Virus record (IMG/VR): IMGVR_UViG_2861079508_000005 | DNA: 28,687 nucleotides | DNA from: a virus | Lineage: Duplodnaviria > Heunggongvirae > Uroviricota > Caudoviricetes | Reading direction: 5' to 3' (one strand) | Shown here: positions 1 through 28,687 of the stretch, piece by piece | Layout: every line of letters begins with the position of its first letter | How positions within the stretch are numbered: position 1 is the first letter of the stretch | Made by a program: the position numbers and the translations under genes | Notes under the pieces: generated by a model | Told to the model about the DNA's origin: nothing | Seen by the model: only the letters and a program-made list of their open reading frames with translations | The model's database searches: none

Positions 1-219
1 TTACATCCACATAATTTGCTGCCCTGACGGCAACGGGTGCGGCCTTACGGCGTGGACTTCTCCCGGCTTCACGATGTATCTCTGTACCGACTCATAGGTG
101 ATGAACGTGGCGCTGCAATTCACGTTCTGGCACTGGTGATAACGCTCTTTTGTCGTGTCAGTGATATAGCGGCTTGTACGCGCATGTGCGGCATGCTGGC
201 ATAAAGGACAATGAAACAT
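1..219 (-). CDS. ogr: Ogr late-gene transcription activator (C4 zinc finger)
   Basis: 72-codon ORF from ATG at 217-219 (the track ORF 1..282 is N-extended); begins MFHCPLCQ with CxxC...CxxxxC zinc-finger spacing; lies at the prophage edge beside D as in P2. Confidence 0.85.
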   Translation of the reverse strand: MFHCPLCQHAAHARTSRYITDTTKERYHQCQNVNCSATFITYESVQRYIVKPGEVHAVRPHPLPSGQQIMWM

Positions 220-300
220 CGCGAGCACCTCTTCCGGTTTTGTTGATGTTGCCATTTTAGTTAAATTATCCTTATAAAACAAACAGATAAAATAAAAACA

Positions 301-1464
301 TCACTCATCATCTTCTGTTTCGTACTCCACATCAGAAAGCCTGACCTCAAGCTCTAAGGACGTCGTGAAGCCGCTATTATTCAGAAAATGTGTCACCTTA
401 GTGATTGTCCAGTCCTGCTCGTCTATGACGCGCTTAAAGCCTGACACCTTAACCGGTGTTTCCGTGTAAATATCTGCCCGACCGGTAGCCAGGCTGATGG
501 AGAACTCCGCAACGCCCCGTTGCAGTTTATCCCACTTCGCCTGAGCGGCGCGCATGGCCTGCGCTTTCGTGGCATATACCGTGGTCAGGGCAAAAACATT
601 GTCAGCCTCACCGGCCATGTATTCACCTTCGCGCGCTTCCGGTACTTTTGGCGCTTTCTTCTGCGTGACCGGTTTCGCTTTCGGGTGCTCCAGTGCGCGC
701 AGGTGTTTCTCTTTCTTTTTGCGTTTCAGTTTTACCTTCTGCTTTTGTGGCTTCGGGTCTTTGGTGTGTAACCACTTTGCCGTTACGCCGGTGTAGGCTC
801 CACGGTCAGCAATCGCAAAATGATGACGGTCGCCGTCGCTGCGGGTGATGGTAATCTGCGGGATTTTTTTACCGCTGGCCGTCACCCCCTGCCCCGCTTT
901 GAGAAACAACAATTTTCCCATTTTTACCGACACCTCACCGCCGTTGCGTTCTGCAAGACGGGTCAGGAATTTCGCATCAGACTCCTGCGACTGGTCGATG
1001 TGCGGGATTTTAATTCCTGCCAGTGACGGCGCGACACTGGCTTCCAGCCTGTTACGGGAGGCTATCGCCTCAACAATCGCACCGAGCGTGGTGTCATGCC
1101 AGGAGCCTTCACGGCGGGAATTGAGCGTCCCGCGAAAATCTGCACTCCGGGCGCGGATGGTGACCACATCCGGTGCGCCCCGGTGTTCAACCTCATCAAC
1201 GGTAAATTTCCCTTTGCATACCAGGGCAAAACCTTTCCAGCCGATATACACCGTCAGGACAGCGCCACGAACCGGCAGCCCGACCTGCCCGTCGGCATCG
1301 TTCAGTTCAATATCAAGCTGGTCAGCCTCAAAGCCCCGGCTATCCGTCAGGGTCATGCTCATCAGACGGTCGCTGATATTGCCGGTAATATCCCTGCTGT
1401 CGAGCATCAGCATGTAATCCGGCGTCAGCGTACTGCCTGCATCAAATGTCAGCGCATCCAGCAT
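301..1464 (-). CDS. D: tail protein gpD
   Basis: 387 aa ORF between ogr and U; position and length match my recollection of P2 gene D. Confidence 0.7.
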   Translation of the reverse strand: MLDALTFDAGSTLTPDYMLMLDSRDITGNISDRLMSMTLTDSRGFEADQLDIELNDADGQVGLPVRGAVLTVYIGWKGFALVCKGKFTVDEVEHRGAPDVVTIRARSADFRGTLNSRREGSWHDTTLGAIVEAIASRNRLEASVAPSLAGIKIPHIDQSQESDAKFLTRLAERNGGEVSVKMGKLLFLKAGQGVTASGKKIPQITITRSDGDRHHFAIADRGAYTGVTAKWLHTKDPKPQKQKVKLKRKKKEKHLRALEHPKAKPVTQKKAPKVPEAREGEYMAGEADNVFALTTVYATKAQAMRAAQAKWDKLQRGVAEFSISLATGRADIYTETPVKVSGFKRVIDEQDWTITKVTHFLNNSGFTTSLELEVRLSDVEYETEDDE

Positions 1465-1943
1465 TATCCCGCCCCCGTCATACCCGTGAATCTGGTCGCC
1501 ATACTGCCAGCCTTACCGATGAGCGATTCCGCCTGTTTACCGATATCACCATAAAGCGCGGCCAGTGATTCATCAACGCGGGTGAGCGACAGCGTAAAAT
1601 CAATTTTTCGGGGTGTGCCGTCTGCAAAGAAAATACTCCCTGTTTCACTCACCCTGCTGATGACATACATGCCGTAAATCATGCCGGTGCCATCCAGCAA
1701 CGGCCACGCCCGGCCTTCCTCTGCCATCAGCCTGAGCGTGGTCATCGTCAGCTTCCCGCCGGTCAGTTCGGGATAAAGCACGCCTGCAAGCGTAATGTTT
1801 TCCTCACCCACACCGAGAAACTGGTAGGCATCCCGTTTACCGATACGGGAATTTGACGGCCAGCGATAATCTGATTCACGCTGCATGGTCTGGTGTGGCA
1901 GCGTCTGGCGCATAAAAACAAACATACCTAACGCGAGCATCAT
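1464..1943 (-). CDS. U: tail protein gpU
   Basis: 159 aa ORF whose stop overlaps the D start; P2 order T-U-D. Confidence 0.7.
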   Translation of the reverse strand: MMLALGMFVFMRQTLPHQTMQRESDYRWPSNSRIGKRDAYQFLGVGEENITLAGVLYPELTGGKLTMTTLRLMAEEGRAWPLLDGTGMIYGMYVISRVSETGSIFFADGTPRKIDFTLSLTRVDESLAALYGDIGKQAESLIGKAGSMATRFTGMTGAG

Positions 1944-1957
1944 TTTTCGTCACCTCC

Positions 1958-4405
1958 TTAACCGTCATGCATCATGCTGGCACGGGCGCGCGCACGTTTA
2001 TCCCGCTCGTATTTTTCGAGCGCATCCTGTAACTGGCGGTCGAGCTGAGTCCCCGGCGCAGTACCGCCCGTCAGACTGATGTGATATTCATTTTTACTCT
2101 GGTCCACATAAGAGCGGCCAGCCGGTGCCGTAACCGGCTGATAAGCCTGATAGCCTGCATAAGAGCTGGTCGCCGGAATATAACCACCGGTGCCATACGT
2201 GGCGGCATGAGTTCTGGCGGCGGTCTGGTCAAGTGTGTCTGACTCTTTGTTGATAACACCGAGTTTTTCCAGTACCCAGTCAATACCACTGCGCAGTTTG
2301 TTGAACGCATTAAGCGGCAGCATCAGCGCGTCAGCCAGTGCCTGCCCGAACATGACGCCCGTGTCACGGCAACGGTTCAGGGTGTCCTGGGTGGCTTTAA
2401 CCGGGGCGATCAGGTTTTTAAACCACTGCCACGCGGCCTGTAACTTTTCGCCCAGCCAGTCAAACACCGGCTTAAGTGGCGTGAACAGTTCCCCCACCGG
2501 CGCAAATGCCGCTTTCAGCCCTTCCACCACACCGCCAAAGAATGTGCTGACAGGCTCCCAGTATTTACGGATAAGCAACGCCCCGGCGACAATGGCGGCC
2601 ACCACGGCCACAACCGGCCAGCTAATCGCTCCGATGGCGGTCATAACAGCACTGCCAACCGTCGTGAAGATTGCCCCCATTGCGCCTGCTGCCGCGATGA
2701 TGGCATTGATGCCGGTGATAACCGGCCAGGCTACGAGGCCAATGGCACCGATGACACCAATCAGTGCCAGTGCACCACCGACAATGATGCCGATGGTTGA
2801 CGCCAGTGATTTGTTTTTCTGTATCCAGCCGTCGAGTTTTAACACATACTTTGTGGACGTCTGCGTGAGCTTACGCAGTGCGCCTTCCTGCTGGTCAAAC
2901 AGGTCAGTCCCCACCGCCTCATAAGCGGACTGAAACTCTTTAAAGTCACCGCCGAGGTTGTCCTGCATGATATTTACCAGCTCGGCGGTCTTCCCGTCTG
3001 AGGCTTTAAACGCAGCGGTCAGTTTGTCCAGCTTTCCGGTTGAGGCGGCAGTCATCAGCACGGCGGCGGCTGAGCTGGCCTCCTCCCCGAAAATAGTTTT
3101 CATGTATTCAGCCTGCTGGGCAGTACCGAGCCGGTTTCTCTCAAAACTGGCCTGCATTTCTTTCAGAATGGTAAATATTGGCCGGGTGTTTCCCTTGCTA
3201 TCTGAGGTTTTCACTCCAAGCTCTTTGAGTGCATCCCATGCTTTTCCCGTCGGTGCCTGCAGGCGACTTAACACGGCACGGCTTCCCGTCCCCGCCATTG
3301 AGCCTGTGATTTTTGCATCATGCAGCGCCCCGACCATTGCGGCGGTTTCTTCAATGCTGACACCGGCATTTTTTGCCACAGGTGCGGCATAGGTCAGCGC
3401 ATCGCTCATGCCGTCAAAATCGGCGGCGGTTTTGTTCATCGTCATGGAGAGAACATCCCCGATATGAGCGACCTTATCGTTTGAAAGCTGAAAGGCGGAT
3501 TTCATCCCCATCAGCAGGGCGGCGTTTTCTTCCATCGTGCGGCGGTTTGCCAGCGCCATATTCAGCGTGACCGGCGTTGCCGCCTGAATGGCATCAACAT
3601 CCCCACCCGCTTTCGCGATGATTATCTGTGCACCGGCCGCATCATCCGCCGAGGCGGCGGTATTGTCGCCGAGCTGGCGCGCCTGTTTGCGTAGTGCGGT
3701 CATTTCGGCGGAGTCTTTTGCCACTCCGAGCACGGCCTGCAATTCTGAGTTTTTCTGAGCAAACTCATAACCGGGCATCAGCAACTTAACTCCGGCCATC
3801 GTTCCCGCCGCCGCAATCCCCACACCGGCAGCGCCCACTGAGGCCATATTTCCGGCCAGTTCCTTTCCGGCCTGATAACGCTGTTTGACTGCGTTAAGTT
3901 TTGCCTGTTGCGCACTGACACGCGCCAGCGCGTCGCGCTGACGGTTAAGCTGTGTGGTGGTTTCACTGATACGGTTTTTCAGCCCTCGTTCATCATGCGC
4001 CAGATTACGGGTATTAATACCCGCCTGACTCAATTCCTGACGCTGGCGCTGTACCGACAATCTCAGGCTGTTATATTTCGCCTGTAACTCAGACGCATTT
4101 TTACGCGCGGCTTCCATTGCCTTTGCCTGTGCATTTGTCGGTCGTTCAGTATTTTTAAACTGGACAGCCAGAGCTGCGGCTTCCTGTCTGGCTTTTTTCA
4201 GTTCCTGACCAGTCACGGCGAGCTGTGCACTGGTCTTGCGAAATCCCTCAATACGGGATGCCTGACCGTTCAGCTCGCGCAGTGATTTTTGTGTTTCCCG
4301 GATATCCCCCGACAGCGATTTGCTCGCTGTGCGGATGGATTTAAACGGGCGGGATGCCTGGTCAACAGCCCTGAGCAATACCTGTAATTTTACATTGTTA
4401 CTCAT
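1958..4405 (-). CDS. T: tail tape measure protein gpT
   Basis: 815 aa; Ala/Gln/Arg-rich coiled-coil-like N-terminal half and Gly/Ala/Ile-rich hydrophobic central segment typical of tape measure proteins; located after E/E'. Confidence 0.85.
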   Translation of the reverse strand: MSNNVKLQVLLRAVDQASRPFKSIRTASKSLSGDIRETQKSLRELNGQASRIEGFRKTSAQLAVTGQELKKARQEAAALAVQFKNTERPTNAQAKAMEAARKNASELQAKYNSLRLSVQRQRQELSQAGINTRNLAHDERGLKNRISETTTQLNRQRDALARVSAQQAKLNAVKQRYQAGKELAGNMASVGAAGVGIAAAGTMAGVKLLMPGYEFAQKNSELQAVLGVAKDSAEMTALRKQARQLGDNTAASADDAAGAQIIIAKAGGDVDAIQAATPVTLNMALANRRTMEENAALLMGMKSAFQLSNDKVAHIGDVLSMTMNKTAADFDGMSDALTYAAPVAKNAGVSIEETAAMVGALHDAKITGSMAGTGSRAVLSRLQAPTGKAWDALKELGVKTSDSKGNTRPIFTILKEMQASFERNRLGTAQQAEYMKTIFGEEASSAAAVLMTAASTGKLDKLTAAFKASDGKTAELVNIMQDNLGGDFKEFQSAYEAVGTDLFDQQEGALRKLTQTSTKYVLKLDGWIQKNKSLASTIGIIVGGALALIGVIGAIGLVAWPVITGINAIIAAAGAMGAIFTTVGSAVMTAIGAISWPVVAVVAAIVAGALLIRKYWEPVSTFFGGVVEGLKAAFAPVGELFTPLKPVFDWLGEKLQAAWQWFKNLIAPVKATQDTLNRCRDTGVMFGQALADALMLPLNAFNKLRSGIDWVLEKLGVINKESDTLDQTAARTHAATYGTGGYIPATSSYAGYQAYQPVTAPAGRSYVDQSKNEYHISLTGGTAPGTQLDRQLQDALEKYERDKRARARASMMHDG

Positions 4406-4825
4406 TCGTGTTTCCGCTTCGCCGGAGCGCCTTTTCGCGCCATGTGATGAGTTCGGTCAGGCTCATGGGATACAGTTCTGATGGCGGCCAGTGAAATATC
4501 ACTGCCACATCCGCCATCAGGTCATCGACCGAGAGATTTTTTGGAAACGTCACTGCACCGAGTTCGGCGACAAAAAACCGACCACCTTACCGGCCAGCGC
4601 CACAAGGTCAGGCAGTTCCAGCGCGGCGACTTCCTGCTCGGTCAGCATCGGTGCCGTCATGCGCGGCAGCACCTTAATCAGTGCATCGACTTCGGAGTTC
4701 GCGACCGCTGCCAGACTGACACCGCGCAGCGTCCCGGCATTGGGTTTCATCAGCGTGACCTGTTCAATAACCTGCTCACCACGTTTGACCGGATTGTCCA
4801 GGGTAATGACATTTTCTTTGTTCAT
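4398..4825 (-). CDS. gpE+E' fusion produced by programmed -1 frameshift
   Basis: Hand translation: after a -1 slip at T_TTT_TTG (plus-strand 4571-4577) the frame stays open through ...VAELGAVTFPKNLSVDDLMADVAVIFHWPPSELYPMSLTELITWREKALRRSGNTNE and stops at 4398-4400, overlapping the T start codon. Confidence 0.6.
4550..4825 (-). CDS. E: tail assembly chaperone gpE
   Basis: 91 aa ORF upstream of T; contains the slippery run TTTTTTG near its 3' end. Confidence 0.8.
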   Translation of the reverse strand: MNKENVITLDNPVKRGEQVIEQVTLMKPNAGTLRGVSLAAVANSEVDALIKVLPRMTAPMLTEQEVAALELPDLVALAGKVVGFLSPNSVQ

Positions 4826-4880
4826 GGTTTTCTCACTTCTGAATCGGGGTTACCGGTCAGCCTGGCTGACCGGATGAAAA

Positions 4881-5399
4881 TCACAGGCCGATATTGCGGC
4901 GGTGTTGCTCCAGCCGGTCGACGCCGTTCACCTTCTCAATCATGTTGATGGTGTCAATTTCGACCAGCTCCTTACCGTCCATCGTCAGCCGGAAATAGGT
5001 GCAGACCACGGAGATTTTCGACTCGGTGTCTTCTCCCTGTTTGCCCTCGCCGGTGTCGATTTCTTTCTGACGTCCACGCATGACCACCTCGACGGCCACC
5101 GTTTCGCCGGTATCGTCGCGCTGGTAAGAGCCTGCAAAACGAATCGGTACGGCATCCACACCGGTTGCGGCGTAAAGCTCCCAGATAACCGAATCCGGGA
5201 AGCCACCGAGCGACCACTCCATTGACAGCGCATCGTCATCAAGGCCGAGGTCTACCGGTGCGCTGCCGTTCATTCCCGCACCGCGATAGTTTTCGAGCTT
5301 ACGGGTCAGTTTTGGCAGCGTGACGGACTTTGCAACGCCCTGATAGCTGTACCCGTTCAGAAAGACGTTCATTAACTTGAGTTTGCGCGGCATTGCCAT
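4881..5399 (-). CDS. FII: tail tube protein gpFII
   Basis: 172 aa ORF directly downstream of the sheath gene; P2 FI-FII arrangement. Confidence 0.8.
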   Translation of the reverse strand: MAMPRKLKLMNVFLNGYSYQGVAKSVTLPKLTRKLENYRGAGMNGSAPVDLGLDDDALSMEWSLGGFPDSVIWELYAATGVDAVPIRFAGSYQRDDTGETVAVEVVMRGRQKEIDTGEGKQGEDTESKISVVCTYFRLTMDGKELVEIDTINMIEKVNGVDRLEQHRRNIGL

Positions 5400-5411
5400 C
5401 GGTCAGGCTCC

Positions 5412-6602
5412 TTAATTGCTGTTAACCGAGGTGACCAGATTTGCCAGGTATTTATCGGTAATACGCTGGCGCAGGGTCAGGTTTTCGAGTGGAGGCACCG
5501 GGGTATAGTCGTAGTCGATATACAGTTTTCCGGCCTTAAGGGTTTCCGCATCGTTGGATTCTTCGCTGAACCAGCAGGTCGCATCCACGATATAGCCGTT
5601 TGTTTTCAGCTCACGGAATTTGGCATTGATGCCGTCAACGATGTCACGAATCAGCGTTGCGGTGATGGGCTTGTCCACCGCCCACATGTGCGCCTCAGCC
5701 ATCGTGTCGGCCAGCACCTGCGCGGTACGGGTGTAGTTTTCAAAGAGGAACAGCGGGTCATCAGAGCAGGTACGGTTACCCCAGAATCGGAAACCGTCAC
5801 GGCGAATCAGCGTAGTGACGCCTGACTCGTTAAGCAGGTCAGCATCGGTGCCGGACTCCTGCAAATCCCAGAATACAGAGGCGCTGATGCCGGTAACACC
5901 GTTCACCCCGACATTGGACAGCGTTTTATGCCAGCCCTGCTCCTGGTCGATTTTAGCGCGCAGGCCCAGCGCACGGGCGGTGGCATACGCGGTGGCGGTG
6001 GTACTGGCGACCGTATCCCATGCGAGGAAATCCGGCCAGATGACCATCAGCTCACGCTGGCTGAAATTCTGGCGGTAGGCTTTCACCTCGGAAATGGTTT
6101 TACAGCCCCATGCGCTGATATACCCGAAAGCGCGCAGCTTCTGACAGACTGATGCCAGTGCAACCGCCACCTCTTTGGTGTCCAGTCCCGGCACACCGAG
6201 AATACGCGGTTTAACACCGGTAACCGACTCCGCCGCCAGCAGGGCTTTTAGTCCGGTGTACTGACCGTTTTCGTCGGTGGTGCCGATGATATTGGAAACG
6301 GTCTGCGCGAGTTTCGTTTCCTCGTCATCACCGGTGCCGTCTTCCACGCGCACGACAACGGTGACCGGTTTTGACTGGTCAGCGATGGCCTGCAACGATG
6401 CCGCCAGCGTGCCTTTTTTACCGGCCTTTGCAATTGCGCTCTGCACATTGGTAATCAGCACAGGTTTATTGAGGGGGAAGGTTTCCGCATCCGCATCGCT
6501 GGCCGTGCAGACCATGCCGACAATGGCAGTGGATACGGTGGAAATGACGCGGGTGCCGTCGTTAATCTCCAGCACTTGCACGCCGTGATGATAGTCACTC
6601 AT
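5412..6602 (-). CDS. FI: contractile tail sheath protein gpFI
   Basis: 396 aa ORF; position and length match P2 FI. Confidence 0.85.
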   Translation of the reverse strand: MSDYHHGVQVLEINDGTRVISTVSTAIVGMVCTASDADAETFPLNKPVLITNVQSAIAKAGKKGTLAASLQAIADQSKPVTVVVRVEDGTGDDEETKLAQTVSNIIGTTDENGQYTGLKALLAAESVTGVKPRILGVPGLDTKEVAVALASVCQKLRAFGYISAWGCKTISEVKAYRQNFSQRELMVIWPDFLAWDTVASTTATAYATARALGLRAKIDQEQGWHKTLSNVGVNGVTGISASVFWDLQESGTDADLLNESGVTTLIRRDGFRFWGNRTCSDDPLFLFENYTRTAQVLADTMAEAHMWAVDKPITATLIRDIVDGINAKFRELKTNGYIVDATCWFSEESNDAETLKAGKLYIDYDYTPVPPLENLTLRQRITDKYLANLVTSVNSN

Positions 6603-6661
6603 CCGTTTAACTCCGTGGTTAATGGGTGAGTGATATTTTCAGTTGTGCCGGAGATGTCAGG

Positions 6662-7261
6662 CTATTTGTCCCGGTTGGCTAAGGGATGACACAATTTATT
6701 CTTTGTCGCTGATGAGGGGAATTTTTTATAGAGCGTGGACAGGCCAATATCAAAAATCAGCGCCACGCGTTGACGTGATTCACCCGCAGCCAGCAACCGT
6801 CCTGCCTGTTCCCACTCACTCGCGGTGAGCTTCGGACGTCTGCCACCAATACGACCTTTAGCTCTGGCCGCTTCCAGTCCGGCGCGTGTCCGCTCGACAA
6901 TGAGTTCTCGTTCCATTTCAGCCAGGGCACCCATCACATGAAAGAAAAAACGCCCCATCGGCGTGCTGGTATCAATAGCATCCGTCAGGCTGCGAAAATT
7001 AACGCCGCGTTCGCGCAGTTCCTCAACCAGAATGATCAGATGCCGCATACTACGCCCCAGCCTGTCCAGCTTCCAGACCACCAGTGTATCCCCCTCCGAT
7101 AATGTCCTGAGCAGTTTTTTCAGTCCCGGTCGGTCGGACTTAGTGCCGCTGATTTTATCCTCAAAAATCAGCTCACATCCTGCGCACTCCAGCGCGTTAC
7201 GCTGCAATTCCGTGTTCTGGTCATTTGTTGACACGCGTACATAGCCAATAAGCATGAGCAT
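6662..7261 (-). CDS. serine-type DNA invertase (Hin/Gin/Cin/Pin family)
   Basis: N-terminus LIGYVRVSTNDQNTELQRNAL with catalytic Ser, plus DRLGRS, GRFFFHVMGALAEMERELIVERT and a C-terminal HTH, all closely resembling Hin/Gin; true start probably ATG at 7255. Confidence 0.85.
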   Translation of the reverse strand: MLMLIGYVRVSTNDQNTELQRNALECAGCELIFEDKISGTKSDRPGLKKLLRTLSEGDTLVVWKLDRLGRSMRHLIILVEELRERGVNFRSLTDAIDTSTPMGRFFFHVMGALAEMERELIVERTRAGLEAARAKGRIGGRRPKLTASEWEQAGRLLAAGESRQRVALIFDIGLSTLYKKFPSSATKNKLCHPLANRDK

Positions 7262-7282
7262 CCCCCTGAATAAAAACCGGAG

Positions 7283-7789
7283 ATGATGCCAGTTGCCCGT
7301 TATCTCTGCATTTTCATAAACGTTGGTTTGGGAGAAGGTTCGGCATTACCCGTTGGTGTGCCTGTTCCGTGGCCTTCAGCCACACCGCCTACTGGCTGGC
7401 TGAAATGCAACGGTGCGGCTTTTTCTGCTGAAGAATACCCGGAACTGGCAAAGGTTTATCCGACAAATAAATTGCCTGATTTACGCGGTGAATTTATTCG
7501 TGGCTGGGATGACGGACGTGGAGTGGATGCCGGGCGACAATTATTATCTTCACAAGGGGATGCAATAAGAAATATTGAGGGATTCGCAGATGGCGGGATC
7601 GGTATGTCTTTTGATGCAATCAGAGGGGCTTTTTACGATGCAGGAACACGATCAGCGAGAATGCCGAATAACACAACTACTATAGACAAAACCGATGACC
7701 TTGGATTCGACGCCTCTCGTGTCGTGCCAACAGCTAATGAAAACCGTCCACGTAACATCGCCTTTAATTATATTGTGAGGGCTGCATAA
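7283..7789 (+). CDS. silent alternative tail-fibre C-terminal variable segment (no own start; expressed only after inversion)
   Basis: Contains PVPWPSATPPTGWLKCNGAAFSAEEYPELAKVYP...LPDLRGEFIRGWDDGRGVD, a phage tail-fibre tip (tail collar type) motif; the frame runs through the crossover site; functional part about 7325-7789. Confidence 0.65.
   Translation: MMPVARYLCIFINVGLGEGSALPVGVPVPWPSATPPTGWLKCNGAAFSAEEYPELAKVYPTNKLPDLRGEFIRGWDDGRGVDAGRQLLSSQGDAIRNIEGFADGGIGMSFDAIRGAFYDAGTRSARMPNNTTTIDKTDDLGFDASRVVPTANENRPRNIAFNYIVRAA
7311..7336. repeat. invertase crossover site, left (hix/gix-like, inverted relative to 9142-9167)
   Basis: Reverse complement reads TTCTCCCAAACC-AA-CGTTTATGAAAA; 15 nt identical to the right site; resembles hixL TTCTTGAAAACCAAGGTTTTTGATAA (from memory). 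Confidence 0.6.
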
Positions 7790-8382
7790 TGAAACCTTTT
7801 TTTGATGAAAATGGGCTGGCTACAGTACCGGGTAATATGCGTTGTTTTTATTATGAGGCAGTTACGTATGAATATACTGGCTGGTCTGATGAATATATTA
7901 ATACTGGCGTAAGTATGCCCGCCTGTTCCACTGGTATTGACCCGGGCGAATGCATTCCGGGGAAAGTGGCAGTATTTACGGGTAAGGGATGGAGCCATGA
8001 AGAAGACCACCGCAATGAGACTGTTTACTCAATCGAAAATGGCGCAGCTGTTACAGTGGATTATATCGGTGCCATCAAAGACGGTTATGTCACACTTTCA
8101 CCGTTAACGCCATACGATAAATGGGATGGTGAGAAATGGGTGACGGATACTGAGGCACAGCATAGTGCCGCAGTAGACGCGGCAGAAGCACAGCGCCAGT
8201 CGCTGATTGATGCAGCAATGGCTTCCATTAGTCTGATTCAGCTGAAATTACGGGCCGGACGGAAGTTGACGCAGGCAGAAACAACCAGACTTAACGCTGT
8301 GCTGGATTACATTGACGCGGTGACGGCAACAGATACCAGCACCGCGCCGGATGTCATCTGGCCTGAACTGCCGGAGGCGTAG
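7789..8382 (+). CDS. alternative tail fibre assembly protein (chaperone for the silent fibre tip)
   Basis: 197 aa ORF immediately after the silent fibre tip; C-terminus ...DTSTAPDVIWPELPEA parallels the gpG C-terminus ...DTSSAPDIEWPTPP; Mu U/U'-like arrangement. Confidence 0.65.
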   Translation: MKPFFDENGLATVPGNMRCFYYEAVTYEYTGWSDEYINTGVSMPACSTGIDPGECIPGKVAVFTGKGWSHEEDHRNETVYSIENGAAVTVDYIGAIKDGYVTLSPLTPYDKWDGEKWVTDTEAQHSAAVDAAEAQRQSLIDAAMASISLIQLKLRAGRKLTQAETTRLNAVLDYIDAVTATDTSTAPDVIWPELPEA

Positions 8383-8794
8383 GCCATTCAATATCTGGTG
8401 CACTGGAGGTATCAACCAGCTCCAGTGCATCCAGATAATCCAGCCACAAATTATATTGCGCCAGTTCCTCACCTTTCAGGCGACCAATCGCCGCTTTACC
8501 AAGCCATTGCTTTCTGTTTATGTATTCGTTGATCTGATTAATCAATTGCTGCTTTTCCAATTCGGCTGCGGCAATTTGTTCCTCATGAGTTGGCGGTGGA
8601 ATATCAATCCATGCAGGCATTCCGTCGATGACACCTCTGTATTTTCCTTCTGGTGCTTCCTTCATAAATTCGGCGGCAACAGTGTCGTCAATTTCGATTC
8701 CATCATCGGGCCATTCGCCGGATTCCTGATAAGCGATTTTAAGCTCCACAGGGAAAAACGCATTTTTATCGGCGCTGAAAATATATTTCTGCAT
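8354..8794 (-). CDS. G: tail fibre assembly protein gpG
   Basis: 146 aa ORF directly downstream of H; conserved C-terminal motif shared with the ORF at 7789-8382. Confidence 0.75.
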   Translation of the reverse strand: MQKYIFSADKNAFFPVELKIAYQESGEWPDDGIEIDDTVAAEFMKEAPEGKYRGVIDGMPAWIDIPPPTHEEQIAAAELEKQQLINQINEYINRKQWLGKAAIGRLKGEELAQYNLWLDYLDALELVDTSSAPDIEWPTPPAVQAR

Positions 8795-8796
8795 TT

Positions 8797-9981
8797 CTAC
8801 CGTCCTATCGAAATATAACTGAATCTGTATTGCTGTGAGATATCACTGGTTGCCACACGCCACGCTGAATTACTGATATGTTCAAAATTTACAGACAAAA
8901 CCTGCGGGGCAGGATTCGACGGGTCTGACTGAACGGCATCAGACATAACACTGACTGAAACCATCGGCTGATTAGGGAATGGTATAGGGAAGTGTCCACT
9001 GATAAAGCGGGTCGAGTTTCCTGAAAAAGTGCCAAACTGAACAATATATCCACCTGGTAGCCTGAACCATCCCGAACCAGAAGCGAATGCTCCCATATCC
9101 GGTATCTGATTATCTCCTGTGCCCACATCCCTTTTCGCCGCTTCTCCCAAACCAAGGTATGCGAGAAGACCGGCAACATCCTTCCCACTCAAATGAGTCA
9201 GCGTCTCATCCAGTGGCTGCTTACCTGACAGCGCATTGTTAATGGTGGTGCTGAATTTCGGGTCATTGTTAATGGCTGCGGCAATTTCTTTCAGTGTATC
9301 CAGCGTGGCAGGCGCACCGTTAATCAGAGCGGTAATAGCGGCCTGTACAAACGCAGTGGTCGCAATCCGCGTGGTGTTATTTCCTGCGGCAGGCGTCGGC
9401 GCTTTTGGTTCTCCGGTAAATGTCGGATTATGTTTCTGTGCATACTGGGTATGAGGATCCTGTGCGGCAATGTGGTTTCTCATCTGGTCATCCACATACA
9501 GCTTTAATTCCAGGACTTCATCATCCACGTATTTACGGGTCGCCAGTACCACCGACGGGTCGATTTTCAGCGTGATGGCTTCGGTATTCGTGACAACCAG
9601 AATCATGCGGATAGTCTGGGTACGACCGCTGCCTTCCTGCAACTGCGGTTTGTACGTTTCCGGGCAGTTCGCCACCGCAATGAGTACGCCTTCATCATCA
9701 TAAAGCCCAATCTCACGGATCCAGAATCCGCCCTCGTTCTCAGGGATGATTTGCTCCGCAATAATCTGGCTCTGGTTGTTCGGGTCAACACTCAGAAGAT
9801 TCAGCGGCGCGATGCGTTTCTGGTTAATCAGTTTTGTCTGTGCCGGGTCTGGTGTCGGCAAGACACCATTCGCATCACCAACGGCCATTTGCGTCAGATT
9901 CAGCTTACTGCCGAGCATCGTCGCGTTAGCCAGCCGTGCTGCGCCCTGATTAGTCAGAATGGCGTAGTATTTCACTGTCAT
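8797..9981 (-). CDS. H: tail fibre protein gpH (constant N-terminal part plus currently expressed variable tip)
   Basis: N-terminal region (...AVGD...GGFW.RE.GLYDD.G.LIAVAN..E.YKP.L.EGSGR.Q..RM) matches the conserved P2 H baseplate-attachment domain; 394 aa; the crossover site lies at codons about 272-280. Confidence 0.8.
   Translation of the reverse strand: MTVKYYAILTNQGAARLANATMLGSKLNLTQMAVGDANGVLPTPDPAQTKLINQKRIAPLNLLSVDPNNQSQIIAEQIIPENEGGFWIREIGLYDDEGVLIAVANCPETYKPQLQEGSGRTQTIRMILVVTNTEAITLKIDPSVVLATRKYVDDEVLELKLYVDDQMRNHIAAQDPHTQYAQKHNPTFTGEPKAPTPAAGNNTTRIATTAFVQAAITALINGAPATLDTLKEIAAAINNDPKFSTTINNALSGKQPLDETLTHLSGKDVAGLLAYLGLGEAAKRDVGTGDNQIPDMGAFASGSGWFRLPGGYIVQFGTFSGNSTRFISGHFPIPFPNQPMVSVSVMSDAVQSDPSNPAPQVLSVNFEHISNSAWRVATSDISQQYRFSYISIGR
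9142..9167. repeat. invertase crossover site, right (hix/gix-like)
   Basis: TTCTCCCAAACC-AA-GGTATGCGAGAA inside H; encodes LLAYLGLGE in the H frame. Confidence 0.6.
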
Positions 9982-10589
9982 GCGTTTACTCTCAGGTTAT
10001 CAATTAAATGAATGGCCGAGGCCGGGAAATAATCCCCTCCGACAATAATGGCCTCCGGGGTGTAGGGATAAACCGTCAGGGCGTCGCCGTGATAGCATCC
10101 CGCACCGGCAAAAATGTTGCCGGTTGTACTTAAACTGATAGCCAGTCCCGTCAGATGGCGGCTTGCCGGTTTTGCATCAGCAACGAGGCGCTCCAGCTCC
10201 TGATACATTTCCTCGGTAATACCCTGCTCAAGCACGCCGACAACGATACGGAACGTCCCCGGCTCCTCGTTGAGCTGCCACCACTCCCTCACCTCAATCA
10301 GATAGCCGAGTGGCTCCACCACACGGCGAATCGCACCAATAGTGCCCTTATGGCAGTGAATGAAATACGCATCGCGGATAACAGCGCGTTTTGTCGCTTC
10401 CGGCCACTTATCATCCCAGCGGTCAACCGAAAATGACCACGCCAGCCACGGCAGCAGATTTGCCGGACAGGTATCCGGGTTCCACAGCTCACGAATACTG
10501 ACCGGCGTTTTTTCAATTTCCGCACAGGCTTTTGCGGCGGCAACTTCAAGCAGTGATGAGCCGGTCGGCAGCAGTCGCGAATCACTCAT
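9978..10589 (-). CDS. I: baseplate assembly protein gpI
   Basis: 203 aa ORF between J and H with overlapping stop/start; P2 order J-I-H. Confidence 0.7.
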   Translation of the reverse strand: MSDSRLLPTGSSLLEVAAAKACAEIEKTPVSIRELWNPDTCPANLLPWLAWSFSVDRWDDKWPEATKRAVIRDAYFIHCHKGTIGAIRRVVEPLGYLIEVREWWQLNEEPGTFRIVVGVLEQGITEEMYQELERLVADAKPASRHLTGLAISLSTTGNIFAGAGCYHGDALTVYPYTPEAIIVGGDYFPASAIHLIDNLRVNA

Positions 10590-11490
10590 CCGAGCCTCCG
10601 GTCACGACGCGGTATTCGGTACAGAAAGACGCCTGCGTACTGTTGAGCACGATGTCGGCCAGTGGTGCAGCCAGTTCGACACGCTGCACACCTTCCACAT
10701 GCAAAGCGGCATAAATGGCAGACAGACGGATGTCACGCCCCAGCCGGTGCTGTGCCGTGATATACGCTTCCAGTTTTTTCACGGCGGCAGCGCGGATGGG
10801 TTCGCTTTCGGGACCAGGGTAAAGGTAAAGCGTGGCGTTTATCTGGTATTCAACGATGGCGGCAGACTGCACGGTCACGCGGTCGGCCACCGGCCTGACG
10901 TCCTCGCCATTCAGGGCGTTACGCACCACAGCCAGCAGGTCTTCGGATGCGACACCGTTATTTTCACGTGACAGTACGGAGATGGTGACGCAGGCCGGAG
11001 ACGGACTGGTGACAGAGATATCCGCGACACGCCCGTCGGCACTGCGACCATGATACTGATAGGCTCCCACCGACCCGGCGACGCTTAAGCCCTCAAACGC
11101 CTGCTGAATACGCAGACGATAATCGGTGTCAGATTCCATCACTGCCGGTGTCGGCGGGATAGTCGAATCATCTGCCGGAGTGATAATCAGGCGCGTGGTG
11201 TTGTAATTGGCACCAATCACATCAAGGTCATTACCGGCGGCACAGGCCAGCATCACCGCCCGTGCGGCCTCATTCACACGCTGACGCCAGATAAGCTCAC
11301 GATAAGCATTTTCCTCCAGCAGTTTGACGAGAGGCTCGGATTCCAGCGTCAGGGTACGGGCGACCGCCTCCTGCTGGTCTTCCGGGTAAAGGGAAATCAG
11401 TGTCGCCTTGCGTTCGGCGAGAATGGTTTCAAAGTCCAGCTCCTCGACCACATCCGGTGCGGGTAGCTGGTTCAGGTCGATAATCGGCAT
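10582..11490 (-). CDS. J: baseplate wedge protein gpJ
   Basis: 302 aa ORF; position W-J-I; length matches P2 J. Confidence 0.75.
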   Translation of the reverse strand: MPIIDLNQLPAPDVVEELDFETILAERKATLISLYPEDQQEAVARTLTLESEPLVKLLEENAYRELIWRQRVNEAARAVMLACAAGNDLDVIGANYNTTRLIITPADDSTIPPTPAVMESDTDYRLRIQQAFEGLSVAGSVGAYQYHGRSADGRVADISVTSPSPACVTISVLSRENNGVASEDLLAVVRNALNGEDVRPVADRVTVQSAAIVEYQINATLYLYPGPESEPIRAAAVKKLEAYITAQHRLGRDIRLSAIYAALHVEGVQRVELAAPLADIVLNSTQASFCTEYRVVTGGSDE

Positions 11491-11494
11491 GGTT

Positions 11495-11842
11495 TCAACT
11501 CACAGGGATGGTTAACGAAAGTGGCTGGCCGGTGTCGTTGTGCTGACCTGTTAACGTGACCGTCATTCGCCCGTCAAAACTGCGCGCCGTGGTGACGGAT
11601 GACAGGGTGACGCGGGGTTCCCATTTCAGCACCGCCATGTAACAGGCGACCTTAATCTGCAACTCAAGCGCCGGAGTCTGCGGCTGGTCAATCATTGACG
11701 CCAGCAACGAGCCGTAATCACGACGCATCACCCGTGAGCCGACCGGTGTGCGCAGGATATCGCCGATACTCTGGCTGATATGCTCAAGGTCAATGACCGT
11801 CAGGCCATCACTGCGATTCATTCCGAGATAACGCGCTGTCAT
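11495..11842 (-). CDS. W: baseplate protein gpW (gp25-like)
   Basis: 115 aa ORF between V and J. Confidence 0.7.
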   Translation of the reverse strand: MTARYLGMNRSDGLTVIDLEHISQSIGDILRTPVGSRVMRRDYGSLLASMIDQPQTPALELQIKVACYMAVLKWEPRVTLSSVTTARSFDGRMTVTLTGQHNDTGQPLSLTIPVS

Positions 11843-12474
11843 AAAGGACTCCCGGTTGTGCCGCCGCTGTCGCCGGGGTGTTTGTGGGCATGCAGTACCT
11901 TACCGTTTGATGAGAGTTCACCGCCGGTGTGTTCAATGTTGCCGCGCATCGTCCCGCCCTTCTGCACTTCCAGCGTGCCGGTAGTCAGTTTGTTAGTGCA
12001 GACCACTTCTGGTGTGTCCAGGGTGACGCGGGTTGATGCTTTCACCGTGACCACCGGTACCGTGGCAGTAACAGAATCAGAAGCCGTCACGCTGGCCGTT
12101 TTAATTCCGCTTACCGTGAGTGCACTGGTTTCGGGTTCATACTCAATCACCGCCCCGTCAGGGAAACGGATATGCAGGGCATCCGCCGACGCAGACGGCG
12201 CAGGGTTATCGCCGGAATAAATCCCCGGCAGAACGAACGCCGTGTCGAGTTCACCGCCCACGGCCAGAATCAGCACCTGCTCCCCCACGGAAGGTGCCCA
12301 CCATGTGCGCGAACGCCCGGCACGACAGGTCAGCCACTGAAGCCAGTCGGTGCACATGCCGCCGGTCTGCACACGGCAGCGACCGGCGTTAAGGTCGGTT
12401 TCGACGACAAGGCCGGTGCGAATCATGTTGCGCAGTGCGCGCGCGAGTTCCTGAATATTTGCGAGAGTGTTCAT
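11839..12474 (-). CDS. V: baseplate spike protein gpV
   Basis: 211 aa ORF; position S-V-W. Confidence 0.7.
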   Translation of the reverse strand: MNTLANIQELARALRNMIRTGLVVETDLNAGRCRVQTGGMCTDWLQWLTCRAGRSRTWWAPSVGEQVLILAVGGELDTAFVLPGIYSGDNPAPSASADALHIRFPDGAVIEYEPETSALTVSGIKTASVTASDSVTATVPVVTVKASTRVTLDTPEVVCTNKLTTGTLEVQKGGTMRGNIEHTGGELSSNGKVLHAHKHPGDSGGTTGSPL

Positions 12475-12540
12475 AACGGGAAGGATGCCGCCGGGTCATA
12501 CCGGCGGCAATGTGACGATGAGGTGTCAGGAATGGCACAA

Positions 12541-12993
12541 CTAACGGTCGAGGTGAGCCAGGATAATCTCTTCAATCATCTGCACATCCTCACTGGTAAA
12601 GCCGAGCAGAGGACGCGCCGGATAATCAATTTTCTTACCGTCTTTCCGGTTTTCTTCCGACAGACCGAACTGATGCACGCTGGCGATTTTCGGTGACTTC
12701 CCGCCGTAAAACTCCATTGATGCCTGTTCCGGGCTGGCGCGGATATGCAAAAAACGACTGGTGATAAGTTTCGCAAACATTTTTCGCTTAACACGACCAG
12801 TCTTTTTTCTGGCGCTCTGCTGCTGGCGTGGCGCGTAGGGTGTGCCGTCCGGGGCTTTCTGAGCCATCACCCGACGCTGCTGACTCTGCCGCAGACGTTT
12901 CGCCAGTTCGGCGCTCAGTCGCCGACGCCCTGACGGTGACAGCGATTCAATCAGTCCGGTCAGCCGGTCTTCAAAACGCTTAAACTCATTCAT
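12541..12993 (-). CDS. S: tail completion protein gpS
   Basis: 150 aa ORF; P2 order R-S-V. Confidence 0.65.
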   Translation of the reverse strand: MNEFKRFEDRLTGLIESLSPSGRRRLSAELAKRLRQSQQRRVMAQKAPDGTPYAPRQQQSARKKTGRVKRKMFAKLITSRFLHIRASPEQASMEFYGGKSPKIASVHQFGLSEENRKDGKKIDYPARPLLGFTSEDVQMIEEIILAHLDR

Positions 12994-13453
12994 CCCACTT
13001 GCTCACCAGTTCGCCATTGATATAAAGCTCCACCGGGCGGGTGACCGGCTCCGGCGGCGTGGGTTCCGGGATATTCTTCACATGCAGTGCGCCGTCAACC
13101 TCACTGACCAGCGTGCGCTCGGTCAGCATCAGGCTGATACTGATATCAAAGCTGCTGTCATTGTTGATGTCCGCATAAAACGTGAAGCCCTTTTTCTGGC
13201 CTTCGTCGGTGGTCATGATGTCGGGCTGATTTTCCCGCAGCCACGCCAGCACCGGCACAATGAGCAGGTCAAAATCACCGGTAAAGTCGGTCACAATGAC
13301 ATTGAGCGTGTAACGCTTTTCGAATGACAACGACGCCGCCAGCGTGGAGGCAATACTCCCGTTATCCACGAATATCCGCAGCATATCGGGGTTAGTTTTC
13401 AGCACCGTGACGGCATCAGTCAGCGCCCTGCGCAGGCTGTCGGGTTTGAGCAT
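12986..13453 (-). CDS. R: tail completion protein gpR
   Basis: 155 aa ORF after the lysis genes; overlaps the S start. Confidence 0.65.
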   Translation of the reverse strand: MLKPDSLRRALTDAVTVLKTNPDMLRIFVDNGSIASTLAASLSFEKRYTLNVIVTDFTGDFDLLIVPVLAWLRENQPDIMTTDEGQKKGFTFYADINNDSSFDISISLMLTERTLVSEVDGALHVKNIPEPTPPEPVTRPVELYINGELVSKWDE

Positions 13454-13706
13454 CGTTTTCGTCCTGACAGTGTTTAATCATTTTTACCTGGCTGGCACAG
13501 CGTGCCAGCGCGTTCTCAAGCTGCCGGATATCGGCACTTAAATCACCGTTCGTCTCCGGGTCAATGCCCGGCATCGGGCAAAGACTCACTTTCGGGCAGG
13601 CGTTGTGGACAATCACTGGCGTCGGCGCAGGCGGGGCGCTGGTGCAACCGGCGCACAGTATCAGGCAGGTCAGCGCCGTACCAGCGGCGAAAATCTTCGT
13701 TTTCAT
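13416..13706 (-). CDS. lysC: LysC, Rz1-like outer-membrane lipoprotein (o-spanin), embedded out of frame in lysB
   Basis: Internal start MKTKIFAAGTALTCLILCAGC with signal peptide and lipobox LCAGC, followed by a Pro-rich segment; 96 codons; overlaps lysB and R. Confidence 0.65.
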   Translation of the reverse strand: MKTKIFAAGTALTCLILCAGCTSAPPAPTPVIVHNACPKVSLCPMPGIDPETNGDLSADIRQLENALARCASQVKMIKHCQDENDAQTRQPAQGAD

Positions 13707-13986
13707 TGAGTAACCTCGTGATGGCTTTCTCGCGCTGTGCTTCACGCTTCGCGGCGCTCTCCAGTTCCTGACGCAGTGCCACCTGCGCCAGCTCGTTTTT
13801 GTCTGCCCTGGTGAGAGCAACATGAAGCTGATTTTTCAGCATGGTGATGGTCGTCTGCTGCCCGCTGGCGACGTTGTTCGCCCTGTCCAGCGAGGCGCGC
13901 AGGCTGGCATTTTTGTGTTTCACCAGAAACAGACCGGACACCGCCAGCGATAACAACACGACCAGCACAATCATCAGCTTTGACAT
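13561..13986 (-). CDS. lysB: LysB, Rz-like i-spanin
   Basis: 141 aa; N-terminal transmembrane helix (LMIVLVVLLSLAVSGLFLV) then a charged coiled-coil-like region; position after lysA. Confidence 0.65.
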   Translation of the reverse strand: MSKLMIVLVVLLSLAVSGLFLVKHKNASLRASLDRANNVASGQQTTITMLKNQLHVALTRADKNELAQVALRQELESAAKREAQREKAITRLLNENEDFRRWYGADLPDTVRRLHQRPACADASDCPQRLPESESLPDAGH

Positions 13987-14399
13987 GGTTCCCGCTCCTC
14001 AAGACGCTGACGGCAGGCCGTACATATCAGCCGGAAGAACAGCGACGCCACGAGATAAATCAGCGCGGTAAAAATCCACCCGGCAGCGACCAGCGAGATA
14101 AACGTCGCCACCATCACCACCAGAGCCGCTGCCCGCCTGCGCCACGGCACCGGCTGCAAAAACAGCGACGTGACAATCTTCACGGCCAGCGATTCCGGTG
14201 GCAGCTCCCGCCCGTAGCGTTCCAGCACATACTCAGTGGCATACACCCCGACACCACCGGCAACCACACAGATAACCGTCGCCAGAATCGCCCAGGCGGC
14301 GACAAAACTGACGGCCACGCTCTGCGGGTAAATCAGGGACAGTGCCAGCATCAGTGCCAGCGACACGTTCAGCATCAGTGAAAGGGATAATTTCTTCAT
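13974..14399 (-). CDS. lysA: LysA membrane protein (lysis timing)
   Basis: 141 aa; several hydrophobic predicted transmembrane segments; position between K and lysB. Confidence 0.6.
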   Translation of the reverse strand: MKKLSLSLMLNVSLALMLALSLIYPQSVAVSFVAAWAILATVICVVAGGVGVYATEYVLERYGRELPPESLAVKIVTSLFLQPVPWRRRAAALVVMVATFISLVAAGWIFTALIYLVASLFFRLICTACRQRLEEREPCQS

Positions 14400-14413
14400 G
14401 GTGTTTACTCCGT

Positions 14414-14911
14414 TTAAGCCGGTACGCCGCCAGCGGTACGCCAGACGGTGACCAGTTTTTCCAGTGAATGCTCACGCTGACCGTAACCGGCACCCGGCAG
14501 GGACGCCCAGATATTGCGACAGCGTGAAATGGCGCGCTCAATGCGTCCCGCCCGGATGTCATCCAGTGCACCGCGTTCGCGGATCAACTGAATGGCGAGT
14601 CTGTCCTGTGACAACGGACTGAAATCAGGCAGGGCAAGCTGTTTACGGTAGTGCGGCCAGAACAGGTAAAGCTGCTGATAGCGACCGGAGGCCGTGGATT
14701 TTTCACCGCGACGGTTAAACACCTTCGCTGGTCGGCCATGTGCGAACGGGTGGTCACTGTAGTCGGTGAAAATTTCCGGCTTTCCGTCCAGTCCGGTGAC
14801 TATCACGTCATAGCCCCGGTTTTTCGTCAGCGGATGATTCGCCGTCCCTTCGGACACGGCCAGCATGTCGAGAAAGGCGGCGATATTCTGATGTGTGTTA
14901 ATTACCGGCAT
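14414..14911 (-). CDS. K: endolysin gpK
   Basis: 165 aa ORF immediately after the holin; P2 Y-K arrangement. Confidence 0.75.
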   Translation of the reverse strand: MPVINTHQNIAAFLDMLAVSEGTANHPLTKNRGYDVIVTGLDGKPEIFTDYSDHPFAHGRPAKVFNRRGEKSTASGRYQQLYLFWPHYRKQLALPDFSPLSQDRLAIQLIRERGALDDIRAGRIERAISRCRNIWASLPGAGYGQREHSLEKLVTVWRTAGGVPA

Positions 14912-15192
14912 TACGGTTTCCCCCTGCCCTTAAAGCGGCGCTGAATGGCAATCTCAATCACCTGATAACCGGCGATACCCAGCATGGAGCCAATGCCGCA
15001 CACCGCAGGCAGTGACAGGTCAGGAAACTGCACCAGAACAACACCGGCAACCATCGAGACAAAACCACCAAGCAACATGCGCCCGATAAACAGACGCGGG
15101 GTGATGGGTTCACCACCGGCAAGCACCTTGCCGACAACAATCAGCACCCCAATCATGAAAAGCGACAGGACGCTTTTTTCTTCTGCTGTCAT
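14911..15192 (-). CDS. Y: holin gpY
   Basis: 93 aa with hydrophobic transmembrane segments and a charged C-terminus; start overlaps upstream gene (ATGA). Confidence 0.7.
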   Translation of the reverse strand: MTAEEKSVLSLFMIGVLIVVGKVLAGGEPITPRLFIGRMLLGGFVSMVAGVVLVQFPDLSLPAVCGIGSMLGIAGYQVIEIAIQRRFKGRGKP

Positions 15193-15195
15193 GCG

Positions 15196-15399
15196 TTACT
15201 CCCACAGATTGACAGTTTCAGCCACGGGCGCGGTCTGAACGTCGGGCAGTTCGACGGCGGTGCCGTGCGGCAGCACCGCACCCAGTTCAGCCAGTCCCGG
15301 ATTTGCGGCGAGCACGGCCCCGACCACGCCCTCAGTGCGCCCGTAATACCGGACACAAATGGCGTCGAGCGTGTCGCCCTGTAGCGCAAAGGTCTTCAT
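15196..15399 (-). CDS. X: tail protein gpX
   Basis: 67-codon ORF from internal ATG (MKTFALQGDTLDAICVRYYGR...); the track ORF is N-extended. Confidence 0.6.
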   Translation of the reverse strand: MKTFALQGDTLDAICVRYYGRTEGVVGAVLAANPGLAELGAVLPHGTAVELPDVQTAPVAETVNLWE

Positions 15400-15908
15400 C
15401 AGATTTGACTCACGATGCAGCGCGGCTTGTCCTGGATGCGCGCCACTGCCCAGCGCATATCCCGCCACAGCTCATCAATGGTGCTGTCAATGCTGTCGGC
15501 CTTCTTGTCGCCTTTCGCACTGGCATCCACGCCGCGATAACGCTCATAAAGCGACGCGGTCGCCATCGCACACACGGCGCGCTCGTAGTAAAAAACTTTG
15601 ATGCTTTCACCGTCGATATCGTCTGCCGGAACGTCCGCCAGACGCGTAAAACCGGCGGCAATTTTCTGTTCGCGGTACTCGTACAGCTCCGCATTTGTTT
15701 CCGCCATGCCTGACTTGATGGCCTCACGCAGACGGGCGGGGGCGACGGTCTGCTCAAGGCGCATACGTTCCCGGACGCGCTTCGGGTCGATATCGGGAAA
15801 AAAGAACGTGTTTTTAATCACCGGCTCGTCGCCTGCCGGTTGCGGGATGACCACCGTACCCTCACCGGACACGGGAGCCTCCTTTCGCGGAATAATCAGC
15901 GTCATCAT
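15399..15908 (-). CDS. L: head completion protein gpL
   Basis: 169-codon ORF from internal start MMTLIIPRK; position M-L-X. Confidence 0.65.
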   Translation of the reverse strand: MMTLIIPRKEAPVSGEGTVVIPQPAGDEPVIKNTFFFPDIDPKRVRERMRLEQTVAPARLREAIKSGMAETNAELYEYREQKIAAGFTRLADVPADDIDGESIKVFYYERAVCAMATASLYERYRGVDASAKGDKKADSIDSTIDELWRDMRWAVARIQDKPRCIVSQI

Positions 15909-16007
15909 GACTACCTCTGAAAAGTCGGGCGGTGGACGCCGGTGCAGTGTCAGGTGATTCACCCTCACTGACCGGCGTGCCGCCCTGGCGCGGGGCGCAT
16001 TCGGTTG

Positions 16008-16751
16008 TTAACTGGCTTTCTTTTTCGGGCGTCCACGTTTTGCCGGTGTCACGCTCCGGGTCTTACGCGTGGCACGGGTGGCCGCTTTGGGTTGCGGCTC
16101 CGGCTTCGGTTTCAGCTCCCGCTCCAGTCGTTCAATCTCTTTTTTGACGCCTGCCTGACAGTCGAGCTGTGTCGCACGTTGCAGGTGAGCCAGCGCCCCT
16201 GCGGCATTACCGGCGTCACGCAGAAACAGACCGGTGATTTTGTGCAGCTTTGCGCGCACTTCATCAGGCATGTCAGCCGTGGCGGTCAGTTCAAGGGTGT
16301 CCGTCAGCAGGCGGGTATCCACAGACTCACCGGCAGCGTGAGCGCGCATGGCCGCAAGCGCCACCTCCTCGGTGAACATGTACGGCGGGGTACGGCGGTG
16401 TTTACCCGGCATGGTCAGACCGTACTTCAGGGCATAACGGGCAATCTCCAGCGCACCGGCAATATCGCCGGTATCCAGACGCCACAGCATGACCGTCATC
16501 AGAATGTCATCCTGTGCACCTTTGCCCTGCTCCAGCACGCCGTTCACCCACGGCAACCAGAACGGCAGCAGTTCGCGTTTTTTCGCGGCCTTCAGCTCTT
16601 TTGAATAAATCGCTTTCAGTGTGCGCTGGTCTGCGGCGAGCTTAACCAGCATCTGCTCATAGACAGTTGCATGTCGCAGCGGGGCGGCTTCCCGCTGCGC
16701 GGTCATCGCTGCCGAGACCCGCATCATGTGGCGCTGTGCGGGACTCGTCAT
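16008..16751 (-). CDS. M: terminase small subunit gpM
   Basis: 247 aa with a basic Lys/Arg-rich C-terminal tail; position N-M-L. Confidence 0.7.
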   Translation of the reverse strand: MTSPAQRHMMRVSAAMTAQREAAPLRHATVYEQMLVKLAADQRTLKAIYSKELKAAKKRELLPFWLPWVNGVLEQGKGAQDDILMTVMLWRLDTGDIAGALEIARYALKYGLTMPGKHRRTPPYMFTEEVALAAMRAHAAGESVDTRLLTDTLELTATADMPDEVRAKLHKITGLFLRDAGNAAGALAHLQRATQLDCQAGVKKEIERLERELKPKPEPQPKAATRATRKTRSVTPAKRGRPKKKAS

Positions 16752-16754
16752 CGG

Positions 16755-17828
16755 TTACGCTCCCGGCTCTGCGGTCGCTTTAGCCGGTGTGGAGAAATCA
16801 CCGACCTTAATTTTTTCCACCAGACAACCGGCGGCGTAGTCCTCCACCACGTAATCAATGTTCATTGACTCGTAGTTCTCCACGCGGTCGAGTTTCGGGT
16901 TTTCCTCAATCACGCGGCGATGGCTGTCATCCATGTAGTAGATGGACAGGTTTTCCAGCTTCGTGATGAGCATCGCATCCGCCGGGAAGTACGGGACGCG
17001 TACCGCTGGCAGGTTACCGATGCGTTTCTGGCTGATGATGACGTCAGCGGCCAGCATTTCGCTGTTGTCCTGCTCCTTGTTAACGATGGGGAAATACTTG
17101 TCCGCCAGTAACTGACGCCCCACAATCACCACAAGGTCAGGGTCTTCCTGATACCACGGCTCAATCAGGTTGTTGGTCGCATCCATCACCAGTGCATCAA
17201 GGCTGGCATAATCACCGCCCTTACCCACGCGGATGACCTCAGAGGTCGTGTGACCTTCCTCGTCAGTGACCTTGCTCATCACGCGCGCCGGTGCTTCATT
17301 GCGGTATTTCTGCAGCCAGCCGACCGCCACATCCTGCAGCATCGGATTACTGTTGCGGTCAGAGGTTTCGGCACGCTTCACGCCGTTAAAACCGGCCATG
17401 ATGAAATCAAGGGACTGGCGTTTGATAATGGCGTTACGGATACGGAGCTGAAAATCCTGATAACGCGCCCACAGGTCAAGCGTTTTATAGCGGATATAAA
17501 AATCGAAGTTGATCTGGTCGCATTCGTACTTGTTGGACTCCAGCTTCGAGAAGTCCTTCGGCTGACGCTCGGTGCCACCGGCGGTGTCGGTGGTGCTGGC
17601 AATGGAGCCGGTGACACCGACGCCAATTTTTTCCCCTTTCATTTCGCTGACCGGCACAATATTGATGCGGGTCAGAAAGTCGGAAGACTCCTGCATGGTG
17701 TCCATCAGGGTCTGGGTGACCGAAGGTTCAACGGTGAATTTTTTCGACACATCACCGGCGTCGATGCCGTTCAGTTCGGCAACACGGGACAGGTAGGCAT
17801 TAAATTTAAAGCGGGTTTCCTGGCGCAT
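16755..17828 (-). CDS. N: major capsid protein gpN
   Basis: 357 aa; position O-N-M. Confidence 0.8.
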   Translation of the reverse strand: MRQETRFKFNAYLSRVAELNGIDAGDVSKKFTVEPSVTQTLMDTMQESSDFLTRINIVPVSEMKGEKIGVGVTGSIASTTDTAGGTERQPKDFSKLESNKYECDQINFDFYIRYKTLDLWARYQDFQLRIRNAIIKRQSLDFIMAGFNGVKRAETSDRNSNPMLQDVAVGWLQKYRNEAPARVMSKVTDEEGHTTSEVIRVGKGGDYASLDALVMDATNNLIEPWYQEDPDLVVIVGRQLLADKYFPIVNKEQDNSEMLAADVIISQKRIGNLPAVRVPYFPADAMLITKLENLSIYYMDDSHRRVIEENPKLDRVENYESMNIDYVVEDYAAGCLVEKIKVGDFSTPAKATAEPGA

Positions 17829-17886
17829 ATTTTTTCCTGAAATTAAGGGTTAATCGTGAAGGTTTGCCCGGACTGGCTGACGCCGG

Positions 17887-18741
17887 TCAGCAGTTCGTCA
17901 TCAGGGCGTCACCGCCACCGCCGGTGGCTTTGCTGCGGCGCTGCTGGGTCAGACTTTCGGTGCTGTCGAGACTGTTTTTCAGGCGGGTGAATGCCTGGCT
18001 GGTTTCATCCGCCCTGTCAGTCACATCCTGCTTAAGTGCAGAAAAGGCGGTTTCCATCTCTGCGAGGCGCTGCTCAGTGGCGCTCAGTTTTTCCTGCACA
18101 TGTTCAGCGACAGCGGTCACCGCTTCATGCACATCATTCAGACGGGCGTCATCGCTGGCCTGTTTGCGGCCAAAAATGGATTTCACCTTTTCGGTCAGGG
18201 CGGTGAACACGGTTTCAGGCAGGTCTTCAAATTCCAGCTCAACAGGCGTTGCCACTGAAATCAGATTTTCAGGGCTTAATTTGAAGCGGTTCAGGGGGTT
18301 GTGTTTTGCCGTGCGGCAGAATTCCAGGTATTCCGTGCCGAGGCTTGCCGGGTCATCGGTGACGGCCAGCCCCACCAGATAACATTTGCCGGTGTTGGCA
18401 AAGTTCGGCTGAATTTCCATTGAGGTGTAGACCTTCTGCGCGGCCTTGTTCATCGCGATAAGGTCATCGGTCGGGGTGATTTTCGCAAACAGCGCCCATT
18501 TGCCTTTCAGCGCCGAATCATCGTCAATCTTTTCGGCCTTCAGTTCGGTCACATCGCCATAACGCTTAAAAATACCGTCAGGCAGGATGCCGCGCAGATG
18601 TTCCAGGTTAATGCGGCAACCATAGACACGCGGGTCAAAGGTTTCGGCCATTTCCTGAATATCCTGCGCACTGATGACACGCCCGTCACAGGTGTCACCC
18701 TCAACGCCGATACGAAAGAATTTTGAGACTTTTTTTGCCAT
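17887..18741 (-). CDS. O: capsid scaffold protein gpO
   Basis: 284-codon ORF from internal start MAKKVSKFF; divergent from P. Confidence 0.75.
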   Translation of the reverse strand: MAKKVSKFFRIGVEGDTCDGRVISAQDIQEMAETFDPRVYGCRINLEHLRGILPDGIFKRYGDVTELKAEKIDDDSALKGKWALFAKITPTDDLIAMNKAAQKVYTSMEIQPNFANTGKCYLVGLAVTDDPASLGTEYLEFCRTAKHNPLNRFKLSPENLISVATPVELEFEDLPETVFTALTEKVKSIFGRKQASDDARLNDVHEAVTAVAEHVQEKLSATEQRLAEMETAFSALKQDVTDRADETSQAFTRLKNSLDSTESLTQQRRSKATGGGGDALMTNC

Positions 18742-18914
18742 TGTCAGGAGTCCTGAATAGTGATTAGAGGAGTCACATGTCGGCATCAGTTTCCCGACGA
18801 TGCGCATCCTCCGCCATCAGTCCCGGATGGCTTATCACTGACACAACAGCACCTTAGCGAATCGCGGGGCGCGACTCAGTAGCCTTGCCGTGTATTCATC
18901 ACGGCGAGGTATTC
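18742..18914. promoter_or_regulatory. divergent late promoter region for O (leftward) and P (rightward), expected Ogr-dependent
   Basis: Non-coding interval between divergent O and P starts; by analogy with P2 late promoters; individual -10/-35 and Ogr sites not resolved by eye. Confidence 0.4.
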
Positions 18915-20687
18915 ATGACCATCACCACAGACACCACTCTTTTACACGACCCGCGTCGTCAGGCGGCGCTGCTGTACTGGCAGGGGTTTTCCGTGCCGCA
19001 GATTGCCGCCATGTTGCAGATGAAACGCCCGACGGTGCAGAGCTGGAAACAGCGCGACGGCTGGGACAGCGTTGCCCCCATCAGCCGTGTCGAAATGAGT
19101 CTGGAAGCGCGGCTGACCCAGCTCATCATCAAACCGCAGAAAACCGGCGGTGACTTCAAGGAAATTGACCTGCTGGGACGCCAGATTGAACGGCTGGCGC
19201 GGGTCAACCGCTACAGTCAGACCGGCAACGAGGCAGACCTTAATCCGAACGTCGCTAACCGCAACAAAGGCGGGCGTCGCAAACCGAAAAAGAATTTTTT
19301 CAGTGACGAGGCCATCGAAAAGCTGGAGCAGATTTTCTTTGAGCAGTCTTTCGACTATCAGTTGCACTGGTATCGCGCCGGGCTTGAGCACCGCATCCGC
19401 GATATCCTGAAATCCCGCCAGATTGGCGCGACGTTTTATTTTTCCCGCGAGGCGCTGCTGCGCGCCCTGAAAACCGGTCATAACCAGATTTTTCTGTCGG
19501 CCAGTAAAACGCAGGCGTATGTGTTCCGCGAATACATCATCGCCTTTGCCCGGCTGGTTGACGTTGACCTGACCGGTGACCCGATTGTCCTGGGCAATAA
19601 CGGCGCAAAACTGATTTTTCTCGGCACCAACTCCAACACCGCGCAGAGCCATAACGGCGACCTGTACGTCGACGAGATTTTCTGGATCCCGAATTTTCAG
19701 GTACTGCGTAAGGTGGCATCAGGTATGGCCTCACAAAGTCACCTGCGCTCGACTTATTTCTCCACCCCGTCCACGCTGGCGCACGACGCCTACCCGTTCT
19801 GGTCAGGTGAACTGTTCAACCGGGGACGCGCCAGCGCCGCCGAACGCGTGGAAATCGACGTCAGTCATAACGCCCTTGCCGGTGGGCTTCTCTGTGCGGA
19901 CGGCCAGTGGCGGCAGATTGTCACCATTGAGGATGCCCTGAAAGGCGGCTGCACGCTGTTCGACATTGAGCAGCTCAAACGCGAAAACAGCGCCGACGAT
20001 TTTAAAAACCTGTTCATGTGTGAATTTGTTGACGACAAGGCGTCGGTGTTCCCGTTCGAGGAGCTGCAACGCTGCATGGTCGACACACTGGAAGAATGGG
20101 AAGACTATGCGCCGTTTGCCGCCAATCCGTTCGGCTCCCGCCCGGTATGGATTGGTTACGACCCGTCACACCGTGGCGACAGCGCCGGATGCGTGGTACT
20201 GGCACCGCCGGTGGTGGCCGGTGGCAAATTCAGAATACTTGAGCGTCACCAGTGGAAAGGCATGGACTTTGCCACCCAGGCGGAATCCATCCGCAAACTC
20301 ACCGAAAAATATAACGTCGAATACATCGGTATTGATGCCACCGGCCTCGGTGTCGGCGTGTTCCAGCTCGTGCGCTCGTTCTATCCCGCCGCGCGCGACA
20401 TCCGCTACACGCCGGAAATGAAAACCGCAATGGTGCTCAAGGCAAAAGACGTTATCCGTCGTGGCTGTCTGGAATACGACGTCAGCGCCACCGACATCAC
20501 CAGCTCGTTTATGGCTATCCGCAAGACCATGACCAGCAGCGGACGCAGCGCCACCTATGAGGCCAGCCGCAGCGAGGAAGCCAGCCACGCCGACCTCGCC
20601 TGGGCAACCATGCACGCCCTGTTAAATGAGCCACTCACCGCCGGTATCAGCACCCCGCTGACATCCACCATTCTGGAGTTTTACTGA
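18915..20687 (+). CDS. P: terminase large subunit gpP
   Basis: 590-codon ORF from MTITTD (the track ORF is N-extended); divergent from O; followed by Q. Confidence 0.8.
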   Translation: MTITTDTTLLHDPRRQAALLYWQGFSVPQIAAMLQMKRPTVQSWKQRDGWDSVAPISRVEMSLEARLTQLIIKPQKTGGDFKEIDLLGRQIERLARVNRYSQTGNEADLNPNVANRNKGGRRKPKKNFFSDEAIEKLEQIFFEQSFDYQLHWYRAGLEHRIRDILKSRQIGATFYFSREALLRALKTGHNQIFLSASKTQAYVFREYIIAFARLVDVDLTGDPIVLGNNGAKLIFLGTNSNTAQSHNGDLYVDEIFWIPNFQVLRKVASGMASQSHLRSTYFSTPSTLAHDAYPFWSGELFNRGRASAAERVEIDVSHNALAGGLLCADGQWRQIVTIEDALKGGCTLFDIEQLKRENSADDFKNLFMCEFVDDKASVFPFEELQRCMVDTLEEWEDYAPFAANPFGSRPVWIGYDPSHRGDSAGCVVLAPPVVAGGKFRILERHQWKGMDFATQAESIRKLTEKYNVEYIGIDATGLGVGVFQLVRSFYPAARDIRYTPEMKTAMVLKAKDVIRRGCLEYDVSATDITSSFMAIRKTMTSSGRSATYEASRSEEASHADLAWATMHALLNEPLTAGISTPLTSTILEFY

Positions 20688-21721
20688 TGAGCAAGAAAAA
20701 AGGGAAAACACCGCAACCTGCGGCGAAAAAAATGACCGCCAGCGCCCCGAAAATGGAGGCATTCACCTTTGGTGATCCGGTGCCGGTACTCGACCGCCGT
20801 GACATTCTGGATTACGTCGAGTGCATCAGTAACGGCAGATGGTATGAGCCACCGGTCAGCTTTACCGGTCTGGCAAAAAGCCTGCGTGCTGCCGTGCATC
20901 ACAGCTCACCGATTTACGTTAAACGCAATATTCTGGCCTCGACATTTATCCCGCATCCGTGGCTTTCCCAGCAGGATTTCAGCCGCTTTGTGCTGGATTT
21001 TCTGGTGTTCGGTAATGCGTTTCTGGAAAAGCGTTACAGCACTACCGGTAAGGTCATCAGACTGGAAACCTCACCGGCAAAATATACCCGCCGTGGCGTG
21101 GAGGAGGATGTTTACTGGTGGGTGCCGTCCTTCAACGAGCCGACACCTTTCGCGCCCGGCTCCGTGTTTCACCTGCTGGAGCCGGATATTAATCAGGAGC
21201 TGTACGGTCTGCCGGAATATCTCAGCGCCCTTAATTCTGCCTGGCTGAATGAGTCGGCCACGCTGTTCCGCCGCAAGTATTACGAAAACGGCGCTCATGC
21301 CGGATATATCATGTACGTCACTGATGCCGTGCAGGATCGCAACGATATCGAAATGCTCCGCGAAAACATGGTGAAGTCGAAAGGCCGCAACAACTTTAAA
21401 AACCTGTTTCTCTATGCCCCACAGGGGAAAGCCGACGGCATTAAAATTATCCCCCTCAGTGAAGTGGCGACGAAGGACGATTTTTTTAATATCAAAAAAG
21501 CCAGCGCCGCTGACCTGCTGGACGCACACCGCATCCCCTTTCAGTTGATGGGCGGCAAGCCGGAGAACGTCGGGTCACTGGGCGATATTGAGAAAGTGGC
21601 AAAGGTCTTTGTCCGCAATGAGCTTATCCCGTTACAGGACAGGATTCGGGAAATAAACGGCTGGCTCGGTCAGGAGGTCATCCGCTTTAAAAACTACTCA
21701 CTGGACACCGACAACGGCTGA
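20687..21721 (+). CDS. Q: portal protein gpQ
   Basis: 344 aa; start overlaps the P stop (ATGA); last gene before cos. Confidence 0.8.
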   Translation: MSKKKGKTPQPAAKKMTASAPKMEAFTFGDPVPVLDRRDILDYVECISNGRWYEPPVSFTGLAKSLRAAVHHSSPIYVKRNILASTFIPHPWLSQQDFSRFVLDFLVFGNAFLEKRYSTTGKVIRLETSPAKYTRRGVEEDVYWWVPSFNEPTPFAPGSVFHLLEPDINQELYGLPEYLSALNSAWLNESATLFRRKYYENGAHAGYIMYVTDAVQDRNDIEMLRENMVKSKGRNNFKNLFLYAPQGKADGIKIIPLSEVATKDDFFNIKKASAADLLDAHRIPFQLMGGKPENVGSLGDIEKVAKVFVRNELIPLQDRIREINGWLGQEVIRFKNYSLDTDNG

Positions 21722-21726
21722 ACATC

Positions 21727-21748
21727 GCCGCCTGCGGGCGGCTTTTTT
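21727..21748 (+). terminator. rho-independent terminator after Q
   Basis: GC hairpin GCCGCC-TGCG-GGCGGC followed by TTTTTT, 5 nt after the Q stop. Confidence 0.6.
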
Positions 21749-21890
21749 ACACCCCGTCATCACGCCCTCACACGCTCACCACCGCACAAAACACCCCGCA
21801 GACACACCAACGCCCCGGCGCACAATCCAAACGCCGTCACGACGCGCTGAGACGCTGAAAAAATAAAATCAGCACCACCGCCAGCGCGCA

Positions 21891-21909
21891 GTGCTTTCCC
21901 CGCCTCGCC
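21891..21909. other. cos cohesive-end site (19 nt)
   Basis: GTGCTTTCCCCGCCTCGCC is the reverse complement of GGCGAGGCGGGGAAAGCAC, which I recall as the P2 cohesive end; lies between Q and the early region as expected. Confidence 0.55.
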
Positions 21910-22193
21910 CGCCCGCTTCACGGGGCGGTTTTAATGCAGTTGCATAGATACTATGGATCCGCACCAGTCCTGACCGCACGCAGCCTGAACGGACATCCCC
22001 AGCGCATGCAAAAACATTCACTTGTTGCATGCATAGCTTTTTAAGTACGCCATACCGCAACTGTACATTTTTAAGCAATTGGCAACTTTAAAAAATTTAC
22101 ATTGCTTTCAAGACCTTATCATCCGTAGTCTCTGTTTTTTACTTTGAGCTACATCAATAAAATCTCAAACATGTTTAATGCAAAGCCCTTGTT

Positions 22194-22243
22194 ACACAAC
22201 ATAGAATGTATGTCTAGAAACAACGACATACTATATGTTGTGT
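22194..22243 (+). other. long imperfect hairpin followed by a T-tract (possible operator or sRNA/terminator structure)
   Basis: ACACAACATA pairs perfectly with TATGTTGTGT, plus an inner 7-bp stem GTATGTC/GACATAC, a 10-nt apical loop, then TTTTT at 22244-22248. Confidence 0.4.
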
Positions 22244-22309
22244 TTTTCCGGCTCTCTGTTCGGTGATATGCCAAATCACTTTGCGTTTAAACAGAGCATT
22301 ATTTCAGGG

Positions 22310-22324
22310 CAAGACTTCGCTCAA
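22310..22324 (+). repeat. 15-bp direct repeat copy 1 (CAAGACTTCGCTCAA)
   Basis: Identical 15-mer recurs at 22574-22588; the two copies flank the small ORF and terminator. Confidence 0.6.
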
Positions 22325-22387
22325 AAGTCATTCCACCTAACAAGCGCATATACCGGTGGAAGTTGCCCTCTACTTACAGGAGGCAAT

Positions 22388-22501
22388 ATGAAGAAATGCT
22401 ATTACTGCATTCTCGTTCTGGCCCTCTTTGGCTATCCAAACGGTAGTCCGAGTGGTTTGTCAGTAAACGTCAGTAATATCAATGTCAGCATTATGCTTTA
22501 A
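22388..22501 (+). CDS. hypothetical small hydrophobic protein (37 aa), candidate cargo gene
   Basis: AGGAGG 4 nt upstream of ATG; MKKCYYCILVLALFGYPNGSPSGLSVNVSNINVSIML; terminator immediately downstream; no homology recognised. Confidence 0.35.
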   Translation: MKKCYYCILVLALFGYPNGSPSGLSVNVSNINVSIML

Positions 22502-22513
22502 TATGCTTCAAAC

Positions 22514-22543
22514 AAAAAAACCACCTGCCAGGGTGGTTTTTTT
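22514..22543. terminator. bidirectional rho-independent terminator (A-tract / GC hairpin / T-tract)
   Basis: AAAAAAA-CCACCTG-CC-AGGGTGG-TTTTTTT; can terminate the small ORF transcript on the plus strand and the early operon after A on the minus strand. Confidence 0.6.
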
Positions 22544-22573
22544 GCGCCCATCATCAATACGATGAAAGACTGA

Positions 22574-22588
22574 CAAGACTTCGCTCAA
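22574..22588 (+). repeat. 15-bp direct repeat copy 2 (CAAGACTTCGCTCAA)
   Basis: Identical to 22310-22324. Confidence 0.6.
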
Positions 22589-22803
22589 GACGAATTATGC
22601 GTCGACATAAGGTTACCCGCAATGATTTTATTAGACTAAATGGATGGCCTTTTATGACCCGGATCAAACGGCTGTCCTTACCGACATGCTAGTCACTCAA
22701 TAGCATTTAGCCTTCTAATTCAGCATGCTATTGACCTTCTGCTGCCCCATAACTGCTCCGCATAAGCCATTCAATGCCATATCAAATCACGTTGTGTTTT
22801 TAC

Positions 22804-25122
22804 TCAAATGGGTAACGAGAACCCCGGCCACACATCAGCGACCAGATACGTGAATTTTTTTCCGTCATAATTTACGGTTGCTCCACGCGCCAGCGCCTCA
22901 AGTTCCCATCGCTGAGGCCAGATGCCGTTCTGAGCAAGGTCAACACGGATACGGGTAATTTGCATACGCTCCGACCGGGTCAGCCTGGCCGATGGCGCTA
23001 TTTCATTCGGTTTTAACGGGCTTCCGTTTCTTTGCTGACGGTTTGGTGTTCTCAGGCCGTGTTTTAATGCGCCCCTGAGCGCCCTCACGACCTCCGGGTC
23101 ATTCCATTCGATAACACCGTCATCAACCAGATTAAGCACGGCTGCGGCGCGCTCAGAAGGTGTGGGAGCCGGTAACGAAGTATCACCACCGGTGAGCTTT
23201 CCACAGTTATTGACAGGACTCCGAGGCGCGGCGATGCCGCTTTTTAAAGTCAAAGGCTCAACGACCGGAACTTTCGGCACAATGCGCCAGTCCGTGGTTC
23301 TGGTGATATGAATATGACGCGCGCCGAGATGCGGCGCGTAAATGCCGACCACTCTCTCGACCTCTTCCTCGTACTCGTTAACGTCATCCGACGGGCTACG
23401 GGCGACTCTGACAGTCTGACAATCGCGCGGAACATTTGCCCCACCCTGCGCGCTGATATACAACGCAAAATCACCACTGTCTGCGGCGGCGCGTGCAGCC
23501 TCGACGCGCTCGTCAAACTCATCAGCAATGCTGACGCCGCGAGGCAATTTGCGTAGTTCACGGTAAGCCCCCATTGTCGGCAGGCCAACCGTTTTAAATT
23601 GCGGAATGCGCCACGTTGACGCCCATGCGGTAACAGCCGCGGCAGTATCTTTCAGCGGTCTGCCGGTATCGTTATCGAGCTGCCCATCCAGTGCATAGCC
23701 GTCGATATTTTTTGAGATGTATTTCGCGATATACCCCGCAGCACCGCCCCGGTTAAGATGTTTTGCCTGAAAACGGTTTCGCGCGGCTCCTCTTTCGTCG
23801 CCATCCTCTTTGAGCGCATAGCGACGCATGATTTCGATAATCTGGTTACGCTGGCGTGGATTACAAAAAAGCATCATATGCCAGTGCGGCGTTCCGTCGT
23901 GGTGTGGCTCGACGACACGCAAACCGTAGGCCTGTAAATCATTATCCTTGAATGCCGTGCGCATCAGGCTCCAGATACGGCAGAGATAACGCTGCGCATC
24001 CTTTGGATTAAATGCCTCATCGTTCCAGCCGTGATTAAGCTGAACGGTTTTACTTTCGCCTTTTCCGACCTGACGTGTCGGGTGATACTTTGACGGCGCG
24101 GTCAGCGTGATAAACATCCCCACATCACCCTCTGCAGCGGCGTAACGCTCAATACCGGCAATGGTGTTCATCAGCTCCATCCGGCGAATTTCAGGATTAG
24201 AAATACTGCCCATCACCTTACTGATAAGGTCGATGCGCTCGCCGGTTTCCTTATTTTCAAGGTCACACGATTTAAGAAATTCCAGATTTGCCTGGCGGCG
24301 TGCACGCACATCACGAATGGCATGTTTACTGGCATAAGGAGAACGGTCTTTATTGACCTCCCCGACAGCAATCAGTAACGCCTCATGCCAGCGCATACGC
24401 TGGCCTTTAAGCTGATGAGTCCACCACTCATCGTTAAACAGACGGGCAATGGCAGAATATGCCTGCCTCGTGGTCATCTGCCCTTTACGGTATTTTTTCC
24501 AGTAGAGAGGGGAAATATTGAAAGCTCGTGCAGCGCCAGCAACATGACCATACAGGTGAGCCTGCGCCTCATCCGTAAACAGCGATTCTTTCTCGCCATG
24601 CGCATCCACCCAGGCATCGCAGAGTTCCTCATACATCATGAAAAGCTGTGATGAGATACGGGCGGCAAACTTTTTCAGCTCCTTGTCATTCATTCCAGGC
24701 AAACGCGCATAATGGTCACGCTCTGCCAGAAACAGCAACGACGCGTCGGTGTTCATTTCATGGCGCTGATTCACACGCTCAATGCGCGGCCATAAACGAC
24801 GCTGAAAAGTGGATGTGAGGAAATAAAACCCGTGCACCGGGCTTTTATTGCGCCGGATGTAGTCATAGCGTGAAGTAAACAGCGAGCGCAAAAAGTAAGG
24901 CAGGCGATTAATCGTGGATAAAACACCTTGCACCTGACGCATCTCGTCACGTGTAAGGGGTCTTTCGCGCCCGACGGCCTCGCGTGGCGCGTTCCATGCA
25001 TAAGCACCGGTAAACGTCTCACCGGTGCCTGCGGCAAATGCTGACGGAGGGACAAAACGCCCGGAGGCTTTAACGGCCATATGAGCCAAAAGCCTCTGAA
25101 CAACGCTTGCTGAGTTGCTCAA
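22804..25122 (-). CDS. A: replication initiation protein gpA (rolling-circle nicking endonuclease)
   Basis: 772 aa ORF; N-terminal sequence MAVKASGRFVPPSAFAAGTG...AYAWNAPREAVGRERPLTRDEMRQ matches my recollection of P2 A; true start possibly the internal ATG at 25080. Confidence 0.85.
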   Translation of the reverse strand: MSNSASVVQRLLAHMAVKASGRFVPPSAFAAGTGETFTGAYAWNAPREAVGRERPLTRDEMRQVQGVLSTINRLPYFLRSLFTSRYDYIRRNKSPVHGFYFLTSTFQRRLWPRIERVNQRHEMNTDASLLFLAERDHYARLPGMNDKELKKFAARISSQLFMMYEELCDAWVDAHGEKESLFTDEAQAHLYGHVAGAARAFNISPLYWKKYRKGQMTTRQAYSAIARLFNDEWWTHQLKGQRMRWHEALLIAVGEVNKDRSPYASKHAIRDVRARRQANLEFLKSCDLENKETGERIDLISKVMGSISNPEIRRMELMNTIAGIERYAAAEGDVGMFITLTAPSKYHPTRQVGKGESKTVQLNHGWNDEAFNPKDAQRYLCRIWSLMRTAFKDNDLQAYGLRVVEPHHDGTPHWHMMLFCNPRQRNQIIEIMRRYALKEDGDERGAARNRFQAKHLNRGGAAGYIAKYISKNIDGYALDGQLDNDTGRPLKDTAAAVTAWASTWRIPQFKTVGLPTMGAYRELRKLPRGVSIADEFDERVEAARAAADSGDFALYISAQGGANVPRDCQTVRVARSPSDDVNEYEEEVERVVGIYAPHLGARHIHITRTTDWRIVPKVPVVEPLTLKSGIAAPRSPVNNCGKLTGGDTSLPAPTPSERAAAVLNLVDDGVIEWNDPEVVRALRGALKHGLRTPNRQQRNGSPLKPNEIAPSARLTRSERMQITRIRVDLAQNGIWPQRWELEALARGATVNYDGKKFTYLVADVWPGFSLPI

Positions 25123-25345
25123 CCTGCGCGTTTAAATCAGCAAAAGACTTTGCGCTTCCGGTCAGAATATCGTGATGCATCAGGCCGGAAACGAGCTGGC
25201 TTAATTTCGGGTAATAACCAACCACCGCCAGCCATTCCTGACCGGCGTTTTTACCGCTTTCCGCTCTCTTTTTCTCGTGGAGAATAAACTGAAAGCTGTC
25301 ACTGGTAACGACATAACGTTCGCCAATTTCAATACGAATACTCAT
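25070..25345 (-). CDS. hypothetical early protein (P2 orf83 position)
   Basis: 91 aa ORF, translationally coupled to the upstream ORF (ATGA overlap), immediately before A. Confidence 0.5.
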   Translation of the reverse strand: MSIRIEIGERYVVTSDSFQFILHEKKRAESGKNAGQEWLAVVGYYPKLSQLVSGLMHHDILTGSAKSFADLNAQVEQLSKRCSEAFGSYGR

Positions 25346-25566
25346 GCTGTTCTCCAGTAATGTTTGTTTTTTGCTTCAAAGACTGACTGACAGGAAACAC
25401 AACGCGTGGCTGACGGATAAGCCGCACGACGGGCAGCAGGTATTGGCGCATCACACTCTTCGCAAACCAGCGCAGAAGCACCACAATGTTTTACCCTTGC
25501 CGCGTTAATCTGGCGCTCCAGTAATTCAGCCTGTTGTTCCTGAATAAAATCCACGTTGTCCGGCAT
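25342..25566 (-). CDS. TraR/DksA-type C4 zinc-finger protein (P2 orf82 position)
   Basis: CEECDAPIP...17 aa...CVSCQ, a C4 zinc-finger spacing typical of the TraR/DksA family; 74 aa. Confidence 0.6.
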   Translation of the reverse strand: MPDNVDFIQEQQAELLERQINAARVKHCGASALVCEECDAPIPAARRAAYPSATRCVSCQSVFEAKNKHYWRTA

Positions 25567-25871
25567 TACCAGCTCCTTTTGTCGTTCAGTTTCTTAAATT
25601 CATCAGCGCAATAGCTGGTGATTTCTGTCGTTAATTTTGTCAGTTCATCCACGGAGGAAATTTGCTTGTGAAATACAGCGCGTTTAACAAGTAAATTGAC
25701 CACATCAGACAGGAGGTTTAATTCACTCTGATAAATCGCGATAACAGATTCAGTTATTTCGCGTTTTTCTTTATCAAGCCTAAGTTGAATAAGAGACAAA
25801 TCGCCATTTTTCATAACGACGATTTTTAAGGCATTGTTCAGTAAAACAACTGAACGAGAACAGGACATCAA
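25566..25871 (-). CDS. hypothetical early protein (P2 orf81 position)
   Basis: 101 aa ORF; start overlaps the upstream stop. Confidence 0.5.
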
Positions 25872-26092
25872 AGCACCTCCCCGCGAGACAATCCGATGTT
25901 GTGAAATTTTTCCGACTCCTGACTGAGCAGCTCGACTATCTCCACGCGGGATAACTCCGCCTTTGTGATGTGGCGAATCATGGCGTCAAGATGAGAAGAA
26001 AAGCGCGTCGCAGCGTCGGCCTGTGCTTCGGTTCTGGCCTGTTGCAGCAGTAATGCGTATTTACCGCACTGATTTTCAGAAACTGTATGCAT
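25868..26092 (-). CDS. hypothetical early protein (P2 orf80 position)
   Basis: 74 aa ORF downstream of B. Confidence 0.5.
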
Positions 26093-26155
26093 GACTTTCT
26101 CCAGGCAAAAAGAAGCCCCGCACGATTAAGTGCGTTAAAAACTCTGGTTAATTAC

Positions 26156-26656
26156 TTAATGCAGATATTGCTCTGGTTTTACCGACGTCAGAATTGTCGG
26201 TGCATACTCAAACAGACTGAATAATTCACGTAATGCACGGAATAAAGCATCACGCCAGTAACATGATTCTTCATTAATTCGCCAGTATGGCTGGTTAAAT
26301 TCTTTTTCTGTCAGTCGTGCGTGCATAAATAAAGTGCGACGCTGACTGACTGTTAAAAAACTAATATATGCATACTCACTTGCGCCAACCTGACGGCGTT
26401 TTGAGAATGCCCCACGCAATTCATCAATTGCACATACCAGTCGTTCACGTTCGACGTCGTTCATTTCTTCAAAACGCATCGTTGCGTGACGCTGTTTTAA
26501 CTGAGCATGGAAGCAAACCGTTAACCGTTCGCGCTCCATCATCTGATTATAATAATCACATGTATCCTGCCAGCGAGGAACGGCAAGATGCTTACCAATT
26601 ATCCGGCGCATAGCTGCTGGCTGTTTTTCAACGAGATTGAGCGTCATCACTGTCAT
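26156..26656 (-). CDS. B: replication protein gpB (helicase loader)
   Basis: 166 aa ORF; position cox-orf78-B; length matches P2 B. Confidence 0.7.
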   Translation of the reverse strand: MTVMTLNLVEKQPAAMRRIIGKHLAVPRWQDTCDYYNQMMERERLTVCFHAQLKQRHATMRFEEMNDVERERLVCAIDELRGAFSKRRQVGASEYAYISFLTVSQRRTLFMHARLTEKEFNQPYWRINEESCYWRDALFRALRELFSLFEYAPTILTSVKPEQYLH

Positions 26657-26913
26657 TTCCAGACCCTCCGGCTTTTCAGAAAGGTCAGAGCCTTTTTTAC
26701 CGGACTCTGTTTTTTGGTGCGGATAATGATTCCCTTACGCCCCTTACCGTGGGTGATGGTGAAGTCAATCGCCCTGGGGCTTTCGTTACGCAATAACTGA
26801 GCAATACAACGAGGCTCGTTCATCCTTTCCACCTTAAGCCGCACGGCCATGTCTTGATTTGCTGTAACTAATGCGATTTTTCCAGTCATGCCATTCTGTC
26901 GGAGCTTCATCAA
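26653..26913 (-). CDS. hypothetical early protein (P2 orf78 position); start uncertain
   Basis: 86-codon ORF overlapping the 3' end of cox; the internal start MTGKIAL would give 78 aa. Confidence 0.45.
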   Translation of the reverse strand: MMKLRQNGMTGKIALVTANQDMAVRLKVERMNEPRCIAQLLRNESPRAIDFTITHGKGRKGIIIRTKKQSPVKKALTFLKSRRVWK

Positions 26914-27205
26914 CTAGCTGGGCTGCGTACTTGTCCCACTCACGGCGATTAATCCATAATTCAGCTTTCCCTCTTGGTTTTAATGGGTCTGTCATGTAGA
27001 AGGCTGGCAGCTTTCCTGCTTTAGCCATTTCAGCCACCGCGCGTGGTGTCTTACCGATGTAAAGAGCAAAACCTTCTTTCGACAGCAAATCAGATGGGCG
27101 CTCTGAAATCTGAATGCTTTTACGTTTGGCTTCATTTTCGAAACTTGCCTCATCGCTAGTTGGACAAGAAATTTCTACATTTGTCGTCACTTTGCTATCC
27201 TCCAT
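26834..27205 (-). CDS. cox: Cox-like excisionase / early transcriptional regulator; start uncertain
   Basis: C-terminal two-thirds (...YIGKTPRAVAEMAKAGKLPAFYMTDP...) aligns with P2 Cox as I recall it (...LIGKSTGAVRRMIDKGKLPVIDMTDP...); first gene of the leftward early operon, divergent from C. Confidence 0.6.
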   Translation of the reverse strand: MEDSKVTTNVEISCPTSDEASFENEAKRKSIQISERPSDLLSKEGFALYIGKTPRAVAEMAKAGKLPAFYMTDPLKPRGKAELWINRREWDKYAAQLVDEAPTEWHDWKNRISYSKSRHGRAA

Positions 27206-27298
27206 AAGATTTGCGATTCACCAACTGGAGCCATCTAGAGCCTTTTTGAGCGAATCACAAATTGCCAAGTAACAATATAATTGGAGATTAGCAAAATT
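27206..27298. promoter_or_regulatory. immunity switch region (Pe/Pc promoters and C operator)
   Basis: Non-coding interval between divergent cox and C; perfect TATAAT at 27276-27281; near-repeats GCGATTCAC (27213-27221) and GCGAATCAC (27250-27258). Confidence 0.45.
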
Positions 27299-27598
27299 AT
27301 GTCAAGTGAACAAAGTGAGAAACTAAAGCTCATCCGTGAATCCGAACGCCTTAAAACTAAGGAACTTGCTGAATTAATTGGAATTAATTACTACACATAT
27401 CATGGATATGAATCAGGAAAATCAAAAATGCCTATGGAAGCAGGTATGAAGCTGTTTAAGCATCCACGCTTTCGCAAGTATCGTGACTGGTTCATGTTTG
27501 ATGAAACAGATCCAGCAGCTGGACAAATAGCCCCGGCTCTCGCACACATTGGGCAAGACTCAACAACCTTGCACCACTCAGACCAGAAGACTGGCTGA
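27299..27598 (+). CDS. C: immunity repressor C
   Basis: 99-codon ORF from ATG at 27299; C-terminal ...GQIAPALAHIGQD...HSDQKTG closely matches my recollection of P2 C. Confidence 0.8.
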   Translation: MSSEQSEKLKLIRESERLKTKELAELIGINYYTYHGYESGKSKMPMEAGMKLFKHPRFRKYRDWFMFDETDPAAGQIAPALAHIGQDSTTLHHSDQKTG

Positions 27599-27691
27599 CG
27601 ATTTATTCAGCATATGTGTGTAGTAAATGTACGAAAGAAAATTGCATTAATTTTCAAGTAGTAGAAGTAAACAGCGTCATCGGAGGGCTTT

Positions 27692-28687
27692 ATGTCTATT
27701 AAAAAGCTCGATGATGGTCGTTATGAAGTGGACGTCAGACCGCAGGGTGCAGATGGAAAACGTATCAGGCGGAAATTTAAAACTAAAGGTGAAGCTCAAG
27801 CATTCGAACGTCATGTACTGGTTAACTACCACAACAAAGAGTGGTTGGAGAAACCAGCCGACCGCCGAACTCTTACAGAGTTGTTAGGCAGATGGTGGAT
27901 ATATCACGGAAAATCACATGAGCGTGGAGATATTGAACGGGGGCGTTTAACGACAATAATCGCCAAATTTGCAGAAATGGGAGTGTCCAGAGCTGACCAG
28001 CTAACAAAGAAAACGATAACTGATTATCGCGTTGTAATGATGAACGATGGTCTGAAACCAGCCAGCGTAAATCGACATCTGGCAATAATGAGCGGGATGT
28101 TCACCAAGTTAATTGACGCCGGTGAATACCACTCTCACAACCCGTTCCGTGAGATTAAACGGTTACGTGAAGCTGTTACGGAAATGGCTTTTTTGTCCAG
28201 TGAAGAGATTACGCGGCTGTTATCCATGCTTGATGGTGATGAATTAAATGCAACTCTGGTCTGCCTTTCTACTGGTGGACGCTGGAGTGAAGTGTCTAAT
28301 TTAAAAGCTGAACACATCATTAACCAGATGGTTACGTTTATGAAAACTAAAAACGGAAAACGCAGGACAATTCCCGTTTCGCAGGACCTGATTAAACGGA
28401 TCAAGACCAAAAATTCAGGCAGGCTTTTTAATGCCAGTTACTACAAAGTGCGTAACGCTCTCAGGGAAGTAAAACCCGATTTACCTGACGGACAAGCAGT
28501 ACATGTTTTGAGGCATACATTTGCCACACATTTTATAATGAATGGAGGTAACATAATCACATTGCAGCGCATCCTGGGTCATTCTAACATTCAGCAAACT
28601 ATGACCTACGCACACTTTGCACCGGATTTCTTACAAGATGCTGTGACTCTTAACCCGGTGTCAGGAATGTCCATAATGCGTCCATAA
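27692..28687 (+). CDS. int: tyrosine integrase
   Basis: 331 aa; C-terminal catalytic region with HVLRHTFATHF ... LGHSNIQQTMTYAHF (R, H-x-x-R and Tyr motifs); GGAGGG ribosome-binding site upstream; downstream of C as in P2. Confidence 0.85.
   Translation: MSIKKLDDGRYEVDVRPQGADGKRIRRKFKTKGEAQAFERHVLVNYHNKEWLEKPADRRTLTELLGRWWIYHGKSHERGDIERGRLTTIIAKFAEMGVSRADQLTKKTITDYRVVMMNDGLKPASVNRHLAIMSGMFTKLIDAGEYHSHNPFREIKRLREAVTEMAFLSSEEITRLLSMLDGDELNATLVCLSTGGRWSEVSNLKAEHIINQMVTFMKTKNGKRRTIPVSQDLIKRIKTKNSGRLFNASYYKVRNALREVKPDLPDGQAVHVLRHTFATHFIMNGGNIITLQRILGHSNIQQTMTYAHFAPDFLQDAVTLNPVSGMSIMRP

Follow-up and report, generated by a model that had tools for sequence, protein, structure and literature searches.

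Tail-fibre switches of the Din type are textbook systems of phages Mu and P1 and of the e14 element, and the Fin invertase of Salmonella Fels-2 is a further invertase carried by a P2-like prophage in the Z/fun hotspot. Comparative work on this hotspot found that a DNA invertase is frequent there, together with inversion of neighbouring genes (bioRxiv 10.1101/2024.10.15.618418). Inversion was demonstrated experimentally in P2-like prophages of EPEC, with validation in two prophages, one of which carries the simple form with two states, and inversion of the e14 segment was shown by WGS and PCR (PMC4272514). An invertible fibre switch is thus a well-known kind of element, and P2-like phages are already documented carriers. 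The locus described here lies in a stretch of 28,687 nt (the window), and is read as an active tail-fibre switch with two states, of the Din (Hin/Gin/Cin/Pin) type, in an Escherichia coli P2-like prophage, with a probability of about 0.9; activity of the invertase itself is predicted from its sequence.

The backbone of the prophage is that of P2. In a blastn comparison, window positions 1-6682 matched P2 24254-17572 with 96.4% identity, and positions 10153-12474 matched P2 12629-10308 with 94.7% identity; overall, the flanks 1-6682 and 10153-21909 follow P2 colinearly with 95-98% identity. The gene order is that of P2, and the variable DNA falls between G and FI, as in P2-like phages (Peduovirus) that carry cargo in the Z/fun hotspot. 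Between the flanks, the module at 6683-10152 replaces P2 12630-17571; the lost P2 DNA comprises H, G, and fun(Z), together with the 3′ end of I and the outer part of the pF activator site. Relative to P2, the replaced DNA starts inside gene I, and stops inside the pF activator site. The P2 annotation gives 669 aa for H and places fun(Z) between G and FI; the replaced interval thus includes fun(Z), as expected from the sequence-only reading, which had assigned the switch to the Z/fun slot and had taken the short H (394 aa) as a sign of module replacement. The activator-binding site of the pF late promoter is annotated at P2 17555-17583, and the alignment puts its homologue at 6671-6699 on the minus strand, where it is not a part of the switch.

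The recombinase gene is an intact minus-strand open reading frame (6662-7261), which matches the Pfam families Resolvase (2.3e-52) and HTH_7 (1.1e-12). The product combines an N-terminal catalytic domain that carries the nucleophilic serine (Ser9 in Gin, Ser10 in Hin) with a C-terminal helix-turn-helix, as in the Din family. It is 86% identical to PinE of e14, 80% to Gin, 78% to Cin, and 97% to the invertase of phage pro483, and the Gin structure 3uj3 aligns to residues 1-182 (E = 1.2e-94). All key residues are kept, including Ser9, within the MLIGYVRVS N-terminus, Arg7, and Arg42. Fis- and enhancer-dependent invertases differ from resolvases in the basic helix-B residues K47, K/R48, and K/R51 of Hin and in residues Q151, R154, and L155 of helix 1 of the DNA-binding domain (PMC3798978); the counterparts here are K46, K47, and R50, and Q150, R153, and L154 (numbering equals that of Hin minus 1). 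Judged by its sequence, the recombinase is a member of the Hin/Gin/Cin/Pin group, the family to which it had been assigned at first reading. The coordinates proposed then held for the open reading frame, which reaches an upstream ATG at 7261, but the true start is probably the ATG at 7255, giving a protein of 197 aa (6662-7255), since this start has the better Shine-Dalgarno spacing, yields the Pin/Gin/Cin-type N-terminus, and agrees with the RefSeq start. A simple scan of 7256-7322 for an invertase promoter found no sigma-70-like site, and a simple scan for a V-operon terminator gave weak terminator-like hairpins only.

The beginning of the invertase gene contains a putative Fis-dependent recombinational enhancer (7166-7237, minus strand; gene nt 19-90). 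Two 15-mers resembling the Fis consensus, GNNYRNNWNNYRNNC, are found at 7219-7233 and 7171-7185, with their centres 48 bp apart, the spacing of paired Fis sites in such enhancers. Matches to the degenerate Fis 15-mer should turn up roughly every 500 positions, and a match taken alone is therefore not significant. The assignment is based instead on position: pinE, gin, and cin carry both 15-mers at matching places in the gene, and 58 of the 72 positions of 7166-7237 agree with the annotated P1 enhancer (cin nt 19-90). Coding constraint confounds this conservation and explains it in part. The arrangement, with two Fis-like sites in cis near the start of the gene, is that of the Gin and Cin enhancers, and Fis binding is regarded as putative.

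Two 26-bp crossover sites flank the fibre-tip genes. The invertase-proximal site (7311-7336) reads TTTTCATAAACG-TT-GGTTTGGGAGAA with the central dinucleotide at 7323-7324, and the distal site (9142-9167), located within the H coding sequence, reads TTCTCCCAAACC-AA-GGTATGCGAGAA on the plus strand with the central dinucleotide at 9154-9155. The sites are inverted, have the 26-bp architecture of the family, and match in their central dinucleotides (TT/AA), and they bound an invertible interval of 1,833 bp (7323-9155). They ranked top in a consensus scan of the window, with family-consensus scores of 18/20 and 19/20, in the range of the e14, Mu, and P1 sites; with at most three mismatches allowed, the 26-bp consensus was found once in the window and never in 100 shuffles. 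The longest inverted repeat of the region coincides with them (7311-7337/9141-9167, arms separated by 1803 nt). The inverted 26-bp pair around a segment of about 1.8 kb, proposed from the sequence, was thus recovered, with the amendment that only 15 bp are perfectly repeated (7323-7337/9141-9155) and that, as is usual in this family, the outer half-sites are not alike. Consensus and half-site scans of the window found no third crossover site, and a shufflon or multi-state switch, as in one EPEC P2-like prophage, was rejected, given that the window holds two sites only.

The segment holds two convergent cassettes, each composed of a fibre tip and its own chaperone. In the present orientation H (8797-9981, minus strand; 394 aa) joins a Phage_tail_fib N-terminus (Pfam, 2.1e-62) to tip A. 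The constant part (9156-9981, minus strand; about 275 aa) lies outside the invertible segment; it is 42% identical to the N-terminal region of P2 H, and its residues 184-257 share 74% identity with the repeats of P1 S. Tip A (8797-9153, minus strand), currently expressed, carries a Gp53-like_C domain (Pfam; H residues 307-394), and is followed by a chaperone of 146 aa equivalent to gene G (8354-8794, minus strand; Caudo_TAP, 3.4e-34). On the plus strand are the silent tip B (7325-7789), with a Phage Tail Collar domain (Pfam, 3.9e-15), and its chaperone, a tail fibre assembly protein of 197 aa (7789-8382; Caudo_TAP, 1.6e-27); the tip B frame opens at an in-frame ATG that lies beyond the segment boundary (7283/7286). 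The two chaperone genes overlap by 29 bp, tail to tail. This arrangement agrees with the sequence-only reading, in which H ended in one tip followed by chaperone G and a collar-type tip with its own chaperone lay on the opposite strand, ready to be fused to the H N-terminus by inversion. The fusion was reproduced in silico. When the interval was flipped at the central dinucleotides, the constant part of H came into frame with tip B, giving an open product of 430 aa (H′); GLGE is encoded in the same frame at either site, with the junction …LLAYL-GLGE…. Tip B fused to H matches the solved short tail fibre chains 9cuy (2.2e-31) and T4 gp37 (2xgf), and both tips carry receptor-binding-type domains.

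Both orientations were found among natural copies. In E. coli GF31 the flipped arrangement is colinear in one piece at 99.8% identity, and the annotated H gene of 1293 nt has exactly the length predicted for the 430-aa H′. The flipped form is also present in TUM10828 (99.0%) and in five more genomes. Full-length, single-piece matches to near-identical prophages in E. coli genomes numbered 4 in the native and 7 in the flipped orientation, and matches at 80% coverage or more numbered 19 and 28, respectively. E. coli F163 carries the prophage twice, and its copies match at 100% over 15,401 bp, save for an exact reverse complement of the 1803 bp between the repeat arms. The inversion breakpoints lie exactly within the 15-bp repeat core, and both crossover sites coincide with them. 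It had been stated beforehand that the proposed switch would be contradicted if only one orientation were ever seen; instead, both forms occur among near-identical prophages, and both within F163.

The enzyme that catalysed these inversions might have come from elsewhere, with other resident Din invertases, such as e14 PinE or a Mu-like Gin, inverting the segment in trans, and the adjacent gene playing a minor part. Din invertases can replace one another (PMC8987985), and the enzyme of another prophage could thus have catalysed the natural inversions. The proximal site is identical at 26 of 26 positions to the pinE-proximal site of e14, and 3877 of 5426 E. coli genomes contain related sequence, which suggests that related invertases and segments are common. 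However, the resident enzyme is intact, the enhancer homologue occupies the canonical position in its gene, and the invertase gene adjoins the segment in the relatives inspected (pro483, GF31, F163, and SKA5), making a predominant drive in trans very unlikely. Even less credit is given to a frozen relic, in which the invertase or the sites would be non-functional and the fibre fixed in its present orientation. Such fossils exist, as is seen from P2 H, which keeps a lone site identical at 23 of 26 positions to Mu gixL without an invertase. Here, by contrast, the invertase frame is intact with its key residues, both sites are intact with matching central dinucleotides, and near-identical prophages, including the two F163 copies, are found in both orientations. 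That the orientation differences are assembly artefacts is highly improbable: assemblers can choose either orientation from mixed reads, and two identical 15-kb copies in F163 are hard to phase, but mixed reads would in themselves reveal inversion, full-length, single-piece matches in either orientation come from 11 independent complete genomes, the breakpoints fall precisely inside the repeat core, and PCR-validated inversion has been published for related loci (PMC4272514).

An active two-state switch would be expected to work as follows. Dimers of the invertase would bind the inverted crossover sites, of which the first lies immediately upstream of the invertase gene and the second within H. 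With host Fis bound to the enhancer, which falls within nt 1-90 of the invertase gene, the enzyme would cut both sites at the central dinucleotide. Strand exchange at both sites would then invert the interval 7323-9155. The promoter of H and its first ~275 codons would stay fixed, and each orientation would add one of two unrelated C-terminal tips in frame, followed by the assembly chaperone of that tip: the Gp53-like tip in the present 394-aa H, and the collar-type tip in the 430-aa H′. Given these two tip-chaperone pairs, a population of lysogens would be predicted to release virions of two receptor specificities. A change of host range between the orientations is suggested by the unrelated tip domains, Gp53-like_C and Collar.

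Two side observations concern the edges of the module. A block with ~95% identity to phage SKA5, an e14/Mu-baseplate phage, runs from the 5′ end of the invertase gene, including the enhancer, through the segment, and stops exactly at the distal site (9166/9167). Tip A is 97% identical to the tip of the SKA5 side tail fibre, whereas the SKA5 invertase is 54% identical overall and the constant part of the SKA5 fibre is unrelated. At the other edge, the last ~13 codons of the invertase frame overlap the P2 pF late-promoter activator site, and on account of this overlap invertase expression and late transcription could interfere with each other. The suggestion that crossover sites double as exchange points between unrelated phages, and that such interference takes place, is speculative and rather doubtful.

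The switch adds no new principle. It does bear on annotation, where the silent cassette is routinely labelled as a separate 'phage tail protein' and the true H exists as a 394-aa and a 430-aa form. In phage work or host-range prediction with this prophage, a mixed virion population is to be expected.

Among the known systems, the P segment of e14 in K-12 (stfP/tfaP, tfaE/stfE′, and pinE) has the same gene order and the same 29-bp tail-to-tail overlap of the chaperone genes. The tip B chaperone is 62% identical to TfaE, tip B is 61% identical to StfE, and the tip A chaperone is 56% identical to TfaP, whereas sequence comparison of tip A with StfP detected no similarity. In e14, a defective lambdoid element whose baseplate is of the Mu type, the constant part is short (StfP, 209 aa), while the prophage described here has a P2 H-type N-terminal constant part and a complete P2 backbone, and its invertase differs from PinE by a 13-residue C-terminal extension that is read from P2 promoter DNA. 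The G segment of Mu with Gin and the C segment of P1 with Cin are built alike, with a constant Sc part outside, Sv-U and Sv′-U′ cassettes inside, and an adjoining invertase gene with an internal enhancer. The present segment is shorter (1.8 kb, compared with ~3 kb in Mu and 4.2 kb in P1), its tips are unrelated to those of Mu and P1, the chaperones are only ~30% identical over the C-terminus, and the site half-sequences differ. P2 itself shares the colinear backbone, a gene I that is 82% identical, and a homologous N-terminal domain of H, but has a fixed H, a single chaperone G, fun(Z), no invertase, and only the single fossil gix-like site. Other P2-like carriers of an invertase in the Z/fun hotspot include 'P2' of O157:H43 T22 and the P2-like prophages of EPEC E2348/69; in one EPEC locus three repeats give four states, compared with two sites and two states here. 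Escherichia phage pro483 has the same annotated layout, with both 26-bp sites identical and an H that is 80% identical, but the tip pair differs from the one found here, and its tip and chaperone cassettes are 62-67% identical. With this shared cassette layout between P2-colinear flanks, the locus follows the logic of the Mu G segment, the P1 C segment, and e14 Pin in a P2 backbone, as had been proposed from the sequence.

An invertible tail-fibre switch, as proposed by the sequence-only reading, was confirmed in the window, where the invertase, the inverted sites, an in-frame alternative fibre and both natural orientations were all found, and its interpretation is supported. The ORFs of the module are flanked by the gene for the tail sheath, FI (5412-6602), and by gene I (9978-10589), both on the minus strand. 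The recombinase ORF (6662-7261, minus strand) matches Pfam Resolvase (2.3e-52) and HTH_7 (1.1e-12). The 394-residue fibre H (8797-9981, minus strand) has a P2-type Phage_tail_fib N-terminus and a Gp53-like_C end, and the chaperone G (8354-8794, minus strand) is a Caudo_TAP protein. On the plus strand, the alternative tip ORF (7283-7789) carries a Phage Tail Collar domain, and is accompanied by its own Caudo_TAP chaperone (7789-8382). The two chaperone genes run towards each other, and their 3′ ends share 29 bp (8354-8382), as in the e14 tfaP/tfaE pair. Outside the invertible segment, in-frame ATGs at 7283 and 7286 begin a reading frame that extends into the silent cassette in either orientation. 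RefSeq lists this frame as a 'phage tail protein' gene of its own, 504 nt long in the native state and 399 nt after the flip; its translation is probably poor, because GGAG lies only 0-3 nt from these codons.

The longest inverted repeat of the region (7311-7337 and 9141-9167) has arms separated by 1803 nt. These arms contain the two 26-bp crossover sites, TTTTCATAAACG-TT-GGTTTGGGAGAA at 7311-7336 and, as the reverse complement, TTCTCGCATACC-TT-GGTTTGGGAGAA at 9142-9167. The sites are inverted relative to each other, match perfectly over a 15-bp core and have the same central dinucleotide. A consensus site with three or fewer mismatches occurred in none of 100 window shuffles, and consensus and half-site scans of the window detected no third site; the pair is therefore real rather than a chance occurrence, and the ORFs, domains and sites are present as originally described. 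Both sites translate in one frame as …GLGE…, in H on the minus strand and in the opposite-strand tip ORF on the plus strand. In-silico inversion (reverse complementation of 7323-9155) yielded an open 430-residue fibre (H′), in which the constant 275 residues run into the collar-type tip, with the second chaperone directly after it, bearing out the proposed fusion of the alternative tip to the constant H N-terminus.

Natural examples of both orientations were identified by megablast searches of 5,426 complete E. coli genomes. The native arrangement gave four full-length single-piece matches (best 99.9%, strain ARS-C301) and 19 matches at ≥80% coverage, and the flipped arrangement gave seven (including GF31, 99.8%, and TUM10828, 99.0%) and 28, respectively. 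The GF31 H gene is annotated at 1293 nt, exactly the predicted 430 residues, and the alignment of GF31 with the window falls into three pieces with breakpoints within the 15-bp repeat core. E. coli F163 (NZ_OY754349) carries two prophage copies far apart on the chromosome (1.77 Mb and 4.64 Mb), 100% identical across 15,401 bp except for the stretch of 1803 bp enclosed by the repeat arms, where one copy is the exact reverse complement of the other. Thus, both orientations occur among essentially identical elements; a single orientation, which was to count against a switch, is not what public E. coli genomes contain.

The recombinase belongs to the Hin/Gin family, as had been recognized: its identity is 97% with the DNA invertase annotated in phage pro483, 86% with e14 PinE, 80% with Mu Gin and 78% with P1 Cin; residues 1-182 align with the Gin crystal structure 3uj3 (E = 1.2e-94). 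Translation of the invertase probably begins at the ATG at 7255 (MLIGYVRVS, nucleophile Ser9), which is also the RefSeq start. The enzyme has every residue by which Fis/enhancer-dependent invertases are told apart from resolvases (K47, K/R48, K/R51, Q151, R154 and L155 in Hin numbering; PMC3798978). The Cin enhancer is annotated at cin nt 19-90 in the P1 record, and the homologous stretch of the window, 7166-7237, is identical at 58 of 72 positions. Within this putative enhancer lie two 15-mers that resemble the Fis consensus (7219-7233 and 7171-7185). Their centres are separated by 48 bp, the spacing rule for paired Fis sites, and pinE, gin and cin have them at the same positions within the gene. 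Part of this conservation stems from coding constraint, so that Fis dependence of inversion is suggested rather than demonstrated.

At the sequence level, the enzyme family, site architecture, in-frame alternative fusions, provision of one chaperone per tip and precise natural inversion are established. By analogy with Hin, Gin and Cin, invertase dimers would bind both crossover sites, an invertasome would assemble on the Fis-bound enhancer, and cleavage at the central dinucleotide would be followed by subunit rotation. The native tip is Gp53-like_C, and the collar-type tip matches the solved short tail fibre chains 9cuy and T4 gp37 and gp12; since these domains are unrelated, the two forms of the fibre may bind different receptors.

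Window 1-6682 corresponds to P2 (NC_001895) 24254-17572 at 96.4% identity, window 10153-12474 to P2 12629-10308 at 94.7%, and the remaining late region is likewise colinear. Window 6683-10152 takes the place of P2 12630-17571, an interval with the 3′ portion of I, the 669-residue H, G and fun(Z) as well as the outer portion of the pF activator site; the suggested module replacement in the Z/fun slot is therefore correct. The breakpoint at 6682/6683 falls within the invertase ORF, whose last codons (…LCHPLANRDK) are P2-derived DNA matching the activator-binding site of the pF late promoter (P2 17555-17583, window 6671-6699); reading past the breakpoint into P2 DNA accounts for the 13 extra C-terminal residues that PinE lacks. 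P2 lacks an invertase, and its H gene contains a single fossil crossover-like site, TTATCGAATATCTCGGTTTACAGGAA (13857-13882), 23/26 identical to Mu gixL; the fixed P2 fibre looks like the frozen descendant of an invertible one. Elsewhere, orf30 is absent (12475-12538 differs from P2), the old/tin hotspot (21939-22816) is cut to roughly 880 bp, in which no ORF exceeds 88 residues, and the immunity and integrase region (26838-28687) shows only 66-70% identity to P2 or no relation to it. The order ogr, cos, int is that of a prophage.

The element is of an ordinary, already known kind, with a 99.9% identical copy public. Whole-genome sequencing detected inversion in e14, a Mu prophage and two P2-like prophages of EPEC E2348/69, of which one simply alternates between two variants and the second, with three repeats, has four; PCR validated the e14 inversion and four variants of one P2-like locus, and the authors credited Hin homologues alternating tail fibres for all detected inversions (PMC4272514). 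The annotated layout of the window recurs in the deposited records of phage pro483 and of the O157:H43 T22 prophage 'P2', and the segment also occurs, at 96.7% identity, in Klebsiella Peduoviridae phages (Kp4845-2 and others). Sequence comparisons place the incoming module in the e14 type: its invertase-proximal site equals the one beside pinE at 26/26 positions, the tail-to-tail 29-bp chaperone overlap is common to both, and TfaE, StfE and TfaP are 56-62% identical to their window counterparts. Phage SKA5, which has a Mu/e14-type baseplate, is about 95% identical (OR670062 3337-5349) to window 7158-9166, a block comprising the start of the invertase gene with the putative enhancer (from 7158), both crossover sites and both cassettes. 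The homology breaks off precisely at the distal crossover site. Overall, the SKA5 invertase is only 54% identical, which places a junction inside the invertase gene, and the constant part of the SKA5 fibre is unrelated. Sharing of the block between elements with divergent invertases and constant parts indicates that the cassette pair moves between phage types as one unit.

Follow-up and report, generated by a model that had tools for sequence, protein, structure and literature searches.

An invertible tail-fibre segment that very probably switches the host range of a P2-like Escherichia coli prophage

The closest described relatives of the locus reported here are the G segment of phage Mu, the C segment of phage P1, the P segment of the cryptic prophage e14 and the P2-like prophages of EPEC, and the switch described below is of this already known kind. 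Active inversion has been described in e14 and in P2-like EPEC prophages (PMC4272514, PMC12529663), and for the latter Goldberg et al. 2014 found coexisting orientations by sequencing and PCR (PMC4272514). Escherichia phage pro483 and other P2-like phages and prophages that encode a DNA invertase are related to our locus; among them, the P2-like prophages of EPEC E2348/69 have been shown to phase-vary. The locus described here has two sites, whereas three sites and four variants occur in one of the EPEC prophages. In Mu (with the invertase Gin) and P1 (with Cin), as in the present case, the crossover lies inside the fibre gene (Sc/Sv), there are two convergent Sv-U cassettes, and the sites have a 12-2-12 layout.

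We analysed a stretch of 28,687 nucleotides (hereafter the window), which we identify from its sequence as a P2-like (Peduovirus-type) prophage of E. coli. Its best phage matches are Peduovirus pro483 and P2, and its Pfam matches include Tail_P2_I, Baseplate_J, sheath, tape measure, GPA, Cox and integrase. The fibre gene is surrounded by proteins of P2 type in the P2-type late gene order, as expected of a P2-like (Peduoviridae) prophage. The P2-type tail, head, replication and integration genes are complete within the window, which stops inside the integrase ORF. Rfam and tRNA scans of the window gave no matches. The features of the switch are collected in Table 1.

Table 1. Features of the invertible locus and its surroundings, in window coordinates.
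Feature	Position	Strand	Details
Serine DNA invertase gene	6662-7255	-	197 aa from ATG 7255; ORF open from 7261
Candidate Fis-dependent recombinational enhancer, within invertase coding sequence	7161-7237	-	Coding nt 19-95
Conserved blocks of the candidate enhancer	7218-7234 and 7161-7185	-	
Candidate 15-bp Fis cores (inferred placement)	7219-7233; 7171-7185		TGTCAACAAATGACC; GCGCAGGATGTGAGC
Left, invertase-proximal 26-bp crossover site	7311-7336		+ strand TTTTCATAAACG TT GGTTTGGGAGAA
Left site parts	7323-7324 (central TT)		Outer half TTTTCATAAACG, inner half GGTTTGGGAGAA
Invertible segment (in silico inversion)	7325-9153		1829 bp between central dinucleotides
Alternative variable C-terminus, tail Collar domain	7325-7789	+	154 aa; Pfam PF07484; presumably silent in this orientation
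Tail-fibre assembly chaperone of alternative cassette	7789-8382	+	197 aa; Pfam Caudo_TAP, E 1.6e-27
Tail-fibre assembly chaperone of current form	8354-8794	-	146 aa; Pfam Caudo_TAP, E 3.4e-34
Variable C-terminus now fused to H, gp53-like C-terminal domain	8797-9153	-	118 aa; Pfam PF21882
ORF of tail-fibre gene H, present orientation	8797-9981	-	
Right 26-bp crossover site, inside tail-fibre gene H	9142-9167		+ strand TTCTCCCAAACC AA GGTATGCGAGAA
Right site parts	9154-9155 (central AA)		Inner half TTCTCCCAAACC, outer half GGTATGCGAGAA
Constant part of tail-fibre gene H	9154-9981	-	Codons 1-276; in both fibre forms

The segment holds two convergent cassettes, each consisting of a fibre C-terminus followed by its own assembly chaperone. 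The gp53-like tip and its Caudo_TAP chaperone lie on the minus strand, the Collar tip and its Caudo_TAP chaperone on the plus strand, and the 3' ends of the two chaperone genes overlap by 29 nt. The constant part of H carries the Pfam Phage_tail_fib N-terminal domain; joined to the gp53-like tip, it makes up the present-orientation fibre of 394 aa. The initial annotation of this DNA had predicted that recombination at the central AA would join H residues 1 to about 276 in frame to an alternative tip, in a fibre of about 430 aa. Inverting 7324-9154 in silico, as it had proposed, produced a single ORF of exactly 430 aa with neither a stop nor a frameshift, and the same ORF resulted with the ends set at 7325-9153 or 7323-9155. 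The fusion consists of H residues 1-276, shared with the 394-aa fibre, followed by GLGEGSALPVGVPVPW...RAA, and the junction continues GLGEGSALPVG.... The locus thereby combines a crossover within the fibre gene, a constant N-terminus and in-frame alternative C-termini, like the Mu G, P1 C and e14 P segments.

The two crossover sites are inverted repeats of each other that agree at 21 of 26 positions. The longest exact run common to both measures 15 nt (CTTCTCCCAAACCAA; the reverse complement of 7323-7337 equals 9141-9155), and the conserved half-site and central dinucleotide lie on the inner side, facing the segment, in each. The initial annotation had described this arrangement, together with outer half-sites that differ as in hix/gix-like sites, and both descriptions hold: the outer halves are CGTTTATGAAAA and GGTATGCGAGAA, and in cix and pix, too, the outer halves are unlike. 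Both sites have a 12-2-12 layout with the same central AA/TT, and alignment with gix, cix and pix sequences from database records showed that their half-sites fit all three. The left site is identical at 26 of 26 positions to the pinE-side pix site of e14 and to the left site of phage pro483; the right site is identical to the H-side site of pro483. When the window was scanned with a weight matrix derived solely from the half-sites of other systems, the right and left sites scored 30.3 and 28.4 bits, against 7.0 bits for the runner-up position in 28.7 kb and a background over the window with a mean of -30.7 (sd 9.0). This site architecture is far beyond chance.

The repeat alone was rejected as a statistical argument. 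The window also contains exact inverted repeats that have nothing to do with the sites, one of 17 nt (5996/9538) and one of 15 nt (10072/12923), and for this reason a 15-nt exact inverted repeat by itself is not exceptional here. These two repeats are without site-like features. Further or cryptic crossover sites were found in the window neither at up to three mismatches nor by the matrix scan. A shufflon-like or multiple-inversion system, such as Min of p15B, the three-site EPEC P2-like prophage or the R64 shufflon, was considered and rejected, since there are just two sites.

Both sites double as coding sequence. Read on the minus strand in the H frame, the right site encodes LLAYLGLGE, and the left site, read in the plus-strand ORF 7283-7789, encodes NVGLGEG, in agreement with the LLAYLGLGE and VGLGEG readings first proposed; the inner half corresponds to G-L-G-E. 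Throughout the family, the inner half-site is read in frame as GLGE or, more broadly, GLxE. The motif is a family-wide consequence of an in-frame inner half-site and not a peculiarity of the locus.

The gene adjoining the left site encodes, as predicted from its sequence, a serine invertase of the Pin/Gin/Cin type. Its transcription runs away from the segment, and the gene starts 68 nt from the left-site centre. The protein has Pfam Resolvase (E 2.3e-52) and HTH_7 domains, with the active-site Ser9 within a YVRVST motif. Over about 185 aa it is 86% identical to PinE of e14 and 78% identical to both Gin and Cin, and its identity to the pro483 enzyme reaches 97.5%. In Hin, Fis is contacted by Q151, R154 and L155 and the enhancer DNA by the basic residues 47, 48 and 51, all of which are reported to be specific to Fis/enhancer-dependent invertases (PMC3798978). 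Like Gin, Cin and PinE, the present invertase carries Q150, R153 and L154 as well as K46, K47 and R50. Domain layout, close sequence relationship and Fis-/enhancer-contact residues are those of the Din family (Hin/Gin/Cin/Pin), as are the two inverted 26-bp sites with imperfect 12-bp half-sites and the same 2-bp core. A scan for a sigma-70 promoter of the invertase between the left site and the gene start yielded none at the scan threshold. Over the same interval, the only match was a terminator-like hairpin at 7275-7294 on the minus strand.

A search of the 5' coding region of the invertase for a Fis-dependent recombinational enhancer, suggested by the initial annotation, uncovered two conserved blocks. 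In a profile computed over 34 distinct invertase genes, the synonymous pair difference is about 0.31 at coding nt 19-48 and 67-96 versus 0.60 elsewhere, and it is back at background between the two dips. This bipartite conserved interval coincides with the cin enhancer that the P1 record annotates at coding nt 19-90. The 5' coding region of the invertase thus holds a candidate Fis enhancer, its two Fis sites being recognised at the level of sequence conservation. The Fis cores were placed from the conservation blocks and a 48-bp spacing, which is the spacing of the Fis sites in Hin; placement by the consensus G-N13-C was ambiguous and was dropped. The candidate core centres are accordingly 48 bp apart, and the proximal one is 97.5 bp from the centre of the left site. 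The Hin enhancer is reported to lie 100 bp from its site (PMC4513852), a similar distance.

Comparison with public genomes revealed both orientations in nature. The 3401-nt sequence flipped in silico aligns without a break to E. coli GF31 at 99.8%, and six further genomes match it at 96-99%. In GF31 the junctions agree exactly with the prediction, and PGAP annotates a tail protein of 430 aa. The frame-keeping, invertase-driven flip that the initial annotation had envisaged is thus matched by a Pin-family gene next to the segment and by flipped forms in other genomes. Public contigs that carry the predicted 430-aa protein, residue for residue, number 193; the 394-aa form occurs on 40. Among the matches listed, genomes with at least 80% query coverage divide into 19 and 28 between the two orientations, and near-identical prophages (96-99.9%) occur in both. 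The E. coli F163 genome harbours two copies of the region. Only the 1829-bp segment sets them apart, being in one copy the exact reverse complement of the other: the flanks, of 3725 and 3847 nt, show 0 mismatches, and outside the segment the copies are identical across the 9.4 kb compared. Opposite orientations in otherwise identical copies point to very recent flipping. In addition, eight draft contigs of relatives start inside the invertase-proximal site or only a few nt away from it, which would be expected if the reads held both orientations; these contig ends add support to the genome comparison.

Could the sites and the invertase instead be inherited remnants of a switch that no longer flips, with the present orientation fixed? 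The promoter scan is in line with this idea, as no promoter-like site for the invertase was detected at its threshold. However, the invertase ORF is intact and retains the catalytic Ser9 together with every Fis-contact and helix-B residue, nothing else in the window comes near the scores of the two sites, and the two orientations occur in near-identical prophages and even within the single F163 genome. We consider a fossil switch highly improbable. Orientation polymorphism, as read from these genomes, shows that flips have happened without naming the invertase that catalysed them, and E. coli often has several Pin-family enzymes acting in trans (PMC12529663). The comparative data moreover place the exchange point only within the 15-nt shared core. 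Both points would also suit general (RecA-type) homologous recombination between short inverted repeats. Yet it is established that efficient homologous recombination in E. coli needs far more than a 15-nt repeat, and the repeats match invertase sites exactly in architecture and adjoin an invertase. In e14, whose segment is homologous, Pin enzymes are required for inversion (PMC12529663). As an incidental observation, no rearrangement appears at the longer 17-nt repeat (5996/9538) among the matches listed. The chance that general recombination accounts for the orientations is practically negligible, and the switch is to be considered, on these sequences, real and almost certainly active.

A different question is what the flip is selected for. 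In e14, inversion is reported to create StfE2, which joins the stfE leader to the gp53-like C-terminus of stfP and lowers T2 adsorption (PMC12529663, 2025). By analogy, the main selected function here might be a free protein from the promoter-distal ORF (ATG 7283) that blocks adsorption of other phages. This ORF now consists of the leader and the Collar cassette; in the flipped state it would consist of the leader and the gp53-like domain, an analogue of StfE2, and the flip would toggle exclusion instead of, or besides, virion host range. The window does have the same short leader ORF (MMPVARYLCIFINV-GLGE) with a GGAG just 5' of the ATG pair 7283/7286, and a flip would put the gp53-like domain onto this leader. 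The leader ORF is, however, not conserved, a stop occurring within eight codons upstream of the site in about half of the relatives, and four of the five leader substitutions between e14 and the window alter the amino acid. Unlike e14, the prophage has complete P2-type tail, head, replication and integration genes, so that a virion role is available to the fibre. Defence as the main function is very unlikely. It is also unlikely, if slightly less so, that the promoter-distal cassette is translated from ATG 7283/7286 as a free receptor-binding domain that masks host receptors in the manner of e14 StfE2, in which case one flip would change both the host range of the virion and the phages excluded.

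For the host-range switch, we propose the following mechanism. Dimers of the Pin-family invertase would bind both 26-bp sites, and host Fis, bound to the two-site enhancer in the first ~95 nt of the invertase coding sequence, about 100 bp from the left site, would activate them. The invertase would then make 2-bp staggered cuts at the central AA/TT, and rotation of one half-site pair by 180 degrees followed by religation would leave 7325-9153 inverted; both Fis dependence and this cleavage chemistry are proposed by homology. Because the sites lie within coding sequence and the inner half-site reads G-L-G-E in both cassettes, H residues 1-276 are joined in frame to either the gp53-like tip (394 aa, present) or the Collar tip (430 aa, flipped). 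In each orientation, the chaperone gene following the fibre is the one belonging to that tip. With one of two tips on H and a matching chaperone, a lysogen population would release two kinds of virions that differ in receptor specificity. The change in host range is suggested by the lack of relationship between the two tip domains and by the precedents of Mu and P1 (PMC12529663). The sequence offers no argument against the proposed mechanism.

The system is ordinary, of textbook type and already described, and it adds no new biology. It does provide a worked example of a recombination site that doubles as coding sequence, the inner half-site being G-L-G-E, and of one gene that yields two proteins. 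Annotation pipelines give the promoter-distal cassette an entry of its own as a 'phage tail protein' and treat the two fibre forms as distinct proteins, and draft assemblies break at such sites. Awareness of the switch prevents such errors, and it is also relevant when host ranges are predicted for P2-like phages or for tailocins derived from them by engineering.

When comparing the locus with Hin/hix of Salmonella, the likeness lies in the invertase subclass, for which a Fis/enhancer requirement may be assumed here by analogy, in the two 26-bp sites with central AA, and in an enhancer about 100 bp from the nearest site and within the invertase gene (PMC4513852, PMC3798978). Hin, however, flips a promoter together with its own gene and so switches flagellin transcription in flagellar phase variation, whereas here the invertase lies outside the segment and the flip swaps coding sequence within one ORF. 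Mu and P1 are closer. Beyond the 78% identity of their invertases to ours, they share an enhancer in the 5' coding region of the invertase (annotated in P1) and an inner half-site read in frame as G-L-x-E (GLQE in Mu, GLRE in P1). In Mu, too, the invertase gene is oriented away from the segment and begins about 67 nt from the closest site. By contrast, the segments of both phages are larger (3 kb in Mu, 4.2 kb in P1) and sit in other phage backbones. The Mu sites have GA at their centre and are alike in both halves (34-bp repeats), and P1 cin points towards the segment, with cixL overlapping its 3' end.

The layout and both crossover sites are the same in pro483, which is 97.5% identical over 9093-10600; at 67% coverage, both cassettes differ from pro483 in their receptor-binding ends and the chaperones in their N-terminal parts. 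The P segment of e14 has the same gene order (J-like, I-like, fibre, chaperone, inverted chaperone, inverted fibre tip, invertase) and a similar length (1797 bp as reported versus 1829 bp). It also has the same inner half and central AA at both sites and the same GLGE reading. At 82% identity, the invertase and the start of the Collar cassette resemble their e14 counterparts, as do the central chaperone ends at 91%. The gp53-like tip and parts of both chaperones are, however, unrelated at the DNA level, and the H-side outer half-site is GGTATGCGAGAA here versus GGTTTTCGAGAG in e14. Moreover, e14 is defective, a remnant whose fibre gene stfP is short (209 aa) and whose stfE is labelled as a pseudogene, whereas the switch described here resides in a P2-like prophage in which the late region is complete and the fibre has 394 or 430 aa. 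The segment is very probably the host-range switch of a P2-like E. coli prophage, with the same construction as the G segment of Mu, the C segment of P1 and the P segment of e14.

The window is a P2-like prophage of E. coli. Positions 6600–10000 are 99.9% identical to E. coli ARS-C301, and among phages Peduovirus pro483 and a P2 isolate match the window best. Pfam hits cover tape measure, sheath, P2 gpI, baseplate J, replication protein A, Cox and integrase, and the P2-type late, replication and integration genes are complete. In the minus-strand direction the genes run J, I, H (the tail-fibre gene), a chaperone, an opposite-strand chaperone, a Collar C-terminus, a serine recombinase and the sheath gene. 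We consider it very likely that Pin-type, Fis/enhancer-activated inversion alternates two fibre tips with their chaperones, and thus the host range of the virion. The invertase would flip the segment, the flip would swap the fibre tip together with its matching chaperone, and the tip swap would alternate the host range.

Features of the invertible region and other elements of the window
Feature	Position	Strand	Description
17-nt exact inverted repeat	5996-6012 / 9538-9554		CGGTGGTACTGGCGACC; sheath gene and constant part of H
Serine recombinase (invertase)	6662-7255	-	Pfam Resolvase + HTH_7
Candidate 15-bp Fis cores	7219-7233 and 7171-7185		centres 48 bp apart
Terminator-like element	7275-7294	-	hairpin + T run, between left site and invertase start codon
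Alternative ORF (cassette)	7283-7789	+	open from ATG pair (7283, 7286), GGAG just before
Left crossover site	7311-7336	+ (reading)	TTTTCATAAACG TT GGTTTGGGAGAA
Fibre C-terminus	7325-7789	+	Collar domain (Pfam)
Second chaperone	7789-8382	+	Caudo_TAP (Pfam)
Shared 3' ends of the convergent chaperone genes	8354-8382		29 nt
Chaperone behind H	8354-8794	-	Caudo_TAP (Pfam)
H	8797-9981	-	394 aa; Phage_tail_fib N-terminal domain + gp53-like C domain (Pfam)
Right crossover site	9142-9167	+ (reading)	TTCTCCCAAACC AA GGTATGCGAGAA
P1 gene S-like stretch	9207-9408		constant part of H
ORF, Q-to-A gap of prophage	22235-22501	+	88 aa, without Pfam match
ORF, early region	26156-26656	-	166 aa, without Pfam match

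The initial annotation had proposed that the two crossover sites share 15 identical nucleotides, with a conserved half-site and the central dinucleotide on the inner side of each and different outer halves. Aligned in the same sense, the sites agree at 21 of 26 positions, the exact common run is the 15-nt CTTCTCCCAAACCAA, and the half-site arrangement can be read directly at both. They also form the top-ranked inverted repeat of the region in a repeat finder (27 nt, 81% complementary). By itself, a 15-nt exact inverted repeat is unremarkable here, since unrelated exact ones of 17 nt (5996/9538) and 15 nt (10072/12923), neither extending into wider similarity, also occur in the window; what makes the pair significant is its architecture. 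In a scan of the 28.7-kb window with a weight matrix derived solely from half-sites of other systems, the two 26-mers scored 30.3 and 28.4 bits, and the next best position reached 7.0 bits (mean -30.7, sd 9.0). The 17-nt repeat brackets the invertase and the invertible segment. Since it has neither extended similarity nor invertase-site features, it is probably due to chance (about 0.02 expected per window).

In the ORF table, LLAYLGLGE of H spans the right site and NVGLGEG of the alternative ORF spans the left site, in agreement with the motifs LLAYLGLGE and VGLGEG first assigned to them. In silico inversion between the central dinucleotides yields one 430-aa ORF, consisting of H residues 1–276 followed by GLGEGSALPVGVPVPW...RAA, just as an in-frame fusion after about residue 276 and a fibre of about 430 aa had been predicted. 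Neither a stop nor a frameshift, either of which would speak against the fusion, is present at the junction, and the prediction therefore stands. The observation and its interpretation were both correct and complete. In the alternative ORF, V-GLGE is preceded by a hydrophobic leader of 13 residues, MMPVARYLCIFIN. The e14 prophage has the same leader ORF, MMPFACYFFIFIN, with 4 residue differences; of the more distant relatives, about half carry a stop there.

Both orientations occur in nature. The flipped 3401-nt sequence was built in silico and searched against complete E. coli genomes, where it was found in one piece in E. coli GF31 (99.8%) and in six more genomes at 96–99%; the window's own orientation has a full-length match in four. 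At a coverage of at least 80%, 19 genomes carry the window's orientation versus 28 with the flipped one. The GF31 junctions, ...TTTTCATAAACGTTGGTTTGGGAGAAgcggcgaaa... and ...ccgaaccTTCTCCCAAACCAAGGTATGCGAGAA..., match the prediction exactly, and PGAP annotates a 430-aa tail protein in this strain. By exact-sequence look-up, 193 public contigs encode the predicted 430-aa fusion without a single residue changed, and 40 encode the 394-aa form. In a scan of draft contigs with one genome per species, eight contigs from eight Enterobacterales species start inside or within 7 nt of the invertase-proximal crossover site. Reads with both orientations would cause an assembly to break at this site, and the contig starts probably represent such breaks; such starts could be used as an inexpensive genome-wide marker of active invertible segments. 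Coexisting orientations have been described in cultures for e14 and the P2-like prophages of EPEC E2348/69 (PMC4272514), and Pin enzymes are needed for e14 inversion (PMC12529663).

It is very unlikely that the switch is a fossil, inactive in the window prophage. Against this speaks E. coli F163 (NZ_OY754349.1), where the region occurs twice, at 1.77 Mb and at 4.64 Mb. Over 9.4 kb the flanks of the two copies have 0 mismatches (3725 and 3847 nt), and their 1829-bp segments are exact reverse complements of each other. Within a single genome, the sister copies thus differ by a perfect inversion; in the assembly they represent either a true lysogenic pair or an assembly duplication. That RecA-mediated exchange changed the orientation is extremely unlikely, as the repeat is not long enough and the sites are those of a recombinase. 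Defence as an added function of the promoter-distal ORF is possible but unlikely. Such a role has been claimed for e14 StfE2, and a 2025 paper assigns phage exclusion to the flipped e14 product; however, the family does not conserve the leader ORF, and the window has complete sets of P2-type late, replication and integration genes.

Activation of the Pin-type inversion by Fis and an enhancer is suggested by the invertase gene itself. In the P1 record, the enhancer of Cin inversion is annotated at coding nt 19–90 of cin. From 34 distinct invertase genes (window, pro483, pinE, gin, cin and Enterobacterales relatives), we aligned the first 135 codons and measured how frequently the codons differ in pairs of sequences that agree in the amino acid. 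This synonymous difference falls from a background of 0.60 to about 0.31 at nt 19–48 and nt 67–96, returns to 0.60–0.66 in between (nt 43–66), and elsewhere in the first 400 nt is never below 0.53. A DNA element in two parts, superimposed on coding sequence, is expected to leave just this pattern. A search for an enhancer in the 5' coding region had been suggested initially, and the two conserved blocks found there, GTRTCAACAAATGACCA (nt 22–38) and GCGCAGGATGTGARCWRATWTTTGA (nt 71–95), give a candidate defined by conservation. The 48-bp spacing of the candidate Fis cores is that of the Hin enhancer. The distance between the proximal core and the left site is 97.5 bp, centre to centre, which matches the 100 bp between hixL and the Hin enhancer (PMC4513852). 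Moreover, Q150, R153, L154 and K46, K47, R50 of the window enzyme provide, at equivalent positions, all residues described as specific to Fis/enhancer-dependent invertases (Hin Q151, R154, L155 and basic 47, 48, 51; PMC3798978).

Relatives in Shigella, Escherichia, Enterobacter, Trabulsiella, Citrobacter, Dryocola, Rosenbergiella and Pantoea all have the inner half-site in the same frame, where it reads GLGE or, less often, GLGN, GLGT, GLGD, GLGS, GLGG or GLTE; in Mu and P1 it reads GLQE and GLRE, respectively. Several site variants, such as TTCCCCCAAACC, TTCGCCTAAACC and CTCTCCCAAACC, differ only at synonymous positions of this frame. The same two cassette types are found repeatedly, joined to different constant parts and in both positions, one with GLGEGSALPVGVPVPW... 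and a Collar domain and the other with GLGEAAKRDVGTG.NQ... and a gp53-like domain. Compared with pro483 and e14, the switch region is a mosaic in which invertase, sites, the initial part of the Collar cassette, the chaperone ends where they converge and the constant part of H are conserved, and the receptor-binding ends and chaperone N-terminal parts are replaced. The e14 genes tfaP and tfaE have the same 29-nt 3' overlap, with the surrounding 400 nt 91% identical but the rest of the chaperone genes different. The crossover site is thus a standard junction at which fibre tips can be exchanged in frame, a property of the family and not special to this locus. The stretch in constant H is a trace of the known exchange of fibre modules among P2, P1 and Mu, with 67–77% DNA identity to b1/b2, repeated elements of the P1 gene S constant part.

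Crossover sites of the window and of known systems, segment-side half first (Mu, P1 and e14 sequences from their records)
Site	Inner half	Core	Outer half
Window left	TTCTCCCAAACC	AA	CGTTTATGAAAA
Window right	TTCTCCCAAACC	AA	GGTATGCGAGAA
e14, pinE side	TTCTCCCAAACC	AA	CGTTTATGAAAA
e14, stfP side	TTCTCCCAAACC	AA	GGTTTTCGAGAG
P1 cixL	TTCTCTTAAACC	AA	GGTTTAGGATTG
P1 cixR	TTCTCTTAAACC	AA	GGTATTGGATAA
Mu gix	TTCCTGTAAACC	GA	GGTTTTGGATAA

The window recombinase shares 97.5% identity with the pro483 invertase, 86% with PinE and 78% with both Gin and Cin. The layout is that of the Mu G segment (S-U / U'-S' - gin) and the e14 P segment (stfP-tfaP / tfaE-stfE - pinE), and in both, as in the window, the invertase gene is directed away from the segment, with its start 67–68 nt from the nearest site's centre. 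The terminator-like hairpin contains a TGGCAT motif that many relatives also have, about 30–35 nt upstream of their invertase start; the hairpin might halt late-operon read-through or form part of the invertase control region. In the alignment with gix, cix and pix that the initial annotation had proposed, both half-sites and the core of the left site match the pinE side of e14, and the left site is therefore identical to this pix site. The two window sites are each identical to their pro483 counterpart, and the e14 repeats published in 2025, TTGGTTTGGGAGAAGG, have the same core (PMC12529663). The switch in the window is an already known kind of system, down to the identical recombination site in E. 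coli K-12.

Follow-up and report, generated by a model that had tools for sequence, protein, structure and literature searches.

A putative type I toxin–antitoxin-like cassette at the gene A edge of the cargo hotspot of a P2-like phage

The window analysed here is a stretch of 28,687 nucleotides of viral DNA (Caudoviricetes; IMG/VR record IMGVR_UViG_2861079508_000005), considered at its full length. It contains an exact 19-nt match to the reverse complement of GGCGAGGCGGGGAAAGCAC, the cohesive-end (cos) sequence of phage P2, and position 21910 is the base directly after this match. Gene A, encoding the replication endonuclease, lies on the minus strand with its stop codon at 22804. The interval enclosed by the two, 21910–22803, had been described in the original prediction as an AT-rich island, and the base composition agrees: GC content is 0.38–0.425 in windows spanning 22000–22799, as against 0.52–0.59 on both flanks. 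The first ~125 nt of the interval (21910–22033) do not belong to the island, being conserved cos-flanking DNA; query positions 1–224, extending up to 312/323, match at 91–98% in dozens of P2-like phages regardless of the cargo downstream, and the portion common to P2-like phages is only that from 21722 to ~22033. The placement of the interval at the cos-proximal variable cargo locus is borne out, the A–Q interval between gpA and cos/gpQ being a cargo hotspot of P2-like phages (PMC9122126). RefSeq/PGAP annotates nothing in this interval in an identical E. coli chromosome. The features discussed below are collected in Table 1.

Table 1. Positions of known and predicted features in and around the island, in window coordinates
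Feature	Position	Strand	Details
P2 cos, 19-nt cohesive end	21891–21909		Exact match, reverse complement of GGCGAGGCGGGGAAAGCAC; context, outside the cassette
cos-flanking DNA	21910–22033		Within the interval, outside the island; common to many P2-like phages
Whole mobile cassette, ~580 bp	22090–22670		Extent of homology to plasmid and filamentous-prophage copies
Alternative upstream candidate mRNA promoter		+	TTTACA 22096–22101 / TATCAT 22117–22122
Best-conserved candidate mRNA promoter	22179–22207	+	TGCAAA (22179–22184), 17 nt, TAGAAT (22202–22207)
SL1 (predicted)	22254–22296	+	Outer helix CTCTGTT 22254–22260 / AACAGAG 22290–22296; inner helix 22263–22266 / 22276–22279; conserved loop UGCCA
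Predicted pseudoknot, 7 bp	22280–22286 with 22344–22350	+	UUUGCGU (SL1 internal loop) with GCGCAUA (SL3 loop)
Predicted sRNA target site in 5'UTR	22308–22324	+	Repeat copy 1 (22310–22324) and 2 more pairs
SL3 (predicted)	22332–22360	+	UCCACC 22332–22337 / GGUGGA 22355–22360
SL4 (predicted)	22365–22384	+	Anti-SD GCCCUCU (22365–22371) with SD region AGGAGGC (22378–22384)
Small-protein gene, 37 aa	22388–22501	+	MKKCYYCILVLALFGYPNGSPSGLSVNVSNINVSIML; putative toxin; signal-peptide-like or membrane peptide
Putative antitoxin sRNA, ~78 nt	22510–22589	-	5' seed, central hairpin, terminator
Bidirectional intrinsic terminator	22513–22551	both	Common to mRNA (+) and sRNA (-)
Putative sRNA promoter	22594–22622	-	-35 TTGCGG (22617–22622), 17-nt spacer, -10 CATAAT (22594–22599); reverse complements
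Spacer, cassette to gene A stop	22671–22803		Specific to the present P2 sub-lineage

The island is carried by 157 of 5426 complete E. coli genomes (~3%), always abutting gene A. These copies form two clades, of at least 99% and about 86% identity, and occur either alone or with unrelated cargo between the cassette and cos. The cassette is a resident of the A-proximal edge of the hotspot, a position that the original prediction had missed, and further cargo genes can sit between it and cos. One copy, 99.7% identical, lies in E. coli W/KO11FL at 2624458–2625221 of NC_017660.1. A query running from Q to A matches 2161 E. coli genomes, nearly all of them solely in the cos-flanking part. Outside this setting, blastn against plasmids returns 72–73% identity across 22093–22667 in ~390 plasmids, mainly conjugative plasmids of Klebsiella in which the cassette is unannotated; homology stops at ~22670–22700 in these alignments. 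In NZ_CP008829.1, for instance, the copy occupies 35379–35937. More distant copies occur in Kluyvera, Leclercia and Citrobacter, and others adjoin the Zot and secretin genes of filamentous prophages. The cassette is present on replicons that lack a P2 cos, and nearly every copy is borne by a mobile element, whether at the prophage hotspot, on a conjugative plasmid or in a filamentous prophage. By these in silico comparisons the cassette is both conserved and mobile.

The comparative set comprises 49 distinct variants. About two thirds of these were retrieved by a pattern that fixes the terminator and a AATTATGC box, so that conservation of both is informative only for the homologues, roughly 10 in number, that blastn or protein search supplied. 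Searching with the peptide, a padded query gave 2 clusters and a full HMMER scan gave 7 representatives, leading to the filamentous-prophage copies. The predicted sRNA and the ORF always occur together in the 49 variants.

This distribution bears on whether the island is non-coding phage DNA, either related to packaging or replication or a scar left when a defence system was deleted; the ORF and the repeats would then be incidental. The island does adjoin cos, it is AT-rich and PGAP annotates nothing in it. Against a packaging sequence common to P2-like phages, which the original prediction had allowed for, the island (22040–22803) is present in just 157 of the 2161 E. coli genomes with a match to the cos-flanking query, and so missing from >90% of them, and it is found where P2 cos is absent. 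A remnant of a deleted system, also envisaged at the outset, does not fit a cassette that is intact in 49 of 49 variants, shows purifying selection and turns up again on plasmids and in filamentous prophages. Together with the coding signature and the RNA covariation described below, the comparative data already contradict a non-coding reading, which is now scarcely credible.

Within the island, the 37-codon ORF led by a Shine–Dalgarno (SD) sequence, the two 15-bp direct repeats and the bidirectional terminator that had been described are all present, and the key ones exceed chance expectation. The structured hairpin described with them also exists (22194–22203 / 22234–22243), but its inner part is not kept in relatives. 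Long ORFs are absent, as had been noted. The longest has 88 codons (22235–22501) and is the 37-codon ORF prolonged upstream in frame; it was dismissed because stop codons break the added part in the 86% clade. The remaining small ORFs on either strand are not kept in relatives. An imperfect 30-nt repeat (22259–22288 / 22770–22799; 73% identity), the second copy of which lies outside the plasmid-shared region, was taken to be due to chance.

The 37-codon ORF is preceded by the SD sequence AGGAGG at 22378–22383, 4 nt ahead of the ATG. Its length alone is not above chance in AT-rich DNA, where many such ORFs are listed, and it is credible only because of the comparative evidence. The ORF is intact in all 49 variants, variable sites number 22, 13 and 33 at codon positions 1, 2 and 3 respectively, and the median pN/pS is 0.34, which in silico points to purifying selection on a coding sequence. 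Homologous peptides of 37–39 aa make up a conserved family, and one deposited Salmonella phage genome annotates the ORF as a hypothetical CDS of 37 aa. The peptide has a basic N-terminus, a hydrophobic segment of ~13–15 residues and a polar C-terminal half, the latter being uncharged with polar residues alternating with aliphatic ones. Its N-terminal 20 residues show the n-h-c layout of a Sec signal peptide, with V-G-S ahead of Q21 in most family members. Trp24 is likewise found in most family members; it is Leu in the present window. AlphaFold, run on the single sequence, gave a low-confidence model (pLDDT 60) in which the sole helix is N-terminal (residues 3–14). No family match was obtained for the peptide in Pfam, PHROGs, NCBIfam or PADLOC; its sole PHROG match is non-significant (E=0.34), and no PADLOC defence profile matches at E<=10.

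The direct repeat, CAAGACTTCGCTCAA, is present in two exact copies at 22310–22324 and 22574–22588, which flank a 264-bp segment; by chance, ~0.0004 such repeat pairs would be expected per 894 nt. What the repeats may mean had not been recognised in the original prediction. The seed of the predicted minus-strand sRNA is the reverse complement of 22572–22588, taking in repeat copy 2, and repeat copy 1 lies within its predicted target, 63–81 nt upstream of the ATG. The predicted seed/target duplex has an energy of -30.0 kcal/mol in the window and of -25.6 to -34.2 kcal/mol in 13 other homologues, where shuffled seeds average -16 to -21 kcal/mol. It always ends 63–66 nt upstream of the ATG, with a core of 15–19 bp within -84 to -63. 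Across the 28.7-kb window, the target site is the best non-self match of the seed (-30.2 vs -24.7 kcal/mol for the next).

The two repeat copies also change together. In five variants CAAGACTTCGCTCA is replaced by TAAGGCTTTGCTCA in both copies, and the bases that extend the repeat differ between lineages while matching within each lineage. Differences confined to a single copy are all G/A or T/C, each oriented so as to leave a G:U wobble between a plus-strand mRNA and a minus-strand sRNA. These patterns argue in silico that the repeats are an antisense seed and its target and that the two co-vary, a covariation that rests largely on one divergent subfamily and a few wobble events and so represents few independent events.

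The putative sRNA carries a central hairpin at about 22547–22571 that is maintained by compensatory changes. Summed over 17 homologues, its folding energy is -157.9 kcal/mol for the minus-strand RNA vs -93.8 kcal/mol for the complement, and its G:U pairs fall almost exclusively on the minus strand, which shows in silico that the fold is strand-specific. The start predicted from the putative minus-strand promoter, at ~22587, is the first base of the seed. Both hexamers of this promoter are kept, with varying spacer, in homologues found without any pattern. A consensus promoter scan returned as the sole promoter-like site in the region one on the plus strand, at 22570–22598, across repeat copy 2. 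The terminator that would end the sRNA has a stem, CAAAAAAACCACC / GGTGGTTTTTTTG (22513–22525 and 22532–22544), of 13 perfect base pairs with a 6-nt loop and U-runs on both strands. Homologues that came from blastn or from the protein search have this terminator unchanged, save for a single change in the loop of an Enterobacter/Citrobacter variant. The dRNA-seq/RIL-seq list for K. pneumoniae MGH 78578 (PMC10907235 supplements) contains no sRNA for the cassette; the pKPN3 sRNA candidates in that list map to hok and other loci, and the cassette is not in the 60 kb of pKPN3 that were examined.

Repeats of this kind could instead be DNA sites, either for binding of a regulator or for recombination mobilising the ORF–terminator segment, rather than an RNA seed and target. 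Exact 15-nt copies do flank a 264-bp segment, and the cassette does move between replicons. However, the spacing and content between the repeats are kept within a 580-bp unit whose ends lie well beyond them, and copy 2 coincides exactly with the +1 predicted for a conserved promoter and precedes an RNA hairpin that is strand-specific. The exclusively wobble-compatible differences between copies, all in one orientation, are not predicted by a DNA-site model, which we regard as very improbable.

The surroundings of the sRNA gene raise a further issue. No minus-strand terminator was found between 22550 and 22803; since the spacer next to gene A has none, gene A transcripts should continue in sense orientation into the sRNA gene and end at 22544–22513. 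Such read-through would be expected in a prophage, and might favour the idea that the sRNA is the real cargo, acting in trans on host or phage mRNAs, with the adjacent repeat as one target or a decoy and the peptide secondary. The predicted RNA is built like a classic trans-acting enterobacterial sRNA, with an unpaired seed at its 5' end, then a hairpin and a U-tailed terminator. Nevertheless its seed co-varies with the adjacent mRNA site, which is also its best non-self match in the window, the peptide ORF itself shows the signature of purifying selection, and sRNA and ORF are never found apart. A primarily trans-acting role is for these reasons quite unlikely, and the sRNA most likely silences the peptide encoded beside it.

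On the plus strand, the best-conserved of two candidate mRNA promoters predicts a start near 22214. It has a weak -35, and the consensus scan found no plus-strand promoter-like site upstream of the ORF; its TA(G/A)AAT element and GATGCAAA are kept in 14 of 14 diverse aligned homologues. The leader that would follow is predicted to be highly structured. Overall, 88.8% of cells in the 5'UTR model are paired vs 37–48% in slid controls, 14 pairs are changed on both sides, and none of 500 shuffles matched the observed values, the structure having been derived from the same sequences as were used for the pair counts. In SL1, the outer helix is paired in 92.9% of cells with both-side changes in 5 of 7 pairs, and the inner helix in 100% with both-side changes in 2 of 4 pairs. 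SL3 is paired in 86.5% of cells and has 3 both-side changes, as in UCCACC/GGUGGA vs UCCGCC/GGCGGA. The loops of these two hairpins are joined by the predicted pseudoknot, paired in 94.6% of cells, with both-side changes at 3 pairs and one-side changes at 2; a variant subfamily pairs UCAUCAC with GUGAUGA, and the pseudoknot covariation rests largely on this one divergent subfamily, that is, on few independent events. In SL4 an anti-SD segment would pair with the SD region. In nearly all of 14 homologues local folding puts the SD inside a hairpin, and the anti-SD follows SD variants, for example CCGCC/GGUGG and CCCUAA/UUAGGG; the fixed-column count for SL4 is weaker (68.8% paired) because of register shifts between sequences. 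In silico, both the UTR helices and the pseudoknot show covariation.

In view of these features the island probably constitutes a self-contained ~0.58-kb type I toxin–antitoxin-like cassette of a new family, lodged at the gene A edge of the hotspot. The generic features of type I systems, namely a gene for a small (<60 aa) hydrophobic protein and an adjacent gene for a complementary sRNA, are both found here in silico. The original prediction of an unusually small cargo module, made up of a small membrane peptide and/or an sRNA, is favoured for both components, as a pair. Production of both RNAs, the direction in which regulation runs, the toxicity of the peptide and a role in element maintenance and/or abortive-infection defence are inferred. 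Rfam gave only weak matches on the island, to the terminator alone (Phe leader, RNAI, OrzO-P and STnc240) and far below gathering scores; that to OrzO-P has E=1.3. For hok/sok, neither a Hok-family peptide (Pfam, NCBIfam) nor Sok RNA (Rfam) was detected. In openly accessible full-text literature, no paper on the present family was found via the peptide, the seed or related descriptions.

The control logic of the cassette, as predicted, mirrors that of TimP/TimR. The mRNA of timP folds into four stem-loops, and SL4 sequesters the SD; translation of this mRNA requires a 7-bp SL1–SL3 pseudoknot, which is disrupted by binding of TimR (PMC11228461). The predicted 5'UTR has its elements in the same order, with the SD trapped in the last hairpin, the sRNA site between SL1 and SL3, and a covariation-supported 7-bp pseudoknot joining the first and third stem-loops; the likeness covers the SL1, SL3 and SL4 models. 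Pairing by the sRNA through its 5' end would fall at the same distance from the ATG as in E. coli K-12, where the 19-bp duplex of the TimR seed was computed to lie ~82–64 nt upstream of the timP ATG. Both peptides are ~40 aa with a signal-peptide-like N-terminal half and a similar start, MK..C.CI.L; the shared start and length are suggestive, not significant. Homology to timPR was sought by three tests and none was found. The Rfam ryfA model (RF00126) has no match in 21600–22950 at E<=5, nor in four family members at gathering score, where K-12 ryfA itself scores 314.9 bits. BLASTP gave no alignment of the peptide with TimP, and hhalign profile comparison gave 9% probability over residues 1–11 (11 aligned). 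A covariance model of the present 5'UTR family likewise misses K-12 timP. The arrangement of the genes also differs: timR is divergent, upstream of timP and has its own terminator, whereas the present sRNA gene is convergent, downstream and shares its terminator. Furthermore, timPR is a fixed chromosomal locus (sseA–sseB), while the present cassette is found on prophages and plasmids.

The predicted gene layout mirrors that of par of the Enterococcus plasmid pAD1 (Fst, RNA I / RNA II), as defined in PMC7472228. As in par, convergent promoters would lead to a common bidirectional intrinsic terminator, giving complementary terminator stem-loops, direct repeats would be transcribed in both directions, and the SD would lie within an intramolecular hairpin. 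Unlike par, there is a single repeat pair rather than DRa and DRb, and in all homologues the repeat lies 63–81 nt upstream of the start codon and not over the translation initiation region. Toxins of the Fst/Ldr type combine a transmembrane helix and a conserved Trp with a C-terminal tail that is highly charged, whereas the present peptide is without a charged tail. The hosts are Enterobacterales in one case and Firmicutes in the other, and the two systems have no sequence similarity. If timP-style pseudoknot control is indeed combined here with a Gram-positive par layout, the cassette would be a natural experiment in which control of a toxin mRNA and placement of the antitoxin gene evolve separately.

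Four type I systems of E. coli, tisB/istR-1, zorO/orzO, dinQ/agrB and shoB/ohsC, resemble the cassette in that the sRNA is complementary through its 5' end, over 17–20 nt, to a site well ahead of the toxin SD, and in that the mRNA is translationally inert in the fold it first adopts (general features from PMC11228461). In these systems, however, the sRNA genes are divergent and upstream of the toxin gene, and the toxins are single amphipathic transmembrane helices without similarity to the present peptide. Their activation involves 5' processing and a standby site, and there is no sign of processing in the present cassette. The Rfam models of the four families have no match.

The following mechanism can be proposed. 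A plus-strand mRNA of roughly 330–420 nt would encode the 37-aa peptide and end at the shared terminator. Its 5'UTR would present, in order, SL1, the single-stranded sRNA site, SL3 with the SL1–SL3 pseudoknot, and SL4 trapping the SD. By analogy with TimP/TimR, the pseudoknot-containing fold would be the translatable form. The sRNA, starting near 22587 from TTGCGG-17-CATAAT and ending at the terminator of the mRNA, would pair beside the pseudoknot and disrupt this fold, and may also trigger cleavage by RNase III. The peptide would then be made only once the level of sRNA drops, either through loss of the element or through shut-off of transcription by an infecting phage, and would then damage or depolarise the inner membrane. 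If the cassette is such an addiction module, its presence on hundreds of large conjugative plasmids of Klebsiella would aid plasmid persistence.

The term toxin may nevertheless overstate the role of the peptide, since TimP, its closest analogue, when expressed natively with timR deleted, permits growth and causes no inhibition (PMC7667032). The cassette could thus encode an sRNA-controlled small membrane or periplasmic peptide with a physiological or lysogenic-conversion role and no function in addiction or suicide, for example a modulator of an envelope protein or a secreted 17-residue peptide released by signal-peptide cleavage. The n-h-c layout, the V-G-S before Q21 and a hydrophobic stretch too short for a classical transmembrane helix all point this way. 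On the other side, the cassette occurs almost entirely on mobile elements, and its layered translational lock of trapped SD, pseudoknot and antisense RNA is a hallmark of toxic products. A non-toxin is accordingly rated unlikely, and the toxin–antitoxin-like reading is retained.

A more specific suggestion sees in the cassette a genuine minimal cargo module of the P2 defence hotspot, serving as a switch for abortive infection or element addiction that is triggered when a labile sRNA is lost. It would at the same time form a previously unrecognised mobile branch of the timPR type, the antitoxin gene having shifted to a convergent place as in par. This suggestion is put forward tentatively and is, on balance, doubtful. 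The cassette shares the A–Q slot of P2 with old, tin and other protein defence cargo, and a role for it when expressed from the prophage is plausible; unlike these it would be RNA-regulated, measures 0.58 kb and has no protein-sized gene. Surveys of the P2/P4 defence hotspots rely on annotated genes, and the present allele looks empty to them despite a conserved, mobile and apparently RNA-regulated cassette. Were the suggestion true, functional RNA-based systems would lie hidden in hotspot alleles that seem ‘empty’ or poor in genes, and in many gaps left unannotated on Klebsiella resistance plasmids. The cassette offers a compact, testable system predicted at base level, with two promoters, a 37-aa ORF, a 17-nt seed and a 7-bp pseudoknot.

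The window corresponds to a P2-like prophage from E. coli, and its interval between portal gene Q and gene A is the cos-proximal A-Q hotspot, flanked by Q and cos on one side and by gene A on the other, which holds old and tin in P2 itself and many defence systems in relatives (PMC9122126). From the end of Q to the end of A it matches an E. coli chromosome at 100% identity, in a segment with 'phage portal protein' and 'replication endonuclease' as its neighbours and no annotated feature of its own. As originally predicted, the interval contains an AT-rich island (GC 0.38-0.425 over 22000-22799 versus 0.52-0.59 either side). The proposed bounds, 21910-22803, hold only from ~22040, whereas 21910-22033 is conserved cos-flanking DNA common to many P2-like phages. 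An inverted repeat lies exactly where homology to other P2-like phages stops, and could be a recombination or terminator element at the cos-side edge of the hotspot. The elements listed in the original prediction are all present in the window: a 37-codon ORF led by a Shine-Dalgarno sequence (SD), two exact 15-nt direct repeats (~4e-4 such pairs expected by chance), and a bidirectional terminator with a 13-bp stem and U-runs on both strands. Its statement that there is no long ORF needs qualification; an 88-codon ORF contains the 37-codon one, but stop codons interrupt it in relatives.

Taken as a whole, the island is likely to be explained best by a type I toxin-antitoxin-like cassette of ~580 bp (~22090-22670) at the gene-A edge of the P2 hotspot. 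That an sRNA controls a small protein within this cassette appears highly likely; that the two form a true toxin-antitoxin pair, with the peptide as putative toxin, is somewhat probable. The suggestion of a small cargo module, comprising a peptide and/or sRNA, is supported by a conserved ORF, a strand-specific sRNA fold and a co-varying seed and target.

Features of the hotspot and cassette (window positions) and of related loci (L numbers: comparison loci, in their own coordinates)
Feature	Position	Strand	Details
Portal gene Q	end 21721		
cos	21891-21909		19 nt; exact match to the P2 cos sequence
Inverted repeat	22004-22032		GCATGCAAAAA / TTGTTGCATGC
Blocks upstream of SL1	22136-22209		TTTTTACYTTG, TCAAWAAA, AAACAT, GATGCAAA, TARAATGC
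SL1 outer stem	22254-22260/22290-22296	+	specified helix
SL1 inner stem	22263-22266/22276-22279	+	specified helix
Repeat copy 1	22310-22324		
SL3	22332-22337/22355-22360	+	specified helix
Pseudoknot, 7 bp	22280-22286 with 22344-22350	+	SL1 internal loop UUUGCGU with SL3 loop GCGCAUA
Anti-SD/SD hairpin	22365-22371/22378-22384	+	specified helix
SD	22378-22383	+	AGGAGG
37-codon ORF	22388-22501	+	
Terminator	22513-22544	both	
Promoter-like site	22570-22598	+	CTGACA-17-AATTAT
Repeat copy 2	22574-22588		
Putative sRNA promoter	22622-22617, 22599-22594	-	TTGCGG, 17 nt, CATAAT; beyond terminator
Blocks upstream of sRNA -35	22625-22667		TTTATTAG, TTATGAC, ATCAA
Gene A	22804-25080	-	
Three-gene cargo block	L004/L005 949-3124; L002 258-2433		313-aa hypothetical, 199-aa hypothetical, 161-aa ImmA/IrrE metallopeptidase
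Alternative cargo allele	L009		single 333-aa hypothetical gene
Most divergent cassette copies	L044 3306-4528; L045 1301-4125		neighbours: secretin (PF00263), Zot (PF05707), DUF2523
AgrB match (RF02891)	L039 3368-3455		K. pneumoniae plasmid pGN-2

Of 5426 complete E. coli genomes, 157 carry the 764-nt island, and these carriers form two clades of >=99% and ~86% identity. The Q-to-A query matched 2161 genomes, nearly all in the cos-flanking part alone. The island is thus not generic P2 packaging DNA, which counts against the alternative that it is conserved packaging sequence of P2-like phages. It is the sole content of the hotspot in ~100 genomes; others carry unrelated cargo between island and cos, and the gene A stop is always abutted by the island. 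A block of three cargo genes separates the cos flank from the cassette in P2-like prophages belonging to the ~86% clade, and an alternative allele consists of a single gene. Since these blocks sit between cos flank and cassette, new cargo seems to enter on the cos side, with the cassette staying on the gene A side.

A sensitive blastn search also found homologues, 72-73% identical over 22093-22667, on ~390 large, mostly conjugative plasmids (394 of 423 matches from Klebsiella), with no annotation beneath the copies. An exhaustive HMMER scan using the 37-aa peptide as query gave seven representative proteins, two of which adjoin Zot and secretin genes of filamentous prophages, and the most divergent cassette copies lie directly beside filamentous-phage genes; mobile elements of three unrelated kinds thus carry the cassette. 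Pattern scans revealed further copies in Kluyvera, Leclercia and Citrobacter genomes, 36 metagenome contigs and 30 viral contigs, and 49 distinct variants were gathered overall. On pGN-2 (NZ_CP019161.1) an Rfam match to AgrB (45.1 bits; gathering score 40) lies ~550 bp upstream of the cassette copy, within an unannotated 3-kb gap. Since AgrB acts as antisense RNA to the type I toxin dinQ, another RNA-regulated toxin locus may lie directly beside this copy.

Comparative evidence indicates that the predicted 37-aa peptide is real. An SD-led ORF of 37-39 codons, ending just 5' of the terminator, is kept in every one of the 49 variants, which leaves the other original suggestion, a remnant of a deleted system, unsupported. 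Among 18 distinct 37-codon alleles, variable sites at codon positions 1, 2 and 3 number 22, 13 and 33 of 37, and uncorrected pN/pS is 0.16-0.43 (median 0.34), with synonymous sites near saturation. After the family motif, M-[KND]-[KR]-x3-C-[IL]-[LF]-[VI]-L-x-L-x-[GS], comes an uncharged half in which polar and aliphatic residues alternate. The peptide has no family match in Pfam, NCBIfam, PHROG, PADLOC or PDB, and is hardly ever called as a gene (2 clusters among 5.8 billion).

Both hexamers of the putative sRNA promoter are conserved, with the spacer free to vary, in homologues found without any pattern. Transcription is predicted to start near 22587, at the first base of repeat copy 2, and the predicted RNA of ~78 nt comprises an unpaired 5' seed, then a central hairpin, then the terminator. 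The hairpin differs almost wholly in sequence across lineages yet always folds, with six predicted pairs changed on both sides. Its folding energy, summed over 17 homologues, is -157.9 kcal/mol for minus-strand RNA versus -93.8 for the complementary strand, and G:U pairs are almost confined to the minus strand; a minus-strand transcript would be expected to show this bias, a DNA palindrome would not. In the terminator (22513-22551), the stem and the 6-nt loop (UGCCAG / CUGGCA) are identical among homologues only 55-75% identical elsewhere, a comparison informative only in the ~10 homologues from blastn or protein searches, because the other variants were mostly retrieved with a terminator-containing pattern. 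The terminator is conserved more tightly than termination alone would need; in par of pAD1, complementary terminator loops begin RNA-RNA contact (PMC7472228).

The stretch from the gene A stop to the sRNA gene contains no terminator, so early-operon transcripts should read through the sRNA sequence in sense and stop at 22544-22513; this may couple supply of the putative antitoxin to phage gene expression. Ahead of the sRNA -35 lie short sequence blocks that are conserved between the P2 prophages and the plasmid copies; these may constitute an UP element or regulator site. The sole promoter-like site from a consensus scan of the region overlaps repeat copy 2 and is directed into the gene A 3' end; it could arise incidentally from conservation of the seed and -10 box, or act as an antisense promoter.

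On sequence evidence, the two repeats are the seed of the putative sRNA and its mRNA target, with complementarity between the 5' end of the sRNA and copy 1 in the mRNA. Five variants have TAAGGCTTTGCTCA in place of CAAGACTTCGCTCA in both copies, three positions having changed in each, and the bases extending the repeat vary by lineage and match within lineage (Klebsiella, TGG; filamentous-prophage type, GTGA). Single-position differences in the window and four other lineages, G or T in copy 1 with A or C in copy 2, are G:U wobbles for a plus-strand mRNA and minus-strand sRNA, and mismatches under the opposite assignment. The predicted duplex has an energy of -30.0 kcal/mol in the window and ranges from -25.6 to -34.2 across 13 further homologues, against averages of -16 to -21 for shuffled seeds; in every case its 15-19 bp core stops 63-66 nt short of the ATG. 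Copy 1 is the seed's best non-self target across the whole 28.7-kb window.

For the 5'UTR, helices were specified and pairs counted on a 16-sequence alignment. Paired cells amount to 88.8% for all specified helices versus 37-48% with slid partners, 14 pairs are changed on both sides and none of 500 shuffles attains the observed values, the structure having been derived from the same sequences used to score it. The pseudoknot is 94.6% paired, and its UCAUCAC/GUGAUGA form in a divergent subfamily represents three compensatory and two one-sided changes, covariation that comes essentially from one lineage. In local folds the SD falls inside a hairpin in almost every homologue, and where the SD varies the anti-SD changes with it. 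Upstream of SL1, short family-wide conserved blocks include a candidate mRNA promoter and outnumber the needs of one promoter.

In its predicted control logic the mRNA corresponds to timP/timR. The mRNA of timP folds into four stem-loops, with the TimR site in SL2 and the SD trapped in SL4, and a 7-bp SL1-SL3 pseudoknot, essential for translation, is disrupted by TimR binding (PMC11228461). The 19-bp duplex formed by the TimR seed in K-12 spans ~82-64 nt ahead of the timP ATG, the same distance as in the cassette, and the start of K-12 TimP (41 aa, MKIRCFCIVLIV...) resembles that of the cassette peptide. Membership of the timP/timR family nevertheless found no support in any of the sequence tests: the Rfam ryfA model scored 314.9 bits on K-12 but did not match the window, nor four members of the cassette family when run at the gathering threshold; a cassette-family UTR covariance model scored 133 bits on the window with no match at timP; and comparison of the peptides gave 9% probability over 11 residues with hhalign and nothing with BLASTP. 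Unlike the divergent, upstream sRNA gene of timP/timR, that of the cassette is convergent and downstream. This layout is closer to par of pAD1, where the promoters are convergent, one bidirectional terminator serves both RNAs and a direct repeat is transcribed in each direction (PMC7472228). All three are predicted for the cassette, but the match is partial: its repeat does not cover the start codon, and its peptide, unlike Fst/Ldr, is without a charged tail. The most economical reading is a new type I toxin-antitoxin-like family, with timPR-like translational control and par-like layout, on mobile elements. Its peptide may be toxic, and the cassette might stabilise its carrier, abort infections by other phages or serve some different purpose.

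A search of full-text literature for the peptide and seed sequences or related descriptions found no paper on the cassette family; subscription journals and T1TAdb lay outside its scope, and a prior description is possible. A 2026 survey, which was gene-based with RNA cassettes outside its scope, reported zero P2 genomes with both main defence hotspots gene-empty (PMC13586616). Two 4.83-Mb assemblies named E. coli DH5alpha (NZ_CP026085.1 and NZ_CM135829.1) carry the cassette at 99.7% identity; a P2-like cassette is unexpected in a K-12 derivative, which suggests that these strains are mislabelled.

What the first reader, a model, noticed from the sequence alone, without database searches (positions are those of the whole stretch)
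22388..22501. Candidate 37-aa hydrophobic peptide gene with strong Shine-Dalgarno and its own terminator
AGGAGG sits 4 nt upstream of an ATG that opens MKKCYYCILVLALFGYPNGSPSGLSVNVSNINVSIML, with a hydrophobic N-terminal half. A GC hairpin with flanking A and T tracts follows 13 nt after the stop. The architecture resembles small membrane-toxin or exclusion peptides carried as phage morons, but I recognise no similarity to Hok, Ldr, TisB, Ibs or ShoB. A small protein in a known defence hotspot is worth testing.
Basis: seen in the sequence. Interest (0 to 1): 0.55.

Follow-up and report, generated by a model that had tools for sequence, protein, structure and literature searches.

The report
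Unannotated small toxin with RNA antidote
The 37-codon reading frame is a real, conserved small-protein gene with a previously unnoticed small antisense RNA gene beside it, which together look like a new family of RNA-controlled toxin-antitoxin modules found in P2-like prophages and on hundreds of Klebsiella plasmids.

Summary
AGGAGG (22378-83), ATG 22388, a 37-aa ORF, TAA 22499-501 and a bidirectional terminator (22514-43) are all there.

The ORF is a real coding gene. About 20 peptide variants of 37-39 aa exist in E. coli P2-like prophages and in plasmids of Klebsiella, Enterobacter, Salmonella, Leclercia, Kluyvera and Citrobacter. Pooled pS is 0.56 against pN 0.17 (Fisher 6e-20), in this frame only.

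It sits in a roughly 575-nt module (22093-22667). The module also has a structured leader of about 175 nt with covarying helices. On the opposite strand there is a roughly 74-nt sRNA gene (22587 to 22514) with a conserved sigma-70 promoter, a covarying hairpin that is more stable on that strand, and the shared terminator.

The sRNA 5' end pairs for 14-18 bp with the leader 64-81 nt upstream of the ATG. Seed and target covary, with three concerted changes in one subfamily and G.U intermediates elsewhere.

No Pfam, NCBIfam, PHROGs, PADLOC or Rfam family matches, and RefSeq does not annotate it.

Best reading: a new type I toxin-antitoxin family, closest in architecture to TimP/TimR. Toxicity and any defence or addiction role are inferred, not shown.

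The parts
22093..22667 (.). Whole conserved module: toxin transcription unit plus convergent sRNA unit.
   Evidence: This is the extent of homology to Klebsiella and other plasmids at 71-75% identity (query 4-578 of 22090-22720). Alignment A1 shows the same block.
22093..22178 (+). Conserved upstream block of unknown role (AATTTACA .. TCTGTAC .. TTTTTACTTTG .. ATCAATAAAA).
   Evidence: The motifs are conserved in A1 and in distant homologues. Its function was not established.
22179..22207 (+). Putative promoter of the peptide mRNA: TGCAAA (22179-84), 17 nt, TAGAAT (22202-07). The start is inferred near 22214.
   Evidence: TA[AG]AAT and the (T)GATGCAAA block are conserved in 13 diverse homologues while the spacer varies. 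The -35 is weak and the scan did not call it. This part is inferred.
22214..22387 (+). Structured 5' leader of about 175 nt.
   Evidence: In the four tested helices 83% of cells are paired, against 42-52% when partners are slid. 13 pairs changed on both sides, and 0 of 500 shuffles reached this. The whole mRNA folds with z = -4.15.
22254..22296 (+). Leader hairpin: outer stem CTCTGTT/AACAGAG, inner stem GTGAT/ATCAC, conserved loop UGCCA.
   Evidence: Helices 1 and 2 are 93% and 100% paired, with 5 and 2 pairs changed on both sides.
22308..22323 (+). Target site in the leader (GGCAAGACTTCGCTCA). It is direct repeat copy 1, complementary to the sRNA 5' end, and lies 65-80 nt upstream of the ATG.
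   Evidence: the repeat finder D2. RNAduplex gives -29.1 kcal/mol for 16 bp, against -13.9 +/- 2.3 for shuffled seeds, and the position is the same in all complete homologues. Covariation with repeat copy 2 is shown.
22306..22369 (+). Long-range leader helix AGGGCAA (22306-12) with TTGCCCT (22363-69). It encloses the helix TTCCACC (22331-37) / GGTGGAA (22355-61), and its 5' strand overlaps the sRNA target.
   Evidence: A fully pairing hexamer sits 24-26 nt upstream of the ATG in 12 of 12 leaders, with 5 different sequences. Shuffled controls score 23%. The enclosed helix is 80% paired with 4 pairs changed on both sides.
22378..22383 (+). Shine-Dalgarno AGGAGG, 4 nt before the ATG.
   Evidence: GGAGG-like sequence is kept at the same place in most homologues.
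22388..22501 (+). Gene for the 37-aa peptide MKKCYYCILVLALFGYPNGSPSGLSVNVSNINVSIML (putative toxin).
   Evidence: There are 24 distinct nucleotide versions, all intact at 37-39 codons. Pairwise dN/dS is 0.08-0.35 for most informative pairs. Pooled pS 0.56 against pN 0.17, p = 6e-20, in this frame only.
22514..22543 (.). Bidirectional intrinsic terminator (A7-CCACC-TGCCAG-GGTGG-T7), shared 3' end of both transcripts.
   Evidence: (I2) and the folds. It is invariant in the homologues, though the wider scans were anchored on it.
22514..22587 (-). Predicted sRNA of about 74 nt (putative antitoxin): unpaired 5' seed (22572-22587), a covarying hairpin, then the terminator.
   Evidence: Fold z = -4.24. 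The consensus structure has an unpaired seed and 5 hairpin pairs changed on both sides. The hairpin is more stable on this strand in 20 of 21 variants, -8.6 against -5.1 kcal/mol. The ends are inferred from the promoter and terminator.
22594..22633 (-). sRNA promoter on the minus strand: -10 CATAAT (22599 to 22594), 17-nt spacer, -35 TTGCGG (22622 to 22617), A/T-rich stretch upstream.
   Evidence: Both hexamers and their distance to the seed are conserved in all homologues, while the 17-18-nt spacer is not.

Best explanation
The ORF is the protein-coding part of a compact, portable type I toxin-antitoxin-like module at about 22093-22667. A plus-strand mRNA of about 330 nt starts near 22214. 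It carries a structured leader of about 175 nt and the 37-aa peptide gene, and ends at the terminator at 22514-43. The peptide has a basic N-terminus, an invariant Cys followed by a short hydrophobic core, and a polar Ser/Asn-rich C-terminal half with alternating hydrophobic residues. A sRNA of about 74 nt is made from the minus strand, from its own sigma-70 promoter, and ends at the same terminator read in the other direction. Its unpaired 5' end pairs for 14-18 bp with the leader 64-81 nt upstream of the start codon, overlapping one strand of a conserved long-range leader helix. I infer that this pairing keeps the peptide from being made. It could do so by remodelling the leader, by blocking a ribosome loading site, or by provoking cleavage. 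I also infer that the peptide harms the cell envelope once the short-lived sRNA is lost. That would stabilise the plasmid or prophage carrying the module, or abort infection by another phage. What is shown here by comparative analysis: the gene is under protein-level purifying selection; the sRNA has a promoter, a structure and strand polarity; the seed and target covary; the leader is structured. What is inferred: transcription itself, repression, toxicity, membrane targeting and biological role.
For: Coding. Start, SD and length (37-39 aa) are kept in 24 distinct nucleotide versions from prophages and plasmids of at least 7 genera. NG86 dN/dS is 0.08-0.35 for most informative pairs. Pooled over six independent pairs, pS is 0.56 against pN 0.17, p = 6e-20. 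The shifted frames give ratios of 0.96 and 1.71, and every other frame carries stops in nearly all homologues.

sRNA. TTGC[GCT]N, then 17-18 variable nt, then CATAAT, then 6 nt, then the seed, in all homologues. The consensus fold has a free 5' end, 5 hairpin pairs changed on both sides, and many U.G pairs that would be C.A on the other strand. The hairpin is more stable on the minus strand in 20 of 21 variants. In L014 a 900-bp insertion separates the two units and each keeps its own copy of the terminator.

Pairing. Duplexes score -25.6 to -34 kcal/mol, against about -15 +/- 2.5 for shuffled seeds, always at the same leader position. In subfamily B both copies read GGTAAGGCTTTGCTCA instead of GGCAAGACTTCGCTCA, three concerted changes. 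L045 has GACAAG paired with CUUGUC. The window, L015, L021 and L065 differ only by G.U-compatible transitions. The metagenome and viral scans did not constrain the seed.

Leader. 83% of cells paired against 42-52% slid, and 0 of 500 shuffles reached the observed value. The long-range helix is kept in 12 of 12 leaders with 5 different sequences.

Context. The module is in 151 of 5426 complete E. coli genomes. In all 48 P2-like loci its terminator is 292-294 nt from the gpA end, while the cargo on the cos side varies. It is on 423 plasmids, 394 of them Klebsiella and 351 conjugative. It lies 0.8-1.2 kb from a dinQ/AgrB type I locus on pJ53-KPC_Vir. TimP/TimR is a precedent for a 38-aa toxin with an N-terminal signal-like segment repressed by a sRNA that pairs in the 5'UTR (PMC7667032, PMC11228461).
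Against: I found no expression, toxicity or localisation data for this module. The K. pneumoniae MGH 78578 transcriptome and RIL-seq tables did not help, because the module is absent from the plasmid parts I could fetch. The hydrophobic core is only 11-15 residues, short for a transmembrane helix. The single-sequence AlphaFold model has low confidence, pLDDT 60.6. The mRNA promoter has a weak -35 and was not called by the consensus scan. A thermodynamic test of one specific mechanism, sRNA binding freeing an anti-SD, was inconclusive: SD accessibility fell in only 5 of 12 homologues. The proposed anti-SD helix is only 58% paired. The terminator was used as the search anchor, so its invariance in the wider set is partly by construction. 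Identical direct repeats could in principle be kept alike by gene conversion.
Confidence: 0.66

Rival explanations
1. It is a real small protein gene controlled by the sRNA, but the protein is not a toxin. It could be a small envelope protein with a benign or specific role, such as superinfection exclusion, a membrane regulator, or a secreted or processed peptide. The sRNA would then simply tune its level.
For: All the coding and sRNA evidence fits this equally well. TimP at native level does not stop growth (PMC7667032). The short hydrophobic core followed by a polar half looks more like a signal or anchor than a classic pore-forming helix. The location in the P2 GpA-GpQ hotspot suits an exclusion factor (PMC9122126, PMC13586616).
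Against: A dedicated antisense RNA, a long structured leader, and carriage on plasmids next to other addiction modules are the typical signature of products that must be kept off. The family has spread across plasmids and phages as a self-contained two-gene cassette.
Confidence: 0.24
2. The 15-nt direct repeats are DNA-level features rather than an RNA-RNA pairing pair. They could be protein-binding sites, recombination sites, or the duplicated target of a small inserted element carrying the ORF and terminator.
For: Two exact 15-nt copies flank a 264-nt unit. Their identity could be maintained by gene conversion.
Against: Copy 2 sits exactly 6 nt downstream of a conserved -10 on the opposite strand, at the start of a structured, terminated transcript. 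Every observed difference between the two copies inside the duplex is a transition that keeps a G.U pair on the predicted RNA strands (3 of 3). In L014 the second copy travels with the sRNA unit, not with the ORF.
Confidence: 0.04
3. The ORF is not translated, and the region is a purely non-coding structured RNA whose conservation mimics a gene.
For: RefSeq's PGAP annotates nothing here. Gene callers have predicted this protein only about 20 times among 5.8 billion clusters. The flanking non-coding parts are also strongly conserved.
Against: There is a frame-specific excess of synonymous change, p = 6e-20, which is absent in the other frames. Variable sites by codon position are 22, 13 and 33. 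The reading frame stays open in sequences too diverged for blastn to align.
Confidence: 0.03
4. It is a leader peptide with an attenuator that controls a downstream gene.
For: A short ORF followed at 12 nt by a terminator resembles attenuators. Rfam gives weak Phe_leader hits, E = 0.09-0.34 and 23-26 bits against a threshold of 55.
Against: No gene follows on the plus strand: the next gene is gpA, on the opposite strand. There is no run of regulatory codons. The weak Rfam hits, like those to RNAI, all rest on the terminator hairpin.
Confidence: 0.01

Closest known systems
TimP/TimR (ryfA locus) type I toxin-antitoxin of enterobacteria (NCBIfam NF040796, Rfam RF00126; PMC7667032, PMC11228461)
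   Same: Both encode a peptide of about 38-41 aa whose hydrophobic residues sit in the N-terminal, signal-like part, followed by a polar Asn/Ser-rich C-terminal half. Both have a dedicated sRNA from a neighbouring gene on the other strand, whose 5' region pairs with the 5'UTR well upstream of the RBS at a conserved position. Both have a structured leader. The N-termini look alike: MKIRCFCIVLIV in TimP against MNRLCLCILVLT here.
   Different: There is no detectable homology. BLASTP finds nothing at E <= 100. The TimP model scores TimP at 87 bits but none of 15 family members at E <= 10. hhalign gives 6% probability over 10 columns. RyfA is not found by Rfam even at E <= 10. TimR lies upstream and is divergent, whereas here the sRNA lies downstream, is convergent, and shares a bidirectional terminator. 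timPR is chromosomal core-like, whereas this module rides on plasmids and phages.
tisB/istR-1, zorO/orzO, shoB/ohsC and dinQ/agrB class of E. coli type I systems
   Same: In all of them a small hydrophobic peptide sits behind a long structured 5'UTR. The sRNA comes from a separate nearby gene rather than a full antisense overlap. It has a short stretch of complementarity, about 16-30 nt, to a leader site far from the SD, so repression is indirect (background in PMC11228461, PMC3919570). dinQ/agrB also shows the repeat logic, and it lies next to this module on one plasmid.
   Different: The peptide and RNA sequences are unrelated: no Pfam, NCBIfam or Rfam hit. The sRNA here is convergent and downstream, not divergent and upstream. 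No LexA box was evident, though I did not test this rigorously. The peptide lacks the single long helix typical of TisB, ZorO and DinQ.
hok/sok family (plasmid R1 and relatives)
   Same: Both are RNA-controlled small-toxin cassettes on conjugative plasmids and prophages. Hok/sok has known roles in post-segregational killing, and from my own knowledge also in exclusion of phage T4. Both have a highly structured toxin mRNA.
   Different: Hok is about 50 aa with a different sequence family. Sok overlaps the mok leader in cis. Translation is coupled to a leader ORF. None of these features is seen here.
ColE1-type RNAI
   Same: The terminator hairpin with its A and T tracts is identical to that at the RNAI/ori region of some ColE1-like plasmids (L012, L013, L017). 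This produces weak Rfam RNAI hits on both strands at 24-25 bits.
   Different: The hits are far below the threshold of 47 bits. Nothing else of RNAI or RNAII is present and there is no replication context.

Membership tests
Type I toxin-antitoxin system (general class) | Small protein (under about 60 aa) with a hydrophobic, membrane-directed segment. | tested here: met
   The peptides are 37-39 aa with a basic N-terminus and a hydrophobic core of 11-15 residues. The Kyte-Doolittle window peaks at 3.0. The core is short for a classic transmembrane helix.
Type I toxin-antitoxin system (general class) | A small antisense RNA gene in the same locus, complementary to the toxin mRNA. | tested here: met
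   It has a conserved promoter, a covarying hairpin, a terminator and a strand-specific stability signal. It pairs for 14-18 bp with the leader, and seed and target covary. This is comparative evidence only, and the transcripts have not been observed.
Type I toxin-antitoxin system (general class) | The sRNA represses translation or stability of the toxin mRNA. | not testable with these tools
   It needs reporter fusions with compensatory mutations. A thermodynamic proxy for one possible mechanism was inconclusive.
Type I toxin-antitoxin system (general class) | The protein is growth-inhibitory when made without the sRNA. | not testable with these tools
   No experimental data were found.
Type I toxin-antitoxin system (general class) | Structured toxin mRNA leader that limits translation. 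| tested here: inconclusive
   The leader structure is well supported and the SD region is predicted to be mostly paired, mean unpaired probability 0.34. No single conserved anti-SD helix could be defined: helix 4 is 58% paired.
TimP (NCBIfam NF040796) / RyfA (Rfam RF00126) | Sequence match to the TimP protein model or the RyfA RNA model. | tested here: not met
   None of 15 family members hits at E <= 10, while TimP itself scores 86.8 bits. BLASTP finds nothing. hhalign gives 6% probability. Rfam finds no RyfA hit at E <= 10.
TimP/TimR | The sRNA gene lies upstream of the toxin gene and is divergent from it. | tested here: not met
   Here the sRNA gene is downstream and convergent and shares the terminator. 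The K-12 layout is shown.
Hok, Ldr, TisB, Ibs, ShoB, DinQ, ZorO toxins and their sRNAs | Match to the Pfam or NCBIfam toxin models, or to the Rfam antitoxin models. | tested here: not met
   There are no protein family hits at E <= 10. Rfam finds nothing at gathering score in the window or in five diverse homologous loci, apart from the neighbouring AgrB in L004. OrzO-P scores only 21 bits against a threshold of 60, on the terminator.
Known anti-phage defence systems (PADLOC-DB) and phage protein families (PHROGs) | Match to a model of a described system or family. | tested here: not met
   PADLOC gives 0 hits. PHROGs gives only E >= 0.23.
Leader peptide / transcription attenuator | A short ORF and terminator upstream of a regulated gene on the same strand. 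| tested here: not met
   There is no downstream plus-strand gene, since gpA is convergent. Phe_leader scores 23-26 bits against a threshold of 55.

The most novel reading that the evidence does not exclude
The GpA-GpQ hotspot of this prophage looks empty, yet its only occupant is this unannotated two-gene RNA/peptide cassette. On the most novel reading, the cassette acts as a minimal abortive-infection or addiction device. Its toxin would belong to a new mechanistic type: exported or anchored by a signal-like N-terminus, with a periplasmic amphipathic beta-strand tail. In subfamily B the tail ends like an outer-membrane-protein beta-signal (...SLTVQFY, ...SIQVF), so it might attack the envelope from the periplasmic side rather than forming an inner-membrane helix pore. 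The convergent sRNA sharing a terminator, and also embedded in the 3' region downstream of the phage early operon, would link toxin release to the state of phage and host transcription.
Probability: 0.12. Interest if true: 0.8.

Novelty: new member of a known kind. Interest (0 to 1): 0.58.

Why it matters
If confirmed, this adds a new family to the short list of enterobacterial type I toxin-antitoxin systems. Current annotation misses it completely: RefSeq shows nothing at this site in 151 complete E. coli genomes. It sits on about 400 Klebsiella plasmids, many of them large conjugative plasmids, including one from a liver-abscess isolate and a KPC-named plasmid, so it could contribute to plasmid persistence. 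It also shows that a P2 defence hotspot that appears empty by gene annotation can hold a functional small-gene and sRNA cassette, which matters for surveys of hotspot content. Finally, the natural seed and target variants (types A and B, plus G.U intermediates) give a ready-made specificity test for sRNA-mRNA recognition.

Tried and rejected
1. Rfam at gathering score on the whole window and on five homologous loci, and at E <= 10 on 21722-22900. There were only weak matches driven by the terminator (RNAI, Phe_leader, OrzO-P and others) and the neighbouring AgrB.

2. Pfam, NCBIfam, PHROGs and PADLOC with up to 15 family members gave nothing.

3. Homology to TimP was considered because of the look-alike N-terminus. 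BLASTP, the TimP HMM and hhalign all rejected it.

4. The longer 88-aa ORF from 22235 was rejected, because the extension is not conserved.

5. An anti-SD release switch was tested by constrained partition-function folding and was inconclusive, with 5 of 12 in the expected direction. My hand-drawn anti-SD helix is poorly supported at 58% paired.

pLDDT was 60.6, so it was not used.

7. I looked for expression evidence. Full-text searches for the peptide and for the seed or terminator strings found nothing relevant. The K. pneumoniae SGH10 RIL-seq paper has no supplements held. In the MGH 78578 dRNA, RIP and RIL-seq tables, the candidates KpnR_127 and KpnR_128 turned out to flank hok, KpnR_124 is unrelated, and the module is absent from the fetched parts of pKPN3 and pKPN4, which I did not scan completely.

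8. The Fozo et al. 2010 candidate search shows no sign of this family in the passages retrieved.

9. The consensus promoter and terminator scan found neither the terminator nor either promoter I propose. It did report a plus-strand CTGACA-17-AATTAT at 22570-22598, which overlaps repeat 2. I read AATTAT as the complement of the conserved minus-strand -10.
Full report
**Setting**

The window is a P2-like (Peduovirus) prophage of E. coli.
- The terminase ATPase gene is at 18885-20687 (+) and the portal gene at 20687-21721 (+).
- The replication endonuclease GpA gene is at 22804-25122 (-).
- Cox, a C-type repressor and the integrase lie further right.
- An invertible tail-fibre segment with a resolvase lies at 6662-7261.

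The finding lies in the 1,082-nt gap between portal/cos and gpA. This gap is the GpA-GpQ defence hotspot of P2-like phages (PMC9122126, PMC13586616). RefSeq annotates no gene there in this or in any of the near-identical E. coli genomes.

**Observation**

- AGGAGG is at 22378-83, followed by 4 nt and ATG at 22388.
- The ORF is 37 codons and ends at TAA 22499-501.
- 12 nt later comes a perfect 13-nt inverted repeat (22513-25 / 22532-44).
- A7 and T7 tracts flank the repeat, making it a terminator in both directions.

**Is it a gene?**

The 301 nt around the ORF occur in 151 of 5,426 complete E. coli genomes and in three phage records. They also occur, at 71-75% identity, on 423 plasmids. Of these, 394 are from Klebsiella and 351 are conjugative.

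Further copies came from three scans: species-representative genomes, metagenomes and viral contigs. The first used the terminator alone as the pattern. The other two used the terminator plus the -10 of the flanking promoter, leaving everything between unconstrained.

Across this set there are 24 distinct nucleotide versions of the ORF, and all are intact at 37-39 codons. They encode about 20 different peptides in two subfamilies:
- Subfamily A, for example MNRLCLCILVLTLFGYPVGSQSGWSVNVSHINVNISL.
- Subfamily B, for example MDRRDCMCLFILTLISHLITGQESWMVYLNHISLTVQFY.

Subfamily B has diverged so far that blastn aligns only the flanks, yet the frame, the SD and the length persist.

Nei-Gojobori estimates give dN/dS of 0.08-0.35 for most informative pairs, with synonymous sites often saturated. 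I pooled six phylogenetically independent pairs:

| Frame | pS | pN | pN/pS | Fisher p |
|---|---|---|---|---|
| ORF frame | 0.56 | 0.17 | 0.30 | 6e-20 |
| Shifted +1 | 0.26 | 0.25 | 0.96 | 0.75 |
| Shifted +2 | 0.16 | 0.28 | 1.71 | 0.0096 |

The other five frames carry stops in nearly all homologues. The in-frame upstream extension to 88 aa seen in the window is not conserved. This is a protein-coding gene.

**What surrounds it**

Alignment of the phage and plasmid copies shows that a block of about 575 nt (22093-22667) is conserved as a unit. Its non-coding parts are conserved as strongly as the ORF. Three features stand out.

*1. A 15-nt direct repeat.* CAAGACTTCGCTCAA occurs at 22310-24, 64 nt upstream of the ATG, and again at 22574-88, just beyond the terminator.

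*2. A promoter and a structured RNA on the minus strand.*
- Immediately beyond the second copy, every homologue has TTGC[GCT]N, then 17-18 non-conserved nt, then CATAAT, then 6 nt, and then the complement of the repeat, with an A/T-rich stretch upstream.
- That is the signature of a sigma-70 promoter driving a minus-strand RNA that would end at the bidirectional terminator.
- In the window the predicted RNA runs from 22587 to 22514, about 74 nt.
- It folds well (z = -4.24).
- Its consensus structure has an unpaired 5' 17 nt, a 7-bp hairpin in which 5 pairs change on both sides, and the terminator.
- The hairpin contains many U.G pairs and is more stable on the minus strand in 20 of 21 variants (-8.6 against -5.1 kcal/mol). 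This points to the minus strand as the transcribed one.
- In one Enterobacter contig (L014) a 900-bp insertion separates the ORF unit from this unit, and each retains a copy of the terminator. They are therefore two separate transcription units.

*3. A structured leader upstream of the ORF.*
- One hairpin has a conserved UGCCA loop (93% and 100% paired).
- A second helix is TTCCACC/GGTGGAA (80% paired).
- Together with a poorly supported anti-SD helix, these helices give 83% of cells paired against 42-52% for slid controls. Across all four, 13 pairs changed on both sides, and 0 of 500 shuffles reached this.
- A long-range helix joins the 5' edge of repeat 1 to a segment 24-26 nt upstream of the ATG. 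It is kept in 12 of 12 leaders with five different sequences, against 23% in controls.
- A conserved TA[AG]AAT preceded at 17 nt by TGCAAA (22179-22207) is the likely mRNA promoter. That would give a leader of about 175 nt. This part is inferred, and the -35 is weak.

**The repeat is an RNA-RNA interaction site**

The sRNA begins with the complement of repeat 2, so its 5' end is complementary to repeat 1 in the leader. RNAduplex gives 14-18 bp and -25.6 to -34 kcal/mol in every complete module. Shuffled seeds give about -15 +/- 2.5. The target always sits 64-83 nt upstream of the ATG.

The two copies covary:
- All subfamily B modules have GGTAAGGCTTTGCTCA at both sites, which is three concerted changes.
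- L045 has GACAAG in the leader and CUUGUC in the sRNA.
- Where the two copies differ inside the duplex (the window itself, L015, L021 and L065), the difference is always a transition that leaves a G.U pair on the predicted RNA strands.

The metagenome and viral scans did not constrain the seed, so this pattern is not an artefact of the search.

**Mechanism**

The layout is that of a type I toxin-antitoxin locus. It resembles the kind in which a separately encoded sRNA pairs with a short leader segment far from the ribosome binding site (tisB/istR-1, zorO/orzO, dinQ/agrB, timP/timR; PMC11228461, PMC3919570, PMC7667032).

The target overlaps the 5' strand of the long-range helix that closes the leader domain next to the SD, so sRNA binding should remodel the region in front of the RBS. 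I tested one concrete version of this, release of an anti-SD, by constrained folding. It was not supported: 5 of 12 homologues moved in the expected direction. The SD region was predicted to be mostly paired in both states.

The step from pairing to repression therefore remains open. It could be standby-site blocking, a structural switch or RNase III cleavage.

**The peptide**

The peptide has a basic N-terminus, an invariant Cys opening an 11-15-residue hydrophobic core, a G-Y-P / G-S-Q-S-G-W turn-like centre, and a Ser/Asn-rich tail in which hydrophobic residues alternate. This looks like a signal-anchor with a periplasmic tail, as described for TimP, rather than a single long helix. The single-sequence AlphaFold model is of low confidence and I did not use it.

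**Comparison with what is known**

- No Pfam, NCBIfam, PHROGs or PADLOC model matches any of 15 members.
- No Rfam family reaches threshold in the window or in five diverse loci. The only hit is the AgrB of a neighbouring dinQ locus on one plasmid.
- A phmmer pass over 1.84 billion representative proteins found 7 relatives. A profile search of 5.8 billion clusters found 20. All are unnamed or labelled 'hypothetical protein'.
- TimP (MKIRCFCIVLIVSG...) resembles the N-terminus, but it fails every homology test and its sRNA is arranged differently.
- Full-text searches for the peptide and RNA strings found nothing relevant.

I therefore file this as a new family of a known kind. One unusual layout feature is a convergent sRNA that shares a bidirectional terminator yet acts on the 5' leader through a duplicated 15-mer.

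**Context and role**

In all 48 P2-like loci the module's terminator lies 292-294 nt from the end of gpA, while the distance to the portal gene varies from about 795 to 3,450 nt. The module is thus a fixed feature at the gpA edge of the hotspot, and variable cargo is inserted on the cos side. In the window it is the only occupant.

Because the sRNA unit lies downstream of gpA on the same strand and before the terminator, read-through of the early operon would also contain the sRNA sequence. This is an inference.

On plasmids the module lies among insertion sequences and other addiction genes (dinQ/agrB, ccdB). Post-segregational stabilisation or abortive infection are plausible roles, but neither has been tested.

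**Confidence**

| Claim | Confidence |
|---|---|
| The ORF is a real coding gene | about 0.95 |
| The sRNA exists and pairs with the leader | about 0.85 |
| The pair works as toxin and antitoxin | about 0.6-0.65 |

No direct expression data could be found. The one accessible Klebsiella transcriptome and interactome data set concerns a strain whose fetched plasmid parts lack the module.

Noticed in passing
window 22514-22543; L012, L013, L017: The terminator AAAAAACCACCTGCCAGGGTGGTTTTTT is identical to the hairpin at the RNAI/origin region of several ColE1-like plasmids (Klebsiella sp. WOUb02, Tatumella ptyseos). This explains the weak Rfam RNAI hits on both strands. I do not know whether it reflects shared ancestry, recombination or convergence.
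   Followed up: partly
window 22093-22178: A conserved block upstream of the putative mRNA promoter (AATTTACA, TCTGTAC, TTTTTACTTTG, ATCAATAAAA) is kept even in the most distant homologues. A small palindrome, TGATGCAAATCA, overlaps the weak -35 in most homologues (TAATGCAAAGCC in the window). This could be a regulator binding site or a second promoter.
   Followed up: no
L014 (Enterobacter MAG), reverse strand about 1947-3600: An insertion of about 900 bp carrying another ORF splits the peptide gene from the sRNA unit. The terminator is duplicated, so each unit keeps one copy. The SD of this copy is weak (CAGGAC).
   Followed up: partly
L004 (pJ53-KPC_Vir) 2761-3235: A dinQ toxin gene and an Rfam-confirmed AgrB antitoxin RNA lie 0.8-1.2 kb from the module, so two unrelated type I loci sit side by side on a Klebsiella-type plasmid.
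   Followed up: partly
L007 (E. coli strain 439) 2793-3421: This copy is a recombinant. The peptide half matches the L006 type and the sRNA half matches the window type, with the switch near the terminator. The seed is the same in both types, so pairing is preserved.
   Followed up: partly
P0002, P0093, P0094, P0095: Occasional damaged alleles exist: one with stop-codon loss giving 68 aa, and Salmonella copies with the C-terminal half replaced. They are rare compared with intact copies.
   Followed up: no
window 21722-22040: The cos-proximal stretch after the portal gene carries two strong plus-strand terminator-like hairpins (21727-21742, 21909-21928). It is shared with about 2,160 E. coli genomes, far more than carry the module.
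   Followed up: no
window 6662-8818: A resolvase-type invertase (6662-7261, minus strand) lies next to oppositely oriented tail-collar and tail-fibre-assembly ORFs. This suggests an invertible host-range segment at the position of the second P2 hotspot.
   Followed up: partly
window 22570-22598: The consensus scan reports a plus-strand promoter-like site, CTGACA-17-AATTAT, overlapping repeat 2. It would point into the 3' end of gpA. I interpret AATTAT as the complement of the conserved minus-strand -10, but a plus-strand start antisense to gpA is not excluded.
   Followed up: no
L065 (IMGVR_UViG_3300011594_000020): A divergent subfamily A copy (MKRLSYCIILLTLLGYPLGSQSGWSVDISNISVSIVM) sits on a viral contig with no GpA or portal homologue within the fetched locus. 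The module may therefore also occur in a different phage type.
   Followed up: no
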